The notes beneath the pieces are model-generated. The model saw only the letters and a program-made list of their open reading frames with translations, had not been told where the DNA came from and ran no database searches. Position numbers and translations under genes: made by a program. Positions 1 to 64,000 of a DNA stretch of 64,000 nt are shown in pieces. The DNA is from Microgenomates group bacterium (GTDB lineage Bacteria > Patescibacteriota > Microgenomatia > UBA12405): positions 135,494-199,493 of the forward strand of contig JBAQNJ010000001.1 in assembly GCA_049303675.1 (NCBI GenBank), written 5' to 3'. The first letter of the stretch is position 1, and each line of letters opens with the position of its first letter.

Positions 1-594
1 AAAATTTTCCTTCACTATTGGTATGTTTCCAAAAAAGTATCCACCTAAGGTAAACAATGACACCCACACTAATCCTCCCCAAAAGTTAAACGAGATAAAT
101 TTCTTATAATCCATCTTTCCCACCCCCGCTACAAATGGTGCAAATGTTCGCACTATTGGTACAAATCGTGCCAACACTATCGCTTTTCCCCCATGTTTAT
201 CGTAAAACGCCTGTGCTTTATGCAAATACTCAGGCTTCAGTATTTTACTAATTTGTAATTCATAATTCATAATTCGTAATTTAAAATTGGGGTCAAATGC
301 TTTTGCCCCAATTTTAAAACCTATCCAATAGTTCACTGTGTCTCCCAAAAACGCCGCCGCCACCATCAATCCCCACAACAACCATATATTAAATGCATTC
401 AAAGAAGCACTCAATGCCCCAGCCGCAAAAAGTAGTGAATCTCCTGGCAAAAAAGGCATTATTACCAATCCAGTCTCCGCAAATATTACCAAAAATAGTA
501 GTCCATAGCTCCAACCACCCATGGTCACTATCACCGCCGCCAAATTTTTATCAATATGCAAAAATAAATTAACCAGATATCTCATTGTATTCAT
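1..594 (-). CDS. DedA/SNARE-associated family membrane protein (C-terminus runs off window start)
   Basis: Reverse translation from ATG at 592-594 gives MNTMRYLVNLFLHIDKNLAAVIVTMGGWSYGLLFLVIFAETGLVIMPFLPGDSLLFAAG..., matching the DedA PFLPGDSLLF signature. The frame stays open to position 1. An NYEL heptamer-repeat insertion sits at 250-287. Confidence 0.75.
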   Translation of the reverse strand, partial: MNTMRYLVNLFLHIDKNLAAVIVTMGGWSYGLLFLVIFAETGLVIMPFLPGDSLLFAAGALSASLNAFNIWLLWGLMVAAAFLGDTVNYWIGFKIGAKAFDPNFKLRIMNYELQISKILKPEYLHKAQAFYDKHGGKAIVLARFVPIVRTFAPFVAGVGKMDYKKFISFNFWGGLVWVSLFTLGGYFFGNIPIVKENF

Positions 595-818
595 ATTTTT
601 TCCCTATCTCTCTTTCCTATATCATTTGCCTGTTTTAGTAAATCTGCCACAATTCCGTCAATTGCCTCTCCTGAATTCAATAAATATTCGCTTCTCCTTT
701 TACCTCTATCTGGCAAAAATGAATACGTATTTGCCATTCTATCTCTTATCGCCACTACTCCCATTGCATTATTAATTAGTTCTTTTTGTTCATCTGATAG
801 TCTTGGTCTCTCTGCCAT
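591..818 (-). CDS. hypothetical small protein (75 aa), ATGA-coupled to the dedA-like gene
   Basis: ORF track. Stop/start overlap (ATGA) with the downstream DedA ORF. No recognisable motif. Confidence 0.35.
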   Translation of the reverse strand: MAERPRLSDEQKELINNAMGVVAIRDRMANTYSFLPDRGKRRSEYLLNSGEAIDGIVADLLKQANDIGKRDREKI

Positions 819-857
819 ATTTCTTATTTTATCAAGTCTCCCTTGTCAAAGGGAGAT

Positions 858-2045
858 TTAGAGGGATTGTAATTTTAAATTCGTAATTAAATCACTATTA
901 ATCCCTTCATATCCCAATGCCCAAAATCCAATCCCCCCAACTTTCGCATTTTTGGCCAATTCAACTTTTAATTTCAGGCTTCTCTCATCTTCAAAATATG
1001 CCTGATGCCACTCATTTACATAATAGTATTCAGTCGTTTTTACGATTCTCTTTCCTATTTTTTTACTTTTTACTTTTGATTTTTGTATTTTCTCCTCCCA
1101 CGCTACCCACGGTGTCATACTCAACTCATCAAACTTTGTACCAGTAAATCCAATACTTTCCGTAAAAAATACTGTCCTCCCATATCTCCCCGCTAGTTGA
1201 GCACTTCCCCAGCTCTCATCAACTGTCGCCCACTCATATCCATAGAGTGGATAAGCCATAATTATCTTCTCAGCCTTCATATTAATTATGGCCATTTTAT
1301 CCACTATTTCCCTCACATTCCTCTCTCCCACCTCCGATCCAATTGGTGCCACTGGACCAGCATAGTCAGCCCCTGGTCGGTGAAAATCATAGGCCATCAC
1401 CACAATCCAGTCCACTACCCCATTCAATGCCTCCAATCTTTCTTTGCTTCCCTTGATAATTGTATTGGCAAACACATCTACCCCTATTTCCCCCCAGCCT
1501 CCCTTCTTAGCATCAGCAAAAAATCTTACAAAGTCGTCAGCCAAGATTCTCTGATTATCACTCATATATTCAAAATCAATATTAACTCCATCATAACCAT
1601 TACTTATTACTACTTCTCGGACATTATTTATCAAATTCTTTTTTGCCACTTCGTCAGCCATAAATTCTTTCAAATCATTATCATCAAACATTTTAATCGA
1701 CAAAATATTTTTTCCACCTGCCTGTTTTACAGATTTCTTAATTTGCAGGTAACTTTCATTATTAATTTTTTTGCTCTGGATATCCCACACTAGGCTCCCA
1801 TCTGTATTTACCTCTATTCCCGAAAATATCAACTGATCAATTTCCTTACCATATATTTTTGTTTTACCAATCATCCAGCTCGGCAAAAACCCCACTGTCT
1901 CCATCTTTTTATCCTCTTTTCTCTGAAAAATATTTCCCAGTCCTAGTGGTGTCAACAGATCCCCACCATCATCTTTTTGCCACTGAAAGAATATCCCCCC
2001 AATTATCAATAATATTATTACCAATCCCCCGATAAATCTTTTCAT
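858..2045 (-). CDS. glycoside hydrolase family 18 (chitinase-like) with N-terminal TM anchor
   Basis: GH18 catalytic motif DGVNIDFEY (DxxDxDxE) and an N-terminal hydrophobic helix. The C-terminus and stop codon are supplied by a repeat element. Confidence 0.75.
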   Translation of the reverse strand: MKRFIGGLVIILLIIGGIFFQWQKDDGGDLLTPLGLGNIFQRKEDKKMETVGFLPSWMIGKTKIYGKEIDQLIFSGIEVNTDGSLVWDIQSKKINNESYLQIKKSVKQAGGKNILSIKMFDDNDLKEFMADEVAKKNLINNVREVVISNGYDGVNIDFEYMSDNQRILADDFVRFFADAKKGGWGEIGVDVFANTIIKGSKERLEALNGVVDWIVVMAYDFHRPGADYAGPVAPIGSEVGERNVREIVDKMAIINMKAEKIIMAYPLYGYEWATVDESWGSAQLAGRYGRTVFFTESIGFTGTKFDELSMTPWVAWEEKIQKSKVKSKKIGKRIVKTTEYYYVNEWHQAYFEDERSLKLKVELAKNAKVGGIGFWALGYEGINSDLITNLKLQSL

Positions 2046-2072
2046 CCCTCTATTCTACCAATATATCTTAGT

Positions 2073-2321
2073 TTACCTATTCGCATAGGCCCACAAGGCG
2101 GCTCTCAATTTATCTGCATATTGTTTACCCACTATAGTTGCTGGTTCACCTTCCGCCTCAATATACAAAGCTGTATCTGTAGAAAACCTTTTTTTAAGTA
2201 ATCTTGCCTCGACCAAAGACGCCTCTACTGTTTCCGCTTCAGCTCTTCTCGCCACTCGAACGTCAGTCACCCTAGCCGATCTTTTACCCACATCTTCCAT
2301 TATTCTTAATGTTTTTGACAT
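2073..2321 (-). CDS. hypothetical protein (82 aa)
   Basis: ORF only. Arg/Ala-rich with no motif recognised. Confidence 0.3.
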   Translation of the reverse strand: MSKTLRIMEDVGKRSARVTDVRVARRAEAETVEASLVEARLLKKRFSTDTALYIEAEGEPATIVGKQYADKLRAALWAYANR

Positions 2322-2350
2322 AAGTTATACAGTAAATATGTAAATCAGGG

Positions 2351-2424
2351 TGGGCAATGATAGACTCGAACTATCGACCCCCGTCTTATCAGGACGGTGC
2401 TCTAACCAACTGAGCTAATTGCCC
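2351..2424 (-). tRNA. tRNA-Ile (anticodon GAT)
   Basis: The reverse complement reads GGGCAATTAGCTCAGTTGGTTAGAGCACCGTCCTGATAAGACGGGGGTCGATAGTTCGAGTCTATCATTGCCCA. It has a 7-bp acceptor stem, GTTCGAGTC T-loop and anticodon loop CUGAUAA (GAU). CCA is not encoded. Confidence 0.85.
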
Positions 2425-2492
2425 TTATTCCTCACAGACTACTCCGATTATACCAAAGCATTTTAAAATTAATATATCGACTCTGCCCTTAA

Positions 2493-3443
2493 TTATTGTC
2501 CATCATCAATTTTCCACATTGTTGGTTTTGCCTTACTCACCGTCGGAGTACCCAGCAATCTTCTTGTTGGCGCTACAACTGTCGGAGTAGCCGTTGGCCC
2601 ACAAACACAGTTGACACTTCCAGTACAACTAGCATTTCGACAAACTCCATAGAAAGTGGGCAGCTTTATCGGTGATTTTCCATCGTATTTTTTTGGTAAT
2701 ATTTCTGCTACTTTTGGACAAATCCGAACCATCTCATTTATTGTTGTCCTGTCGATAGCCTGATTTGTCTCCAGTTTTTTGAGCATCTCCACCGGCAATT
2801 TGGACTCACAAGTCCACCATATCGGAGTACAAGTCATTCCTGCCCCACACCCCATAGCTGAATTTCCACACCGACTCCCACATCTACCTCCACCCACCGG
2901 TGGACCCATTGTTGGAGTAGGACTATTTCCACTTTTATAATAGCTTGTGTTATGTTTGGCAATATCCCATGTCGCCTTTTGTCCATTAATCATTAATGTT
3001 CCCCATCCCACTTTTATTTCCCCACTCTCACTATTCAACGGTCTAAAAGTTAACTTGACCAATTCCACCGCCCCCGCTTTTTCCTCATCTAAAGTCACCA
3101 TTCTAAACATTTTTGCCCCGTTTCCCTCACCACTCAGATCATCATTTAAAATCGAATATCCATTTTGAGGTGTTGCCCCTACAAATTCCAAATTTTTATA
3201 ATCATACCCTACCCAAAATTCTGCCCCTACCAATTTGTCATCACTTCTCCCCGTATCCGCCCAGACGTGCACTTCAAATTCCTTACCCACAGTAGTCAAC
3301 ATATTACTCGGCAATATTGACGAACTGGTCTCCGCCGCTGCCGCCCCTCTTTTTAGATTTTGATTTTTTTGCACCAGATATGCCCCACCCAGCAGAGCAG
3401 CCAGTAATATTACAATTGATAGTCCTCTGAAAAAACTTTTCAT
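2493..3443 (-). CDS. secreted Cys-rich protein (signal peptide, C-terminal cysteine cluster)
   Basis: N-terminal MKSFFRGLSIVILLAALLGGAYLV signal-like segment. The C-terminal third has more than 14 Cys (CGSRCGNSAMGCGAGMTC...CVCGP). Confidence 0.55.
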   Translation of the reverse strand: MKSFFRGLSIVILLAALLGGAYLVQKNQNLKRGAAAAETSSSILPSNMLTTVGKEFEVHVWADTGRSDDKLVGAEFWVGYDYKNLEFVGATPQNGYSILNDDLSGEGNGAKMFRMVTLDEEKAGAVELVKLTFRPLNSESGEIKVGWGTLMINGQKATWDIAKHNTSYYKSGNSPTPTMGPPVGGGRCGSRCGNSAMGCGAGMTCTPIWWTCESKLPVEMLKKLETNQAIDRTTINEMVRICPKVAEILPKKYDGKSPIKLPTFYGVCRNASCTGSVNCVCGPTATPTVVAPTRRLLGTPTVSKAKPTMWKIDDGQ

Positions 3444-4396
3444 CCTTGTTTACCCATTAAATAATATTTTTTCCAAATCGCAAAATCACTTAAGTCAATT
3501 CTCCTATCATGATTAAAATCAGCTACCCAAGGACCGTTGTATTCAAACGAAGTGATCGGTATCCCTATGAATTTCCAGTAATCTCTTTTCCAAATCGCAA
3601 AATCAACCAAGTCTACTTTCCCATCTCCATTAGCATCTCCATTTATAACAACTCCACTTCCACACACCATCATTCTTTGGGAATTTTGATGAGCTCCGTT
3701 ACAACATTTGTCACATGAAGTGGTCAATGGATCACCCTGACCACATACGTACCCATCATTAAAACAAGTGGTAGTTGGTGTCACCTCCAAAACATCTCTC
3801 ACCACACAACGATTATTTACTGCCACGCAACTTTTTCCCTCAGGTGGGGCTAGGTCAATACACGCCATATCCTTCGTTTTGTTCACACATGTTTCTCCAC
3901 ACCAACCACAATTCATCATCACTGGGGGTTTTTCTACTACCTTAATTGTTACCGTAAACGCCGCTCCACCCACATAATAACAATCAGGTGGGCTTACCGC
4001 GTTGTTGCAGGCCTTTCCATCAATATACAATTTCTCCACATAATTACCCACGTTTCTAGTTTTGGGTACTATTACTCGTACCCCTACATTTGGCCCTTCA
4101 CCCACTTCAAATTGTTGTTTAAACGTCGTCATTCTCTTCACATACACTCCACTCTCATTTGTATATTCCAACAACCCCCCAGATGTCCACATTTTAGTAT
4201 CATACAAGGTTCTGCCTGCCGCATTTTTAAAAATCACCGCCGAGCGAAAGCCACAATTAACTTCACCTTTAGTACATTCAATTACCGGTGGCACATTATA
4301 GTTATCAACTACATAGCTCACAGCCAACGCATTTTTTCCCGATATTACCCACAAACTCCCTACCAAAGTCCACATTCCAATAATTATTTTTCTCAC
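3440..4396 (-). CDS. secreted Cys-rich protein with C-terminal dockerin-type repeat pair
   Basis: Signal peptide MRKIIIGMWTLVGSLWVISG. Two Ca-binding dockerin-like repeats: DANGDGKVDLVDFAIWKRDYW and DFNHDRRIDLSDFAIWKKYY. Confidence 0.6.
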   Translation of the reverse strand: MRKIIIGMWTLVGSLWVISGKNALAVSYVVDNYNVPPVIECTKGEVNCGFRSAVIFKNAAGRTLYDTKMWTSGGLLEYTNESGVYVKRMTTFKQQFEVGEGPNVGVRVIVPKTRNVGNYVEKLYIDGKACNNAVSPPDCYYVGGAAFTVTIKVVEKPPVMMNCGWCGETCVNKTKDMACIDLAPPEGKSCVAVNNRCVVRDVLEVTPTTTCFNDGYVCGQGDPLTTSCDKCCNGAHQNSQRMMVCGSGVVINGDANGDGKVDLVDFAIWKRDYWKFIGIPITSFEYNGPWVADFNHDRRIDLSDFAIWKKYYLMGKQG

Positions 4397-4405
4397 ACTA
4401 TAAAT

Positions 4406-5314
4406 CTATGCCTTTTTCAAAAACATTTCAACCACTAGTTTGGCCACATTAATTTTGGTAGATTCTTCAAATCCCTTAAACTGACACTGTCTATTTACTT
4501 CCAAAATATAGCTCTTATCGCGCTCATCCTTCATAATGTCCACTCCACAATAATCCAGTCCACATACTTTAGCCACCTTTTCCGCCAACATTTTATCTGT
4601 CTCTGACAACTTGTATGTTTCCACTTCACCCCCTAGGCTATAATTACTTCTAAATTCCGCCCCTACTGCCGATCTTTTCATCCCTCCTATCGCTTTCCCA
4701 TCCAGCACAATCACCCGTATATCCCAACGTGTCGGTAAATACTTTTGCCACAGGAACATTCCTATATTCTTCTCATTTATTTTTTTGACAAACTTTTTTT
4801 CTGCCTCCCAGTTATCAAACTTTCGTACCGACTTACCCTGATACCCTTTTTCATGTTTGGCAATTATTGGCCATCCCCAAATATCTCCCCCCATATTGCC
4901 ATTTAATATTTGTTCTTTTGTATAAAAAATATTTGTGGGAACAATTGGTATGTTATTTTCAATAAACACTCCATGTTGGCTAATTTTCCCCATTCTGGTC
5001 CAGTTCAAATATCCCTCATGATTAGCACAAAATATTTCTTTTTGTAACAATCTTATCGCCAAATTTCTCCCCTCAGTATACTTTCCCGACACTGTCCCCG
5101 CCACTCGGAACCACATACCGATACTATTTTCCTTCGTTACCTCCACCCCTTTTACCAACACTCTTGGTTTTTCATTATTGAGATCAAATGTCATGTCTCG
5201 GTACAAGGCCCGATTCACCTCCACTCCCAACTTCTTGGCCTCCATCTCCAGCCTATCTACCTCAAACTGACTTTGTTTAAGCGACATGGTAAAAGTGACA
5301 ATTTTGCGATTCAT
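4406..5314 (-). CDS. RimK-family ATP-grasp ligase (alpha-L-glutamate ligase-like)
   Basis: ATP-grasp motifs: KHEKGYQGKSV, GGMKRSAVGAEFRSNYSLGGEVE, CGLDYCGVDIM...LEVNRQCQFKGF (RimK-like). Confidence 0.75.
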   Translation of the reverse strand: MNRKIVTFTMSLKQSQFEVDRLEMEAKKLGVEVNRALYRDMTFDLNNEKPRVLVKGVEVTKENSIGMWFRVAGTVSGKYTEGRNLAIRLLQKEIFCANHEGYLNWTRMGKISQHGVFIENNIPIVPTNIFYTKEQILNGNMGGDIWGWPIIAKHEKGYQGKSVRKFDNWEAEKKFVKKINEKNIGMFLWQKYLPTRWDIRVIVLDGKAIGGMKRSAVGAEFRSNYSLGGEVETYKLSETDKMLAEKVAKVCGLDYCGVDIMKDERDKSYILEVNRQCQFKGFEESTKINVAKLVVEMFLKKA

Positions 5315-5347
5315 ATATATAGTATATTTTTAAACTTTATAAACTTT

Positions 5348-6442
5348 TTAACTTTCAACTTTTAAACTCGAAAGAAATAATACTATTTCTTTTGGTACAT
5401 CGATTCCCGTCGCCTGCATAAATCCCTTAAACTGTGGCCCCTTATTTACTTCCCAAATTACCGGCTTGCTCCTATCAAAATCTCTAAATGCCACATCTAC
5501 CCCTGCCACCGCCAATCCACATACCCTTGCCGCCTTTACCGCCAATTGTTTTATCTCTTCTGGCAAATCGGCTACTTCCACCGCGCCACCAGCACTATAA
5601 TTATTTCTAAACTCACTCTTATTCTGTGACGATCTCTTCATTACTCCCAGTACTTTTTCTCCCAACACCAGCACTCGATAATCCCCATCATTAGGTATAT
5701 ATTCTTGCAACATATATCTTTTTCCTTCTTCCGTCTCCGACTTTCTCAGTTTTCTTACCAACTCTTCCATTTCCTCTAAATTATCCGCTTTATACACTCT
5801 CGTCCCTCTGTCCCCCCCACTACCTTTTACTATCACCGGAAAAATAATCGACTCGCAGTCAATAAATTTTTCGCGCGCAGTCACCTGCCCGTCCGGCAGG
5901 CGGGTCTGAGTGGCGTTCGTACGAAGGCGCGAGCACGAAAAATTTTGTTGACGAGAGTCGTCACTATTTTTCATCGTTTCATACAAATACCACAAGCTTC
6001 CATAAATCGTTTTAGGCACATCTATCCCCGCCTTCTTCAAGGCCAACATTTGATATGCCTTGCAAGCCATACTCGGCTTGCCGTTCAAAATAATCGGATC
6101 AACAATTATCGGTTTTTTCTTTAATTCGTAATTCGTAATTTTTAATTCGTAATTAATTAGATCCACCTCTTCCCAGTGTTTTCCGGTTGTTCTAAAAAAT
6201 AACACATCATAATCATTTATTTGCAGCCATCCCTCATTTTTAATTGTACGGGCGGTCCCTTGTGGCCGCCCTTCTAAATTTCCCCTAATTTTAACTCTCA
6301 GCTCAGTCGTATCAAAACACACCCGATTATATGACACCAAATCCAATCTCACTCCCAACTTTTTGGCCGCCTTTTTAATCAGCACCAAATGCTGACTAAT
6401 CTTCCCTCCAAAAAATAACGCTATTTTTGTTTGATTTTTCAT
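5348..6442 (-). CDS. RimK-family ATP-grasp ligase carrying two in-frame repeat insertions
   Basis: VIVKGSGGDRGTRVYK, EFRNNYSAGGAVE, CGLAVAGVDV...WEVNKGPQFKGF. Insertions encode INYELKITNYELKK (6121-6160) and a 95-nt GC-rich hairpin segment (5870-5965). Confidence 0.7.
   Translation of the reverse strand: MKNQTKIALFFGGKISQHLVLIKKAAKKLGVRLDLVSYNRVCFDTTELRVKIRGNLEGRPQGTARTIKNEGWLQINDYDVLFFRTTGKHWEEVDLINYELKITNYELKKKPIIVDPIILNGKPSMACKAYQMLALKKAGIDVPKTIYGSLWYLYETMKNSDDSRQQNFSCSRLRTNATQTRLPDGQVTAREKFIDCESIIFPVIVKGSGGDRGTRVYKADNLEEMEELVRKLRKSETEEGKRYMLQEYIPNDGDYRVLVLGEKVLGVMKRSSQNKSEFRNNYSAGGAVEVADLPEEIKQLAVKAARVCGLAVAGVDVAFRDFDRSKPVIWEVNKGPQFKGFMQATGIDVPKEIVLFLSSLKVES
5870..5965. repeat. 95-nt GC-rich multi-hairpin insertion inside the second ATP-grasp gene
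   Basis: cgcgcgcagtcaCCTGCCcgtccGGCAGGcgggtctgagtggcgTTCGTACGAAggcgcgagcacg. Strongly GC-skewed relative to flanks. Read in-frame as SRLRTNATQTRLPDGQVTAREKF. Confidence 0.65.
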
Positions 6443-6545
6443 AAAATATTAAAAAATATATCGAAGCCATCTTTTTCTAGCGACTTTGAACGTGGGCGAC
6501 CACATTCACCGGAGCAAGAAAAATGGTGGCGAGAATTATTTTTTA

Positions 6546-7958
6546 TCATATTTTTTTAGCACTAATCAAAAACCCCTCCAAATCTTTACGTCCCAATAAA
6601 AATTTTGTCCTCAATTTATTTCTATCCGCCACATTCACTGCTGTTGTCACCTTCTTCCCATTCAACCAAAATGTTGCCCCCACCACTGGCCTGTCCTTGT
6701 TTTTACCGAGACTCGATCGATAATGTCGATAATACAGTACTCGACTCCCTTCCATCAATCCCAACTTTTCCGCCAAAGTTCGATCAATTGAACTCCTAAA
6801 CGCCCCCGTATCAATTTTTGCCCTCACCTCTACTACCCTATGTTTTCCTAGTTTCAATATTGGACTCTTACTCATGTTTGGCCTAAACCCCTTAGGCACC
6901 TTTACTTTAATTATTTCAATTGGTTGAACTGTTTTAGTCCGCTCTTTTTGTTCTACCTTCTCGAAAAAGCTTTCTCCAAACAAATACTTGGACAATGTCA
7001 CAGCATGGTTAGTACTCCTTACGTCGATATCTTCCACTTTATCCATTCTAGCTTTCAGTCCGGCTTTATTACAAATTTGAATCGACAACCCAGGTCGTGA
7101 ATTTACTTCTAGTACCATTGGTCCCCGTTCTTTATCCAACACTACATCTACTCCCAAAAAGCCTAGGCTGGGTATCGCTTTCTGACTATTCACCGCCGTT
7201 TCCAAAATTTCTCGCCACAGCGGTACTTTTATTCCATTTACTTTTATCCATTTCTTTTTGCCATGATCATATAGTTTTTTTATTTCCTCGCCCTTACCCT
7301 CAATTCCAAAAGTAGTTATTCCTGTGGCCAGATCTACCCCTAGTCCCATCGCTCCCTGCTGCAAATTGGCTTTGCCGCCACTTTTCTCTGTTGGAATTCT
7401 AAACATCGCCATTACTGGCACCCGATTATAAACAATCACCCGAATATCTGGTGTCCCCGATTTGGTAATAGCCAAAAACATTGGATGAATCTTGATCCGC
7501 TCTTCTACCAACACCCCATCTCTCATCCCATGAAGACTATATTTACCCACCAATATATCTCGACAATGATCTTTTATTTCCTCCACCGTTACTGTCTTCC
7601 CATCCATCATCTGCCATTTCAGTTCTTCCGACTCAGTTTTAGTTTTTAAATTTGAAATTTTAAATTTTAAATTTTTTAATTGTCTTCTGACGATTAAAAT
7701 TCCCTCTCCCCCATATCCCGATATTGGCTTGATTACAAAATTTCCTTCCAGTTTTTCCCACTCAAATCTATCAACTCCTTTTTCACTTCTAATTCTTTTA
7801 ATCAATTTGGGCACACTTACCCCTGCCTCATTCAAAATATTCTTGGTTCTGTATTTACTATCAGCAATCGACCGACCCTCCGAACTATTCTTCCTTAGGT
7901 ATACCTTATTTCTCTCATTCTTGGTCAAAAATTGCTTATATTGTTTTAAATTAAACAT
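6546..7958 (-). CDS. ATP-grasp ligase (RimK-like) fused to C-terminal retropepsin-like domain (PF05618/DUF785-like)
   Basis: N-terminal ATP-grasp (VIKPISGYGGEGILIV, QQGAMGLGVDLATG, VLEVNSRPGLS). The C-terminus VVEVRAKIDTGAFRSSIDRTLAEKLGL...ATFWLNGKK resembles the RimK-associated aspartyl-protease-like fold. An AATTTGA-repeat insertion encodes KNLKFKISNLKTK. Confidence 0.65.
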   Translation of the reverse strand: MFNLKQYKQFLTKNERNKVYLRKNSSEGRSIADSKYRTKNILNEAGVSVPKLIKRIRSEKGVDRFEWEKLEGNFVIKPISGYGGEGILIVRRQLKNLKFKISNLKTKTESEELKWQMMDGKTVTVEEIKDHCRDILVGKYSLHGMRDGVLVEERIKIHPMFLAITKSGTPDIRVIVYNRVPVMAMFRIPTEKSGGKANLQQGAMGLGVDLATGITTFGIEGKGEEIKKLYDHGKKKWIKVNGIKVPLWREILETAVNSQKAIPSLGFLGVDVVLDKERGPMVLEVNSRPGLSIQICNKAGLKARMDKVEDIDVRSTNHAVTLSKYLFGESFFEKVEQKERTKTVQPIEIIKVKVPKGFRPNMSKSPILKLGKHRVVEVRAKIDTGAFRSSIDRTLAEKLGLMEGSRVLYYRHYRSSLGKNKDRPVVGATFWLNGKKVTTAVNVADRNKLRTKFLLGRKDLEGFLISAKKI

Positions 7959-7984
7959 TTTCTATACTTAATACCTAATACTTA

Positions 7985-8743
7985 CTACTTAATACCATTT
8001 CTTGTCCTAATCGCCTTTCTAAATCTCTTGATTTCCGACAACCGAATACCCGTATAATTACCCACTCCAAAATTGACAATTAGTCCCAGTAGCAGACACA
8101 ACTCAGGATATTTCAAAATTATTTCTTGAACACTTCCGATACTCATTACTCCTGCCCCCACAATCGCCAATATCAAAGTTCCCATTGTTAGTTTTTTGGC
8201 CTCATTTCGGCTTTTAGCTAGTTGCGTTCTGGCAAATTCTTCGGTCAGCAGAATCATAAATAATATTGGGAAAATCGATATTTTATTCATCTCCAATATT
8301 GGGATAAATGACAATCCCAATACCAACACCAATGTTCCGATTGAGATAAATACCAAATTAATAGCTCTCGATGGCCAAAAATGCAGCTTATATCTTCGCA
8401 ATCCCCAGTTGCATATTATCGACATTAGCAAAATCAAGGCAAACAACAGTAGACCACTCGCAATTCCAGTCGCCAAAAACGCCACTGCCATCATTGATGG
8501 CATAAATATTCCATATCCCGATACCCCCAGCACATAATGAAGTCCAGAAATTAGTGTCGCCAATAATGGTAACAATAATAGTAGTACTATCGTGTTTTCT
8601 GACACCCCTCTTTCAATCGCCATCTGAGACGCCACCTTTATACTGTTAATCCCGTTCCAAGTATCCACTTTACCTGCAGCCAATACCGGGTTCACTCCCA
8701 GCCACATTCCTGCCACTACCATCAGAATCCACATTTTTCTCAT
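7985..8743 (-). CDS. polytopic membrane protein (about 7 TM), function unknown
   Basis: Hydrophobic segments throughout. Lies immediately downstream of the ATP-grasp trio. Confidence 0.5.
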   Translation of the reverse strand: MRKMWILMVVAGMWLGVNPVLAAGKVDTWNGINSIKVASQMAIERGVSENTIVLLLLLPLLATLISGLHYVLGVSGYGIFMPSMMAVAFLATGIASGLLLFALILLMSIICNWGLRRYKLHFWPSRAINLVFISIGTLVLVLGLSFIPILEMNKISIFPILFMILLTEEFARTQLAKSRNEAKKLTMGTLILAIVGAGVMSIGSVQEIILKYPELCLLLGLIVNFGVGNYTGIRLSEIKRFRKAIRTRNGIK

Positions 8744-8842
8744 AAAGTGAGGGGAAAATTATTAACTTAATTGAGCGTATTATAGCATCATTTTACCACA
8801 GTCAACACCTCAAATTTTTACGGTAAACAAGGCATTATTATC

Positions 8843-8883
8843 GGTAATTCGTAATTCGTAATTTTTAATTCGTAATTTAATTG
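8843..8883. repeat. AATTCGT heptamer tandem array (family R1), promoter-proximal copy
   Basis: ggtaattcgtaattcgtaatttttaattcgtaatttaattg. Homologous arrays at 250-287, 869-888, 6121-6160, 16736-16772, 20513-20546, 21251-21286, 23193-23227, 27526-27557, 30520-30562, 32097-32136 and 47014-47047. Confidence 0.85.
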
Positions 8884-8889
8884 TATAAT
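8884..8889 (+). promoter_or_regulatory. extended -10 (TGTATAAT) only 5 nt before the first pilin ATG, inside an AATTCGT repeat array
   Basis: Sequence ttgtataatcagatATG. Implies a very short or leaderless 5' end. Confidence 0.35.
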
Positions 8890-8894
8890 CAGAT

Positions 8895-9221
8895 ATGAAT
8901 CGTCTCTTAGCTATTGCCATCGATCCCCCCACCGGCACCGGCAAAACAATCAGTCAAACTTTTCCCTCTCTCTCGTCCCTTGCCTCTGTCATTGTCAAAA
9001 ATTCCATTACCATCGCCGGAATTCTTTTACTTGCCCTTTTGATTTTTGGAGGTCTTACCTTTATAATTGGGGCAGGTTCAGCCGATGCCAAAAAGTCCGC
9101 TCAGGGCAAAGCCGCCATCACTGATGCCCTAATTGGATTTGTGGTTGTTCTCTTTGCCTACGCCATTGTCCAAATTGTCGAAGTTATTACTGGCATTAAA
9201 ATCTTAAATTCAGGATTATAA
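8895..9221 (+). CDS. T4SS pilin-like protein (VirB2/TrbC-like), paralog 1
   Basis: Two TM helices separated by the SADAKKSAQGKAAITDA loop. First of six tandem paralogs. Confidence 0.6.
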   Translation: MNRLLAIAIDPPTGTGKTISQTFPSLSSLASVIVKNSITIAGILLLALLIFGGLTFIIGAGSADAKKSAQGKAAITDALIGFVVVLFAYAIVQIVEVITGIKILNSGL

Positions 9222-9222
9222 A

Positions 9223-9621
9223 ATGAAACAAAAGTTTGTCACCATCTCACTCTTTCTTATACTTAATACTTTCTACTTAATACTCGCTACTCCTATTTTA
9301 GGACAAGGTGTCGTCGGCTCTATCACCAATCCTCTCTCCAAATATACCGGTACTCAGGGTCAGGGTTTGTTCAAATTTATTGGCAATGTCCTCAAATTTA
9401 CTGGTACTATCGGCGGTATTTACATGATAATTCAACTAATTACCGCTGGTTTTGCCTACATCTCTGCTTCTGGTGATCCAAAGCTTACCACGACCGCTTG
9501 GACCCAAATTTGGCAAAGTATCTTGGGTATGGTTATCATTGCCTCTGCCTTTGTCATCGCTGCCATAGTCGAGAGACTTACTGGTATTAAAATTTTATCC
9601 CCTGTCATTTATGGACCCTAG
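9223..9621 (+). CDS. T4SS pilin-like protein (VirB2/TrbC-like), paralog 2
   Basis: Signal peptide plus TM-ASGDPK-TM architecture. Confidence 0.65.
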   Translation: MKQKFVTISLFLILNTFYLILATPILGQGVVGSITNPLSKYTGTQGQGLFKFIGNVLKFTGTIGGIYMIIQLITAGFAYISASGDPKLTTTAWTQIWQSILGMVIIASAFVIAAIVERLTGIKILSPVIYGP

Positions 9622-9967
9622 ACAATTACTCGCCGATGTCAACATTCCTACCCTTACCGGTCCGGGTATCGATCCCAAAGGCAACGGTACTCTAGCCCTA
9701 GAAAAAATTATTGGCCAAGTTATTGGAGTTCTTACAATTGTTGGTATTATTTACTTTATCATTCAGGTCATCCTCGGTGGTTACGCTTTTCTCAGTTCTC
9801 AGGGTGATCCCAAAGCGATGGAGTCAGCCCGCAAGCGTCTTACTGATGGCGTTCTTGGTCTAACTATTATTATAGTGGCAGTCGGTCTCGGTTCCCTCAT
9901 TGCCACTTTAGCAGGAATCAACAATCCCCTAGATATTGGCGCATTATTTACCCAAATGGGCCTCTAA
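9611..9967 (+). CDS. T4SS pilin-like protein, paralog 3
   Basis: TM-SSQGDPKAMESARKRL-TM. Confidence 0.65.
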   Translation: MDPRQLLADVNIPTLTGPGIDPKGNGTLALEKIIGQVIGVLTIVGIIYFIIQVILGGYAFLSSQGDPKAMESARKRLTDGVLGLTIIIVAVGLGSLIATLAGINNPLDIGALFTQMGL

Positions 9968-9969
9968 TT

Positions 9970-10362
9970 ATGAAAAAATTATTCCTGACTCTCATACTTA
10001 CTACTTACTACTTACTACTTTCTACTTCTCCGGTACAGGCCATCATCTGCAATCCAGTCCTAAAGAATTGTGATTCCAGCACCGCCCCCAAAGCCTATTT
10101 CAACGGTGTCCTCTCTGCTGTTATTTCCATCTTTTTTATAGTCGGTATCATTTATTACATCTGGCACATCGTTTTTGCCGGCTATCACCTTATCTCCTCC
10201 GAGGGCGATCCCAAACGTTGGGAAACGGGTAAGAATGAAATCACTTATGCCACTATCGGTCTTTTTATAGTCTTCTCTATTTTTGCTATTCTCAAGTTTG
10301 TCGGTACTGTTCTCGGTATTCCTGGTCTTGGCAGTCTTACCATTATGTGGCCAACTCTTTAA
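9970..10362 (+). CDS. T4SS pilin-like protein, paralog 4
   Basis: Signal peptide, then TM-SSEGDPKRWETGK-TM. Confidence 0.65.
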   Translation: MKKLFLTLILTTYYLLLSTSPVQAIICNPVLKNCDSSTAPKAYFNGVLSAVISIFFIVGIIYYIWHIVFAGYHLISSEGDPKRWETGKNEITYATIGLFIVFSIFAILKFVGTVLGIPGLGSLTIMWPTL

Positions 10363-10395
10363 TAATTATTTATTTATTGTTATAATTTATTCAAT

Positions 10396-10773
10396 ATGAT
10401 CAAAAAATTCAAAGAACTCGTCCAATATGCAGCCATCGCCGCTCCTGTTATGGCCCAAGATATTAAATTAATTCCCAATGACAGCAATTGGAACAACCTT
10501 ACCAAATTAACCTTTGGTAGTATCGTTTCTGGTGCTATTTCTCTTGTCATGTTAGTTGTCGCCCTAGTTTTCTTCTTCATTCTCATCTGGGGTGGTCTCA
10601 AATGGGTTATGTCCGAAGGCGATCAAAAAGCCGTTGAAGCCGCCCGTGGTCAAATTACCAATGCTCTCATTGGTTTGGCTATCGTCTTTGCCGCTTTTGC
10701 CATCATGAAGCTTATCGAAACAATTTTCGGTATTCAGCTTCTCTCTGGCTTCAAAGTTCCTACCTTTCAATAA
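10396..10773 (+). CDS. T4SS pilin-like protein, paralog 5
   Basis: TM-SEGDQKAVEAARGQI-TM, followed by an intrinsic terminator. Confidence 0.65.
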   Translation: MIKKFKELVQYAAIAAPVMAQDIKLIPNDSNWNNLTKLTFGSIVSGAISLVMLVVALVFFFILIWGGLKWVMSEGDQKAVEAARGQITNALIGLAIVFAAFAIMKLIETIFGIQLLSGFKVPTFQ

Positions 10774-10792
10774 GGTATTTTCTTCAAACTCA

Positions 10793-10817
10793 AAACCCGT
10801 CGCAAGACGGGTTTTTT
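10793..10817 (+). terminator. rho-independent terminator after pilin paralog 5
   Basis: aaaaCCCGTCgcaaGACGGGtttttt: a GC stem followed by a T-run. Confidence 0.7.
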
Positions 10818-11217
10818 GCGGTATAATTCCCATATGAAAACTCGCATTTTATTTTTACTTTTTACTTTTAACTTTTTACTTTTTACTTTTGCGCCCCCAG
10901 CGCAAGCCCAATCCGCTTGGTCCGGCAAGTGTGTCACCAATACTGATGTGGCTACAGTTCAGGGGCTCGAATGTCTTTTTGGCAACATCCTCCAGGTCAT
11001 TGTCGGTCTGGCTGGCATCGCCTTTTTTGTTATGTTTATTAGCGGTGGCTTCCAATATCTCTTTAGTAGTAGTGATGCCAAAAAGGTGGCCGCTGCCTCT
11101 TCTACCCTCACCATGGCTATTCTTGGTCTGGTTGGCATCATCGCCTCTTTTCTGATTCTCCAATTCATCAAAAAAATCACCGGCGCCGATGTCACCAATT
11201 TTGTCATCCCCAGCTAA
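10816..11217 (+). CDS. T4SS pilin-like protein, paralog 6 (signal peptide, Cys pair)
   Basis: Signal peptide ...APPAQAQSAW, then TM-SSSDAKKVAAAS-TM. Confidence 0.6.
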   Translation: MRYNSHMKTRILFLLFTFNFLLFTFAPPAQAQSAWSGKCVTNTDVATVQGLECLFGNILQVIVGLAGIAFFVMFISGGFQYLFSSSDAKKVAAASSTLTMAILGLVGIIASFLILQFIKKITGADVTNFVIPS

Positions 11218-12563
11218 TGAAGAAACCTATTTTATTATGTCTTATTCTAGTTTCTAGTTTCCAGTTTCCAGTTTTCAATGCGCCTTTGGCGCACGCCATC
11301 AATCCCATTATTATCACCAATGCCGACAAAGGTGCTCCTCCCGCTACCAATCCCCTTTCCGAGGACTCAAATTATTACCCCAACGACGTTAGTCAAATTT
11401 GCAAAGATACATATACAATATCGCAAACTTTTGACCCCCAGATTAGTGGCACTACCACCGACGCCAACGGCAACACTGTCAACACCTATGTAACCCAAGA
11501 TATCAACAGAATCGAAAGTGCCCCTCCCGCCTTCAACTCTGGCTACTGGACCAATTCCGCTGCTTTCAATCAAGGTGCTTTCTCTGGTTCCAATTTCAAA
11601 GGCAATGCTTCCGATCCACTTTCTCGCAACGATGCCCTACTTTCCTACAATCCCTTTAGCGATATTGGTTCTCTGGGAGCCTCCACTCGGCTTATTCCCG
11701 ATGATATTCGTACTTGTTTGGTCGGTCAGCGCCTTGTTCGTGCCGTCAAATTAGCCAGTGGTAGCGGCGATGGTAGTCCTGTATCCAATCAGCAAGTTGC
11801 TTGGCAAAACGGTAGCAAAATTATTTCCACCGTCGACAGCACTGACCATTCCGATTGGCAAAAAGTCCAGCTCGATGATATTGCCATTACTCTCAAGGGC
11901 AATTCCAAATTATTCTTCGACCCGAGTGATGATTGTTATGCCACCGATCCCACACCCAAATCCGGTCCGCTTGGTAAATTTACTTCACCCACTAGTGATT
12001 CTTATCAAAAAATTAGTGAATCAGATGCCAATAGTTTATACCTAACTATAGGCACAATTGGCAATGGTCCCAGTCGCCGCGACGTCTGTGTTTACAACGA
12101 TGATCATGGCCAGCCAGTTGATCCAGAATGTAAGACCACCAATATGCCCCAAGGTGAATATCTCGCCTCTGCCAGCCCCAATTCCATCATCAATTATGAA
12201 GGTCAAAACATTCCACCAGTTCCAGTCTGTCAAAAATCCGGCACCACTCTGATTCAAGACAAACCCAATGGCCTCCTCTATGCCCTCAAGCAAGCCCTCG
12301 ATAATTTTGGCCAAGTAGTCGACCAGACACTTACTTTTTCTCGGTCAACTACTTACGAATATCATATCGATCCCAATTTACAAAAAAACATGAGTATCGA
12401 CGAAGTCGCCAATAAAAATTTGCTTCCCGACTATATCATCACCGAAAATGGTTTAGATAGTTCTAGCCGAGCTTTTTCTTCCACTGATGGTTATAGTATC
12501 GACCCCGGCAACAATGCCACTCGCCAGATTCTCACCCGTCAACTTTTACCAGAATCTTGGTAG
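11217..12563 (+). CDS. secreted protein, possibly pilus/T4SS surface component
   Basis: Signal peptide MKKPILLCLILVSSFQFPVFNAPLAHA (partly encoded by the GTTTCYA repeat). No TM segments. Position between pilins and VirB6-like gene. Confidence 0.45.
   Translation: MKKPILLCLILVSSFQFPVFNAPLAHAINPIIITNADKGAPPATNPLSEDSNYYPNDVSQICKDTYTISQTFDPQISGTTTDANGNTVNTYVTQDINRIESAPPAFNSGYWTNSAAFNQGAFSGSNFKGNASDPLSRNDALLSYNPFSDIGSLGASTRLIPDDIRTCLVGQRLVRAVKLASGSGDGSPVSNQQVAWQNGSKIISTVDSTDHSDWQKVQLDDIAITLKGNSKLFFDPSDDCYATDPTPKSGPLGKFTSPTSDSYQKISESDANSLYLTIGTIGNGPSRRDVCVYNDDHGQPVDPECKTTNMPQGEYLASASPNSIINYEGQNIPPVPVCQKSGTTLIQDKPNGLLYALKQALDNFGQVVDQTLTFSRSTTYEYHIDPNLQKNMSIDEVANKNLLPDYIITENGLDSSSRAFSSTDGYSIDPGNNATRQILTRQLLPESW
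11241..11279. repeat. GTTTCYA heptamer tandem array (family R5), shared CTTATTCT prefix
   Basis: cttattctagtttctagtttccagtttccagttttc. Related arrays at 12609-12652, 23349-23400, 46291-46329, 46644-46677 and 52541-52574. Confidence 0.8.
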
Positions 12564-12570
12564 TACTTAT

Positions 12571-14085
12571 ATGCTAAAATATTTCAACATGCGCCGTGCA
12601 ATTTTTTGTCTTATTCTGGTTTCCAGTTTCCTGTTTCTAGTTTCTAGTGTTGTTATCGCCCAAGACACTACTTATCAGAAAAAACGTGATGCTATCAAGA
12701 AGGGCAACAATCAAGAACGTTGGCTCAAAGAATCGTTTGATTCCAATGCCGTGGTTGCTCTCGAGGCCTTTACTGGTCCGATTCCTGATGATGTTCTCAA
12801 CGGTACTGCAGTTGGCTATATCCCCAGCGGCATGATTGGCTATGGTGCCAATATGATTGCCCAGCTCTCCGTCCCCGCCGCCTCCGGCGTCCAATATTTG
12901 GCCGATTTAAAGGACACTTTTCTCGGTGGCCATCCCGCCTATGCTCAAACTCCCAACGGTTTTGGCTTTACTGGCCTCCAGCCCATTTTGCCCATCTGGC
13001 GCGGTTTTCGTAACGTAGTTTATCTTCTCTCTTCTCTTATCTTTATCATCATCGGTGTCATGATTATGTTGCGGGTCAAAATTAGTCCTCAGGCGGTAAT
13101 TAATATCCAAAACGCCATTCCCCAGCTCGTCACCACTCTTATTTTAGTCACTTTTTCCTATGCTATCGCCGGATTACTTATCGATGTCATGACCTTTATT
13201 CAGGGACTAGTTATTGCTCTTCTCTTCCAAATCAATGGTACCGCTCTCGGATCCAATCTTTTACCAGGTATCAAAAATTATTCTTTTGATACTCTCACCA
13301 ACACTGGTATTGGTGACTATGCCAATCTGGCTATTCGTGCTCTACCCATGTCTGTCTTTATAGCGTGGGGCACTATCATTGGGGCAATTATTGGCGGATT
13401 TTTCCTCCCCTTTACGGCAGGCGCATCAATAGCTGCTGGTGGTGGAATTGGTGTTGTTATAGTTTTGTTAGTTGTTTCTATTGCAGTTATCGTCTGGATG
13501 TTCAAGTTTTATTTCGGCTGTCTTAAGGCTTATATTACTATCATTTTCAAAATTGTCGTCGCCCCCCTAGAATTAGCTATGGGTGCCTTCCCCAATTCCA
13601 AAATGGGTTTTAGTACTTGGATTTGGGATCTGATTGCCAATCTCGCCATTTTTCCCATCTCCACTATCTTTATGGTCATTGGCAACATGATTATTGATGC
13701 CTCGAAGAAGGGCTTATGGGCTCCCAGTGTTATTGCCAATCTCTCATTACCAGGCTCGCTTACCGCCCTGGGTACCCTAGGCCTCAACAATATTATTTCC
13801 ATTGGTATTGGTTTATCAGTTGTCGCACTTATGTCAAAATTACCCGAAATGATTCCCGAGTTTGTCTTTGCCATCAAGCCATCCCCATGGGGCAAGGCTA
13901 TCGGTGAGGGACTCACTTCCAAGGCTGCCCAAAATGCTTGGGGTCTTGGTAAGGCTACGGGTCAACAATGGGTACATGACAAATTATTAGACCAAGAAGG
14001 ACTGAGTCCAACAGGTGATCGGCTTGCTACACTTGGACGTGGTATGGAGGTTTTTGGCATAGCCAAAGAAAAGAGACATCCTTAA
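12571..14085 (+). CDS. VirB6/TrbL-like polytopic T4SS membrane protein
   Basis: Signal peptide followed by about 8 hydrophobic helices. Start chosen at ATG 12571 (MLKYFNMRRAIF...), since the track ORF starting at 12487 would overlap the upstream gene. Confidence 0.5.
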   Translation: MLKYFNMRRAIFCLILVSSFLFLVSSVVIAQDTTYQKKRDAIKKGNNQERWLKESFDSNAVVALEAFTGPIPDDVLNGTAVGYIPSGMIGYGANMIAQLSVPAASGVQYLADLKDTFLGGHPAYAQTPNGFGFTGLQPILPIWRGFRNVVYLLSSLIFIIIGVMIMLRVKISPQAVINIQNAIPQLVTTLILVTFSYAIAGLLIDVMTFIQGLVIALLFQINGTALGSNLLPGIKNYSFDTLTNTGIGDYANLAIRALPMSVFIAWGTIIGAIIGGFFLPFTAGASIAAGGGIGVVIVLLVVSIAVIVWMFKFYFGCLKAYITIIFKIVVAPLELAMGAFPNSKMGFSTWIWDLIANLAIFPISTIFMVIGNMIIDASKKGLWAPSVIANLSLPGSLTALGTLGLNNIISIGIGLSVVALMSKLPEMIPEFVFAIKPSPWGKAIGEGLTSKAAQNAWGLGKATGQQWVHDKLLDQEGLSPTGDRLATLGRGMEVFGIAKEKRHP

Positions 14086-14112
14086 AAAAACTTTTCGATA
14101 AAAAGATAGTAT

Positions 14113-16560
14113 TTATGTCTTAAGTATCGCGATATTTCTCAACGACTGCCTCTTTAGCTCTTCCCTTCTTTGAGACTGCTTTGTGCCCAATCTTCCTGAT
14201 AGACCGTCCTGGAAGAATATCGCCGACATTTTCGCTTCGCCCACACCTGTTATATTTGGTACTGACAATATGTCATATACCTTCTGTTTTTCGCTATCAT
14301 CTAATCCTGTTAATGAATCCACTATCTTGTGAACAGCCAGTACATCCGGTCCTCCTACATTTGGCAATAATGGAGTATCAACAAGCAACAACTCCTTATT
14401 CACCACATTCAAAATTCCCCCCACGATTGCATACGGATCTCTTAGCCATGGGTCCAATAAAAACTTTTTATCCTCATCTTTTGGCTTCTCACCACGACTA
14501 GCTTTCTCAGGATTAGCCAATTTCCATTTATATTCCCACCCGGGCACCTCTATCTTTCTTAGATCTTGCATCTTATTACTCCAGTCAGATAGGAAATCGC
14601 CCATTTCCCGGCTTGCATCTTTCATTGGTAACTTACCTTTAAAAGCCATTCCCCATAGCACCGTTGCTGGCCACCAATCTCGAATAAATGAACCGAAAAT
14701 ATGATCATCTCCACCTCTACCAAATACTATGGTATCAGGTCTCCCTACTTTTGCCTCTTCTCCGCCTCTCCTTCTAGGTGCAACATGTTCAACAGCCAAA
14801 TCTTCTTCATTAACAGTCAACAGAAATTCAGCGGGGGACATCGTCGCTTTCTCTGCCCGCATCATTAAACTACCATCCTCTTTGAATTGTCTTTTTCCAT
14901 CTTCATCAAGGTCTGGTACAGACAACATAACCGACATTTCCGACATCTCAGTCCATGATGCCCCAGTTCTCTCAGGAATGTACCTCCATTCGCCGCTCAG
15001 TAACTTTTTTGTAAAATCTCTTACCCCTTTCTTTCTATCAAGCTGTACCAATTTCTGAACCAGATCCCCCACCCTCCCTATCACGTTATAGTTCCATTTA
15101 TCACTAATCTCTACTCCAGCCCAAGTAAATCCTGCCTTCTGAATTACCTTCCATAGCGGATGTATTAAGACCCTGTCAGGATCGGGAGTTCTATTATTAT
15201 TTACTCTATCAATATCAGCTGAATCAATTGCCATAGATCCATCTATAAACACATGGCCAGCCATTGACACAAAAATTTTAGCCATATTCTCATCACACCA
15301 CCGATCTTTAACTAATCCTTTTACAATTCGGTCCATTGACGCCATGTACTCACCAGTGTCTATATCTCCATCCTTAAGTGCTTTAATAAAAAACCTTCCA
15401 TCCTGTGTATATTCCGAACGACGATTTCCTCCCGGAAAGTCACCTTCATCACGTTTAAATATTCCTCTGAACACCCTTCTCGCCGCCTCTCTAAAAGCCG
15501 GTTCTGTGCTCATCAATATTCCCAATTCATTTGTCTTAATTTTTTCTAGTTCAGAATTACCAATTCCTGGCATTTGCATCATCTCCTCAGGCTTTGCTCC
15601 GCCTCTTTTATATCTTGTGAAATTCATTCCTGCCAATGCAATTCTCAGTATACTCTTCCATCTTTTTATTCCATCCTCTGTCATATATTGTGTTTCCCCA
15701 ACCAGAGATGGATTGTCAAAAAACAGTTCACTTTCAAGCGATTGTCTCTCCCACGCGTTTTCCGACATTAAATCATCGACTAAGGTGTCAAAATCTTTTT
15801 TTGATATTTCTCTGGCCATTTCTCTTTGTCCCTCGGCACTCGCATCAGCAATATCCCTACCAAGTGTGCTTAGATCTCCCAGCCCTCCACCGCCATTGGT
15901 GCCCTCCAATGTCTCAGCAACTGAACCCAATAATGCTAAAACCATCTTTCTCTCGTCCGCCTGATTAGCAGGAACTTTTAATGCCATAACTCTATCTAAG
16001 GCACCGTCAACCTCAACCCCCATCATCTTCTTACCCTTAACTCCACCCACCAATAACGCTTCCCCTTGGTACGCATCCAGCTGTTGCAACTCTTTCATCA
16101 GATCGGCATTCTCAATAATATTATCCATTACTCTTTGTCCCAAACCTTTCATTGCAGTTGGCAGAGCCGCATCTACTGACGCCGGTGTATTTAGTGTCGC
16201 AACAAGACTAGTGTCACCGCCATGTCTCATTACAACAAAAGTTGATTTTGCCAGTACATCTAGTGCAACATCAGCCATCTGTTTTTCACTTGCGTTTGTA
16301 CCTGTATTCGCAGCACTGGCTCTACTCACAAGTACCGATACTTGATCAGCCCCTCCACCCAATCCAGCTATTGCACCAATTGCGATTCCATTAGCCTGTG
16401 AAATTTCTGTAGGTGTTACCGGATGAAGAACGTTTTTGTCAAACAAAATTTGGGCACAGGTATCTATTTTCTTCATCTTAGCAGCATCTCTCAATTCCAC
16501 ACCCAGAAACGCTGAACTCACCATGTCTTTTGGTACTCTGTCTACTGCCATATATCCCAA
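14113..16560 (-). CDS. large hypothetical soluble protein (815 aa), D/E/G/M-rich
   Basis: Long ORF with no TM and no Walker motif. The local motif SMAGHVFIDGSMAID resembles SLAGHEYAHSIDRAL of the 53659-54822 protein. Confidence 0.45.
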   Translation of the reverse strand: MGYMAVDRVPKDMVSSAFLGVELRDAAKMKKIDTCAQILFDKNVLHPVTPTEISQANGIAIGAIAGLGGGADQVSVLVSRASAANTGTNASEKQMADVALDVLAKSTFVVMRHGGDTSLVATLNTPASVDAALPTAMKGLGQRVMDNIIENADLMKELQQLDAYQGEALLVGGVKGKKMMGVEVDGALDRVMALKVPANQADERKMVLALLGSVAETLEGTNGGGGLGDLSTLGRDIADASAEGQREMAREISKKDFDTLVDDLMSENAWERQSLESELFFDNPSLVGETQYMTEDGIKRWKSILRIALAGMNFTRYKRGGAKPEEMMQMPGIGNSELEKIKTNELGILMSTEPAFREAARRVFRGIFKRDEGDFPGGNRRSEYTQDGRFFIKALKDGDIDTGEYMASMDRIVKGLVKDRWCDENMAKIFVSMAGHVFIDGSMAIDSADIDRVNNNRTPDPDRVLIHPLWKVIQKAGFTWAGVEISDKWNYNVIGRVGDLVQKLVQLDRKKGVRDFTKKLLSGEWRYIPERTGASWTEMSEMSVMLSVPDLDEDGKRQFKEDGSLMMRAEKATMSPAEFLLTVNEEDLAVEHVAPRRRGGEEAKVGRPDTIVFGRGGDDHIFGSFIRDWWPATVLWGMAFKGKLPMKDASREMGDFLSDWSNKMQDLRKIEVPGWEYKWKLANPEKASRGEKPKDEDKKFLLDPWLRDPYAIVGGILNVVNKELLLVDTPLLPNVGGPDVLAVHKIVDSLTGLDDSEKQKVYDILSVPNITGVGEAKMSAIFFQDGLSGRLGTKQSQRREELKRQSLRNIAILKT

Positions 16561-16772
16561 ATTATCACAGTTTCTATCCCAAAATGCAAGCCTCAGTTTA
16601 TCCTATAACTAATTCCACCCATTTTAGTAATTTACTATTTCTATTATTTTATATCCTTGTTTCTGTTAAATTTTTAAATTCTATTAAATTTTATCTTTTA
16701 TCCCTCATTCCTGTATAATCCATTCACCGACAACCATTCGTAATTCATAATTTTTAATTCGTAATTATTTTT

Positions 16773-18461
16773 ATGCCCTCATCCATCAACGACATCGACT
16801 TTCACGTCCGTTCCTACCGTAGTGCTCTCAAGAGTAATTTGGAAATCACCATCAATTCTCTGGCCAATCCTCACAATCGTCTCGGCTCTATTCTTCATCC
16901 TTTTGCCGATAACCCACAGATTATTGATTACTCTGCCCTTGTCTATTCCCTCCAGCGACTACCCCTAGAAATCGATAATCTAAACTTGATTATCATGGGC
17001 CAAAATCCCGATGTCTTTGCCCAGCATGGCTTTCCCCATATCATTAGTTGGGCCAAGGGTCCCACTCCAGCCCGTCGTCGTTCCAATTTTATCAATTTGA
17101 AGACTGGCACCGGTGCCACTCTTATTGGCTCGATTTCCGACGTCGACGACGTTATCAACAATCTGATTGCCTATCAAGTCGAGTGGAACAAGCTCCATCT
17201 AATTCTTATTGCCAAATATAAGACAGTCAAAGACCTCCATTCTGCCATCCTCTCCGGTAAAATTGTCACCGATCTCCAGGCCACCTCCGAGGATTGGTCT
17301 AACTTTATTGCCGCTCTTGGTAAGAGTTATTCAATCCGGCTTGAACATGTCTTTACCAAATTTCACGATCTTCGTGTTCGTCTTTTGGCTGGCTCTTGGA
17401 TTGATTACACCAAAACCGTCCAACGCTGGTGGAAAAATATTGCCTCCACCGTGTCAGTTTCCAAGAGTAAATTTCACATGTCCAAAAGTGATATCTATTT
17501 TGTCAGTAGCAACACTCACAGTCTTCTCAACCTTTTTACCGGCTTTCCTCTCAAAATGAAATCAACTATCATCAAAAATATCAAACGGGATTATCCCCAC
17601 CTCTATACTCAGTGGCTCCAAATCCAATCAGGCAATTCTTCTCTGCCCGAGCCAGATTTTCTCTTTTACTGTTCCAAATTTTATCAAAATGATCCTATTT
17701 TTCAGAAAAATTTGGCCGCCCTACAGAAAAAGTTAGGTATTATTTCCATTCCCTCTGCCCACCATCTCGATATCAATGTCCAAATCTATCCGCTTTCTAG
17801 TCTAGCCAAATCAAAATATCTGTCTCCTCAAATTAGTATTACTGATCGACACAAGCTCCAACGCTCCAAAGCTCTAATCTTCAACATTGACTATCCCCTC
17901 GGCTTTTCTGCCTATCACATTCTCAATGAAGTTTTGGAAAATGTCCAAGCTCTCAAAGGTGTCTATATTCTAGGCAAAGCCGCAGTGTTAAATTCCGAGT
18001 TAGGCGATGTCGAAATCCCCAAAGTTATTTTCGACGAACACACCCAAAACACCTATATGTTCACCAATTGTTTTAATTCATTTTTCCCCTTTCCCAACAA
18101 TCAAGGATCTATTTTGACCAATCAAAAAGCAGTTTCGGTTTTGGGTACTTTTTTGGAAAATGAAGCCCTTCTCCAAAAATATTTCGACAACAACCTCACT
18201 ATTATCGAGATGGAATCTGGCCCCTATCTCTCCGCTGTCTCCGAAGCCACCTATGATCAACAGTTTCCCCACAACTCAATCGTTGACCTCCATGACGCCC
18301 CTTTTGATATCGGCATAATTAATTACACTAGCGACACTCCCTATTCCAAGGCCAAAAACCTCGGTGCCGGTGCCCTTGCTTTGAACGGCGCCGAACCAGT
18401 GTATTTAGGAACATTGAGTATATTGCAGAGGATTATTAATATAGAAGAATCTCTAAAATAA
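16773..18461 (+). CDS. hypothetical protein with C-terminal nucleoside-phosphorylase-like (PNP_UDP_1-type) region
   Basis: The C-terminal segment ...YILGKAAVLNSELGDVEIP...IIEMESGPYLSAV resembles the MTAN/PNP EMES motif. The N-terminal 340 aa are unassigned. Confidence 0.4.
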   Translation: MPSSINDIDFHVRSYRSALKSNLEITINSLANPHNRLGSILHPFADNPQIIDYSALVYSLQRLPLEIDNLNLIIMGQNPDVFAQHGFPHIISWAKGPTPARRRSNFINLKTGTGATLIGSISDVDDVINNLIAYQVEWNKLHLILIAKYKTVKDLHSAILSGKIVTDLQATSEDWSNFIAALGKSYSIRLEHVFTKFHDLRVRLLAGSWIDYTKTVQRWWKNIASTVSVSKSKFHMSKSDIYFVSSNTHSLLNLFTGFPLKMKSTIIKNIKRDYPHLYTQWLQIQSGNSSLPEPDFLFYCSKFYQNDPIFQKNLAALQKKLGIISIPSAHHLDINVQIYPLSSLAKSKYLSPQISITDRHKLQRSKALIFNIDYPLGFSAYHILNEVLENVQALKGVYILGKAAVLNSELGDVEIPKVIFDEHTQNTYMFTNCFNSFFPFPNNQGSILTNQKAVSVLGTFLENEALLQKYFDNNLTIIEMESGPYLSAVSEATYDQQFPHNSIVDLHDAPFDIGIINYTSDTPYSKAKNLGAGALALNGAEPVYLGTLSILQRIINIEESLK

Positions 18462-18513
18462 CCTTTTTGTCCTTCTCCCTTTCTTGTCCACCGAAGCTTT
18501 AGCGTAGGAGGGT

Positions 18514-20487
18514 TCAAGGGGAGATTCGTCCGACTTTGTCGGACGAGAGGGGTTTTGAATTCATCACCTGCGCAAACTCCACATCATCCAAACTCTCTTT
18601 CTCCATTAGCACTTTTGCCAGTTCATCCATTTTTTTTCTTTCTTTTTTCAATATAGTTATCGCCCGTGCTAGTGCTGTATTAATTAGTTTTTTAATCTCA
18701 CCATCCACTTTTTCCTGCATTCCATCCGATATTTTTGCCGGCTCCATCCATGTTTTACCCATATCACTAATATCAATCTGCGGCCCCATAGCAATCGGTC
18801 CGAGTGGCGACATTCCCCACGATATCACCATGTTTCTAGCAATATTTGTCACGTGACTTATATCCGAGCTGGCTCCAGTCGTAATATCTCCAAATACTAT
18901 CTCTTCCGCCGCTCTCCCTCCCATTGCCATGGCCATTTGTTTAATTAGACGCGACTTTGTCTCGTGGACTCGGTCCATCTTCGGTGGAATTAGGGTAAAT
19001 CCTAGCGCCATCCCTCGTGAAACAATCGATATTCGGTGTACCGGATCAAGGTCCTCTACAAAATTTACTATTGCATGTCCCGCCTCATGGTATGCCGTCA
19101 TTAGTTTGTCATCATCGGTTTGATCTCTTCTTTTCTCAGATCCCAATTTTACTTTTAGCGCCGAGTCCTCTATATCCGCCATATTTATTTCAGTTTTATT
19201 TTCTCGAGCCGCTTTAATGGCCGACTCATTTAACATGTTTTCTAGGTCTGCTCCCGAAAATCCCACTGTCCTGCGCGCTATTGCCTCCCATCTGACATCT
19301 TTCCCAAATGGTTTTCCCTTAGCATGAATTTTAATGATGTCTTCTCTCGCCTTTAGATCGGGCATTTCCAGTATCACTCTTCGGTCAAATCGACCAGGGC
19401 GCAGTAATGCTGGGTCGAGCAAATCGCCTCGGTTTGTCGCCGCGAGTACTACCACTGCCGTATTCGCCTCAAATCCATCCATTTCTACCAGTATTTGATT
19501 TAGTGTTTGTTCTCTTTCCCCATGACCACCTTCTAGGCCTCCACGCATTCTGCCAATAGCATCAATTTCATCAATAAAAATAATTGCCTTACCGGCTTTT
19601 TTAGCTGTTCCAAACAAGTCCCGCACTCTACTCGCTCCTACACCGACCAACATTTCCATAAACTCCGATCCCGCCATAGCATAAAAAGGCACATTTGCCT
19701 CCCCTGCCACTGCCTTGGCTAGGAGTGTTTTACCTACCCCTGCTGGTCCCACCAGTAGTACTCCCTTGGGTGCTCTCGCCCCCATTTTTCGATATTTTTC
19801 CGGATGTTTCAAAAAATCGACCACTTCTTCCAAATCTTTTTTGGCTTCCTCGACACCCGCCACATCCTTAAACGACAAATTTTGTTTGCCTTTGATAAAT
19901 AGTTTAGCCGTCGATTTTCCAAATCCAAACATCCCTCCAGCACCACCTTGTTGTCGCCCGAAAAACCAAATAATAAATATAATTGGTAATCCAATACTTA
20001 GTAACGTTCCCAATATATCCATCATCGCCTTCCAACCACTTCTATTTTCTACACTAAATTTAACTGTGGCCACATCAATTCCTTCTCGTTGCAATAGTTC
20101 GGCCATCGAAGTACTCGGTTCTTTTGAAGAAACAATCACCTTATCAACCTCTTTTATTTTTACTAGAATTTCATTATCCATTACCGTCACACTCTCTGCA
20201 TTACCTTTTTTGATTACGTCCACTACCTGTGAGAGCGGCACTTTTTCCATTTCTTGTGGCAAAAATATATCCTTAATTATGGTCAAAGTCCAAAACACCA
20301 ATACTACATACAGCACTCCCTGAATTATTTGTCTTGGCCCTATCTCAATTTTTTTTATCTTGACTCCAGGAGGCAAGTTGTCCATTATTTCTTTTGGAAT
20401 ATCATCGTTTTTCTTTTTTATTGGCTTTGGCTTTACCGGAGTTGACTTTAATTTTAGGAATAATTTTTGCAGGAAATTCATATCCAA
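18514..20487 (-). CDS. ftsH: ATP-dependent zinc metalloprotease FtsH
   Basis: Walker [22 protein letters not shown] second region of homology, and zinc motif HEAGHAIV. Confidence 0.95.
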
Positions 20488-20586
20488 CCATTATATCATT
20501 TGAATCTGACCAAATTCGTAATTCGTAATTAATGATTAGTAATTAGTTTTTTACCGCATTTTTTCCTTTTTTATTCCGCAACGTAT

Positions 20587-20901
20587 TTACAGCCTTACCG
20601 CTTCTATATCCAATTTTCGCCCAGAAGCTCTTCTTAACAAGGCAAAAGTTTCAACATCCCCTATAACCGGTTCTCCTATCCTGCGTGCAGTTTCGTTGTA
20701 CAGATGTGCAGCCAAACTTATTGCATTTTCAACAATCAGTGCCTTTCCAGATTTTAGTCCTTCTCCCTTATTTGAACTACGCAAATGGACATCTTGATCA
20801 ATAATATATTGTTCAGTCCTATCCAACAAATATTTCGATGGACTATTGATCATTCCATATAACATGTTTATTTTAGAAGTCCCCATTTCATATCCTATCA
20901 C
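20587..20901 (-). CDS. hypothetical protein (104 aa)
   Basis: ORF only. Confidence 0.3.
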   Translation of the reverse strand: MIGYEMGTSKINMLYGMINSPSKYLLDRTEQYIIDQDVHLRSSNKGEGLKSGKALIVENAISLAAHLYNETARRIGEPVIGDVETFALLRRASGRKLDIEAVRL

Positions 20902-20902
20902 A

Positions 20903-21253
20903 CTACATCAATTCCATCAATTTTTCTCTATCATCACCCTTCCCTTCCCTGACCCTAAACTTATGCCTACACTTGGTACACTCGTATTTAATTTGAAATT
21001 CGAAATTTGAAATTCGAAATTCTGTCCCCACCGGTTCCATCATCCCCTGACAATCACTCTCTCTATCTCCGGGAATTATTCTATCCACGTGTTTAGCCCA
21101 CAAACATTTTGGGCAATGATCCGTATATCCATCCCCAATTACCTCATTTCCACAATTCCCACATATAAAATTTTCTATCTTTCTTAAAAAATTCCTCCTC
21201 CCCTCTTTCGTCAAAGAGGGGTTTGGGGGTGATTTTGTTCTAAAACTTTTCAT
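20903..21253 (-). CDS. RNHCP-domain zinc-ribbon protein
   Basis: CGNCGN...YTDHCPKCLWAKHVD matches the RNHCP signature. The N-terminus is encoded by a GC-rich hairpin element, and the body carries an AATTTGA repeat (ISNFEFQIKYE). Confidence 0.55.
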   Translation of the reverse strand: MKSFRTKSPPNPSLTKEGRRNFLRKIENFICGNCGNEVIGDGYTDHCPKCLWAKHVDRIIPGDRESDCQGMMEPVGTEFRISNFEFQIKYECTKCRHKFRVREGKGDDREKLMELM

Positions 21254-21280
21254 TCGTAATTCGTAATTATTAATTTGTAA

Positions 21281-24265
21281 TTATTTTGCTATCTCCACCC
21301 CCATCTTAATATCCTTCTCCAACTTTTGATTAAACAGCAGTTTATTGCCATTTAGTGTCGCTGCTGGTTCCACCTGATTCACCTGCCAATCAGTTGGCAC
21401 TGTTACCATACTCACGATTCCAGTATCTCCATACCCTGGCTGTCTTTGAATATAATTTAAATAAGAAAAGTTATCTTTATTGGTAATATCAACCGAATCA
21501 ACATATCGTAGCTCCACCGTTTTCTTCTTAGTCGGTGGCACTTCTATCAAGAACCCCACTTCTTTCTTCCCGTTTTTTATAGCTACGTCTAAGCTATCCC
21601 CCGAATAGATCGTTTTTACCCCATTTATTTCGTTACTAGTGACACTTACTTCCGCCAAATTAGCACTCTCTGGAATATAGACTCTAACATAATTCTTATA
21701 GCTTCCCCCCGGCCAGCTGTCATTTTTAGAGGTGTTTTCGTAGTTAATTTTTATTACTCGGCCAATTGTTTGTGTCCCTATATCTATTTGTTGATCAATA
21801 CTTCGGTAAAGAAAATAGTTCGCCTTGTTCACCCCCAAATTTGCTTCAACTATGTACAAGTAGTCTGCAAAACACCTATCCACTGCACATTTTCCCTCAT
21901 ATATCGCCCCATCCCATCCTAGTCCTGAGATTATCTTGGCCGCACCCGAGTTGTTAAATGACATTTGCACATCATTACTCTCCAACAAATCAATTAGCGC
22001 CAACACCATCCTCGCCCTCTCCTCCCCCTTTAGATTTTTTAATTCCTCAAACAACTGCCTTCCCAGTCCTCCCAAAAAACTCGCTTTTTGATTTGAGCCA
22101 GGGAAAAACTTGGTCTCCGCATAAAACTCAGCCTGTTCATAGATATTATTCTTATTTATTTTCTCCTTAAAGTCCGGCACATAAATCTCTCCGGTCACTC
22201 CCAAAATAGATCTGGCTACCGCCAAATCCACCCCAATTACTCCATCGACTTTTCGTCCAGTTTCCTTTTCCAAGAACCATTGTAAATCTCTGGCCGATTC
22301 TCCAAAATTCGCCTGCCAATTTGCATCCCTCATAAACCAATTAGCCTCACCTAAATATTTTTTTATTGCCACTGGCGGTTCTACATGACCTTTCAATTGC
22401 CCATCCGCCTCATAGATATCTCTAATCTCAAAGTTTAGTAATCTGCCGTTTTCAAAGCTGAGAATACCATAAGACCCTATGAATCCTCCATTTGGTCTTA
22501 GTTCACTTTCGTTTTGCAGTAGCACTAGATACTCCCTCCTCTTTCCGTCCGTTCCTATCATTTCTGGCATAAATTCCACTGTCTTAGTCATCTTTACCAC
22601 CACTTTATTTAACTCCTCTACCCTTGATCTTAGGTCACTATAATTTCCCCTCCATCTGGCTGGTATCCACGACCAGTCCCCCGCCAATCTCGCGCTCAAC
22701 ATTGCCAGTTCTGCCTCAATCTCCTCGCCATTTGCCTTTAGTTTTACCCACTCTTCGTCCCAGTTAACTGCTTTTTCTACAAAAATTGCCTCAGAAATAG
22801 TATCGGCTCTCTTCGCCAGACTCACCCCGCTAATTTCCAGCTTCAATCCCTGCTCTGCCACTTTCAATACTTCTTGGTAATGCCGGCCCCACTCAAATCT
22901 ATTCCACTGCCATGATTCCACCCTTCTCTGGTTCCTCAACACGGTTTTCATTGTCTTGTTGGCCAGCGTCACTGCCTCATCATATTTTCTGGCTTCAATC
23001 ATATTTCCCACACTTAGGACACTTTTGACTATTTTATAATTACCATATCCCAATCCCCAGATTATTGCCAACAATATCCCCAGCCCCACCGCCGCCCCAA
23101 TTCCCATCCACTTTCCTGATATATTTAATTTGTAGCTAAATCTAGGTTTTGTTTTTATTTCTCTTTCAGTATTTTTTTTTATTTCTTTTGGTATTTCGTA
23201 ATTCGTAATTTTAAATTCGTAATTATCTTTAATTCTCGCCATCCTACTATTCGAATTTTTGACCAGTATCGGCTTTATTTCAAAATCCTCTTCTCTCAAA
23301 GTTATTTTTTCTTCTACAGTCGATTTCTCCTCAGCTATTGGTTCCATTCCCGTTTCTAGTTTCACGTTTCTAGTTTCCTGTATTACGCTTCCCGTTTCCT
23401 CTTCCTCCTCCACCTCCACCTCAAATCTTCTTTTGTTTACCTTCTCCTCCTCAACTATCTTTTTAGGAATTAGGATTTCGATTTTAGGATTTTTTCTGTT
23501 CCGACTCTCTTCATCAGCCATTGCAAACAGGCTCTGCAACGCCCCAAACAGCGAGTTTTTCAAATCCAGCTCCGGCATCCATCTCAATCGACTCCACTCC
23601 TCCAGCACCTCTTTTTCCATGGGCATTGATGGTTGCTCCATCGTTTCTTGTACCTTTGTTCTTGTCATCTTTGCCTCCTCAATCAGCCAAGTAGCCAGAC
23701 TCATTGAATCAGTTTTGTCCCCCCAGATATCATATATGTTTCCCCTAGTTCCCGCCAAAAACGTTGCCTTCATAACCACCTCCACCAGAGATTCCTCACC
23801 CATCAATCTCAATACAGCCTTTCTTGGTGGCAAGTTCAGGTTCATATTTCTTACCGCCAGTTTCATTGCCCTAATCAGATATCCCACCTCGCCATTTTCC
23901 TCAGTGAAGCTCATTGCTCCTCCGACTACTCCATGGGCCCTGACAATTCGCCAATTATTGCTTCCCCCCAATTCATCTCCATTAACATCCGGCTCACCAT
24001 TTATCCTAATTATTGCCAATCGTATCTCTGGCCCCAATTTTTTCCATAGACCAATCTCATTTTTAAAATCAAATACATAGTCAATCTCTCCCAAGTCACT
24101 CGGGATATCGCTTCGCACAATTATTCTCGACTTACTAGCCAAACTGGCATCATAATCACCTACCGCAATTACCCTCATGTCGCTCTCACTTAGTTTTCTT
24201 ACCAAGCTAGCTCCACCCAATTTTTCCACCCCATTTACCAAAGCTATCGGCATCCCCTCTTTCAT
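21281..24265 (-). CDS. DUF4012-domain membrane protein (994 aa)
   Basis: LRPNGGFIGSYGI hallmark of DUF4012 and a central TM (GIGAAVGLGILLAIIWGLG). In-frame NYEF/NYEI and LETGN repeat insertions. Confidence 0.65.
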   Translation of the reverse strand: MKEGMPIALVNGVEKLGGASLVRKLSESDMRVIAVGDYDASLASKSRIIVRSDIPSDLGEIDYVFDFKNEIGLWKKLGPEIRLAIIRINGEPDVNGDELGGSNNWRIVRAHGVVGGAMSFTEENGEVGYLIRAMKLAVRNMNLNLPPRKAVLRLMGEESLVEVVMKATFLAGTRGNIYDIWGDKTDSMSLATWLIEEAKMTRTKVQETMEQPSMPMEKEVLEEWSRLRWMPELDLKNSLFGALQSLFAMADEESRNRKNPKIEILIPKKIVEEEKVNKRRFEVEVEEEEETGSVIQETRNVKLETGMEPIAEEKSTVEEKITLREEDFEIKPILVKNSNSRMARIKDNYEFKITNYEIPKEIKKNTEREIKTKPRFSYKLNISGKWMGIGAAVGLGILLAIIWGLGYGNYKIVKSVLSVGNMIEARKYDEAVTLANKTMKTVLRNQRRVESWQWNRFEWGRHYQEVLKVAEQGLKLEISGVSLAKRADTISEAIFVEKAVNWDEEWVKLKANGEEIEAELAMLSARLAGDWSWIPARWRGNYSDLRSRVEELNKVVVKMTKTVEFMPEMIGTDGKRREYLVLLQNESELRPNGGFIGSYGILSFENGRLLNFEIRDIYEADGQLKGHVEPPVAIKKYLGEANWFMRDANWQANFGESARDLQWFLEKETGRKVDGVIGVDLAVARSILGVTGEIYVPDFKEKINKNNIYEQAEFYAETKFFPGSNQKASFLGGLGRQLFEELKNLKGEERARMVLALIDLLESNDVQMSFNNSGAAKIISGLGWDGAIYEGKCAVDRCFADYLYIVEANLGVNKANYFLYRSIDQQIDIGTQTIGRVIKINYENTSKNDSWPGGSYKNYVRVYIPESANLAEVSVTSNEINGVKTIYSGDSLDVAIKNGKKEVGFLIEVPPTKKKTVELRYVDSVDITNKDNFSYLNYIQRQPGYGDTGIVSMVTVPTDWQVNQVEPAATLNGNKLLFNQKLEKDIKMGVEIAK

Positions 24266-24586
24266 ACATCAATATTAACCCAAAAACAGTCTACGGAGAA
24301 TAATCGGTTATTATGCGGTTTATGTCATAAAAATTTGTTATAACGGCTTTGGAACGTGAAAATAATGTCATAACAGTGATGTGAAACTACTATTAAAAAA
24401 TTGAACTTAGATCTTCCCCCTCTTTCTTCAAAGAGGGGGAAATGGGGGTGATTTTGTCTACAGAACTCACTATTTTTTATAAAAAAATCGTCATAACCCA
24501 AGGCATAGCTATATATCAATAACGTGAAAAAATGGCGCAAAAAAATCCCCAGCAGGGGATATCAGATATGGTCTTATACATAAAAT

Positions 24587-24943
24587 TTGACAATACCTCA
24601 TTTCTATGCGAATATATCGCCAAATATGATTAACTTAAACAAGAAAATAAATCTTATGGGTTCTCCCGCCATGAACAAAGAAGCAGAAGATATCATGGAG
24701 AAGCTAATCGAAGCTGCCAAAGTTAAAGGTGAGTGGACATCGATACCAATAGATGAAATACAACCTCTCGAAGCACTCAATCAGAATAAATCCTACCATC
24801 GGTTGGATCTACCAGCACTCGACGAAGGACTCCAAAAAATTCAATCATCTGGTATGGCTATTGTCGAATCAGGCGTTGACGGTAAAAAAATATTAACACC
24901 CACCATAGCTTTCCAAAATTTTGTCAAAAGTCGAATCAAATAA
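24587..24943 (+). CDS. hypothetical protein (118 aa)
   Basis: ORF only. A minus-strand terminator element flanks each side. Confidence 0.3.
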   Translation: MTIPHFYANISPNMINLNKKINLMGSPAMNKEAEDIMEKLIEAAKVKGEWTSIPIDEIQPLEALNQNKSYHRLDLPALDEGLQKIQSSGMAIVESGVDGKKILTPTIAFQNFVKSRIK

Positions 24944-24945
24944 AA

Positions 24946-24975
24946 AAATCCCCAGCAGGGGATTCGTGAAGGTCT
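24946..24975 (-). terminator. intrinsic terminator (ATCCCCTGCTGGGGAT + T7) for the flippase gene
   Basis: The minus strand reads atcccctgctggggatttttttt immediately 3' of the 25003..26229 CDS. A second copy lies at 24541-24568. Confidence 0.6.
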
Positions 24976-25025
24976 CCCTTTCTTCAAGGGGAGATGTCAG
25001 CTTTAGCTGACAGAGGGGTTTTGTC
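24973..25025. repeat. GC-rich composite hairpin element (family H): hairpin1 CTCCCTTT-loop-GGGAG, variable hairpin2, tail GAGGGGTTTTG
   Basis: tctccctttcttcaaggggaga-tgtcagctttagctgaca-gaggggttttgtc. Related copies at 837-869, 18472-18556, 21190-21240, 24413-24458, 29710-29745, 38598-38662, 48924-48970 and 49036-49085. Confidence 0.8.
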
Positions 25026-26229
25026 TTTTTATTTTATTCACCAAGAAGTACCCCATCATTAGGCAATCTATCATTTCTGTCACCACCGTTACCCCCGCCG
25101 CTGCCAAGATTCCATAGTGGGGGATTAGCCACATATTCAAGCCTAGATTAACTATCAACGCCACCATTCCCAGCTTTAGCATTTCCTTTTGGCCACCCTC
25201 TGATATTAGGGTAAATCCCACCAAGTGGCCCATATATGAAAACAAGGCTGCTACAACAAGTATTCTTAAAACCGCTATTGATGGCTCAAATGCCACGCCT
25301 CCCAATACTTGAATAATATACGGAGCCATAAAATATACCCCGATTATCAGCAGTATTGCCGACACACCCAAAATTATTACCGACTCCCCAAATAGCTTTC
25401 TTTTATTAGTTTCCTTCGCTCCCATTATCGGAAAAATACTGTTCACATAAAAATATGCCGGAGCCAGCAGTGCCCCATACACCTTATAAGCCAATCCATA
25501 CCACGCCACCTCGCTTGAGCCCAAATAGTTTTGAATCAGTAGCGAGTCAATTGCCCGATCATAGGTGGCAAACATAATTAAAAATACCCCCATTGGCCAG
25601 GTCATTTGCCACATCTTTTTTATTTCAGCCCCATCTATTTTCCCAATCGTCACGCTGGACAGTCCTGATACCAAATAATAACCAATCCATAGGCTTATTC
25701 CTCGAGCAATCAGATAAGCCATCATTACCATCAATAGACTTACTGATCCCTGCCACCACCACAACCACACCAAAAATGTTATCGGAAAACTCAGATCCAT
25801 TAACACCTTCAAGTCCATTCTTAGTTTCGATTGAAAAATTATCTCCCAAAATCCAGCCAGCGAGGTCAAAAATATCATTAATAGGGCTACTGTCGACTCA
25901 ATTCGAATTGTTTCTAGCCCCTTCCATGACCAGATTACCATTACTCCGACCACAAACGAAATAGTTGTCATCAGCATTCTCAAGGTAAAGACATGTTCCC
26001 CCACTTTTTCCCCATTTTCCTTACTTATTTCTCTCACCCCAATAGTTTTTGTCCCAAAATCAGCCAATGAATCCAAAAATACAAATAGTGACGAAATCAA
26101 TATAAAGTTTCCATAATTTTGCACCCCCAACTTTCGCGTCAACACCCCTGTCGTCAACAGGCTTATCCCCACCATTCCCGCTTTCCCTAAAATCTGTACT
26201 AGGGTATTTATAATCGGTTTTTTCAACAT
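25003..26229 (-). CDS. polysaccharide biosynthesis/Wzx-like MOP-superfamily flippase
   Basis: Polytopic membrane protein (12-14 TM) with a Wzx-like N-terminus (GKAGMVGISLLTTGVLTRKLG...YGNFIL). Confidence 0.65.
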   Translation of the reverse strand: MLKKPIINTLVQILGKAGMVGISLLTTGVLTRKLGVQNYGNFILISSLFVFLDSLADFGTKTIGVREISKENGEKVGEHVFTLRMLMTTISFVVGVMVIWSWKGLETIRIESTVALLMIFLTSLAGFWEIIFQSKLRMDLKVLMDLSFPITFLVWLWWWQGSVSLLMVMMAYLIARGISLWIGYYLVSGLSSVTIGKIDGAEIKKMWQMTWPMGVFLIMFATYDRAIDSLLIQNYLGSSEVAWYGLAYKVYGALLAPAYFYVNSIFPIMGAKETNKRKLFGESVIILGVSAILLIIGVYFMAPYIIQVLGGVAFEPSIAVLRILVVAALFSYMGHLVGFTLISEGGQKEMLKLGMVALIVNLGLNMWLIPHYGILAAAGVTVVTEMIDCLMMGYFLVNKIKRQNPSVS

Positions 26230-26291
26230 GTCATATTTTACCCCACCATCAGGAAATATATGTAGGGGCGGATCTCGTGTCCGCCCAATTT

Positions 26292-27572
26292 TTATATTAT
26301 CGCCATCATCACCACCATCAGCCAGCTATTTTGTGGCAATGTCAACCAGTAATGGTCTAGCATTGCTGTCACCACCACCGCTATTATCAACATTTTCCAC
26401 TTACTCCACATCCTTTTTCTCCACCACATTGCCCCCGCCCACACTACTCCTAGCACCCCCAGCATTCCTGTCTCACTCGCCCACAGTAAAAATATATTAT
26501 GTACTGGCTGCCACCAATAAAATGACAATCCTTTAATATATTCCGGCAACACGCTAGTAAAATTGCCCATACCTATCCCCAGTAAAAAATGCTCTTTCCA
26601 CATCTTCATTGCCAGCCAATTAAGAGTAATTCTTTTTAGAACACTATCCGAATCCCACCCACCCACAAAATCACCAATTCGATAATTTATCCCAATCATT
26701 CCCAAAACTATCAATACCATTCCCATCCCCACCAACCCCATTCCCAAATACTTCTTATAATTTGAAATTTGAAATTTGAAATTTGAAATTAATATTACTA
26801 TTGCCAGCCCTGCTGCCAATAACCACACCACTCTACTCCCCGATATTATTATCCCCACTACCCCCATCCACACCACCACCCACCACCACATTCCGCTAAA
26901 TTTGAAATTTGAAATTTGAAATTTGAAATTTTTTTGATTTCCTATCCAATATATTAAGGAAATCAACAGGAATCCTGCCAAACTATTCGGATGCGAAAAT
27001 GTCCCATACGCCCGTACCAATCCCTGTCCTAGTAGAGATATTTGAGCTACCCCAATACTTGCGTAGCTAAATCTCCGTTCACCTAGCCAATACCATATTC
27101 CCTGTAAACTTCCCCCTTTTACAATCTGGGCCATTCCCAACATAGTTTCTAAAATTATCCAGCAGGGGATTATCCATTCCAAATACTTTTCAACTTTATG
27201 AACTTTCAACTTTATAAACTTATAGCTCAACGCTAGTTGAGCTATTCTCACCCACCTATACACTGCCACCCATCTGTTTCCTGCTACCAATACATTCAAA
27301 ACTACAAATAGTCCCATCAAAATATTTTGGAAATTTAAAACTTTCCGCCAATTCGTAATTAGTCTAGTCCCCATCCACATTCCCCACACAATATCAACCA
27401 AATATAGGGTAGGGGACAAATAATCCACCCTCACCCCCATCACCATGCTCCATTCCGGCCAAAAATGCTTACCAAGTTGTATCGGTATCAATAGTAAAAA
27501 CAAAAACAACAAAATATTCTCCAAGCTCGTAATTCGTAATTCGTAATTTGTAATTTTCCCCAAACCCTTCAT
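26292..27572 (-). CDS. O-antigen ligase/polymerase-like membrane protein (Wzy_C-like)
   Basis: Polytopic membrane protein. Contains two NFKFQISNFKF insertions (AATTTGA repeats), one YKFIKLKVHKVEKY insertion (nonamer repeat) and an N-terminal ITNYELRI insertion. Confidence 0.45.
   Translation of the reverse strand: MKGLGKITNYELRITSLENILLFLFLLLIPIQLGKHFWPEWSMVMGVRVDYLSPTLYLVDIVWGMWMGTRLITNWRKVLNFQNILMGLFVVLNVLVAGNRWVAVYRWVRIAQLALSYKFIKLKVHKVEKYLEWIIPCWIILETMLGMAQIVKGGSLQGIWYWLGERRFSYASIGVAQISLLGQGLVRAYGTFSHPNSLAGFLLISLIYWIGNQKNFKFQISNFKFSGMWWWVVVWMGVVGIIISGSRVVWLLAAGLAIVILISNFKFQISNYKKYLGMGLVGMGMVLIVLGMIGINYRIGDFVGGWDSDSVLKRITLNWLAMKMWKEHFLLGIGMGNFTSVLPEYIKGLSFYWWQPVHNIFLLWASETGMLGVLGVVWAGAMWWRKRMWSKWKMLIIAVVVTAMLDHYWLTLPQNSWLMVVMMAII
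26758..26793. repeat. AATTTGA heptamer tandem array (family R2), intragenic in-frame copy
   Basis: taatttgaaatttgaaatttgaaatttgaaattaat. Related arrays at 7642-7682, 20985-21023, 26896-26935 and 43690-43740. Confidence 0.8.
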
Positions 27573-27585
27573 TAAGCCAATCTTA

Positions 27586-27864
27586 TCACAGATGGTATTT
27601 CTTCTTAATCAATTCCATTTCACGAGCAACTTCCCCTTCATCAACTTTCAGAGCAAAGTTCATTTGAACAGATAAATTAGCAGACCTCCGCAATATTTCA
27701 TCTACTTCCGCTCCAGACTGGCTAGACACTCTAATTGCAAACCTCTCCGCCAACCTCACAGCCTCACTCCACCCTCCCAATTTACCATCTTCTGTTTTCA
27801 TCGACCCTTTATCAGCATCTGCTCCTGCAATTTCAAGATCAGTTTCTTGACCAGACCAATTCAT
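27586..27864 (-). CDS. hypothetical protein (92 aa)
   Basis: ORF only. Confidence 0.3.
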   Translation of the reverse strand: MNWSGQETDLEIAGADADKGSMKTEDGKLGGWSEAVRLAERFAIRVSSQSGAEVDEILRRSANLSVQMNFALKVDEGEVAREMELIKKKYHL

Positions 27865-27869
27865 ATAAA

Positions 27870-28340
27870 TTAAGCCGTAGGTTTAATCACGATATGTCGA
27901 TCTTCTCCCTCTCCCTCCGAGTCCGATGTAATCCCTTCTATGTTGACCAGAGCCATATGACACAATCTTCTTTCATACGAGCTCATACTCGCCATTACCA
28001 CTTCCTTACCAGTAGCCTTTGCTTTTTCCGCCAAACTAACAGCCATATTTGTCAATCTTTCTTTTTGTTCTTCTCGATAATTGTTTATATCGAGCAGTAC
28101 TCTCACCCACTCACCTAATTTATTTTTGACAATCAGCGATAACACTAGTTGTAAGGCGGCTAGGTTTCTTCCTCTAAATCCAATCAAGCCAGCTGGATTT
28201 GGCACAGTTACTCCTACTAATACCTGATTCTCTTCCTCAGTTACATCCTCCACAAACGCCTTTTCCACCTCAAAATTCATTTTTCCGAGCATGTCACAAG
28301 TAATTTGGAGTATTGTTTGGTTTCTTTCTTTATTTTCCAT
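27870..28340 (-). CDS. jag: Jag/KhpB RNA-binding protein (KH + R3H)
   Basis: R3H motif SYERRLCHMAL. Conserved position downstream of yidC. Confidence 0.8.
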   Translation of the reverse strand: MENKERNQTILQITCDMLGKMNFEVEKAFVEDVTEEENQVLVGVTVPNPAGLIGFRGRNLAALQLVLSLIVKNKLGEWVRVLLDINNYREEQKERLTNMAVSLAEKAKATGKEVVMASMSSYERRLCHMALVNIEGITSDSEGEGEDRHIVIKPTA

Positions 28341-28414
28341 GCGCCTATTTTAACATTAAATTTATATATTAATGAATTAAAAATTAATTAAAAATTAAAA
28401 TTTCAAATTAAAAA

Positions 28415-29221
28415 TTATTTTTGATTTCTAGTTGCCAATTGTTGTACCAACATCACTCCACTATTTACAAACCAGTAGAGGAGCATTCCCAAGCTAAAAC
28501 TCCACCCAATAAATATTGTCATTAGTGGCATCATGTAGGTTGTCTGCATCCTCATCGCCTCCATCATGTCATCACTTTTTTCTGGTGTCGCTTTCACATA
28601 AGCCGATTGATCAATGGTGGTGGGCTTGCCAGTCCGTAGCTGCGTAGCAGCGGAGGATGGCATCATTAGTTTTGAACTAAAATATTGCATTACCCCTGCC
28701 CCTACCAGCAATATAAATGGCAACATCCAGTAAATACTCAGACCTTCTTTATATATTCCCGCCGGAGTATGGGACAAATCACTTCCCAAAAAACTAGTAT
28801 CAAATTTAAAACCTTCACCAATTCTAAAGCTTTGAATCAACTCCTTATTTACATTTTCCAAGCTACTTTTTCCCATAGTGTAATTCGTTACCAAATTAAA
28901 TGCCGAGAAAAACATTATTAGCACCGCCACCTGTAATAGCTGAGGCAAACATCCCGACAGGGGATTAATTCCCTCTTGTTTATACATATCCATCTGGGCT
29001 TTTGCCAGACCTTCTTTATCTTTGCCATATTTTTCCTGCAGTTTTTTTAGCCTCGGTTGCAATTCTGCCATTTTTTTGGCCGACTTCATACTCGGCAATA
29101 CTAAGGGGATCAAAGCGACCCGAATCAAAACCGTCACCGCCACTACCGACCACCCCAAATTACCTAATAGGTAATAAAAACCAAAAAGTGCGTTAACAAA
29201 TGGTGCAATAAATAGATTCAT
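28415..29221 (-). CDS. yidC: membrane protein insertase YidC/Oxa1
   Basis: Short-form YidC core (NPLSGCLPQLLQ...) within the rnpA-yidD-yidC-jag synteny. Confidence 0.85.
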   Translation of the reverse strand: MNLFIAPFVNALFGFYYLLGNLGWSVVAVTVLIRVALIPLVLPSMKSAKKMAELQPRLKKLQEKYGKDKEGLAKAQMDMYKQEGINPLSGCLPQLLQVAVLIMFFSAFNLVTNYTMGKSSLENVNKELIQSFRIGEGFKFDTSFLGSDLSHTPAGIYKEGLSIYWMLPFILLVGAGVMQYFSSKLMMPSSAATQLRTGKPTTIDQSAYVKATPEKSDDMMEAMRMQTTYMMPLMTIFIGWSFSLGMLLYWFVNSGVMLVQQLATRNQK

Positions 29222-29270
29222 TTATATTTTTATACTTAATTCTTAATACATAATACTTGATACAAGTTTA

Positions 29271-29480
29271 TTATTTTAACAGATCAATCCCACTTTTACC
29301 CCAAGGATGACACTTCGAGAGTCTTTTTACTCCCATCCATAATCCCTTAACTACTCCATATTTCTCTACTGCTTGATAGGTGTATTCACTACAAGTAGGG
29401 GAGAATCTACAGTAGTACCCCCTCGATATATATTTTTTATAAAACACCAATATTTTAAGTACCAATTTTTTGAAAAACAT
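29271..29480 (-). CDS. yidD: membrane protein insertion efficiency factor YidD
   Basis: FYKKYISRGYYCRFSPTCSEYTYQAVEKYG...CHPWGKSGID. Confidence 0.85.
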   Translation of the reverse strand: MFFKKLVLKILVFYKKYISRGYYCRFSPTCSEYTYQAVEKYGVVKGLWMGVKRLSKCHPWGKSGIDLLK

Positions 29481-29844
29481 ATTTTACTTGTGACTCAATT
29501 TCACCAATGTTTGCTTCTAACATTATTTTTTTAATCAAAAATACTATATTCATGGAATGAAGATTGTAGTTTGAAGATTGTTTTTTAATTGTCTCTGCCA
29601 GTCTTCGTCTTATTTTATTTCTATCCACCGCCCGTTTAGAAATCTTTTTCGAAATAATCCACGCAAATCTAGATTGTTTTATCTCCCTTGCCTGTGCCCG
29701 TTTGGGTATTAAAGGGAGGTCTCCACGAAGTGGAGGGAGGGATTGGTATCTCACTCCAAACAGGGGGGTCTGTATTGTTCTTCCTGTCTCCAAAATATTC
29801 TTGATCTCTTTAGAATTCAAACCTCGATTAATTTTCTTTAACAT
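29455..29844 (-). CDS. rnpA: RNase P protein component
   Basis: Basic, with RAVDRNKIRRRLAE. Conserved position between rpmH and yidD. Carries the in-frame GC-rich insertion SLPPLRGDLPLIP. Confidence 0.8.
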   Translation of the reverse strand: MLKKINRGLNSKEIKNILETGRTIQTPLFGVRYQSLPPLRGDLPLIPKRAQAREIKQSRFAWIISKKISKRAVDRNKIRRRLAETIKKQSSNYNLHSMNIVFLIKKIMLEANIGEIESQVKYVFQKIGT

Positions 29845-29957
29845 ACCCTATTTTACTGTACCCAAAAAAAATAAATTAGCGAAGTAACAATTTTTGAGCG
29901 ATTTCAACGTGCGTCGTACATTGACCAGAGTGGAAAAAATTTGTTACGAGCAAAAAT

Positions 29958-30110
29958 TTATTTTTCAGACGATACAGTTAGCTGTTTTCTACCCTTATTT
30001 CGCCGTCTTTTGATCACATTTCGTCCATCTTGGGTCAACATGCGCTTCAAAAAGCCATGGACTCTAACTCTTTTTTTTGATTTTGGTTGGTATGTGCCTT
30101 TTTCTTTCAT
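29958..30110 (-). CDS. rpmH: 50S ribosomal protein L34
   Basis: Manual translation gives [50 protein letters not shown]. It is absent from the ORF track because it is shorter than 60 aa. Confidence 0.9.
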
Positions 30111-30164
30111 AGTTCTTATTCTACCTTATTTTACTTGTTTTCCCAATAGTCAAAACAATTTCTC

Positions 30165-30389
30165 TTATTCCTCATCAAATAGTCTTTTTCTTTCCGCAAT
30201 TAATTTACGTGTTTTGTAAAACTGCACTCCTGCCTCAATACCCATTGCCACTACTACCGGTGCTGCCACTGGTCCTGCCACACACGAAGATGCCCCCACT
30301 ACTCCTGCCACGCCTGCCTTCTTTACTCTCATTTCAATTTCACGATCCAACGATGCTACTGTTCGCTTTTTTGTTGTTTCTTGTGACAT
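30165..30389 (-). CDS. hypothetical small protein (74 aa, Gly/Ala/Val-rich)
   Basis: ORF only, located between rpmH and dnaA. Confidence 0.3.
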   Translation of the reverse strand: MSQETTKKRTVASLDREIEMRVKKAGVAGVVGASSCVAGPVAAPVVVAMGIEAGVQFYKTRKLIAERKRLFDEE

Positions 30390-30426
30390 GAAAAATTATA
30401 TCATCCTTTTTTGACATCTTGTAAAA

Positions 30427-30458
30427 TGTGGATAACTCGTTTATAGTGATGTGAATAA
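30427..30458. promoter_or_regulatory. DnaA boxes upstream of dnaA (TGTGGATAA at 30427-30435; TGTGAATAA at 30450-30458)
   Basis: One perfect TTATCCACA (reverse orientation) and one 8/9 match. Confidence 0.6.
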
Positions 30459-30562
30459 CTCGAAATGTGCCCCCATCCTCGTAGTTGAAATTTTACGCAT
30501 CTATAGTATATTTTTATCTTTAATTCGTAATTATTAATTCGTAATTTGAAATTATATTTAAT

Positions 30563-31921
30563 ATGGATCTCGATCAACTTTGGAAAAATACCCAAGAAGA
30601 ATTGCATGTTGTTGTCGCCTCATCTGTCTACCAAACTTTTGTTGTCAAATCCCAGTTGATTGCCCTTCAAAACAATACCGCCACCATTGCCTGTCCCAAT
30701 GGTTATGTCACCGACATGAATCAAAAGCGCTACTACAACTTTTTCAAAACAGCCCTCGACAATCAAACCAAATCCAGTAACAATCTAGAATTCATTGTCC
30801 AAGAACAAATTAAGATTGAATCCATCCCTTCTACTGGCCCACTTTTTACCTACAACCCTTCCCCAGTTCAGTCCACTAATTCTTCCCGATCCAACCTCCA
30901 CCCTAAATACACCTTTGAAAACTTAATCGTTGGTAACAGTAATAACTTTGCCTATGCCGCCGCGCAGGGGATAGTCAAGAATCCGGGTCTCTCGTACAAT
31001 CCCTTTTTTATCTGGGGTGGGGTCGGCGTTGGCAAAACTCACCTAATGCAAGCTATCGGTCACGAACTTCTCAAAAATAATTCCTCTCTTCGCATCCGCT
31101 ATTTTCCTGCTGAGACCTTTGGCAACGAATTAATTGCCGCCCTCAAATCCAAGTCCATTAATGGCTTTAAAGATAAATATCGCAATCTCGACTGTATTTT
31201 AGTTGACGACATTCAATTTATCGCCGGCAAAGATTATACTCAGGAAGAGTTTTTTCATACCTTCAACGCCCTCCACATGGCTGGCAAGCAAGTTATTCTT
31301 ACCTCCGACCGTAAACCTTCCGACATCAAAGACCTCGAAGACCGTCTTGTCTCTCGTTTTATGGGGGGACTCACTGTTGATATCCAGCCTCCAGATTATG
31401 AAATGAGATCCGCCATTATTACTCAAAAAGCTCAGGAAAAGGGGATAGACATTACCCCCGACGCTGTTCAATACATGGCCGATCACATTGAGTCCAACAC
31501 TCGCGATATCGAAGGTAAAGTTCAGGAAATTGCCGTCAAATCTATTTCCCAAAAGTTTCACACCGTCACTCTCGAATTTGTCGAAAATTATTTTAATCCC
31601 CTAAATTCAGCTGCCAACTTTAACTCAAACAACCACTCTCTACTCAACCCCCGCCATATTATTTCTGTCTGTGCTAAACAATTTAACCTCAAAACCAGTG
31701 ATCTTTGTGGCAACAGCCGTCAAAAAGATTTAGTGACCGCCCGCCATATTACTGCTTATCTTCTTCTCAATGAAATTCATTTGCCCTTAAAAGAGGTTGG
31801 CCATCTTCTAGGTGGTCGGGATCATACTAGCATTATGCATGCTCGGGACAAGGTCGTTACCGACTTATCAACTAATCCACAATTAAGATCACTTATCAAC
31901 CAAATCAAAACCGCTTTCTGA
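30563..31921 (+). CDS. dnaA: chromosomal replication initiator DnaA
   Basis: Walker A GGVGVGKTHLMQAIGHE, the AAA+ sensor and a C-terminal DnaA-box-binding HTH (HTSIMHA). Confidence 0.95.
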   Translation: MDLDQLWKNTQEELHVVVASSVYQTFVVKSQLIALQNNTATIACPNGYVTDMNQKRYYNFFKTALDNQTKSSNNLEFIVQEQIKIESIPSTGPLFTYNPSPVQSTNSSRSNLHPKYTFENLIVGNSNNFAYAAAQGIVKNPGLSYNPFFIWGGVGVGKTHLMQAIGHELLKNNSSLRIRYFPAETFGNELIAALKSKSINGFKDKYRNLDCILVDDIQFIAGKDYTQEEFFHTFNALHMAGKQVILTSDRKPSDIKDLEDRLVSRFMGGLTVDIQPPDYEMRSAIITQKAQEKGIDITPDAVQYMADHIESNTRDIEGKVQEIAVKSISQKFHTVTLEFVENYFNPLNSAANFNSNNHSLLNPRHIISVCAKQFNLKTSDLCGNSRQKDLVTARHITAYLLLNEIHLPLKEVGHLLGGRDHTSIMHARDKVVTDLSTNPQLRSLINQIKTAF

Positions 31922-31933
31922 TTCTGTCTCTAG

Positions 31934-31962
31934 TTATCCACCTTCAGTCTCTACTTATCCAC
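31934..31962. promoter_or_regulatory. DnaA boxes in dnaA-dnaN spacer (TTATCCAC at 31934-31941 and 31955-31962); candidate oriC with repeat-rich AT tract 32040-32270
   Basis: Two direct TTATCCAC(C) boxes, followed by an AT-rich region containing AATTCGT and AACTTTATR arrays (a possible DNA-unwinding element). Confidence 0.5.
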
Positions 31963-32216
31963 CTACTTTTCCACATTCAAACTTGTTTTTATCCCCCGAA
32001 CTTTACCCTAACCCACCCTCGTTTTATAAGACAAAACAACAAAATCTATTACTACTATCCAACTTATCCTACTTTTAAACACTCTTATTCTTCAAATTTT
32101 CGTAATTTTTAATTCGTAATTCGTAATAATTAATTGTTGTTCACTAATTCACCGTCTCTACTAACACTACTACTGTTCTACCAAGAGACTTTTATAAAAT
32201 CGCACATTCTCCTTAT

Positions 32217-32266
32217 GTTTATAACTTTAATAACTTTATGAACTTTATAAACTTTATAAACTCAGA
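32217..32266. repeat. AACTTTATR nonamer tandem array (family R3)
   Basis: ataactttaataactttatgaactttataaactttataaactc. Related arrays at 5331-5370, 27185-27225, 42709-42753 and 47311-47353. Confidence 0.8.
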
Positions 32267-32278
32267 TAAACTTTTCAC

Positions 32279-33403
32279 ATGAAAGTCTCTCTTCTTCAGG
32301 AAAATCTCAATCCAGCTCTCTCCATGGTTTCCCGTTTTGTGGCTCTTCGCGCTCAATTACCTATTCTTAGCAGTATTTTGTTTTCCTCCGACAATGGTCG
32401 GATTCGTTTGTCTGCTACCAATTTAGAAATGGGTATTAATTATTGGATCGGCGGCAAAATCGATATCGATGGTTCGTTTGCCGTCCCCTCCAAAGAAATC
32501 ACTGAGTTTATTTCTTATCTTCCTGCTGGTAAGTTAGATCTCTCTCTCAACCCCCAATCTCTTCTAGAAGTTTCCTCCTCCAAAGCCACTTCAACTTTTA
32601 CCACTTCTTCTCCAACAGATTTTCCCCTCATTCCCTCCATCAATCCCGACACCTCTCTTCAAATTTCCTTCAAAACTTTTTCCTCTGCCATTTCCGAGGT
32701 CGCTTTTGCCGCCTCCACCGATGATTCCCGTCCTGTCTTAACCGCGGTTCTGTGTATTTTTACTTCTACTACTTTCAAGCTGGTGGCTACCGATGGTTTT
32801 AGGTTATCAGTCAAAGAGATTGCTCTCGACGAACCTATTTCCTTGCCTTCTGGTACCGAGAACCTTACTTTCTTAATTCCCTCTAAAAGTTTGTATGAAG
32901 TTGGCAAAATTACTAAAAACATCGACAAAATAAAATTTGGTCTTAGTTCAGACACTCACCAATTAGTTTTTGTTACCCCCGATATTGAACTTACTTCTCG
33001 CTTAATCGAAGGGGAGTTCCCTGACTACAATCGCATTATCCCCACCAGCTTTTCCACTGTCATTAATTTATCAAAAGAAGAGCTTTCTCAATCTATCAAA
33101 ATTGCCTCTGTTTTTGCCCGCGAATCAGCCAATGTTGTCAAGCTATCAATTAAAAACAACTCACTCGAAGTTTCTGCCAATGCTGTTCAGGTTGGTCAAA
33201 ACAAGGTTACCCTCGATGCCAAAACCGATGGTGAGCCATTAGAAATTGCCTTTAATTACAAATATATTTCCGATTTTCTCAGTGTTTGTCAGGGGGAGAA
33301 TATTACCATTAGTCTCAACGAAGCCCTTACTCCAGGTCTGTTTCAAGACTCTTCCAATCCTACCCTTACTCATATTATTATGCCGGTACGAATACAGGAT
33401 TAA
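32279..33403 (+). CDS. dnaN: DNA polymerase III beta sliding clamp
   Basis: Directly downstream of dnaA. Three-domain beta-clamp length, with an N-terminus (MKVSLLQENLNPALSMVSRFV) typical of DnaN. Confidence 0.85.
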   Translation: MKVSLLQENLNPALSMVSRFVALRAQLPILSSILFSSDNGRIRLSATNLEMGINYWIGGKIDIDGSFAVPSKEITEFISYLPAGKLDLSLNPQSLLEVSSSKATSTFTTSSPTDFPLIPSINPDTSLQISFKTFSSAISEVAFAASTDDSRPVLTAVLCIFTSTTFKLVATDGFRLSVKEIALDEPISLPSGTENLTFLIPSKSLYEVGKITKNIDKIKFGLSSDTHQLVFVTPDIELTSRLIEGEFPDYNRIIPTSFSTVINLSKEELSQSIKIASVFARESANVVKLSIKNNSLEVSANAVQVGQNKVTLDAKTDGEPLEIAFNYKYISDFLSVCQGENITISLNEALTPGLFQDSSNPTLTHIIMPVRIQD

Positions 33404-33466
33404 CTATTTCCAAATTATGTTTACCCGCCGTAGCCTTGGCGTAGGTGGGCCTGTTAGGATACAAGA

Positions 33467-33736
33467 TTAATTTGTAATAGCACTCTCTATTTTATCCACA
33501 TACAAAGTCGATCCGGAAAACATCCCTGTTACTCTAATCGGTTTTTTGAGGTAATTATCTAGATTTACCTTGTTACTAGTAATATTTACAATTCCCTCAT
33601 CTGTCACCAGTAAATATTCTTCGCCTGACTTTATCGATATAGTTCCCACCTTAGTCACTATGTTTTGTTCTAGTTTTTGACTCGTTGTCTGAGTTTTTGT
33701 TTGCAGTCCACATCCACTCAAAATTAATGTCGCCAA
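33467..33736 (-). CDS. lipoprotein (89 aa)
   Basis: Lipobox LILSGC followed by a short soluble domain. Confidence 0.55.
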   Translation of the reverse strand: MATLILSGCGLQTKTQTTSQKLEQNIVTKVGTISIKSGEEYLLVTDEGIVNITSNKVNLDNYLKKPIRVTGMFSGSTLYVDKIESAITN

Positions 33737-33798
33737 TATTATTCCCCATCCTATTTTTTTTATATAATTATTAATTATCTCTATTAACTATTAACTGA

Positions 33799-34155
33799 TC
33801 ACTGTTCACTGATAACTATTTTATGTACCCCTATCGCCTCACCAAATGAGTTAATCCACTTAGTAACTTCATTTGACGCTTCAGTCTCCGTCGCTCCATT
33901 TAAGATCATTTTTAGAGTCTTTGGTGCAGTGTATTTTTCCACCACAAATCCTTTACCATAATAAGGTAATTCTTTTTCCAGCGGATAATCATTATTTGGA
34001 ATCACAGTTGGAGTTATTTTTCTTTCTTTCTGTTCACTGTTAACTGTTAACTGTTCACTATCTTTATTTCCATATCTTATTTTAACTACTGCCATTATCA
34101 GAATTACCAATATCAAAATTACTATTACTTGATATTTTTCCATTTTCTTAATCAC
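33799..34155 (-). CDS. membrane-anchored hypothetical protein (T4SS-operon distal gene)
   Basis: N-terminal TM. Carries an in-frame TGTTMAC repeat insertion (SEQLTVNSEQKE). Confidence 0.4.
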   Translation of the reverse strand: MIKKMEKYQVIVILILVILIMAVVKIRYGNKDSEQLTVNSEQKERKITPTVIPNNDYPLEKELPYYGKGFVVEKYTAPKTLKMILNGATETEASNEVTKWINSFGEAIGVHKIVISEQ

Positions 34156-35084
34156 TATTTTATAGCTGAAACAATTAAAGTTATTTCTGCCTTACCTGTA
34201 GGCAAATCAGATTCACCCACTATAAAATAATATGGCCAGACTACATTTGTTTTAACATCATAAATATATTCCAATTCATAGCTGTTAACTTTTACCATAT
34301 CAATTACCGGATCTTCCCCACTTAGTTCCAATTTACTTCCACCCTCCACTCTCCAAATCTTATAATTATTTATTGGCAAATTTCTTAATTCACTTATAGT
34401 CAGGGTTTGTTTATCAATTGTTTTTTGCACCCTTTCAAAGGGTAAATGATTTTCTGTTTTAACCAACTTTCCGTTTCCAAAATAATCCGACTTAATCATA
34501 TATCCCTCAAAGGTCTTAATTGGGATATTTTCATAATAATAGTTTGCCAACACTTCTAGTGCATCATATTCTTTTTCATTTCCACTTATCCACCAGGGGC
34601 TCAAAAATTGTTTGTAGTTAACTTTTTCAACTTTATAATCAAAATTCAAGATGTTGCCCAAGTTCTTCATATTTTCCAAAAACATCGTTTTTATCTCACC
34701 CACTTGTTTGTCACCTCTTTCAATTTGGTTGGGGAATTTTATTGCGTTATCAAATTCAAAAATGTTTCTATTATCATCAAAATTAAATGTAATATTAGTG
34801 TTATAAATTTCCTTTGACAGGCTGTTTCTTATTTCAATCTTTTGGTTAATATCAATTTGTTTTGGTTCTACCACCAATACCTTGATGCTGTTATATTTTT
34901 TTTCAACCACACCACCCCAATCTATTATTTTAGGACTGTTCATGGCAAAATCGGCCACCGGTTCGACAATATTATTCAGCTGCAACTGAGTTTTATTGTT
35001 TATTGTTTTATTAGGCCAAAATATTAATGTCAAAAAAACAATTAGTAAGCCTCCCAATAATATCCAAAACTTTTTATCTCTCAT
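34155..35084 (-). CDS. bitopic membrane protein, possibly VirB8-like T4SS component
   Basis: Single N-terminal TM (FWILLGGLLIVFLTLIFW) plus a soluble domain. Immediately downstream of the T4SS hydrolase gene. Confidence 0.35.
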   Translation of the reverse strand: MRDKKFWILLGGLLIVFLTLIFWPNKTINNKTQLQLNNIVEPVADFAMNSPKIIDWGGVVEKKYNSIKVLVVEPKQIDINQKIEIRNSLSKEIYNTNITFNFDDNRNIFEFDNAIKFPNQIERGDKQVGEIKTMFLENMKNLGNILNFDYKVEKVNYKQFLSPWWISGNEKEYDALEVLANYYYENIPIKTFEGYMIKSDYFGNGKLVKTENHLPFERVQKTIDKQTLTISELRNLPINNYKIWRVEGGSKLELSGEDPVIDMVKVNSYELEYIYDVKTNVVWPYYFIVGESDLPTGKAEITLIVSAIK

Positions 35085-35092
35085 AATCTATT

Positions 35093-38000
35093 TTACTCAC
35101 AATTAATTCCATTTACTCCATTACAACAGCCAGTTAAGCTGTGTTTCAATCCTCCGATAGAATCAGAAATATCGGGCAATGACCCAGTAGCATTTCTAAA
35201 ATCATAATGCAGATGGGACCCAGTCGAGCTACCAGTATTATTTACCACTCCAATCAATTGATGATTAGTTACCACACTATTATTACTTACTTTTGGCCCA
35301 CCGTTAGGCATATGGGCATATCTTGTCGTAAAAGTTGTTCCATTGCACGTGCCAGTTACATCGACATAATTTCCATAAATAGAGTTGGATCCTACTCTGG
35401 CCACCCCCGCGTGAGTCGAATAAATTGGTGTCCCGTCTACCACTCCAAAATCAACCGCGTTAGGCATATTGGCATGAGAACACCCCTTAGCATACGGTCC
35501 CTGAGTAATATAGCCTCCACTCACCGGTCTACCCTTGGGACATCCTTCAGGTATTTTGATATTTGGGTCCAGTGTCGGTAGTGGCACTGTTCCCACCCAA
35601 CCCCCCGAATTTTCATCAGATATCTCACAGATTGACTGAGTTCCATCTCCATTATCAATCCCTATCAAGCTACTTCCACTGTTTCCTCCACTTCCACCAC
35701 TACTTTTAGTATGTATACTCGCCGGCATATTTCCAGGGACAATCCAGTGCCAAGTTGCTTCCATTTCCGCTTTATACGTTTTACCCGTAAAGCCGTCGAC
35801 CATTTTATTTGGATCACAGCCACCAGTCAAAAAATTAGTCGCAAAACTCAGCCAATAGTCATTTCCAATTCCCGGCTGACCTAGACACTTTGATGCCGGA
35901 TCAAGTTTCAAAAAGGCTACTATCTGAGCCACAAAATCATTTTTAGGTACATATATCACCCCAAAATCACTTACTGCTCCAAATCCCTTATAGTTGCTTG
36001 CCCCCGACTCGTGTAGCCACGTCCACAGAGCATAATCAGCATTTATCCCATTTGCATTAGCTCTCTTAACCACATCGTTAAAACATTTTCGGGCGTTTTC
36101 CCCGCCACCAGCTCTCCATTTTTCCGCCACGTTTACAAAATTTTCTTTATTCACCGTTACCCCTGGTTGATCAGGCACTGTCGGGTCGCAGTTAATATTT
36201 CCCGACGATCCCGCTACAATTGGTCCCGTATTTACGCAAATTCCACTTTCTTGGGGGATTCTCGGTGATACCAACGATGAAATTTGGGTCGAGGCTGTTT
36301 GAAAAATATTATAGCCAATTAGCGCTGCAAAAGTTATCATTATTATTGAAGCAATAATGGCAAAAGGTGCCCCCGCAATCATAGTTGGTATCGACAATAT
36401 TCCTGCCGCCAGTGCCCCCAATACCACCCCAGCTCCTTTTACCAAATTGCCCAATCCCTCTTTTAGATTATTGATATTTTTCGCCGATACAAATCCTGCC
36501 TTTTCCAACCAACCCACTACCTTATTACCAATCTTTTGAAAAATGTTTTTGGCCACCGACCATAAAATTTGTCCAGCTACGACCATCGCTGTCACCACCC
36601 ATCCTCCTGGCCCTGTCGCCACCCCAGCACCAACTAATACCGCATCTCCCGCCGCTGCCCCTGCTGCGGCGGTCGTTCCCGCAGTTACCGCTGTTACGGT
36701 TCCTGTAGTAAATATCTGTCCCAAAATATTTTTTATCCCTTGTTGTAGTCCAAATTGGGCAATGTGTGTCGCCATTGCCTCCACCCCCACCCCGTTCATC
36801 AGAGCCATTCCAAAATTTTCCATCCCCTTTATCTTCATTATTCTGCCTACTTGCAATATTGCTCCACCTCCGATTTTCTTCACCCCAAAATTTTCTTGGA
36901 ATTGACTAAACTTTCTGATCATTTCCATTGATTTCATTAGCCCTGGGCTTCTTTTTAGGACATCGGTGGTATCCACCAAAGCCTTCATATTTTTGTTCTT
37001 TGACAACTTGTCTCTGTTCTTATCTACAAAATCCACTGTTTTAAGCACTGACCTCTTTCCAACCAACATTTGCTTTAGGACAGTTGATTGTTCAGCTGAG
37101 TCAGCTCTATTGGTCGGGAAGTTTTGTTGTTCTAGTTTTGTTTTTGTCTGGTATTCAACTACCACATCTTTTTCGTTTCCAAATCTCATCTCAATCAACT
37201 CTTTTATTTCAGCCACACCAAAATCTCTGCTTTTTACCAGACCTTCCATTGTCTCTCCAATCTTTCTCTTGGCAGAGTTGGTGTTTACTTGTGCCAACTG
37301 AACTGTTTTCCCCCCAGCCAACTCCACTGCTGCCTCAATTATTTCTAGTTTGCCAGACGGTGGATTTGTCAATTTATCAAATATTCTCTGCGATAATTTA
37401 TCTCCATTCTTGGCTATCACTACCTCTATTTTTCCTCTACTGTCTGGCTTTATTACTAGTTCAGGGTCATCAACTTTGACAGTTGGGTCGTCAATTACTT
37501 TTTCCAACCTCTCTTTCACTATCTGACGGATTTCTTCTACATTCTTTGGCGTCAAGTGTATTTCATCTTCATTGGCCCCTCTAATATTCTCAATAGTCAC
37601 TTCCACTATTTCGTCCATTATTCTTTCTGTTTCAATTGTCGCCCGATTAATTTCCACCAGTTCCTCGAAAAAATCGTTACTTTCTTTTGGGAGGCTAGGT
37701 ATTTCTATCCATTCTCTCTTCTCTTCTGCTGCTTCTACTATCTCTTGCGCAATTTTAATCGTCTCTTCATCTACTTCACTTTTGTTTTCCGCGTTAACTA
37801 CAATCTGTTCAGTCCTGAGTATTCGGTCAGACAACATGTCTGCTTCTTCTGCTGATTTCCCTTCTGATCTTAATACATTCTCAATCCTGGCTTTTTCTCT
37901 CAGTTCTCTCAAGACATCACTCACCCTTACCTCTCTTAACAGTGGGTTTTTAGACAGTTTCTCCGCCTGTTGCTGTTCATTCGCAATGCTCTCATCGTGT

Positions 38001-38341
38001 TCTTCCAACAATATTTTCAAGTCTTCAGAATTCATTGCTCTCGAACCTGGTGGATTTTCTGGGGCCTTATCTTCAGCAGTCAACATATCTTCTAGGTCAG
38101 TATCTTGCCCTATCTCACTTTCTTCTGTTTCATGTTCTGGCATCGATTCCAGTATGTTTGCCATTTCTGCTGGATTATTTGGGTCAGGGTCAAAAGTATC
38201 TCCAAATCTCTCAAAAACAGTTTTGCATACCAACCAAAATTCCGGATCATTACTTATTGTCTCGTTCGCCCTCTCAAATTCTCGCAATACTGCCACCACA
38301 TCGGCAATAGTTTTTAGGGATTTTATCTCGATCTTGTTCAC
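35093..38341 (-). CDS. T4SS-associated peptidoglycan hydrolase (PrgK/CwlT-like) with C-terminal M23 peptidase domain
   Basis: Acidic coiled-coil N-terminus, a Gly/Ala-rich TM region, a lysozyme-like segment and an M23 HxH motif (GSHLHYDF) near the C-terminus. Confidence 0.6.
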   Translation of the reverse strand: MNKIEIKSLKTIADVVAVLREFERANETISNDPEFWLVCKTVFERFGDTFDPDPNNPAEMANILESMPEHETEESEIGQDTDLEDMLTAEDKAPENPPGSRAMNSEDLKILLEEHDESIANEQQQAEKLSKNPLLREVRVSDVLRELREKARIENVLRSEGKSAEEADMLSDRILRTEQIVVNAENKSEVDEETIKIAQEIVEAAEEKREWIEIPSLPKESNDFFEELVEINRATIETERIMDEIVEVTIENIRGANEDEIHLTPKNVEEIRQIVKERLEKVIDDPTVKVDDPELVIKPDSRGKIEVVIAKNGDKLSQRIFDKLTNPPSGKLEIIEAAVELAGGKTVQLAQVNTNSAKRKIGETMEGLVKSRDFGVAEIKELIEMRFGNEKDVVVEYQTKTKLEQQNFPTNRADSAEQSTVLKQMLVGKRSVLKTVDFVDKNRDKLSKNKNMKALVDTTDVLKRSPGLMKSMEMIRKFSQFQENFGVKKIGGGAILQVGRIMKIKGMENFGMALMNGVGVEAMATHIAQFGLQQGIKNILGQIFTTGTVTAVTAGTTAAAGAAAGDAVLVGAGVATGPGGWVVTAMVVAGQILWSVAKNIFQKIGNKVVGWLEKAGFVSAKNINNLKEGLGNLVKGAGVVLGALAAGILSIPTMIAGAPFAIIASIIMITFAALIGYNIFQTASTQISSLVSPRIPQESGICVNTGPIVAGSSGNINCDPTVPDQPGVTVNKENFVNVAEKWRAGGGENARKCFNDVVKRANANGINADYALWTWLHESGASNYKGFGAVSDFGVIYVPKNDFVAQIVAFLKLDPASKCLGQPGIGNDYWLSFATNFLTGGCDPNKMVDGFTGKTYKAEMEATWHWIVPGNMPASIHTKSSGGSGGNSGSSLIGIDNGDGTQSICEISDENSGGWVGTVPLPTLDPNIKIPEGCPKGRPVSGGYITQGPYAKGCSHANMPNAVDFGVVDGTPIYSTHAGVARVGSNSIYGNYVDVTGTCNGTTFTTRYAHMPNGGPKVSNNSVVTNHQLIGVVNNTGSSTGSHLHYDFRNATGSLPDISDSIGGLKHSLTGCCNGVNGINCE

Positions 38342-38349
38342 TTCCCAAA

Positions 38350-40959
38350 TTATACATTACCAAACAGCTTATCGTAATCCATATTTGGCGCATTATTCTG
38401 GTTACTTACTGGTTTATTGTTATTTGGTAATTGGTCATTGTTTGGAATACTTGGAACTTGGTCTATTGGTTTATTTTCAAACACAGGAGTTATTTTTTTG
38501 GCAAACTGTGGCGGTTGGGGTATTTTTACCTCTTCCTTTGGCAACGTTACAAAAGTGGGCTTATTACCTTGAGGTTGTACAACTTCAGTTTTAACATCTC
38601 CCTTGTCAAAGGCGTGTGGTCCCAGAAGTGGGAGAGAAGCCGCCGTAGGCGGAGAGGGATTGAATTTTGGTGCTTCAAACTTAGGTAGGGGAGGCCCTTG
38701 GCTCGCCGGAGCATTAAATTTTGGCAAAGGCGGCAGTGGTGGTAATTTATTTTTGTTGATAAACAAGTCTTGATATTTTGGTAGCGACCCAAATCCACCC
38801 AAAGTACCCTGCATTTTTTTCTTCTCATCCTCAGCTTTATTTTTTTCTGCCGTTTCTACTTCAACCTTTTGTTTATGTTCATCAACTTTTATCTTTTCCG
38901 CTGCTTCCATTTCTTCAATTCTTTTTTGCAAATCATTTTGTACCACCACTTCTACTTTTGGTGGAGCGACTATCTCAACTTTTGGTATTTCTACCACAAT
39001 TGGTTGGGCCACAGCTATCGGGATAGTTGGTTTATTAGTAGGTGGTATTTCCCCAATTGGCTTTTGAACAATATTTTTTACAATCTCACTTACCGAGGTT
39101 GTATTTATACTTTCAACCTTTGTTTTAACGTTTGTATTTTGAGTTTTGAATTTTTCCAGTTGTGCCTTCATCCTCATTACTTCCTCTGGATTTGAAGTAA
39201 TTAGTTTATGTTCTTCCTCCGAGGCCACTACCCTTATTGCCACATGATTTTGTCCGGCAAAAAATATTCCCTCCCCCTTGTCCGCCGACAGCAGTAGTTG
39301 TTTTTCCCCTTCACTTAGGTAAAAAACTTCTCCAATCTGATCTATGGCAGCGCTGTGTTGTTTCAGTAGTATTTGAATAGCACTGTTAGTCACTATCTCT
39401 TTTCCATAAGCTGTCTCCAAAAAGTCGTCCACATCTTGAGTAATTGTGGTCACACCGAGATAATACTTTCTGCCTCGCTTGACTATCCCACGGAGGAACG
39501 CTGCCGAGTCTGGATATTGCATCAAATACCATGCCTCATCCACCACCAATATCCTTCGTCTCATTTCTTTTTTCACTACCGTCCAGATATAGTCCAATAT
39601 AATATGCATGGCTACCGGCCGAAGTGAATCTTCCAAATTTTTTATACCAAACACCACAAATTCCGATTTTAGGTTTACAGTAGTCTTTTGGTTAAATATT
39701 CCTGCAAATGATCCCTTAATAAATTTTTCCAATCGGGCTGCCATCATCTGGGCTTGCTTATCCTCCATTCCAATTAGTGATTTATACAAATCCTCAATCA
39801 ATGGTGGCTCCTTAGTCTGAGTCTCTGGATCGGGGGTAATCCCCTTCATTTTATAAGCATCCATTACCGCTCGATCCAATATTGATTCCTCAATTGGATC
39901 CATCTCTCCCATCATTACTTTCAATAGCTTATGTATCCCCAATATTTTTGAATTTAGAGCGTTGTCGCCCTCATCCACCACCAGTGACAGGTCAAAGGGA
40001 TTTATTTTTGAGGCTTCCCCATATCCAAAGGCAATATATTGCCCTCCTACCGATTCGCACAAATCTTTGTACTCATTTTCTGGATCAATTACAATTATGT
40101 CTGTCCCCATCATCAGTGATCTCATTACTTCTAGCTTAATCATGTATGACTTACCGGCTCCTGCGGTAGCAAACACCACCGAGTTATAGTTCTGCATTGA
40201 AAACCTGTCAAAAATAACCAATGATCCATTGTGTTCATTAATGCCATACATTATTCCCTTATCATCCGACAAATCAGAAGATACAAAGGGGAACGTTGTC
40301 GCTAGGGAAGTTGTGTCCATATTTCTCGTTAGGTTTAGCCTGTCAGTCGCAATCGGCAGGGTAGTTATGAAGGCATTTTCCGAGTCATAGGTAGTTTTTT
40401 TGGTTAGCACCATTAGCGCCCCCATAGCTGCTTCCAAGTTTTTAGTCACTCGGTCCATTTCTTCTTTGGAGCTGGCACTCACCGTTATATACAATCCCAT
40501 TTGGAAAAATCTTTCCTCACCTTTTACTAGGTCTGCCTGCAAGTTGAGAGCATCCTCCAATTTTGCCTGTGTTGCCGGATTAACAATTCTACCTCTTTGA
40601 ATATCTGTCGTCAGCTCCGCCTCCATTTCTGTAATTTTTCGACGTAAATCATCTAGTATCTCTTTTCCATCAGAGGGATAAATGTACATCGCTACTGTCA
40701 ATGAGGCGTCAAAATTAATCAGAGTTGATAGCCAATTGATTTCCACAAACCGTCGATTAATGACCGTAAATAAGGTTCGATAATATTTGGTTCCAATTCT
40801 TATAAAATCCGTTTCCACTTCTAGCGCCCCTGGGGCGATAATATCTTTGGTCGACACTAGTCCATCCACAAAATTCCTCTCACTAGGTTTTTTTTGCTCC
40901 ACCACCGGCACCACCGGTTCAGTATTCTTTTTTTTATTTATAATATTAAAAATATTCAT
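38350..40959 (-). CDS. VirB4/TrsE-like T4SS ATPase with Pro-rich C-terminal tail
   Basis: Walker A FATAGAGKSYMIKLEVM and Walker B RRILVVDEAWYLM. The C-terminal tail of about 250 aa is low-complexity and Pro-rich, and contains a GC-rich hairpin insertion (38598-38662). Confidence 0.85.
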   Translation of the reverse strand: MNIFNIINKKKNTEPVVPVVEQKKPSERNFVDGLVSTKDIIAPGALEVETDFIRIGTKYYRTLFTVINRRFVEINWLSTLINFDASLTVAMYIYPSDGKEILDDLRRKITEMEAELTTDIQRGRIVNPATQAKLEDALNLQADLVKGEERFFQMGLYITVSASSKEEMDRVTKNLEAAMGALMVLTKKTTYDSENAFITTLPIATDRLNLTRNMDTTSLATTFPFVSSDLSDDKGIMYGINEHNGSLVIFDRFSMQNYNSVVFATAGAGKSYMIKLEVMRSLMMGTDIIVIDPENEYKDLCESVGGQYIAFGYGEASKINPFDLSLVVDEGDNALNSKILGIHKLLKVMMGEMDPIEESILDRAVMDAYKMKGITPDPETQTKEPPLIEDLYKSLIGMEDKQAQMMAARLEKFIKGSFAGIFNQKTTVNLKSEFVVFGIKNLEDSLRPVAMHIILDYIWTVVKKEMRRRILVVDEAWYLMQYPDSAAFLRGIVKRGRKYYLGVTTITQDVDDFLETAYGKEIVTNSAIQILLKQHSAAIDQIGEVFYLSEGEKQLLLSADKGEGIFFAGQNHVAIRVVASEEEHKLITSNPEEVMRMKAQLEKFKTQNTNVKTKVESINTTSVSEIVKNIVQKPIGEIPPTNKPTIPIAVAQPIVVEIPKVEIVAPPKVEVVVQNDLQKRIEEMEAAEKIKVDEHKQKVEVETAEKNKAEDEKKKMQGTLGGFGSLPKYQDLFINKNKLPPLPPLPKFNAPASQGPPLPKFEAPKFNPSPPTAASLPLLGPHAFDKGDVKTEVVQPQGNKPTFVTLPKEEVKIPQPPQFAKKITPVFENKPIDQVPSIPNNDQLPNNNKPVSNQNNAPNMDYDKLFGNV

Positions 40960-40987
40960 TTTGTTATTTACTGTTAACTGTTCACTG

Positions 40988-41704
40988 TTAACTGTTAACT
41001 GGCTTTGTACTCACCATTGGTGAATCATAATTTAATGAAGATAGTTTTTGGTTGGCCGCCGTGTCTTCGTTATAGATTTTATAAAATAGCTCAATTAACT
41101 CTCTCGTTGTCAGATCTCTTATTTCCAATCCGAGTCGGGAAAACAATCTACTTAAATGATTTTTCTTGGGCTCGAGGGCTGCCTTAGCTTTTTCCAAAAT
41201 ATATTTTTTATCAAAGGGGAGTTCTTTGGATTCTTTTTTAGTGAAATTTGGTATTCCCGAAAACATTTGGGTGGACATACTTTTTATTCCCAGCTCCAAT
41301 ATTGAAAATGGGATAACAATATAAAATGCCTTCGACAAGACGTCGTTTTTCTTTACCGTCTCCTCGATGAACTTTCGATAAGAGGCTATTCTTTCCTTCA
41401 ACAATAGATTGGTTTGTTTTTCTTGAGCGTTTTTTAAATTATTCAAATAAAAAGTTACATCCTTGGTGTTGGAATAAACCACTATTTGTATAGGAAAATT
41501 TAGTGAATTGAGTATTCCCCCATATGAAAAAATCAAGGCTCCCTGTTCTCTTTCTGATAGTAAGTCAAAGTTAACTGAGGATATCTGTAAGATACTCACA
41601 CAAGAACCGTCTTTTAGCAGCACCATTCCATCTACTATGTCTTCAATTGGTAGATGTTCCTGAGTACTGCCTCTTATTGCAATTTTTAATGGGTCAACTG
41701 CCAT
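40988..41704 (-). CDS. T4SS-operon hypothetical protein (238 aa)
   Basis: Lies between the PrgI-like and VirB4 genes. Its C-terminus and stop codon are encoded by a TGTTMAC repeat. Confidence 0.4.
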   Translation of the reverse strand: MAVDPLKIAIRGSTQEHLPIEDIVDGMVLLKDGSCVSILQISSVNFDLLSEREQGALIFSYGGILNSLNFPIQIVVYSNTKDVTFYLNNLKNAQEKQTNLLLKERIASYRKFIEETVKKNDVLSKAFYIVIPFSILELGIKSMSTQMFSGIPNFTKKESKELPFDKKYILEKAKAALEPKKNHLSRLFSRLGLEIRDLTTRELIELFYKIYNEDTAANQKLSSLNYDSPMVSTKPVNS

Positions 41705-41770
41705 AGTTTATTTAACCATATTTCTCTCTCTTTTATTTTTTTTATTTCTGTTAAATTATATTAAATTTTC

Positions 41771-42685
41771 TTAAACTATCGCCATAATCTTTATTGGTTC
41801 TATAGTCTTGCCCATTAGTTCAATTTCCACTTTATCAAATTTCAAGTTTTCCTTTTCAGTAATAATTAAATATTTGCCGTTGGCCAGAGGAGTAGTTGTC
41901 CTAAATTGACCGAGAGAGTTGGTTTTTAGTACCCGACTCGGGTTACCTTTACTATCTTGAATCTCCACAATTGCCCCTTCTACTATCTTACCCTCGGTAT
42001 TTGTCGCCATCCCTACCAGCGTATTAGCTGTCTCCGGTTTGTCAGGCATGGGAATTTCTCCAAACACTACCTTAGCGGTGGCCATGTCTTTTTCAGTTGC
42101 CAGACCCAAATCAGCTTTCTTATTACGCCAATCATCTATTACCACTTCGTTTATTTTTTCTCCAGTTTCTTCACTTTTATTTATTTTTTTGGTGTCCGTC
42201 GCCACCTCTTTTATTTCAGCTCTATTAATTTCCTCACTCTCATTAGCTTTTAATCCAATTTGGACAGTTGGCAGTGAGTCAATAAACTCCCTTACCTTGT
42301 CACGGTCTTTGACAGGTGTTTCTATTTCCTCTTCTGCCTCCAAACTGTGATCTCTCCCCGCCGTTTTACTGTTCATCAGCTCAATCCAGTTTTTATCCGG
42401 CATCTTTTTATAGGTATAAATCGTCGGTGAATATATTGATCTCAAAAATGCAATTAACCACGTTTCCATTGGCCTGTCTTCAAATGGTACAAAAGCCAAC
42501 AGCAACCCGCCTCCACCAAAAATCAACATTAATGGGTACTTTAAGAAAAAAATTAGCCCTGTCGCGTTTATCATTATGGCCAAGATAATTCCTGCCGCCG
42601 CTTTCAAAAATTGTTTTAGGGTCATGTCGCCCACCAGTTTGAATTCGTACGAGCTAATCTGCTGGGGTATCGGATGTTGTTCCAT
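41771..42685 (-). CDS. PrgI/VirB3-like T4SS membrane protein with C-terminal beta-rich domain
   Basis: The N-terminal ISSYEFKLVGDMTLKQFL followed by two TM helices fits the PrgI family. Lies upstream of VirB4. Confidence 0.55.
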   Translation of the reverse strand: MEQHPIPQQISSYEFKLVGDMTLKQFLKAAAGIILAIMINATGLIFFLKYPLMLIFGGGGLLLAFVPFEDRPMETWLIAFLRSIYSPTIYTYKKMPDKNWIELMNSKTAGRDHSLEAEEEIETPVKDRDKVREFIDSLPTVQIGLKANESEEINRAEIKEVATDTKKINKSEETGEKINEVVIDDWRNKKADLGLATEKDMATAKVVFGEIPMPDKPETANTLVGMATNTEGKIVEGAIVEIQDSKGNPSRVLKTNSLGQFRTTTPLANGKYLIITEKENLKFDKVEIELMGKTIEPIKIMAIV

Positions 42686-42738
42686 TACTAAAATTCTATC
42701 CTAATATTCATACTTTATAAACTTTTAACTTTACAAAC

Positions 42739-43692
42739 TTGATAAACTATCACATGTCTCATCTAGTCATCATCGATGGTCACGCTATTGCCCATCGTGC
42801 CTACCACTCTATCCCCCCGCTCTCTGTCAATGGTCAGCCGGTCAATGCCCTCTATGGTTTTTATTCCATGATTCTCAGTGCTCTTGACACTCTCCATCCC
42901 GACTACCTCATTGTTTGTCTTGATTCCGCTGGTCCCAATTTCCGCAATGATGAGTTTGTCGGTTATCGAGCCCAGCGTAAACCAGCGGATTTAGATCTCA
43001 AAACACAGTTACCTCTTCTACCCCAAACTCTTGACTCCGCTGGCATTACCAATTTTGCCATGGGTGGTTTTGAGGCCGATGACCTAATTGGTACCATCGC
43101 GGTTCGATCTCTACGCAAAATTAGAAATAAAGAAAAGTTTATATCTAGAGTTACCATCATCACCGGGGACAAAGACCTCATGCAACTCGTCAACGACAAA
43201 GTTAGTCTTTTTGTCCCAGTCCAAGGATTGTCAGTTACCAAATTGTATGGACCAGACGAAGTCAAAGAAAAGTTAGGTGTCAATCCGTCTCAGGTTGTCG
43301 ATCTCAAAGCCCTAATGGGGGATAGTTCCGACAATTACCCAGGGGTCGAGGGTATCGGCCCTGTCGCCGCCATCAATCTCTTATCCAGCTACCAACATTT
43401 AGATAATATCTATTCAAATTTAGATAAAATAAAACCTACAATTTCTCAAAGACTACTCAAAGATCGCGATAACGCCTATTTATCCCAAAAACTAGCCACT
43501 ATTGTCACCAACATCCCCCTCAAATTCAAGCTATCCACTTCTCGCCTCCGCCGTTCTACCTACTTATCACTTGAAAAATTATTTATAGAGTACAATTTCA
43601 AGTCCTTACTCACTCGTCTCCACTCCAAAAACCCAGACGTTTTCAAAAAAGCAGAGGTCAAGGTAAAATCTACCCAAGCATCTCTATTTTAA
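42739..43692 (+). CDS. 5'-3' exonuclease (stand-alone Pol I N-terminal/FEN-like domain)
   Basis: LVIIDGHAIAHRAYHS, GFEADDLIGT and the H3TH region (DNYPGVEGIGPVAA). Confidence 0.85.
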   Translation: MINYHMSHLVIIDGHAIAHRAYHSIPPLSVNGQPVNALYGFYSMILSALDTLHPDYLIVCLDSAGPNFRNDEFVGYRAQRKPADLDLKTQLPLLPQTLDSAGITNFAMGGFEADDLIGTIAVRSLRKIRNKEKFISRVTIITGDKDLMQLVNDKVSLFVPVQGLSVTKLYGPDEVKEKLGVNPSQVVDLKALMGDSSDNYPGVEGIGPVAAINLLSSYQHLDNIYSNLDKIKPTISQRLLKDRDNAYLSQKLATIVTNIPLKFKLSTSRLRRSTYLSLEKLFIEYNFKSLLTRLHSKNPDVFKKAEVKVKSTQASLF

Positions 43693-43819
43693 AATTTAAA
43701 ATTTAAAATTTATTAAAAATTTAAAATTAAAAATTAAAAATACACCAAAGATAGCTCTCGTTCACGACTATCTCAACGAATTTGGCGGTGCCGAAAGAGT
43801 TCTCTCCGCCCTGTCAGAT

Positions 43820-44845
43820 ATGTATCCGGATGCTCCTATCTATACTGCTTTTTACAAAAAGGGCTCCTCTGCCTACGAACACTTTAAGCATCACCAAATC
43901 ATTCCCTCATGGGTGCACTACATCCCCTTTTTTAGTAGCAAGCTCCACAGCCCCTTTCGCTTTCTTACCCCGCTTATTTGGGGTAGTTTTGACTTCTCAG
44001 AGTACGACATTATTATTGGTTCCGCCAGTTGGTACATTACCAAAGGTTTCAGAAAAGGACCCCAAACCAAGGAAATTTGTTATTGTCACACGCCCCCCCG
44101 TTGGCTTTATGGCTTCAAAACCTCAGTTGGATTTCAAAAATATTGGATAGTCAAGGTTTATGCCGCTATCGTCGGCCATTTTATGAGATTGTATGATTTT
44201 TCTCAAGCTCAAAAAGTCGATGTTTTTGTCGCCAATTCCCAAAACGTCGCTGCTCGTATTCGCAAATTTTATCGTCGCGATTCGGTCGTTATCTATCCAC
44301 CTGTTAGTTTACCTACTTACCCCAAGGTCTCTAGGGAAGACTACTACCTCATTACTTCCCGTATTGTCGGCGCCAAGGGATTGGATCTAGCCGTCAATGC
44401 CGCTCTCAAATTACATCTAAAACTAAAAATAATTGGTGAGCCTGCTGGATACTACACTGAGTATCAGCAACTAAAAAAAATTGCCGGCAACAAAATAGAA
44501 TTTTTGGGTCGCCTCTCCGATGACGACCGGAATCTTTGTTATGCCAAGGCCAAGGCCTTCATGGCACTATCAACCGACGAAGATTTTGGCATTACCCCAG
44601 TTGAAGCCATGCATTTTGGCACTCCGGTAATTGCCTTTCGTGGCGGTGGCTATCTTGAATCTGTAGTTGAAGACAAAACCGGAGTATTCTTTGATGAACC
44701 TACTGTCGATTCCTTAGTCGCTGCCATCAAACGATTTGAAAAACTCAAATTAAATCCTCTTAATTGTGTCAACCAAGCCAAAAAATTTAGCCAAGATATT
44801 TTTATTCAGAAAATCACCGCTCTCGTCAATTCCCAGACCAAATAA
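43820..44845 (+). CDS. GT4-family glycosyltransferase (N-terminus probably starts upstream, near 43745)
   Basis: The C-terminal GT4 region contains EDFGITPVEAMHFGTPVIAFRGGG. The conserved N-terminus KIALVHDYLNEFGGAERV lies in-frame upstream of the first ATG with no canonical start codon. Confidence 0.7.
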   Translation: MYPDAPIYTAFYKKGSSAYEHFKHHQIIPSWVHYIPFFSSKLHSPFRFLTPLIWGSFDFSEYDIIIGSASWYITKGFRKGPQTKEICYCHTPPRWLYGFKTSVGFQKYWIVKVYAAIVGHFMRLYDFSQAQKVDVFVANSQNVAARIRKFYRRDSVVIYPPVSLPTYPKVSREDYYLITSRIVGAKGLDLAVNAALKLHLKLKIIGEPAGYYTEYQQLKKIAGNKIEFLGRLSDDDRNLCYAKAKAFMALSTDEDFGITPVEAMHFGTPVIAFRGGGYLESVVEDKTGVFFDEPTVDSLVAAIKRFEKLKLNPLNCVNQAKKFSQDIFIQKITALVNSQTK

Positions 44846-44857
44846 CTTTGTTTAGTT

Positions 44858-45067
44858 TTATTCCAACGGATATCTTTGAGCAAACACAGCATGGATTGTT
44901 GGGTCTTTTGCTGCCTCTTCTCTTCTTGTTTCTATTTCCTTGGTCCACTCAACTTGTTTCTGTTCAGCACTTTTATCACCATTTGCCATCGCTAGTTCTG
45001 GCATCATTAGCCCACCAGTTAATTCATTTGCTTCAGGAAGTCGCATTGTTTTAAATGACATTATCAT
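44858..45067 (-). CDS. hypothetical small protein
   Basis: ORF only. Confidence 0.25.
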   Translation of the reverse strand: MIMSFKTMRLPEANELTGGLMMPELAMANGDKSAEQKQVEWTKEIETRREEAAKDPTIHAVFAQRYPLE

Positions 45068-45095
45068 ACTATATCACACTTTTTGTCACCCTCCT

Positions 45096-45533
45096 TCATT
45101 TGCTTAATCTTTTCCACACTTCATTCAAAGTCTTATCTAAGGTAATTAGTTCCATCTTGTTTTTTAAACAATAGTCAAGAAGTATTGCGTCAACCATTCC
45201 AATATTCGCGTACTTTTCAAAATATTTTTCTGACGATTCCGAGACCAACCCCATATTATTATCTGTCAAAAAATTCGACAGAATTGTTTTTTTTGATTCA
45301 ATTGCCAACTTCACACCACCTTTATATTTTAAAATACTCAAAGTTTCAATTAATACCAATGGATGAACATAAATGCCAAAACCCCCTTTCCCCAGCTTCC
45401 TAAATATCTCAAGCGCCTTATGTTCCAATCTGTCATCAGGTAAAAATACACCTACCAGCACATTACTATCTATCGCTTTTTGAGAATACTTTTCCATTTC
45501 TATCTGCTCCATATAAAATTCTATCAATTTCAT
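45096..45533 (-). CDS. PIN-domain toxin (VapC-like)
   Basis: IDSNVLV acidic N-terminal motif plus a later D. The real start is probably an internal Met, because the track ORF overlaps the antitoxin gene. Confidence 0.6.
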   Translation of the reverse strand: MKLIEFYMEQIEMEKYSQKAIDSNVLVGVFLPDDRLEHKALEIFRKLGKGGFGIYVHPLVLIETLSILKYKGGVKLAIESKKTILSNFLTDNNMGLVSESSEKYFEKYANIGMVDAILLDYCLKNKMELITLDKTLNEVWKRLSK

Positions 45534-45780
45534 TATTTAATTCCTCTCCAGTAGTTGCCCTAGTTCTAACTATCCCAATCCTCTCCTTAATCAATTTCAC
45601 ATCGGCTAAGAAATCAGCCACGCCATTCGCGCTTTTTTTCGTCAATGACTTTGGATGTTGTGAAAATCTAGCCAAATATTTACTGCCTTTTTTTATGTCA
45701 ATGGTGTGACCCATTTTCAATTTCCCCAAAAACATCGCCATGTTTTTCCTAAAATCTGATACCTGTACTGTAATAGTCAT
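45466..45780 (-). CDS. Phd/YefM-like antitoxin
   Basis: N-terminus TITVQVSDFRKNMAMFLGKL, immediately upstream of the PIN gene. Confidence 0.5.
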   Translation of the reverse strand: MTITVQVSDFRKNMAMFLGKLKMGHTIDIKKGSKYLARFSQHPKSLTKKSANGVADFLADVKLIKERIGIVRTRATTGEELNNEIDRILYGADRNGKVFSKSDR

Positions 45781-45798
45781 TTGTACAAAAATTCTAAA

Positions 45799-46293
45799 CT
45801 ATTTTGTACATTTTGTCAATATCTTTAAGAACTCATTTCTGTTCAGATTAATCAATCTCCCATCTCTGCCTACTTCAGTTTCGGTAATCTCTACTCCCGC
45901 CCATTCTGGAGGTACAAATTTTATGGAGTCTTCTTCATATTCAAACTCAAACTCAGCTCGAATCAGACCATCGTAGTCTCCACCATAAACTTTTATTGAT
46001 ATTTCCGGATATCGTTGCAATACATACGATTTTCTCACCAAACTCCTAATTGACTTAGCTTTTAATCTTTCAAATTCAATCTTTGTAATCTCTTTGATAG
46101 TTTTATTTGCTGCAAACAGCTCACTGCCTGACTTTTCTTCATAAATACATTTGCCACTTATTTTAGTTATTCTTTTCTCAATTTCACCCAGCTCCAAAAA
46201 ATATCTCTCTTGGTTTTCGACTTTTACACCAGTTAAGTCAGGCATCACTTTTACCAAATACTTCCTCTCAATTTCTTTTAAATTATGTTTCAT
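45799..46293 (-). CDS. CYTH-domain protein (triphosphatase / class IV adenylate cyclase-like)
   Basis: N-terminal EIERKYLV signature of CYTH. Confidence 0.7.
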   Translation of the reverse strand: MKHNLKEIERKYLVKVMPDLTGVKVENQERYFLELGEIEKRITKISGKCIYEEKSGSELFAANKTIKEITKIEFERLKAKSIRSLVRKSYVLQRYPEISIKVYGGDYDGLIRAEFEFEYEEDSIKFVPPEWAGVEITETEVGRDGRLINLNRNEFLKILTKCTK

Positions 46294-46322
46294 TCTAGTT
46301 TCTAGAATCCAGTTTCAAGTTT

Positions 46323-47303
46323 CTATTTTTCCCCTATCCACCTCTCGGCATCAATTCCAGCTCTACAGCCATCACCAGCGGCCGCAATCGCCTGTCGGTA
46401 GATATCATCGACATTATCTCCCGCGGCAAAAATTCCCTCAACTGATGTCATTGTCCGATATTTTTCATTTTTCCCCACTACTACATGTCCACTTTCTTTT
46501 AACTCCACCACATCTTTTACAAATCCCGTCGCCGGATCATGCCCCACCGCCACAAACAATCCATCCACCGCCATTATTTTCTCCTCCCCAGTCTTGTTAT
46601 TTTTTATCTTAATATTTTCCAGTTTCTCGCCTGTGCCCATTTGGGTATTTCTAGTTTCCAGTTTCGAATTTATTTCCACCACTTCCGAGTCCCACACTAT
46701 TTCCATCTTCGGATTCCCTTTTATTTTATTAGCCGTATCTTCTAGCATTCTAAATTTATCTCGCCGATGAATCACGTACACTTTTGTGGCAAATTTAGCC
46801 AAAAACAGTGCATCTTCTCCGGCCACATCTCCTCCACCCACTACGGCTACTATTTTATCTCGGAAAAACATCCCATCGCAGGTCGCACACGCCGACACTC
46901 CCTTACCGATTAGCTCTTTTTCGTTTGGTAATCCCAGCCACCTCGCCTTTGCTCCCGTGGCAATTATTACTGCCTTTGTTTTGAGCGTTTCCCCACTATC
47001 TAGTTCTACTTCAATAATTCGTAATTCGTAATTTTTAATTCGTAATTGTTTTACTATCCCATTTCTTATCTCTACCCCCAAATTCCTCACCTGTGCCTGC
47101 ATGTCCATCATTAGTTTAATTCCCCCTATTCCATTGGCAAATCCGGGGTAGTTGTCGACTACTGTGGTCAATGTCAGTTGACCCCCAGGCTGGTCCCCGC
47201 CCAGTACAATTGTTTTCAGATTAGCCCGTATGTTGTATATTGCCGCCGTCAACCCCGCAGGTCCCGACCCGATAATCACTGTGTCATAAACATTTTCATT
47301 CAT
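46323..47303 (-). CDS. trxB: thioredoxin reductase
   Basis: GSGPAGLTAAIY FAD site, redox CATCDG and NADPH GGGDVAGEDA. Carries in-frame insertions IKNYELRII and SKLETRNTQ. Confidence 0.9.
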   Translation of the reverse strand: MNENVYDTVIIGSGPAGLTAAIYNIRANLKTIVLGGDQPGGQLTLTTVVDNYPGFANGIGGIKLMMDMQAQVRNLGVEIRNGIVKQLRIKNYELRIIEVELDSGETLKTKAVIIATGAKARWLGLPNEKELIGKGVSACATCDGMFFRDKIVAVVGGGDVAGEDALFLAKFATKVYVIHRRDKFRMLEDTANKIKGNPKMEIVWDSEVVEINSKLETRNTQMGTGEKLENIKIKNNKTGEEKIMAVDGLFVAVGHDPATGFVKDVVELKESGHVVVGKNEKYRTMTSVEGIFAAGDNVDDIYRQAIAAAGDGCRAGIDAERWIGEK

Positions 47304-47354
47304 ATCTCTATTTTACTTTATAACTTTCTACTTTATAACTTGATAAACTTATTT

Positions 47355-48275
47355 ATGCAGCCTCGCACTCAAAAAGTTTTACTCTTTATTATCAAGATAA
47401 TTAAAAACAAGAGTGCTTTTTTCTTTTGGCTCTTTATCCGCTTTATCTCAGCCTTTCTCCCTTTAATTACCATTTTTCAGTTCTCGCAAGTCGTCAAATC
47501 TCTCGAACAAAAAAATAGTTTGGAAACAGTTTTTGTTTCTATATTTTGGTTATTTATTATCCGAATTCTCGACAATTACCTTCGCCTAATTTCTATTGCT
47601 CGTCTCGATCATGCCATTAGTGATATTGCTTTTGATATTCATAATTATCTTTTAGCCGATTTTAAATCAGAATCAAAGATAGAACGTCATCAGTCCATCC
47701 AAGCAGTTCGCAACTTTACCGATGCCTCCACCATGACCCTAAGTTTAATTAGACAACCAGGCATCGATAGCTTAGTCTCTCTTATCTTTATTCCTGTCGC
47801 CCTCTTTTTTCTTGACATTCGAGTCTTTATCCTCGCTCTCGCCTACAATCTCATTTATCTTTTTATTGATCATTACACTACTCAGCATTATGCCTATCTC
47901 AAGGACATTCTCAATACCAAAACCGAAAATTACTATGCCAAATTACAAGAAAGCAATGACTACGATCTCGAACAGTCTTCCTATTCTCGTCACTTCAATC
48001 GGCTCAGTCGTTGGGGCTTTGTCGAGTGGTTTACTCTCCAAAATACTGCCGTCATTTTTTATACCCTCATTTTGTTATTTCTCATTCCCGAGGTTATTGC
48101 CGGCCAGAGAGACCTATCCGGAGTTGTCCTTATCATGGGTTATGTTGCCCAGACCCAAGTTTTACTCAATTCAATTTCTAGTATCAAGGATAGTCTCACC
48201 GACATGCTGGTCGGTCTCGAGCATTTGGCCAAGAACCAATCCGTCGCTGCCATCAACTTTGACGATCTAGTTTAG
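47355..48275 (+). CDS. polytopic membrane protein (ABC-exporter TMD-like, no ATPase domain)
   Basis: Start placed at ATG 47355 (MQPRTQKVLLFIIKII...), just after an AACTTTATR repeat promoter region. The track ORF start at 47178 would overlap trxB. Confidence 0.5.
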   Translation: MQPRTQKVLLFIIKIIKNKSAFFFWLFIRFISAFLPLITIFQFSQVVKSLEQKNSLETVFVSIFWLFIIRILDNYLRLISIARLDHAISDIAFDIHNYLLADFKSESKIERHQSIQAVRNFTDASTMTLSLIRQPGIDSLVSLIFIPVALFFLDIRVFILALAYNLIYLFIDHYTTQHYAYLKDILNTKTENYYAKLQESNDYDLEQSSYSRHFNRLSRWGFVEWFTLQNTAVIFYTLILLFLIPEVIAGQRDLSGVVLIMGYVAQTQVLLNSISSIKDSLTDMLVGLEHLAKNQSVAAINFDDLV

Positions 48276-48555
48276 TAAAATCTCCTCTTCTCAAAAAAAT
48301 AAAACTCACTTCTGGTATCGAGTTGTCACTCATTAGAATTACCGTAGTCATATTTCCCTCTGCCCAATATCTTCTCTTAGGTATCATCACCTCTTGCTTG
48401 GCTCTACATATTACCGCCTGAATGTTTTCGCTTTCATCAATTAAGCTTACTCTCGCCCCCCACTCGTCATTACACTCCACCATCAAGTTAGGTACCATTT
48501 CCTTCGTTTTTAATTCCCCCTCGTCCTTTACCTCTCCCTTCGCATTCACCACCAT
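48253..48555 (-). CDS. hypothetical protein within a segment flanked by 19-bp direct repeats
   Basis: ORF only. The enclosing 48272-48601 segment is bracketed by TCAACTTTGACGATYTAGT. Confidence 0.3.
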   Translation of the reverse strand: MVVNAKGEVKDEGELKTKEMVPNLMVECNDEWGARVSLIDESENIQAVICRAKQEVMIPKRRYWAEGNMTTVILMSDNSIPEVSFIFLRRGDFTKLDRQS

Positions 48556-48635
48556 TTTTCTATACTGCCACTCTTCTGCCGTAGCCTAATATATCACAGC
48601 CTCAACTTTGACGATTTAGTATAATAAGTGTTGTC

Positions 48636-48693
48636 TGATAACTGTTCACTGTTCACTGTTCACTGTTAACTGTTAACTGTTAACTAACTAATG
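48636..48693. repeat. TGTTMAC heptamer tandem array (family R4) upstream of mutM
   Basis: ctgataactgttcactgttcactgttcactgttaactgttaactgttaactaactaATG. Related arrays at 33781-33820, 34030-34062 and 40967-41003. Confidence 0.8.
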
Positions 48694-49590
48694 CCCGAGC
48701 TCCCCGAAGTCGAAGTCGTCAAATTATTTTTAGAGGATAAATTACTTGGTCAAAAAATAACCAAAATTGATATCTTAAATTCCAAATCCTTCATTGGTAA
48801 TCCTGAGCAGGTCGTTGGACAGAAAATAATCAAGTTTTCCCGTATTGGCAAACAACTCTCAGTTCACCTTAGTAATGGCAAAATACTGCTAGTTCATCTC
48901 AAAATGACCGGCCAATTGATTCTAATCCCCCTTTCCTCAAAGGGGGTGCCCGAAGGGCAGGGGATTTTGATGGGACATCCAACTAAAATCGATTCTATGC
49001 CCAATAAATCCACCCGTCTAGTATTCCATTTTAGCCCCCCTTCCTCAAGGGGGGTCCCGCAGCCGCGGGAGGGGGTTTTATTTTTCAACGATCAACGCAA
49101 ATTCGGTTGGGTCCAAGTTTTTGACAAAAGTTCGCTAAATATGTTTCAGGAAGATCTAGGTCATGACATTTTTGACCCTCTCTTTACCCCCGAATATCTC
49201 TATACCCAGCTTCAGCGGTCAAGTCGTGCTGTCAAATTAATCCTCCTCGATCAACATTTTTTCGCTGGTATCGGTAACATCTATGCCAACGATGCCCTTT
49301 TCTTATCCAAAGTTCACCCCTCAACCCCAGCCCACAAAATCACCCCAACTCAATCTCACAGCATTCACAAAAATATGATTTTAATCATGCGTCAGTCAGT
49401 TCTAGCTGGTGGCTCGACCATGAAGGACAATCTCTATATCCGTCCTGATGGCTCCACTGGTGCCAATCAATTTCACTTTCAAGTTTATGGACGAGCAGGG
49501 GAGCCTTGCCTTGTCTGCCAAACCAAAATCAAACGTATTGTCATTGGTGGCCGCGGCACTTTTTTCTGCCCCCACTGTCAAACTCCATAA
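48691..49590 (+). CDS. mutM: formamidopyrimidine-DNA glycosylase (Fpg/MutM) with two in-frame GC-rich hairpin insertions
   Basis: N-terminal MPELPEVEVV and C-terminal zinc finger CLVCQTKIKRIVIGGRGTFFCPHCQ. Insertions at 48924-48970 and 49036-49085. Confidence 0.9.
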   Translation: MPELPEVEVVKLFLEDKLLGQKITKIDILNSKSFIGNPEQVVGQKIIKFSRIGKQLSVHLSNGKILLVHLKMTGQLILIPLSSKGVPEGQGILMGHPTKIDSMPNKSTRLVFHFSPPSSRGVPQPREGVLFFNDQRKFGWVQVFDKSSLNMFQEDLGHDIFDPLFTPEYLYTQLQRSSRAVKLILLDQHFFAGIGNIYANDALFLSKVHPSTPAHKITPTQSHSIHKNMILIMRQSVLAGGSTMKDNLYIRPDGSTGANQFHFQVYGRAGEPCLVCQTKIKRIVIGGRGTFFCPHCQTP

Positions 49591-49823
49591 CTTCTCCCCC
49601 GAACTCTCTTTTGATTATTTCATTGTCACTTTTTCTCACTTTCTTTTTCTGTTTCTTTCTCTTTCACTATTTTTTCTTTATTATCTTTTACCACAACCAC
49701 AGCGCGTAGCACTGGCTCTTTACCACCAGTTATAATATGTGAAGCATCTCTTACCGCAAAATGTTCTACCGGCTGTTTAGATTCCACCTTATCTCCCATG
49801 GTCAATTATACCACCACCCCATC

Positions 49824-49839
49824 TACTACTTGTGTAGTA
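49824..49839. promoter_or_regulatory. CopY-type operator TACTAC-TTGT-GTAGTA, 10 nt upstream of the copY start
   Basis: 16-bp palindrome of the same family as the sites at 52285, 56308, 60291 and 60919. Confidence 0.6.
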
Positions 49840-49848
49840 TAATCACTT

Positions 49849-50205
49849 ATGAACTGCGATTGTAACTGTAATGCTAAATGTAAAATGCTCGGTGGCCTCG
49901 AACAAAAAATTATGGAGTCCCTCTGGTCTAGTAACGGCCCCCAAAAGCCCTCCGATATCGTCAAACAGCTTGGTGATAGTCACGCCTATACCACTATCAC
50001 TACCGTACTCAAAAGAATGTCCGACAAGGGGATTGTCCGGCGTGTTCCCAAAGGTAATGTTTTTTATTATGCCCCAGTCTTAGATAAATCTACTTATGCC
50101 TGCGAATGTCTTGACGACCTCTTCCAGCGCCTTTTTGATACTTATGGTGCTGAGGTAGTTACTTCTTTTCGTCGTATCTCCAAAGACAAAAAATATTCTA
50201 TCTAA
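49849..50205 (+). CDS. copY: CopY/BlaI/MecI-family winged-helix repressor with C-terminal Cys motif
   Basis: Winged-helix core (SDIVKQLGDSHAYTTITTVLKRMSDKGIVRR) and C-terminal CxC (YACECLDDL) as in copper-responsive CopY. N-terminal CDCNCNAKCK cluster. Confidence 0.75.
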   Translation: MNCDCNCNAKCKMLGGLEQKIMESLWSSNGPQKPSDIVKQLGDSHAYTTITTVLKRMSDKGIVRRVPKGNVFYYAPVLDKSTYACECLDDLFQRLFDTYGAEVVTSFRRISKDKKYSI

Positions 50206-50866
50206 TCTTTTTATATTCTTCGACAAATTTATTTAGTTTTTCTCTTTTCTTCCAGCCGATTCCTCCTTCTGCCAGTGTCTCGATAAACATCTTTGTCAAA
50301 ATTGGCTGTTTTTCTCGCTCTCCGTTTTGATTTTGGGCATAGCAAAGCATTAAGCAATCAACCAGAGGGTGGATTATTTGATCTTTGCTCCATCCCTCCT
50401 CATCCACTCCATTTATTCCCATTTTTCGCAGGACATCAAAATAGGTTCTCTCCAAAAAATGGGCCGCACTCCCGACAAACAATGCCTCCGGACTCGCCTC
50501 CATAGTTGAAGCAATCAAAATCCCTCTTTTCCTTTTTTCCGGATCAGGCTCGTTTTGTCCCAGTATCATCGCTTCTCTACCTTCCCTCAGACCTGCCAAC
50601 ACGCTCCTTGCTGGCAACTCTCCAATTAGGGGTAACTTTATTTCACCCAAGAGCGTTTTTAGTCCTCGTGCTCCGTCCATTATTTCCAAGGCTGGATCAT
50701 CTATTTTTAATTTATTAAATTCACCAATCAGTTCGTTTAATCCCTCTACTACCAAGTATTCCAGTTCTGGTTGTTTTTCATCATAAATTTTCTCAGCCTC
50801 GGGTGTCCTCGCCAGTTCTCCGAGGCGTTTACCAAACGATTTTACTGGTAACAATCCTTCGGTCAT
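50198..50866 (-). CDS. hypothetical protein (222 aa)
   Basis: ORF only. Confidence 0.35.
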   Translation of the reverse strand: MTEGLLPVKSFGKRLGELARTPEAEKIYDEKQPELEYLVVEGLNELIGEFNKLKIDDPALEIMDGARGLKTLLGEIKLPLIGELPARSVLAGLREGREAMILGQNEPDPEKRKRGILIASTMEASPEALFVGSAAHFLERTYFDVLRKMGINGVDEEGWSKDQIIHPLVDCLMLCYAQNQNGEREKQPILTKMFIETLAEGGIGWKKREKLNKFVEEYKKIR

Positions 50867-51591
50867 TGGTATTCTGGATATTTATAACCCTTATTGGTTG
50901 TCTCTATATATTTTTCCGGATCAAAATCAATATTCCAAATTTTTTTCAAAATCACTTTAGCAATATAGGCATTACCTAATTGGTTTGGATGCCAAAAATC
51001 GAGATCGCCTTTTTTAATATTTTCCTCAACTATATCGCACTCAGAAACAAAAGTATAAATTTTTTCTTTTGGAAAATTATCCGACTCTTTATCCAAATCA
51101 ATGAAATTGTTTAAACCCAAATTTCGTTGTATCTCAACATAGGGCAAACACAATTCATTTGACCTATCATTCCACGCTTTGTTACATGTAGACAGCCATA
51201 TTTCTATATTATCCTTTTTCATTCGTTCTAATATATTTTCCAAATTATTTTTATACTCATCTTGACTCACTCCTTGAGTTGGGTCATTGGCTCCAATCAT
51301 CAATATCATTAGGTTTGGCTTAGCGCCACTTATATCATCCAATTTGTTCACTATATCTCTCGAGGTACTGCCATCGTATCCAAAATTAAAACAGCGTATT
51401 CCCCAGTTAGGTGTGCGAAAATTGGGAAATTCGTCATTCATTTCTTCTTTTAATACATATTCCACCATTTCTCGCCAGTTTGGGTGCACCCATTCGGTGC
51501 TAGTTATCGAGTCTCCCACAAACGCAATCCAATATTTTCCGCTTTCTGTCAACGCTTTTTTAATTTTATCCATAGCTGATTTTAACATCAC
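50863..51591 (-). CDS. SGNH/GDSL-family hydrolase
   Basis: Block I IAFVGDSITS and block V DFWHPNQLGNAYIA. Confidence 0.7.
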   Translation of the reverse strand: MMLKSAMDKIKKALTESGKYWIAFVGDSITSTEWVHPNWREMVEYVLKEEMNDEFPNFRTPNWGIRCFNFGYDGSTSRDIVNKLDDISGAKPNLMILMIGANDPTQGVSQDEYKNNLENILERMKKDNIEIWLSTCNKAWNDRSNELCLPYVEIQRNLGLNNFIDLDKESDNFPKEKIYTFVSECDIVEENIKKGDLDFWHPNQLGNAYIAKVILKKIWNIDFDPEKYIETTNKGYKYPEYQ

Positions 51592-51606
51592 AATTTACAC
51601 TAGATT

Positions 51607-51996
51607 TTGTCTGTAATATTATTATTTATAATCACAAAAACAGACTGGAAAATAATTTATTATCAATACCCCAACGGAAAAGAACCAATTTATGACTTTA
51701 TAGAGTCATTAAGTCCTGTCGCCCAAGCAAAAGTTTCCAATACCTTTGATTTGTTGCTACAGTTTGGAATTAGACTAGGACTACCACACGTCAAAAAAAT
51801 CTCCAATACTGATTTATGGGAGCTAAGGATTCTCGGCGGTGATAGCATTCGCATCATATATATTGCCACAACAGGTAAACAATTCTTATTACTTCACGGG
51901 TTTGTCAAGAAAACCCAAAAAACCGACAAGAGAGAACTTAAAATCGCCCAATCAAGACTAAAAGAATTTAATCATCACAATATCACAAAATTGTGA
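51607..51996 (+). CDS. HigB/Gp49-like (RelE superfamily) toxin
   Basis: WKIIYYQYPNGKEPIYDFIESL...ELRILGGDSIRIIY pattern of Gp49/HigB-like addiction-module killers. Confidence 0.6.
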   Translation: MSVILLFIITKTDWKIIYYQYPNGKEPIYDFIESLSPVAQAKVSNTFDLLLQFGIRLGLPHVKKISNTDLWELRILGGDSIRIIYIATTGKQFLLLHGFVKKTQKTDKRELKIAQSRLKEFNHHNITKL

Positions 51997-52008
51997 TATC
52001 ATATAGAC

Positions 52009-52278
52009 ATGGATTGGCAAACACACAAAAAACAGTTACTAAAAAATCCTGAATTCAAAAAGGCACTCGTTGAGTCAAGTATTGAGTTTCAAATTGTCAA
52101 ATCGGCCATCGAAGCCAGACTTAAAAGTGGTCTAACTCAAAAACAGTTAGCCAAAAAGATGAACACCAAACAATCCGTTATTTCTAGATTAGAAAATGTC
52201 AAAACTATTCCTTCAATTTCATTTTTGAAAAAATTTGCCATAGCCACCAACAGTAAACTAACCGTTGTCTTTCAATAA
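52009..52278 (+). CDS. XRE-family HTH antitoxin (HigA-like)
   Basis: HTH segment LTQKQLAKKMNTKQSVISRLEN, immediately downstream of the toxin gene. Confidence 0.65.
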   Translation: MDWQTHKKQLLKNPEFKKALVESSIEFQIVKSAIEARLKSGLTQKQLAKKMNTKQSVISRLENVKTIPSISFLKKFAIATNSKLTVVFQ

Positions 52279-52284
52279 TCAAAG

Positions 52285-52300
52285 TACTACACTCGTAGTA
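52285..52300. promoter_or_regulatory. CopY-type operator TACTAC-ACTC-GTAGTA abutting or overlapping the start codon at 52300
   Basis: Identical 16-mer to the site upstream of copA. Confidence 0.6.
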
Positions 52301-53655
52301 TGCTAAGCAAAGCGAAGTCCCGCAACGGCGGGATCATTAAGTCAATCACTTATGCCGTCTCCGGCACCCACTGCCACGCTTGCGAAATCTTAATCGAAAA
52401 AGAAATTCGGGACATGCATGGTATCAAATCAGTCGAGGCCTCAACCGCCGATTCTACTGTCAAAATCTCTGGCACCCACATTCCCGAAATATCCTTACTA
52501 AATAATATTTTCAAGGACTCTGGTTATATATTTTCAAAAAATCCAGTTTCCAGTTTCCAGTTACCAGTTACTTCTAACTCTCCCGACATCTTCACCTCCC
52601 TTCTTATTGTCTCTGGCATCTTGATTATCTTTTTCATCCTCAACAAAATGGGATTATTGTCCGCTTTTACCGTCAATTCTAGTTCCTATTATCCAGCATT
52701 TTTTATGTTTGGGCTTATTGCTGGCCTATCTACTTGTGCTGCCCTAATTGGCGGTATTGTCGTCGCCATTTCCCAGCGTGGATTCTCCTCAGTTCTTTCT
52801 TTTCTCACCGGTCGAGTAATTTTATTTGGAGTTTTTGGTGCCATTCTCGGCTACTTTGGCAGTTTTTTTAGACTATCCCTGACTGCAGGAGCCATTGTCA
52901 GCGCAATTGTATCTCTGGTTATGTTTATTGTGGGCATGCAAATGCTCAATATCGCTTGGTTCAAGCGTTTTTCTTTTGCTTTACCCAAAAATATTACCGG
53001 CCCCTTAGCCGATGACTCCACCTTTATTGGACGTTACTTGCCTTTTATTTTTGGGGGACTTACTTTTTTCCTCCCCTGTGGCTTTACCCTTACTGCCCAA
53101 ACACTCGCCCTAGCCTCAGGTGACATCATCAGTGGTGGATTAATTATGTTGTCCTTTGCTCTGGGTAGTTTTATACCCCTCTTGCTCATTGGCTACGGCA
53201 GTTCTTCATCACAGAAAAATCCTCGCACTGCCGCCTATTTTTCCCAAGTTGCTGGTATCCTCGTTGTCTTGTTTGCCATGTACAATTTGTATTCCCAATC
53301 CATTGTTCTCGGCATAAATCCAGTTTTCAAATCATCTGAGATCCGAGATCTGACATCTGATATCCAAATTATTAATGGCACTCAAATCCTGAAGATGACC
53401 GCCAGTGCCTCAGGTTATACTCCCAATAGTTTTACCATCAAGGCAGGACAGAAAACCCGCTGGGAAATTACTGACAAGGGGACTAGCGGCTGTACCAACG
53501 CTGTCATCTCAAAAGGCTTGTTGGGCAACGATATTATCAATCTCGTCGCTGGTACCACCTCAGTCAAGGAATTCACCGCCCCCACTGCCGCCGGCACCTA
53601 TCGCTTTTCCTGTTGGATGGGTATGATTAGTGGCACTATTGAAGTAGTTCAATAG
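52300..53655 (+). CDS. HMA-domain / DsbD_2 (CcdA-like) transmembrane / C-terminal cupredoxin-like metal-handling membrane protein
   Basis: N-terminal HMA (SGTHCHAC). TM region with paired Cys motifs (LSTCAAL, FLPCGF) as in the CcdA/DsbD_2 family. C-terminal beta domain ...GTYRFSCWMGMISGTIEVVQ. Confidence 0.6.
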   Translation: MLSKAKSRNGGIIKSITYAVSGTHCHACEILIEKEIRDMHGIKSVEASTADSTVKISGTHIPEISLLNNIFKDSGYIFSKNPVSSFQLPVTSNSPDIFTSLLIVSGILIIFFILNKMGLLSAFTVNSSSYYPAFFMFGLIAGLSTCAALIGGIVVAISQRGFSSVLSFLTGRVILFGVFGAILGYFGSFFRLSLTAGAIVSAIVSLVMFIVGMQMLNIAWFKRFSFALPKNITGPLADDSTFIGRYLPFIFGGLTFFLPCGFTLTAQTLALASGDIISGGLIMLSFALGSFIPLLLIGYGSSSSQKNPRTAAYFSQVAGILVVLFAMYNLYSQSIVLGINPVFKSSEIRDLTSDIQIINGTQILKMTASASGYTPNSFTIKAGQKTRWEITDKGTSGCTNAVISKGLLGNDIINLVAGTTSVKEFTAPTAAGTYRFSCWMGMISGTIEVVQ

Positions 53656-53658
53656 AAT

Positions 53659-54822
53659 TTATTGCCAAGCACTCTGCTTTTTAATTATTTTCTCGACTGA
53701 TTCCCTGATGAAATTATTATCATGTATTTTGTTATTTGATCCAGTCATTATCAGCTTAATTTGTTCTACCGAATACGGGGCACCATATCCTACACTTCCC
53801 CACAATGCGGGAATATGGGCACTGTCCAAACCCATATCTTTCAGTTTCATTCTCAAATCAATCGAGTAACCAAACAAATCATCTTGGTTCATTTCTAATA
53901 GATCAATTGTATCCGACAATTCAACCAAATCTCCATACCTAGACATCCTTATTGTCTCCACAATTTTATCAGCTGTATCTTCGCTTACACCGGTTATCAC
54001 GAGTCCATATTTTAACCCGACCATTTCAAATCCTGTTGCCAATCTCTCTCTGTGAATACTATCTACATCTCCGTCTCTATTGTCTAAATTCTTAAATATT
54101 GGAGTTGCCACCTTTTCAGCTTCCCTTGCCGTGATGTCGTGTCCAAAATTCATGATTCCTAGATTATTTTTTGATTTTTCCCCTAGTTCCAATGGTAGTT
54201 CCTCTGCTAGTTCGCAAAAACGTCTTTCCAGAGCTCGATCAATCGAGTGGGCGTATTCATGTCCAGCTAATGACGCCAATGCCGCATTCAACACTTGCTC
54301 AGAAGTCAAGTCTATATCATTTTTTGCTGCCGCTCTTTGTATAATGCCCAGCCGGTTTTCGATCCCACCAACTGATATGTATATTTCTGGTTTTGAGTCA
54401 CCATCACCTCTAATATTGATTCCACCACTCATATTTTCAACAATTTGTATATCTGCTCCTCTAGTTAGTTTTCCCGTAATCACCACCAAATCCTTTGGAA
54501 TTAATCCGTTTTTTGCTGCCATCGATATGAACCCATTAGTTAGCTGGCCCGACATAGCCTTTAACTGATCCAAGTTAACGGCTTCTTCACTGCCATATTT
54601 ACTAGTATCATATTGGGAAATTTCCTCTCTAATTATTTCCTCTACTCTTGATATATCTCTAAACCTGTCATTTTTCTCCCATATAAACCGACCATCATCT
54701 CCCCGATTTTTCCACAAGCCTTCCGTGTGAATCCTTTGCATTATCTTGTATCCAGCAGTGACAATTCCCTCTTTGTTTTCACTTCCGTGGACTGATTCGA
54801 TAGCATCTCGTTTTGACATCAA
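53659..54822 (-). CDS. hypothetical HExxH-motif protein (possible zincin-like metallopeptidase), D/E/G-rich
   Basis: LAGHEYAHSID motif. No TM. Confidence 0.4.
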   Translation of the reverse strand: MMSKRDAIESVHGSENKEGIVTAGYKIMQRIHTEGLWKNRGDDGRFIWEKNDRFRDISRVEEIIREEISQYDTSKYGSEEAVNLDQLKAMSGQLTNGFISMAAKNGLIPKDLVVITGKLTRGADIQIVENMSGGINIRGDGDSKPEIYISVGGIENRLGIIQRAAAKNDIDLTSEQVLNAALASLAGHEYAHSIDRALERRFCELAEELPLELGEKSKNNLGIMNFGHDITAREAEKVATPIFKNLDNRDGDVDSIHRERLATGFEMVGLKYGLVITGVSEDTADKIVETIRMSRYGDLVELSDTIDLLEMNQDDLFGYSIDLRMKLKDMGLDSAHIPALWGSVGYGAPYSVEQIKLIMTGSNNKIHDNNFIRESVEKIIKKQSAWQ

Positions 54823-54977
54823 TGTATTTTACTATTAATTCCAGCCACTCAACCAATCTTCCTATTTCAGTCTAATCAAACTACTCACACATTTTCCTGT
54901 AAACACTTACTGTCTAGAAAATATTTTTCTACTACCTATACAAAAATGGATAGTTTATAAGCTACTATTCAACTGCA

Positions 54978-55047
54978 TTTTTTCCGGCACATACCGTTTC
55001 TCCTGTTGGATGGGTATGATTTCCGGAACTATCGAAGTGGTGAATTA
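54978..55047 (+). pseudogene. remnant copy of the cupredoxin-like C-terminus of the 52300-53655 gene
   Basis: tccggcacataccgtttctcctgttggatgggtatgatttccggaactatcgaagtggtgaattag encodes ...GTYRFSCWMGMISGTIEVVN*, near-identical to 53590-53655. No upstream ORF. Confidence 0.6.
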
Positions 55048-55048
55048 G

Positions 55049-55327
55049 TTATTTTGCCGCGTATTCTCTCTTCACCGCCTCAGCCAACATTATTTTCATC
55101 AACGATTGATATGGTACATCCTTTTTGTTGGCTATCATCTTTAAATCGTACATTAATGTATTCGGCAATCTAATCGTAATTGGCTTTGCAGTTGGTTTTA
55201 ATTCAGACAAATCTAACTCAACCTTCATCGATTCATCAAAGAAATCAGTCGCATCATGTGTCGCCCAGAAATCTCTCTCCTGATCCTCGTTTTTAAATTT
55301 TGGTATTTGTTTTATTTTATTTCTCAT
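55049..55327 (-). CDS. BrnA-type antitoxin (N-terminal DFWATHD motif, C-terminal RHH)
   Basis: RDFWATHDATDFFDE plus ribbon-helix-helix ITIRLPNTLMYDLKMIANKKDVPYQSLMKIMLAEAV. Confidence 0.65.
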   Translation of the reverse strand: MRNKIKQIPKFKNEDQERDFWATHDATDFFDESMKVELDLSELKPTAKPITIRLPNTLMYDLKMIANKKDVPYQSLMKIMLAEAVKREYAAK

Positions 55328-55622
55328 ATAATTTTTTCTCCTTTTTACTCATATCTCGAGCAGAAATAACTCTAATTTTTTTATTTCTAATTGTAAAAAA
55401 TATAGACAACTTCCTCTTTTTTTCGGTAATTCCTAATGCCAACCATCGTTGTTCATTTATGGAATGCCTTTCGTCAAAAAATGTTTTTAAATTAGCTTTA
55501 TTAATTAAAAAAATTTGTTCGCACTCAGTATAATCTACTTCATGCTTTTGCCAGTTTTTAAGCTGGTTTCCTTCATCCCAATCAAAAACAATTGGTCTTG
55601 ATGGTAGGTTCTTTTTTGTCAC
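55317..55622 (-). CDS. BrnT-type toxin (DUF497 RNase)
   Basis: IVFDWDEGNQLKNWQKHEVDYTECEQIF matches the DUF497 N-terminus. Overlaps the brnA-like gene. Confidence 0.7.
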   Translation of the reverse strand: MTKKNLPSRPIVFDWDEGNQLKNWQKHEVDYTECEQIFLINKANLKTFFDERHSINEQRWLALGITEKKRKLSIFFTIRNKKIRVISARDMSKKEKKLYEK

Positions 55623-55656
55623 TGTACATGATGATACAATACATTTTATCTTCTTG

Positions 55657-56271
55657 TCAAGTCTTTCTCGCTACCAATCTAATTAATCCACTCACATTCT
55701 TTATTTCATCTTTTCGACTAACACCTAGGTTATCCAACAATATTATTTCAAATCCAGTTAACACTTTTTTCATCGATTCAATACTAAAAAATCTTTTACT
55801 AATACCACTTTCATCGACATAATAGTCTTTTTCAATTTCTTTATATTCACTAATCTCAGGATCATTGGTCGAATTTACTAATATTGCCAATATTCCACCA
55901 GTTTTTAATATATTTTTCATCTCCAAAAACAACTTTATTGTTCTTTCTTTATCAAAATAGTGAATGCCAAGGTGTGAATAAATCACCTCAAAACTTTCAC
56001 TTTCAAATGGCAATGGTATAGCCATGTCTACTAGTTTGAATTCAGTTGTTGCCACTTCTTGGCTATATTTCGAAAAATCCGTTGCCAGCACTTTGAATCC
56101 CTTTTCACTCAAATATTTACTATCCTGTCCCAATCCTACTCCTAATTCCAAAACAGAACAATTTTTCGGAAAATATTTTTCCACTTCTTGAACAAAAATT
56201 GTTGGACTTCTACTCCAATCAGCATCCGCATATTTTCCCAACTTTTTCCTCCAAAAATCTTGTAAGTTCAT
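55657..56271 (-). CDS. class I SAM-dependent methyltransferase
   Basis: Motif I VLELGVGLGQD, motif II KVLATDFS. Confidence 0.7.
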   Translation of the reverse strand: MNLQDFWRKKLGKYADADWSRSPTIFVQEVEKYFPKNCSVLELGVGLGQDSKYLSEKGFKVLATDFSKYSQEVATTEFKLVDMAIPLPFESESFEVIYSHLGIHYFDKERTIKLFLEMKNILKTGGILAILVNSTNDPEISEYKEIEKDYYVDESGISKRFFSIESMKKVLTGFEIILLDNLGVSRKDEIKNVSGLIRLVARKT

Positions 56272-56307
56272 ATTTGTATTATATCTCCTTGACTTTCCTG
56301 AACAAAC

Positions 56308-56323
56308 TACTACACTCGTAGTA
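56308..56323. promoter_or_regulatory. CopY-type operator TACTAC-ACTC-GTAGTA, 1 nt upstream of the copA ATG
   Basis: Perfect palindromic half-sites. Confidence 0.65.
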
Positions 56324-56324
56324 T

Positions 56325-58604
56325 ATGCGTAACAAAGTGGAGTCCGCCTCAGGCGGAAGCAATCAAACCGAAAGTTTCCATGTTTCTGGAATGCACTGTG
56401 CTTCTTGTGCCTCAGTCATCAAAGGCCAACTTGAGGATATTGATGGCATAAGATCTTGTACTGTCAACTACGCCACCGAAAAAGCCCAAATATCTTTTGA
56501 CCCCCAAAAAGTTGCTCTACCCCAAATGAATCTGGCTATCGACAAGCTTGGCTACTCCCTTCATTCTGGTCACGATATGTCACCTATTTCGACCGAAACT
56601 GCCGCCAAAGATCAAAAACAAAAAGATTTGGACAGCATGAGTCGTCAACTAAAAATCATTCTTCCTATGGTTGGTATCAGTATTTTTGTCATGATTTGGG
56701 AAATCGGTGCCAATCCTTTTAAGCTTTGGACGGAAATGCCCGATGTTTTAATGGAATTTTTCCACCACCTTCTACCTATCTTTGCCACCTATTCGCTATT
56801 TGTTGTCGGTCTACCCTATCTTTTAGGTATCTCCCGCTTCATCAAACACCGTGTTGCCAATATGGATACCCTCGTTGGTATTGGTACCCTAGTTGCTTAC
56901 TCTTATAGCTTTATTGTGACCGCTTTTGAAAAGGTGTTGGCCCCCTATCTAAATACTCAACAAAATTATTATGATGTGACGATTGTCGTTATTGGTTTTA
57001 TAACTCTGGGTAAATTTCTCGAATCCCGTTCCAAGTTAAAAACAGGCGAAGCCATCGAAAAACTTTTAGACCTGCAGGCCAAAAATGCTCTTATCCTTCG
57101 CGATGGTCAGGAGATCGAAATACCCGTCGATCAGGTAGTTCTTGGTGACATTATGTTAGTCAAACCAGGTACCAAAATCCCCTTAGACGGCATAATTATT
57201 GAGGGGAAATCATCCATCGATGAATCGATGATTACTGGCGAGCCAATTCCTGTCGACAAAGGGCCGAAGGATAGTGTTATCGGTTCGACCATCAATAAGC
57301 AGGGTTCACTCCAAATAAAAGTTTCCAAAATTGGTGCTGATACTATGCTCTCCCAAATTATAAAAATGGTGACCGAAGCCCAAGGTTCAAAAGCACCAAT
57401 TGAGCGGCTGGCCGATCAAGTATCAGCCATCTTTGTCCCAATTGTCCTTATTTTATCTGTCGTGACTCTTATTGCTTGGATGATTGCTGGTCAGTTTACT
57501 TTAGGTATTTTGTGTTTTGTGGGAATTTTAGTCATTGCCTGTCCTTGTGCTATGGGTTTGGCCACACCTACGGCCATTATTGTAGGGGTTGGTAAAGCCG
57601 CTCAAAATGGAATTTTAATCAAAAATGCCGAAAGCCTTGAAAAATTAAATGGTGTAAATTTTGTCGTTATGGACAAAACCGGTACTCTGACCAAGGGTTC
57701 GCCCCAAGTTACCGATATCGAAGTTGTCAGTACTCAGTCAAAAAATGAAGTGTTACGTCTGTTAGCCTCGCTCGAAAATCACTCCGAGCACCCAATAGCT
57801 CAAGCAGTCGTCACCCAAGCCAAAGACGAAAAACTCGATCTTTTTAAAGTCACCGATTTTGAAATAATCGAAGGTCAAGGTCTCAAGGGGCAAATAAAAA
57901 GTACCCAATATCTTGCTGGCAATCTCCGGCTTGCAGCTGATCTCAAGTTATCAGTCGATCAAAAAGTCATCGACAGGCTCGCCACTCAGGGCAAAACCCC
58001 CATAATTTTTATGACCCCAAAAGAGATTATTGGTTATGTCGGTATCTCTGACACCATTAAAGACGACGCCATAGAGACTGTCACCGCCCTTCATCGCCAA
58101 AATATCAAAGTCGCCATGCTGACTGGTGACAACCAGATCACTGCCGAGTACATTGCCAAGTTAGTTGGCATTGATCGAGTTATTGCTCAAGTTTTGCCAG
58201 GGGACAAAGCCAAAGAGATCCAAAAGCTTCAGGCCGAAGGCTACAAAGTTGCCATGGTTGGTGATGGAGTCAACGACGCCCCCGCTCTCGCTACTGCCGA
58301 TGTCGGTATAGCTATGGGAACTGGTACCGATGTTGCCATTGAATCGGCAGGTGTTACCATTTTAGGTGGGCATATCGGCAAAATTCCCACTGCCGTCAAG
58401 TTATCTCATGCCACCATGAGTATTATTAAACAAAATCTTTTTTGGGCTTTCTTTTACAATATAATTGGCATCCCAATTGCCGCTGGATTGTTATATCCAT
58501 ATTTCAAAATTCTTCTCAATCCCGCCATTGCTGGTGCCGCCATGGGGTTTAGCAGTGTCTCGGTTGTCACCAACTCCCTCCGTCTCAAAACCAAAAAGTT
58601 TTAG
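56325..58604 (+). CDS. copA: copper-translocating P1B-type ATPase
   Basis: HMA SGMHCASC, TM CPC motif (ACPCAMGLATP), DKTGTLT phosphorylation site and GDGVNDAPAL hinge. Confidence 0.95.
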   Translation: MRNKVESASGGSNQTESFHVSGMHCASCASVIKGQLEDIDGIRSCTVNYATEKAQISFDPQKVALPQMNLAIDKLGYSLHSGHDMSPISTETAAKDQKQKDLDSMSRQLKIILPMVGISIFVMIWEIGANPFKLWTEMPDVLMEFFHHLLPIFATYSLFVVGLPYLLGISRFIKHRVANMDTLVGIGTLVAYSYSFIVTAFEKVLAPYLNTQQNYYDVTIVVIGFITLGKFLESRSKLKTGEAIEKLLDLQAKNALILRDGQEIEIPVDQVVLGDIMLVKPGTKIPLDGIIIEGKSSIDESMITGEPIPVDKGPKDSVIGSTINKQGSLQIKVSKIGADTMLSQIIKMVTEAQGSKAPIERLADQVSAIFVPIVLILSVVTLIAWMIAGQFTLGILCFVGILVIACPCAMGLATPTAIIVGVGKAAQNGILIKNAESLEKLNGVNFVVMDKTGTLTKGSPQVTDIEVVSTQSKNEVLRLLASLENHSEHPIAQAVVTQAKDEKLDLFKVTDFEIIEGQGLKGQIKSTQYLAGNLRLAADLKLSVDQKVIDRLATQGKTPIIFMTPKEIIGYVGISDTIKDDAIETVTALHRQNIKVAMLTGDNQITAEYIAKLVGIDRVIAQVLPGDKAKEIQKLQAEGYKVAMVGDGVNDAPALATADVGIAMGTGTDVAIESAGVTILGGHIGKIPTAVKLSHATMSIIKQNLFWAFFYNIIGIPIAAGLLYPYFKILLNPAIAGAAMGFSSVSVVTNSLRLKTKKF

Positions 58605-58763
58605 TGTCTCCGTCACCCTCAATTCACTCCCACTAAATCTATTTCAATCAAAGTATTAATATTGAAAAGACCTGATTTAATAAAGTACACAAGTTTGACA
58701 GTAAATATCTCTAGTAGTACATTAACTCATCACTGAAAATAGTTTATTCTGTGATCATGCAAA

Positions 58764-59288
58764 ATGATAGAACTCATAAATGCAACCAGAACTGCAATAG
58801 TAGACCAAAATTATTATTTAACTCTCTTTATCTGTTTAACAATGCCAGATATCGCTGGAAAGATTGAGTATCCAAACATTGATGGTCGAAATCATTACAT
58901 CAAATGGTTCAATGAAAATGTTGCAGACAAATATATTATTAATAATAAAATTTCACTTACAGGAAATGATTGCTACGCATTAAGATGTTCAATGTTGCAC
59001 GAAGGTGTTACAAACACCGAGCCTCAGCCAAGCCATGAATTGTTTAAAAAGTTTGTCTTTGGAAATTTTGAATCTCATAAAAATTGTTTTTTTGATTGTA
59101 ATTTTAATGGTGTAATCTGGGACGCAGTGATACAGCTAAGTGTCAGGCAATTTTGTTTGGATATGTGTGATTCGGCACAAATTTGGTTAGAAAGAGCAAT
59201 TGTGGACGACGAAAAAAAACAAAAAATTGATGACTTGGTAATTATTTATCCAGCAGGGAATTCAATAAACGGAATGAGTTTCGGGTAG
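58764..59288 (+). CDS. hypothetical protein with a possible HEPN-like R-x4-H motif
   Basis: ALRCSMLHEG. A-rich codon usage unlike the core genes. Confidence 0.3.
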   Translation: MIELINATRTAIVDQNYYLTLFICLTMPDIAGKIEYPNIDGRNHYIKWFNENVADKYIINNKISLTGNDCYALRCSMLHEGVTNTEPQPSHELFKKFVFGNFESHKNCFFDCNFNGVIWDAVIQLSVRQFCLDMCDSAQIWLERAIVDDEKKQKIDDLVIIYPAGNSINGMSFG

Positions 59289-59310
59289 TTTCTGCTGATA
59301 ACATATATTT

Positions 59311-60027
59311 ATGTCTACCAACATCCTCTTCATCCATCACTCCACTGGCGGGTACCTATTGCAACAGGGGAAGGTGAGGGAATTGCTATTACAAAAAAAT
59401 AAACATCTTCAACTTTGGGATCATGGCTACAATCTTGACAAAAATCTCGTCAAATTTCCATTTTTAAGTTATCTCACTTTCAAAACTGGACTCAGTAATC
59501 CACTTGGTCTTATGACTGGCCGTGATTTTAATGTCAATATCAGCAATGATTCACCCGAGGGTTATGTCAAAACCTTTTCCCAAAAACCGACCGATTCTAC
59601 TTTATCCCAAATTCTAAAATTTGATATTATCATTTTCAAAAACTGCTATCCTACCACCAAAATAACCTCCGATGAACAACTAACCAAATATCAAAATTAT
59701 TATCAAACAATATTTAAATATCTAAAAAAATATCCTAATAAATTATTCATAGTTTTCACTTCACCACCGCTACGATCAGAGTTGACCAAACCTGAGTATG
59801 CTATCCGTGCCCGTAAATTATCTGATTGGGTCGTCGCTCACCAATCAAGAAACATCAAAACATTCGATTTCTTTGATTTATTATCTGATTCATCAAATAC
59901 CTTAAAACGCCAATATTGTCGGTTTCTTCCCTTCGACTCCCATCCCAATAAACTTGCCAATCAGACTATTGCCCCAATTTTAGTCAATGTCCTTGATTCC
60001 GTCTCCCAACAATTGGTTGTCAGTTAG
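59311..60027 (+). CDS. possible SGNH-like hydrolase
   Basis: Block-V-like FDSHPNKLANQTIA near the C-terminus. Weak block I (IHHSTGG). Confidence 0.35.
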   Translation: MSTNILFIHHSTGGYLLQQGKVRELLLQKNKHLQLWDHGYNLDKNLVKFPFLSYLTFKTGLSNPLGLMTGRDFNVNISNDSPEGYVKTFSQKPTDSTLSQILKFDIIIFKNCYPTTKITSDEQLTKYQNYYQTIFKYLKKYPNKLFIVFTSPPLRSELTKPEYAIRARKLSDWVVAHQSRNIKTFDFFDLLSDSSNTLKRQYCRFLPFDSHPNKLANQTIAPILVNVLDSVSQQLVVS

Positions 60028-60254
60028 AAGCGCACTCTCCCAATCACCACAATATTATTCTCACCTTTAAGTATTCCATCTTCTCCCAGCTCTGGCAACG
60101 TTTCGAGTATTTGAAATCCAGTATTACCTGTATCAATTCCACTTGGTCGAGCACCCTGCGCCCCACGTCTGGTCACCATCAACACTTTTTCGCCTTCTTT
60201 TAAGTGATACAACTGTTTGTCTCGAATTTCTTGTTTACGGGCGTCCATAGCCAA
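60024..60254 (-). CDS. hypothetical small protein (76 aa)
   Basis: ORF only. Confidence 0.3.
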   Translation of the reverse strand: MAMDARKQEIRDKQLYHLKEGEKVLMVTRRGAQGARPSGIDTGNTGFQILETLPELGEDGILKGENNIVVIGRVRF

Positions 60255-60290
60255 TTATATACCCACCGGTTTGACTTTAACCAACTCCAC

Positions 60291-60306
60291 AACTACACTT
60301 GTAGTA
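60291..60306. promoter_or_regulatory. CopY-type operator AACTAC-ACTT-GTAGTA, 1 nt upstream of the SHOCT gene
   Basis: One mismatch in the left half-site. The core TACActTGTA matches the classical cop box TACAnnTGTA. Confidence 0.55.
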
Positions 60307-60307
60307 T

Positions 60308-60544
60308 ATGATGAACTTTTATTATCCCTACGGCATGCATTACGGCTTCGGTTTCTTTTCTCTACTCTGGTACATCTTCATCTTTTGGTTGTTTCTCGCC
60401 ATTTTTCGCAAATTATTTCACCCTGATTCCACCACCAGCACCTCTTCCGCCAGCGAATCCGCTCTCGATATTCTTAAGCTCCGTTATGCTCGGGGCGAAA
60501 TCACCAAAAAAGAGTTTGATTCCATGAAAAAGGATATAAGCTAG
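60308..60544 (+). CDS. small membrane protein with C-terminal SHOCT domain
   Basis: Two hydrophobic helices followed by ALDILKLRYARGEITKKEFDSMKKDI (SHOCT). Confidence 0.6.
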   Translation: MMNFYYPYGMHYGFGFFSLLWYIFIFWLFLAIFRKLFHPDSTTSTSSASESALDILKLRYARGEITKKEFDSMKKDIS

Positions 60545-60810
60545 GTTCTTCTATATGGCATTATTACTTCTCCATACTTACTCCTTGCAATTGATTCTGC
60601 TGAACTTAGATGTCCGCTATTGATGTTTACGTTATTTCGCCTCAAAAAATTTAATGCTCCTACTATATCGTCTGTAATTGAATTATGTCTAGCTACAATA
60701 GCCCAAGCCTCCATCTGACCGACTCTAAAAGGTTTACCACCGTCGATTGAAATGTTTAGTTTCGCCGTATCTACCAACACATCTATTCTATCTATATAAA
60801 ATATTGTCAT
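60541..60810 (-). CDS. hypothetical protein (89 aa)
   Basis: ORF only. Confidence 0.3.
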   Translation of the reverse strand: MTIFYIDRIDVLVDTAKLNISIDGGKPFRVGQMEAWAIVARHNSITDDIVGALNFLRRNNVNINSGHLSSAESIARSKYGEVIMPYRRT

Positions 60811-60918
60811 ATTAGACCTGATTATATTAAAACAAATTTTGAAACTTTCAAAACAAGTTGCATTTTAATCTATCACGAGGTCCACTAATCCCTGCTTATT
60901 TGACATTGACTCTATATA

Positions 60919-60934
60919 TACTACAATTGTAGTA
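60919..60934. promoter_or_regulatory. CopY-type operator TACTAC-AATT-GTAGTA (contains perfect cop box TACAATTGTA)
   Basis: Perfect 16-bp palindrome, 17 nt upstream of the Cys-rich peptide ORF. Confidence 0.65.
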
Positions 60935-60951
60935 ACAATAATTTATTTTCT

Positions 60952-61047
60952 ATGATCAAAAAGAAGAAAGATGAAAAATTAAATTCCGAATTCACCTCCG
61001 AAGAATGTTGTGGTGGGCAGTGTACTTGCAATTGCGGTGATGAATAG
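60952..61047 (+). CDS. 31-aa Cys-rich peptide MIKKKKDEKLNSEFTSEECCGGQCTCNCGDE (putative copper-binding/metallothionein-like or RiPP-like precursor)
   Basis: Manual translation; the ORF is shorter than the track cut-off. A cop operator lies upstream and an intrinsic terminator downstream. Confidence 0.5.
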   Translation: MIKKKKDEKLNSEFTSEECCGGQCTCNCGDE

Positions 61048-61089
61048 ATCGTAGCAACAGAGTAGTCGAAAATCAGGTACTTGTAAATC

Positions 61090-61115
61090 AAACCCCCCCG
61101 AATTCCGGGGGTTTT
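61090..61115 (+). terminator. rho-independent terminator (ACCCCCCCGaattCCGGGGGTTTT)
   Basis: Perfect GC stem and a T-run, 43 nt after the peptide stop codon. Confidence 0.75.
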
Positions 61116-61237
61116 AGTTGGTAGCGGCTAAAATCAGCAGGGTCGGTGAAAGAGTGATAAACAAATATTTTTGGTTTTTGTATAATCAACTCGGATAATG
61201 AAAAACATTAAATATTGAAATTATCGACAAAAAACTT

Positions 61238-62506
61238 ATGATCATTTATTCGAGTACTACATTTAAATCAATAGAGCCATTCGGGGAAATCGAACTACCA
61301 GATTTTTGTGTGTTGACCGGTAGAAATGGTAGTGGCAAATCACACCTACTTACCGGAATAAAGGAAGGGAGTATTTTCGTCAGAGATACACCAGCAAAAA
61401 ATATTTTGTACTTAACCTTTTCAAATTTTGTCCAAAACTTTCAGGTTACAACAGATTATTCCCATAAGGTAAATGCTTGGAATAGATTTATAGATACGAA
61501 TAATCTCAACATACCCAACATATTAAGAAATTTAGAATCAAGGATAGAGCCTTACAAGGAAATAATTGAGAGTTCATCTAAGGATAAACACAAACCATAC
61601 CTTAAGTTAAATATATCTGACTTACCTCCAGAGAGCGGAGAGCTAGTTATCCGTGAACTCTCTAAATATAAAGATGAATTAATGGATATATTCAATCAGG
61701 ATAACTACAAAAATGACGAAATTTTACAGTCAATATTAGAGTCCGTAATATTTAAGTCAGAAATGTTTGCTTCATCAATAAAACACAACTACTTCTTTTT
61801 ACTTTTTCAAAAAACAGCGCTTGGTAGTAGTCAAATTTTGTCTGACTTAAGTACAATTTTTAACGAATATCACAGGAACATAAACCGCAACTTCTTAGTT
61901 TCAAAAAATGGGGGTTCAACTCTAGACAGTGATGAATTTGTTAATAAGTATGGAAAGCCACCCTGGGACCTAATTAGAAATATTTTTTCAGGATTCAACC
62001 TACCTTTCGATATTAATGATCCTTCAAGTGAGAATGTTGATCCTTTCGATGGTACTTTTCAAATAAAGTTTTTCAATACCGAGAGGAACAATAAAGAGAT
62101 TGTTTTTGGAGACCTTTCCTCAGGAGAACAAATCTTAATCACGCTAATAAACGCAATTTACACCGCTACAAGGAAGGACAATCTACCAAAGTTAATTTTA
62201 CTGGATGAAATTGATGGACCGTTAAACCCATCAATTATCCAAAAGTTTATAAACTATATCACTGAGAACTTTGTTGAAAATGGAATCAAAGTCATTGTTG
62301 CAACACATTCACCGTCCACAGTAGCGTTTAGCCAGAGTGATTCAATTTTTGCCGTTGATAGTACAAAAACACCTCCAATCACTCAAAAAGACCATTCACA
62401 AGCAATAAGCTTGTTATCAGATGGGTTTACTACTTTGTCAGATTTACTTGTTGTTAACACAGTATTAACAAATAGAATCGTTATATCTGAGGGGAAAAAT
62501 TATTAA
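61238..62506 (+). CDS. ABC-type ATPase of OLD/Gabija GajA/AAA_21 type (N-terminal part of a possible ATPase-Toprim nuclease)
   Basis: Walker A LTGRNGSGKSHLL, Walker B ILLDEIDGPLNP and H-loop VIVATHSPS. Ends ...VISEGKNY followed by a TAA stop, with the next ORF in the same frame. Confidence 0.7.
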   Translation: MIIYSSTTFKSIEPFGEIELPDFCVLTGRNGSGKSHLLTGIKEGSIFVRDTPAKNILYLTFSNFVQNFQVTTDYSHKVNAWNRFIDTNNLNIPNILRNLESRIEPYKEIIESSSKDKHKPYLKLNISDLPPESGELVIRELSKYKDELMDIFNQDNYKNDEILQSILESVIFKSEMFASSIKHNYFFLLFQKTALGSSQILSDLSTIFNEYHRNINRNFLVSKNGGSTLDSDEFVNKYGKPPWDLIRNIFSGFNLPFDINDPSSENVDPFDGTFQIKFFNTERNNKEIVFGDLSSGEQILITLINAIYTATRKDNLPKLILLDEIDGPLNPSIIQKFINYITENFVENGIKVIVATHSPSTVAFSQSDSIFAVDSTKTPPITQKDHSQAISLLSDGFTTLSDLLVVNTVLTNRIVISEGKNY

Positions 62507-62515
62507 CATCTTGAG

Positions 62516-62959
62516 TTGGCCTATTCTTTTTTTGGTAAAAACTTAGATTTGAGCATTTTAAATATCGCGAATCTTGGCAGTGGTGAGCTAAGAAACTTAT
62601 TTACATTTATAAACAGGTTTAACAGTACAAAAGAGTTTATATTTGTGTGGGACAACGATTACAGAATTAATGACAATGGCCAAGAGCGAGATTTGGTTGC
62701 TGTTCTGCGCCAATGCAGTAAGAACTCTAGGGTATATATTTTTGAAGAAAACTCAGCTGGGATCACAAAAAGGGGAATAGAAAACTTATTTAATCACGAA
62801 GTTTTGGATGGGTACGATGGTATTGTTGAACAAAATGGAGTAAAAAATAAAAATAGATTTTTCAACCATATTAGGAATCGAAATAATAGAAATGACTTCG
62901 ATAATTTTATGAAATTTTACGAATTTATCACAACTTCTAGTGTTTCGAATATAAAATAG
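62516..62959 (+). CDS. Toprim-like C-terminal segment (possible continuation of the OLD-family nuclease; TTG start in track)
   Basis: Same frame as the upstream ATPase, separated only by TAA plus 3 codons. FIFVWDNDYRIND provides a DxD-like acidic motif, downstream of the E in ISEGKNY. Confidence 0.4.
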   Translation: MAYSFFGKNLDLSILNIANLGSGELRNLFTFINRFNSTKEFIFVWDNDYRINDNGQERDLVAVLRQCSKNSRVYIFEENSAGITKRGIENLFNHEVLDGYDGIVEQNGVKNKNRFFNHIRNRNNRNDFDNFMKFYEFITTSSVSNIK

Positions 62960-63016
62960 ATTGTTAAAAACTTACTCGAGGCTGGTACTGGGATACCAGC
63001 CTCGTAAAATAAAAAA

Positions 63017-64000
63017 CTAATCGTCGTGATTCCATCTCCATATCCATAGAGCCACTATAATCAGCGCACTTGCTGATATTGCCCATACTTGAACAGGGGA
63101 GAACCACCAGGTCAGCATTCCGGACACCAAGAGTCCTATTGTTGCTCCAACCGTGCCTGCACTCGATCTCAACGAATTAACAGATGTTCTGACCTCATTG
63201 GCAATTCTCCGGTTGGTATAGGTCCACAAAACTGGTAGCCACATACTTCTACCCGCTTCATGTACCAAAAATGGGATCAAAATTAACCAGATCCAGCTTC
63301 CTTTAATTGGTGTAATCAACATCGGGATACCAATGCTCAACACAATTATTGCCAAGCCTTTTGAATTTATTTTCCATTTTTCTGCCAACTTACTCCCAAT
63401 AGCACTCGCCACTGCTATTCCTGTCCATATGCTCCCTAGCCATTCGCTATTGCCACTGGCAGTTTTAAATACCACTGGCCAAAACATGTTAAATGGCTGA
63501 AAACATCCAAACAATATTGCTGTCACTACAAATGTCCGTCTCATTACTGGATCTTTCCATGCATTTTTGGTTATTGTCCAAAGCCTCAAGTCACTATCAC
63601 TTAGAACGTGGGTAGTCGATTTTTCTGGATACTTTCTCAGCTCCCAAGAAATCATCAAGAGAGTTATCATTCCAGTTGAGCCGGCCAGCAACCAGGGCCA
63701 CTGCAATCCAAAACGGCTCCCCACAATTCCTCCCAAAATCGCGGTTGGGATAACGGCCAATTTTCCCCAAAAACCAGCTTGAGATAGTGCCCAATGAGTC
63801 TCTTCTTCCGTCGTGTGGTTTTTTACCCAACTTTCCAGCGCCTCTGAAATACAGGCATGGCCAATTGCCCCGATTGCTTCCGACAAGGCGCACATCCAAA
63901 ATCCTGTTGCCATCCAGTAGCTCAAGTGACTCAACGACCAAAAGAATAAACCTATCACGTAGATTCTTTTTTGACCAATCCGGTCACCTAGGTTTCCAGT
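63017..64000 (-). CDS. MFS transporter (N-terminus runs past window end)
   Basis: Polytopic membrane protein. The frame continues beyond the track Met and encodes TGNLGDRIGQKRIY (MFS motif A) at 63959-64000. Confidence 0.7.
   Translation of the reverse strand, partial: TGNLGDRIGQKRIYVIGLFFWSLSHLSYWMATGFWMCALSEAIGAIGHACISEALESWVKNHTTEEETHWALSQAGFWGKLAVIPTAILGGIVGSRFGLQWPWLLAGSTGMITLLMISWELRKYPEKSTTHVLSDSDLRLWTITKNAWKDPVMRRTFVVTAILFGCFQPFNMFWPVVFKTASGNSEWLGSIWTGIAVASAIGSKLAEKWKINSKGLAIIVLSIGIPMLITPIKGSWIWLILIPFLVHEAGRSMWLPVLWTYTNRRIANEVRTSVNSLRSSAGTVGATIGLLVSGMLTWWFSPVQVWAISASALIIVALWIWRWNHDD

Follow-up and report, generated by a model that had tools for sequence, protein, structure and literature searches.

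A probable copper-stress regulon under a BlaI/CopY-family repressor in Candidatus Shapirobacteria

Results

Five copies of a 16-bp palindrome precede the genes of one cluster

The analysed window is a stretch of 64 kb from a contig of ~1 Mb. Its host belongs to Candidatus Shapirobacteria (CPR/Patescibacteria) and is an ultra-small, uncultured bacterium. The following features were assigned to the cluster:

49824..49839, + strand: operator O1 (TACTACTTGTGTAGTA), putative autoregulatory site of the regulator gene; predicted -10 TATAAT (49838-49843) overlaps its right end
49849..50205, + strand: copY-like repressor gene, 118 aa, BlaI/MecI/CopY-family winged helix (PF03965, 6.4e-20)
52265..52300, + strand: promoter-operator O2; -35 TTGTCT (52265-52270), -10 TACACT (52288-52293), operator 52285-52300
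52300..53655, + strand: gene of an HMA-DsbD_2-Cupredoxin_1 membrane protein (Pfam), 451 aa, predicted leaderless
56289..56323, + strand: promoter-operator O3; -35 TTGACT (56289-56294), 16 nt spacer, -10 TACACT (56311-56316), operator 56308-56323
56325..58604, + strand: copA, Cu(I)-type P1B-1 ATPase, 759 aa, N-terminal HMA domain with GMHCASC, predicted leaderless
60271..60306, + strand: promoter-operator O4; -35 TTGACT (60271-60276), 17 nt spacer, -10 TACACT (60294-60299), operator 60291-60306
60308..60544, + strand: gene of a small membrane protein, 78 aa, C-terminal SHOCT domain (PF09851, 2.2e-8), predicted leaderless
60900..60934, + strand: promoter-operator O5; -35 TTGACA (60900-60905), 16 nt spacer, -10 TACAAT (60922-60927), operator 60919-60934
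60935..60951, + strand: leader of the peptide gene, 17 nt, A/U-rich, lacking a Shine-Dalgarno (SD) motif, predicted unstructured
60952..61047, + strand: ORF of a 31-aa Cys-rich peptide (MIKKKKDEKLNSEFTSEECCGGQCTCNCGDE) with 5 Cys, thionein-like candidate
61093..61118, + strand: intrinsic terminator (CCCCCGAATTCCGGGGG + TTTT; hairpin 61095-61111), closing the monocistronic peptide unit

The palindrome TACTACNNNNGTAGTA occurs in the 64-kb window in four exact copies (at 49824, 52285, 56308 and 60919) and in one copy with a single mismatch, which begins with AACTAC at 60291. In comparison, 100 shuffles of the window gave 0.00 exact matches. If two mismatches are allowed, the only further matches are located at 2574 and 19447, which corresponds to chance level (1.04 expected). 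All five operators lie within 49.8-60.9 kb, each upstream of a + strand gene, and the first-pass annotation, which had named these five pairs, was borne out in this respect. Its statement that the operators stand directly at start codons holds for three of them: the distance from operator end to ATG is -1 nt for the HMA-DsbD_2-cupredoxin gene, where the A of the ATG is the operator's final A, and 1 nt each for copA and the SHOCT gene. It does not hold for the copY-like gene (9 nt) and the 31-aa ORF (17 nt). A cop box had been noted in two operators; TACANNTGTA is indeed found exactly twice in the window, inside the sites at 60291 and 60919. The operator of O4 (AACTACACTTGTAGTA, one mismatch) contains it as TACACTTGTA and that of O5, whose promoter matches in 11 of 12 positions, as TACAATTGTA. 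TACA/TGTA is the known half-site of the regulator's family (PMC7253601).

The operator and its genes are conserved in related species

In 581 kb, comprising the window and 40 related loci, 66 sites with at most one mismatch were found, 45 of them exact. At least 58 of the 66 directly precede a gene of a recurring class: DsbD_2-cupredoxin (13), copY (11), Cys peptide (11), copA (9), DsbA-like (6), SHOCT (2) and others. The eight unclassified sites include short DsbD_2 variants, one DsbA-like gene and one site at a contig end. The regulator gene itself is preceded by the operator in at least 27 species. Spacing is conserved as well. The layout of O1, i.e. the operator plus TAAT with the ATG 9-10 nt beyond the operator, recurs at nine sites in relatives, and at the 13 sites of HMA-DsbD_2-cupredoxin orthologues the operator is positioned -1 to +6 nt from the ATG. 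The SHOCT orthologue in locus L011 follows a one-mismatch site identical to O4 at identical spacing. Altogether, ~35 related species share the operator and the gene classes, which strengthens the earlier core reading of a CopY-type repressor with a multi-promoter copper regulon.

The operator supplies the -10 box of predicted leaderless promoters

Anchored alignments of 35 sites revealed a TTGACA consensus 16-17 nt before a TACACT/TACAAT hexamer that lies within the operator; the ATG is positioned at -1 to +6. In a second layout (nine sites), TATAAT overlaps the right end of the operator and the ATG is found at +9/+10. An independent promoter scan chose identical hexamers. In four of the five window promoters, the -10 hexamer (TACACT/TACAAT) is formed by the left half of the palindrome and the spacer. 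With the -10 hexamer inside the operator, transcription should begin at the ATG or within 5 nt of it, and the mRNAs of the regulator, the HMA-DsbD_2-cupredoxin protein, CopA and the SHOCT protein should be leaderless.

This geometry is common in the lineage. Of 49 ORFs in the window, 25 carry TAnnnT at 4-9 nt ahead of the ATG (random expectation 5.7 +/- 2.5), and four have an SD-like motif. In the related loci, TAnnnT occupies this position in 218 of 401 ORFs (54%) versus 16% at a control offset. In roughly half of the lineage's genes the ATG is preceded at 4-9 nt by a -10 box, and SD-like motifs occur in just 7-9%. Operators that abut start codons are therefore ruled out as a feature special to copper genes. 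The earlier deduction of leaderless or short-leader transcripts is supported for the leaderless genes; the peptide gene, however, keeps a constant SD-less leader of 17-20 nt.

The regulator carries an N-terminal cysteine cluster

An N-terminal cluster C3-x-C5-x-C7-x3-C11 was found in the regulator (consensus M-[NS]-C-x-C-x-C-x3-C). All 29 species have Cys3, Cys5 and Cys11, and 27 of them also have Cys7. Each of these cysteines is encoded by both TGT and TGC across species, and 18 of the 29 have Leu at position 13; it follows that the tail is translated. In the AF2 model (pLDDT 86.5) residues 1-10 are disordered, and the best Foldseek matches are Rv1846c, BlaI and MecI. By sequence comparison, M. 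tuberculosis BlaI (Rv1846c, 6e-13) stands nearer to the regulator than L. lactis CopR does (3e-3). The first-pass annotation had described a CopY homolog with a C-terminal CxC. Membership in the BlaI/CopY family stands, but the motif (C84-x-C86), although located in the C-terminal half, is neither terminal nor conserved. A canonical CopY can be ruled out, since the score against the CopY_TcrY equivalog (33.4 bits) is below the cut-off (121.95 bits) and the C-terminal CxCx4CxC is missing.

The cysteine-rich peptide belongs to a conserved class

Five of the 31 peptide residues (16%) are Cys, all among the last 13, where seven had been counted before. The strong terminator reported after the ORF is present, and the ORF is absent from the calls of a public gene collection, as had been anticipated for gene callers. 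The peptide matches none of the Pfam metallothionein families. Its 5' neighbour is the SHOCT gene; on the 3' side follow an AAA ATPase of restriction-associated type and an ORF that has no family match.

The class of the window peptide is conserved in four variants, with orthologues in loci L003 and L056-L059, and recurs in metagenome contigs just 3' of operator-controlled copA. Related peptides of 26-36 aa with 6-9 Cys are found behind the operator in about 9-10 other genomes. In the whole set, 11 of 17 Cys-rich small ORFs are located 17-20 nt beyond an exact operator, and this leader length applies to all 11. These genes each have their own -35/-10 elements, and most are followed by a comparable terminator. 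Judged by this conservation, the peptide gene is real, and its product is a candidate thionein-like protein.

Discussion

A probable copper-stress regulon

What was computed here comprises the sites and their non-random placement, the geometry of the promoters, the gene families and, across species, the conservation of all these. The link to copper is drawn from CopA, which shows the Cu(I) signature motifs (CPC406, YN(x4)P711 and MxxSS740, besides DKTGT450) and passes TIGR01511 with 595.5 bits (cut-off 397), and from the HMA CxxC domains of both CopA and the DsbD_2 protein. On sequence grounds, the cluster is probably a copper-stress regulon, in which a BlaI/CopY-family repressor acts on a 16-bp palindrome in five sigma-70-type promoters. 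This one repressor appears to control a copper pump, thiol-handling membrane proteins and the unannotated, cysteine-rich peptide of 31 residues. We infer that the 118-aa protein binds the five sites and that copper is the signal.

We likewise infer a sensor role for the N-terminal Cys cluster and copper binding by the peptide. Less likely is a different role for the peptide as a Cu(I) chaperone that relays the signal to the Cys tail of the repressor or to the HMA domain of CopA, as CopZ does for Enterococcus hirae CopY. No separate CopZ-type gene was seen in the cluster, the CxCxC of the peptide resembles the CxCxCx3C tail of the regulator, and in L059 the peptide ORF directly follows copA and has no promoter of its own. 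The N-termini of the peptides are Lys-rich (MIKKKKDEK, MDKDKK); CopZ needs a lysine patch for docking to CopY. However, 7-9 Cys in 26-36 residues with Neurospora-like CxC spacing suggest a multinuclear cluster and not a single transfer site, and chaperone-like HMA domains are already fused to CopA and the DsbD_2 protein.

It is rather improbable that the regulon answers thiol or oxidative (disulfide) stress instead of copper, with oxidation of the N-terminal Cys cluster releasing the repressor and with CopA and the peptides as accessories. Several members are thiol-disulfide proteins (DsbD_2 and, in relatives, DsbA-like thioredoxins). In some species the regulon lies beside rubrerythrin, and rubrerythrin and an ECF sigma factor are transcribed divergently from operator sites. 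In the Collierbacteria, which are the nearest clades, the identical operator precedes DsbA-like genes and the regulators lack the Cys cluster. The operator-regulator pair therefore predates any copper-sensing tail and may originally have answered another signal. On the other hand, apart from the regulator the regulon is most constant in its Cu(I) ATPase, its two HMA-domain proteins, a cupredoxin domain and the thionein-like peptides, and CopY proteins have their Cu(I)/Zn(II) sites in CxC-rich tails (PMC7253601). Moreover, copper itself provokes disulfide stress in the envelope, so the Dsb-type members fit a copper regulon too (compare the Salmonella Scs system).

It is very unlikely that another factor binds the palindrome, or that the palindrome is a mere specialised promoter element, with the BlaI-family protein only as one of its targets. 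It is true that the -10 hexamer belongs to the palindrome and that some loci encode nearby a Crp-like regulator whose palindrome (TACTAGTTAAGTAGTA) is similar. Yet the right half-site GTAGTA, which has no promoter role, is as conserved as the left half, and the palindrome is kept when the -10 box shifts to TATAAT at its right end; symmetry in both layouts argues for the site of a dimeric protein. In addition, the operator core consists of the family's half-sites, the site precedes the regulator gene in nearly every species, and no Crp-like gene was seen at 48-64 kb of the window or among the called genes of locus L001. Of the two earlier suggestions for the peptide, the metallothionein-like one gains from a real gene and from relatives that resemble Cu-thioneins, whereas a RiPP precursor or other secreted Cys-rich product, for which a small Cys-rich ORF with a hydrophilic, leader-like N-terminal part could speak, is hardly credible. 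The unit is monocistronic with its own terminator, genes for modification, protease or export functions do not adjoin it, and the peptide has neither a signal peptide nor a conserved leader/core boundary. Its neighbours vary between genomes, while the link to cop operator and copA is constant.

Proposed mechanism of the copper switch

In the preferred reading of a copper regulon, a dimeric winged-helix repressor of the BlaI/CopY family (49849-50205) would bind the 16-bp palindrome TACTACAnnnGTAGTA. As the -10 box is built into or overlaps the palindrome, the bound repressor would cover this box and the start site; transcription would begin at the operator's final base. The peptide mRNA would possess a 17-nt SD-less leader, unlike the leaderless mRNAs of the regulator, DsbD_2 protein, CopA and SHOCT protein. 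Rising cytoplasmic Cu(I) would be captured by the N-terminal CxCxCx3C tail, directly before helix 1 of the DNA-binding domain, and the Cu(I)-loaded repressor would leave the DNA. Derepression would then yield the Cu(I) efflux ATPase, the membrane thiol-transfer/cupredoxin protein, which presumably protects or repairs extracytoplasmic thiols, the SHOCT protein and the thionein-like peptide, which would buffer Cu(I) in the cytoplasm. Relatives would extend the regulon with a DsbA-like protein.

Comparison with known systems

Salmonella ScsABCD (suppressor of copper sensitivity) consists of DsbD-like and DsbA/thioredoxin-like envelope proteins. As far as this general description goes, it shares with the present system the recruitment of a DsbD-type membrane protein, and of a DsbA-like protein in relatives, to the copper response. 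Here, however, the DsbD_2 core carries two fused domains, a cytoplasmic HMA and an outer cupredoxin, and the regulator differs.

The 26-28-aa, 7-Cys peptides of the relatives share size, Cys count and CxC spacing with the Neurospora crassa metallothionein (family-8 Cu-thionein, 26 aa, 7 Cys), and pairwise BLASTP gave short CxC-rich matches (E 2e-4 in a single comparison). The full Cys spacing differs (CxCx3CxCxCx5CxC versus CxCx5CxCx3CxCx2C), and the window peptide has five Cys and a longer acidic/basic N-terminal part. The likeness is compositional, with no evidence of homology.

MymT of Mycobacterium tuberculosis is controlled by the CsoR-family repressor RicR and not by a CopY-type repressor. 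It is encoded by a small, Cys-rich ORF missed by annotation, is induced with copper efflux and is thought to hold several Cu(I) (PMC7558416). The peptides found here are also small, Cys-rich and missed by annotation, but comprise 26-36 aa compared to 53 aa (4.9 kDa); no sequence relationship between the two could be shown.

Among solved structures, BlaI, MecI and Rv1846c come nearest in sequence and fold (2g9w, 6e-13; BlaI, 4e-7; MecI, 3e-6; Foldseek top matches), and the half-sites TACA/TGTA are the same. In contrast to BlaI and MecI, the regulator has a Cys-rich tail, no gene for a BlaR1/MecR1-type sensor protease lies beside it, and the targets are metal and thiol genes instead of beta-lactamase.

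A close parallel is CopY/CopR of Firmicutes (CopY of E. hirae and S. pneumoniae, CopR of L. lactis). Both systems comprise an autoregulated BlaI/MecI/CopY winged-helix protein, a Cu(I) P1B ATPase as target and a CxC-type Cys cluster as presumed Cu(I) site. The TACAnnTGTA-core palindrome is likewise extended to 16 bp, the operator agreeing with the CopR-CopY consensus RNYKACANNYGTMRNY at 12 of its 14 specified positions, and a multi-operon regulon with several separate promoters is known for L. lactis CopR (PMC7253601). The cluster here is N-terminal (CxCxCx3C before helix 1), theirs C-terminal (CxCx4CxC). The outermost operator bases are T...A and not R...Y, so the published CopR-CopY consensus finds 0 sites. 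Furthermore, the operator furnishes the -10 box of leaderless promoters, CopZ and CupA genes are absent from the cluster, and DsbD_2-cupredoxin, SHOCT and thionein-like peptides are added to the regulon. A 2020 review regards CopY-like repressors as exclusive to Gram-positive bacteria (PMC7558416), whereas the host here is a CPR bacterium. We found no description of such a variant in the literature; the system can be recognised as a variant of the copper switch that is known from Gram-positive bacteria with CopY.

Operator sites and target genes

The palindrome TACTACNNNNGTAGTA was found exactly at four positions of the 64-kb window (49824, 52285, 56308, and 60919) and was absent from shuffled sequences. 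A fifth copy with one mismatch is located at 60291; when up to two mismatches are allowed, the window contains two more matches (2574 and 19447), a number at chance level. Each of the five sites lies 5' of an ORF on the plus strand, which confirms the proposal of the first-pass annotation that five palindromes precede copper-type genes.

Operators (O1-O5) and downstream genes of the window. Distances are from the operator end to the ATG.
O1, 49824, + strand: 9 nt; regulator gene (49849..50205), PF03965 BlaI/CopY, 118 aa
O2, 52285, + strand: -1 nt; gene of the HMA + DsbD_2 + Cupredoxin_1 membrane protein (52300..53655), 451 aa; -35 TTGTCT, -10 TACACT
O3, 56308, + strand: 1 nt; copA (56325..58604), P1B ATPase, 759 aa, TIGR01511 with 595.5 bits (cut-off 397); -35 TTGACT, -10 TACACT
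O4, 60291, + strand: 1 nt; gene of the SHOCT membrane protein (60308..60544), 78 aa; -35 TTGACT, -10 TACACT
O5, 60919, + strand: 17 nt; Cys-rich peptide MIKKKKDEKLNSEFTSEECCGGQCTCNCGDE, 31-aa ORF (60952..61047); -35 TTGACA, -10 TACAAT

The P1B-1 subgroup of Cu(I)/Ag(I) ATPases is characterized by CPC in TM6, YN(x4)P in TM7, and MxxSS in TM8. CopA contains CPC406, YN711 (YN(x4)P), and MGFSS740 (MxxSS), together with the N-terminal HMA motif GMHCASC22. A literature search on HMA-DsbD-cupredoxin fusions returned no paper.

The window contains two exact copies of the 10-bp cop box TACAnnTGTA, each within an operator, in agreement with the earlier count; the remaining three of the five operators deviate by one base. 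The extended 16-bp CopR-CopY consensus RNYKACANNYGTMRNY (PMC7253601) has no match in the window, because the outermost operator bases are T/A and not R/Y; its inner 14 positions fit in four of the five sites. The regulator's own operators are systematically imperfect: O1 has a T for an A at core position 7, and the copY-upstream sites of relatives (L004-L035) are TGCTAC, TCCTAC or TGTTAC variants, whereas the sites of target genes are nearly always perfect. This pattern suggests weaker self-repression and a graded affinity.

Conservation of the predicted regulon

Relatives of the regulator come almost exclusively from two groups within the CPR/Patescibacteria, Candidatus Shapirobacteria and Microgenomates adjacent to them. 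A set of 40 related loci, one per species, was compiled, which together with the window (64 kb of the source genome) comprises 581 kb. It contains 66 sites with at most one mismatch (45 exact), numbers that do not translate into genome-wide frequencies per kb, since the loci were picked for containing the regulator. Immediately 5' of a gene from a recurring class are 58 of these sites; the classes are DsbD_2-cupredoxin (13), regulator (11), Cys-rich peptide (11), copA (9), DsbA-like thioredoxin (6), SHOCT (2), a membrane protein with a CPVC motif (2), and genes divergently oriented from the same sites in relatives (GDSL hydrolase, rubrerythrin or ECF sigma factor). Among the eight sites left without a class are one at a contig end, one at a DsbA-like gene, and some at short variants of DsbD_2. 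The operator-marked gene set is therefore a predicted regulon that is conserved and not a local coincidence. The positions of O1, 9 nt from the regulator ATG, and of O3, 1 nt from that of copA, are kept in relatives, and by this placement the sites would control both the regulator gene and the ATPase gene.

Several further elements were observed. Two toxin-antitoxin pairs, Gp49/HTH_3 (window 51607-52278) and BrnT/CopG-antitoxin (55049-55622), lie between units of the regulon. The first of them looks like an insertion in the window, because the DsbD_2 operator of three related loci (L006, L011, and L032) has a GDSL hydrolase gene as its immediate divergent neighbour. In the closest relatives (L002, 14788; L003, 15201), the product of copA is 1134-1146 aa long; it has two HMA domains at the N-terminus and is considerably extended at the C-terminus. 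Homologues from Collierbacteria (L036, L038-L041) have own sites with a 5-nt spacer, CTAC-N5-GTAG, and L039 harbours a second regulator paralogue behind a canonical site with a 4-nt spacer. In three loci (L012 at ~2364, L030 at ~2179, and L037 at ~8383), the gene of a 216-aa Crp/Fnr-type regulator is preceded by a distinct, related palindrome, TACTAGTTAAGTAGTA or TACTACGTATGTAATA, which may belong to a second regulon with a similar site.

Promoter geometry and predicted leaderless transcripts

Operator-anchored alignments revealed a TTGACA consensus 16-17 nt 5' of TACACT or TACAAT, a hexamer that corresponds to operator positions 4-9; in 35 sites, the ATG is found at -1 to +6 from the operator end. 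Given the usual spacing of 6-7 nt between the -10 box and the transcription start, the expected first base of the transcript is the final A of the operator. At O2, this base is also the first one of the ATG; at O3 and O4, it precedes the ATG by 2 nt. In a second layout, TATAAT overlaps the right end of the operator and the ATG follows 9-10 nt after it; this arrangement was found at the regulator gene of the window and at nine sites in relatives, and likewise predicts a leaderless transcript. The copA genes of L002 and L003 use this layout. As the palindrome is symmetric in both layouts, it most plausibly serves as the site of a dimeric protein and is more than a promoter element.

Leaderless bacterial mRNAs are characterized by a -10 hexamer that ends about 6-7 nt 5' of the start codon and by the lack of a Shine-Dalgarno (SD) sequence, and O1-O4 conform to this geometry. 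No downstream ATG can serve as start, because the HMA domains begin at residue 17-18. Among the 49 ORFs of at least 110 aa in the window, 25 have a TAnnnT ending 4-9 nt before the ATG with a peak at 6 nt, compared to 5.7 +/- 2.5 for random positions, and four contain an SD-like 4-mer. For 34 related loci (L002-L035), the corresponding count is 218 of 401 ORFs (54%; control offset, 16%), with SD-like motifs in 7%. The same -10 test gave 18% for comparison loci from Bacteroidota and 4% for those from Flavonifractor. Leaderless, SD-poor genes thus appear to be mostly the rule in this lineage, and the operators would abut start codons because promoters generally do so in these genomes. The earlier proposal of leaderless transcripts is in this way upheld as a prediction for O1-O4; the peptide gene keeps a 17-nt leader. 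A literature search found no paper describing a leaderless organisation for CPR. Such an organisation matters for the annotation of all leaderless, SD-free genomes, as it leads to systematic start-codon errors, an example being public regulator entries of 106 aa that lack the sensor tail.

GC-rich hairpins are located at window positions 52317-52334 and 56342-56357, approximately 18 nt inside the coding sequences of DsbD_2 and copA. A regulatory role of these hairpins in the first 40 nt of the two mRNAs was rejected: the z-scores against shuffled sequences are -1.2 and -0.8, and the hairpins are absent from orthologues, which lack the extra residues SRNGG and SASGG encoded there. In another part of the window, an unusually long gap between large ORFs (24266-25002) contains two identical 22-nt copies of AAAAAAATCCCCAGCAGGGGAT, 403 nt apart (24539-24560 and 24942-24963), each of which is a terminator-like hairpin on the minus strand.

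The regulator and its Cys tail

The regulator matches PF03965 (Penicillinase_R) with 72.1 bits at a gathering threshold of 22.6. Its AF2 model (pLDDT 86.5) consists of helices 16-27, 34-40, and 47-59, a beta-hairpin, and helices 80-99 and 102-113; residues 1-10 are disordered and helix 1 starts at residue 16. Pfam and the model agree on the winged-helix N-terminal domain and the helical dimerisation domain of the BlaI/MecI/CopY superfamily. The top Foldseek matches were 2g9w, 1sd4, and 1okr (Rv1846c, BlaI, and MecI), and the family profile is closer to BlaI from M. tuberculosis (6e-13) than to CopR from L. lactis (3e-3). TIGR02698, the CopY/TcrY equivalog, was still the best NCBIfam match, albeit with 33.4 bits and thus below the cut-off of 121.95. 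The C-terminus contains no Cys and hence no canonical CxCx4CxC site. The regulator had been described as a CopY homolog with a C-terminal CxC: the assignment to the superfamily stands, but the CxC (C84-x-C86) is internal and not conserved. Failing the equivalog cut-off and having its Cys cluster, C3xC5xC7x3C11, at the N-terminus, the protein is not a canonical CopY.

Within this tail, Cys3, Cys5, and Cys11 are invariant in all 29 species and Cys7 is present in 27 of 29; each Cys position uses both TGT and TGC codons across species. Met13 was considered as the true start and rejected: residue 13 is a Leu in 18 of the 29 species, so that the tail must be translated, and the 12 upstream codons are under protein-level selection. 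Many public 106-aa entries are 5'-truncated calls of 118-aa genes that begin at Met13 and have lost the conserved tail. Thus, entry P0024 is contained in the 118-aa translation from L003 (10001-10036 region) and entry P0001 in that from the window (49849-49884 region).

Of the 150 top-ranking representatives in a library of 1.8 billion proteins, one has an N-terminal cluster and one a C-terminal Cys tail; the rest have none, a tally in which truncated gene calls may hide some tails. The relative from L034 (188-610) carries a C-terminal CLSCACPNCPDCGNDCSC tail and no N-terminal one, and the protein P0086 likewise has a C-terminal tail, CFCEGCPHNSGC. The Collierbacteria relatives possess neither tail, yet the same operator precedes their DsbA-like genes. 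This distribution suggests that the repressor-operator pair is older than the Cys tail, which would have been added late and independently of Firmicutes CopY. A sensor-protease of the BlaR1/MecR1 type does not accompany the regulator, whose neighbours encode an Fpg glycosylase and a 222-aa ORF without family match; no M56 peptidase was found in the 20 kb examined.

The Cys-rich peptide gene

The ORF downstream of O5 bears all the features of a gene: an own -35/-10 pair with operator, an unstructured 17-nt leader, the reading frame, and the strong terminator noted in the first pass. Of the seven Cys counted then, five are present in the peptide. It was indeed missed by annotation, as the public gene collection contains no called gene with this product. 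Peptide genes are the only members of the regulon that keep a leader, which has a constant length of 17-20 nt without SD (window 60935-60951 and relatives). In eight relatives (L012, L013, L017, L019, L022, L024, L031, and L037), the leader opens with (G/A)TTAAT(C/T)(A/G)TT directly past the operator.

Relatives of the peptide were identified by operator-anchored ORF scans and by one degenerate-codon scan of metagenome contigs (four contigs). Orthologues of 32-33 aa are encoded in L003 and the metagenome contigs L056-L059, with length differences of whole codons and synonymous changes; because the degenerate-codon scan forces the Cys motif, its matches cannot show conservation of that motif. 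These orthologues come just after a copA gene under operator control; in L059, the peptide ORF lacks a separate promoter. Peptides that differ in sequence but remain alignable (26-36 aa, 6-9 Cys), e.g. MTEEKKCTCGPKCDCGCKNGSGCNCG, are encoded in ten further genomes. Nine of the ten are located 17-20 nt past an exact operator and share (G/A)TTAAT where the leader begins; for the tenth (L025), the 60 nt 5' of the ORF contain no match to the operator. Altogether, 11 of the 17 Cys-rich small ORFs in the 581 kb are operator-linked.

Between peptide stop and terminator, a 3'-UTR stretch CAGGTAC(A/T)(C/T)GTAAA is conserved in the window (61048-61092), L003, L056, L057, and L059. The terminator is followed immediately, at 61238-62959, by the gene of an AAA ATPase (422 aa), which weakly matches ATPases of the restriction-associated and PtuA types, and by a 147-aa ORF without family match; the two may be a defence pair.

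The alternative that the peptide is a RiPP precursor found no support: maturase, protease or export genes are absent next to the peptide gene, the unit is monocistronic with its own terminator, and the neighbours are unrelated and variable between genomes. Metallothioneins are short chains with a high content of Cys in CxC/CC motifs and few or no aromatic residues, and they hold multiple metal ions in thiolate clusters. Peptides of the relatives fit this composition (26-29 aa, 6-9 Cys, no aromatic residues), and that of the window is borderline (31 aa, 5 Cys or 16%, one Phe). The window peptide matches no Pfam MT family; the best such match of a relative's peptide, to Metallothio_5 with 19.9 bits, is below the cut-off of 25, and a phmmer search of a relative's peptide against PDB sequences (E up to 10) gave no match. 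A literature search on metallothionein in CPR/Patescibacteria returned nothing relevant.

Proposed mechanism and comparison with known systems

Sites, their placement, promoter geometry, gene families, and conservation are directly established. On these grounds, the overall reading as a CopY-type copper regulon is essentially right, with its function predicted from sequence. This CPR system is CopY-like, with a putative sensor motif that has moved to the other terminus, operators that form part of predicted leaderless promoters, and thionein-like micro-genes missed by annotation. In analogy to CopY and BlaI, a repressor dimer would sit on the palindrome and block the -10 box and the start site, and Cu(I) held by the N-terminal Cys tail would release it. 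CopY/TcrY proteins are stabilised on DNA by Zn(II) and freed from it by Cu(I). Joint induction would provide efflux by CopA, protection of envelope thiols by the DsbD_2-cupredoxin protein and, in relatives, DsbA-like proteins, and cytoplasmic buffering by the peptide. The main rival explanation is that the signal is redox and not copper, as the Dsb-type and rubrerythrin members might indicate; the Cu(I) ATPase, the HMA and cupredoxin domains, and the thionein-like peptides argue against it.

The copper reading would make a complete circuit of sensor, operator, promoters, and targets readable from sequence in the Candidate Phyla Radiation, whose gene regulation is, to our knowledge, almost unknown and of which we know no member that has yet been grown alone. 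A literature search on CopY in CPR/Patescibacteria found nothing relevant. CopY-type copper control would then exist outside Firmicutes, and the relocated tail would be a natural experiment on the coupling of metal binding to DNA release. The very short Cys-rich genes (26-36 codons) overlooked by gene callers are candidate minimal copper thioneins.

The regulator tail of L034 (...CPDCGNDCSC) resembles the L025 peptide (CNCGNDCRCG). A joint interpretation, which we offer as speculation and consider rather doubtful, has two parts. First, the Cys peptides of 26-36 residues would be a new, widespread, and unannotated family of Cu(I)-thioneins in prokaryotes, smaller than any known from bacteria, which converged with the family-8 MTs of fungi. 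Second, the copper sensor of this CopY lineage would have arisen when a BlaI-type repressor without Cys was fused to such a thionein-like module, N-terminally in Shapirobacteria and C-terminally in a sister lineage. If true, copper sensing was invented independently in the BlaI family, and its allosteric route would not be the one of canonical CopY, given that the sensor lies right next to the DNA-binding helix.

The 7-Cys peptides of relatives are similar to the 26-aa Cu-thionein from Neurospora (sequence from PMC4755600) in size, number of Cys, and CxC spacing, and a single BLASTP comparison gave an E-value of 2e-4. At the sequence level, this likeness of the Cys peptides to thioneins is resemblance and not membership. 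With respect to CopR-CopY, the consensus RNYKACANNYGTMRNY specifies 14 positions, of which the operator TACTACAnnTGTAGTA matches 12; the outer pair is T/A here and R/Y there. C-terminal CxC pairs define the CopR-CopY proteins (PMC7253601; PMC7558416), whereas the regulator described here carries the N-terminal tail M-[NS]-C-x-C-[HN]-C-x-x-K-C, i.e. a putative metal-binding tail on the other terminus.
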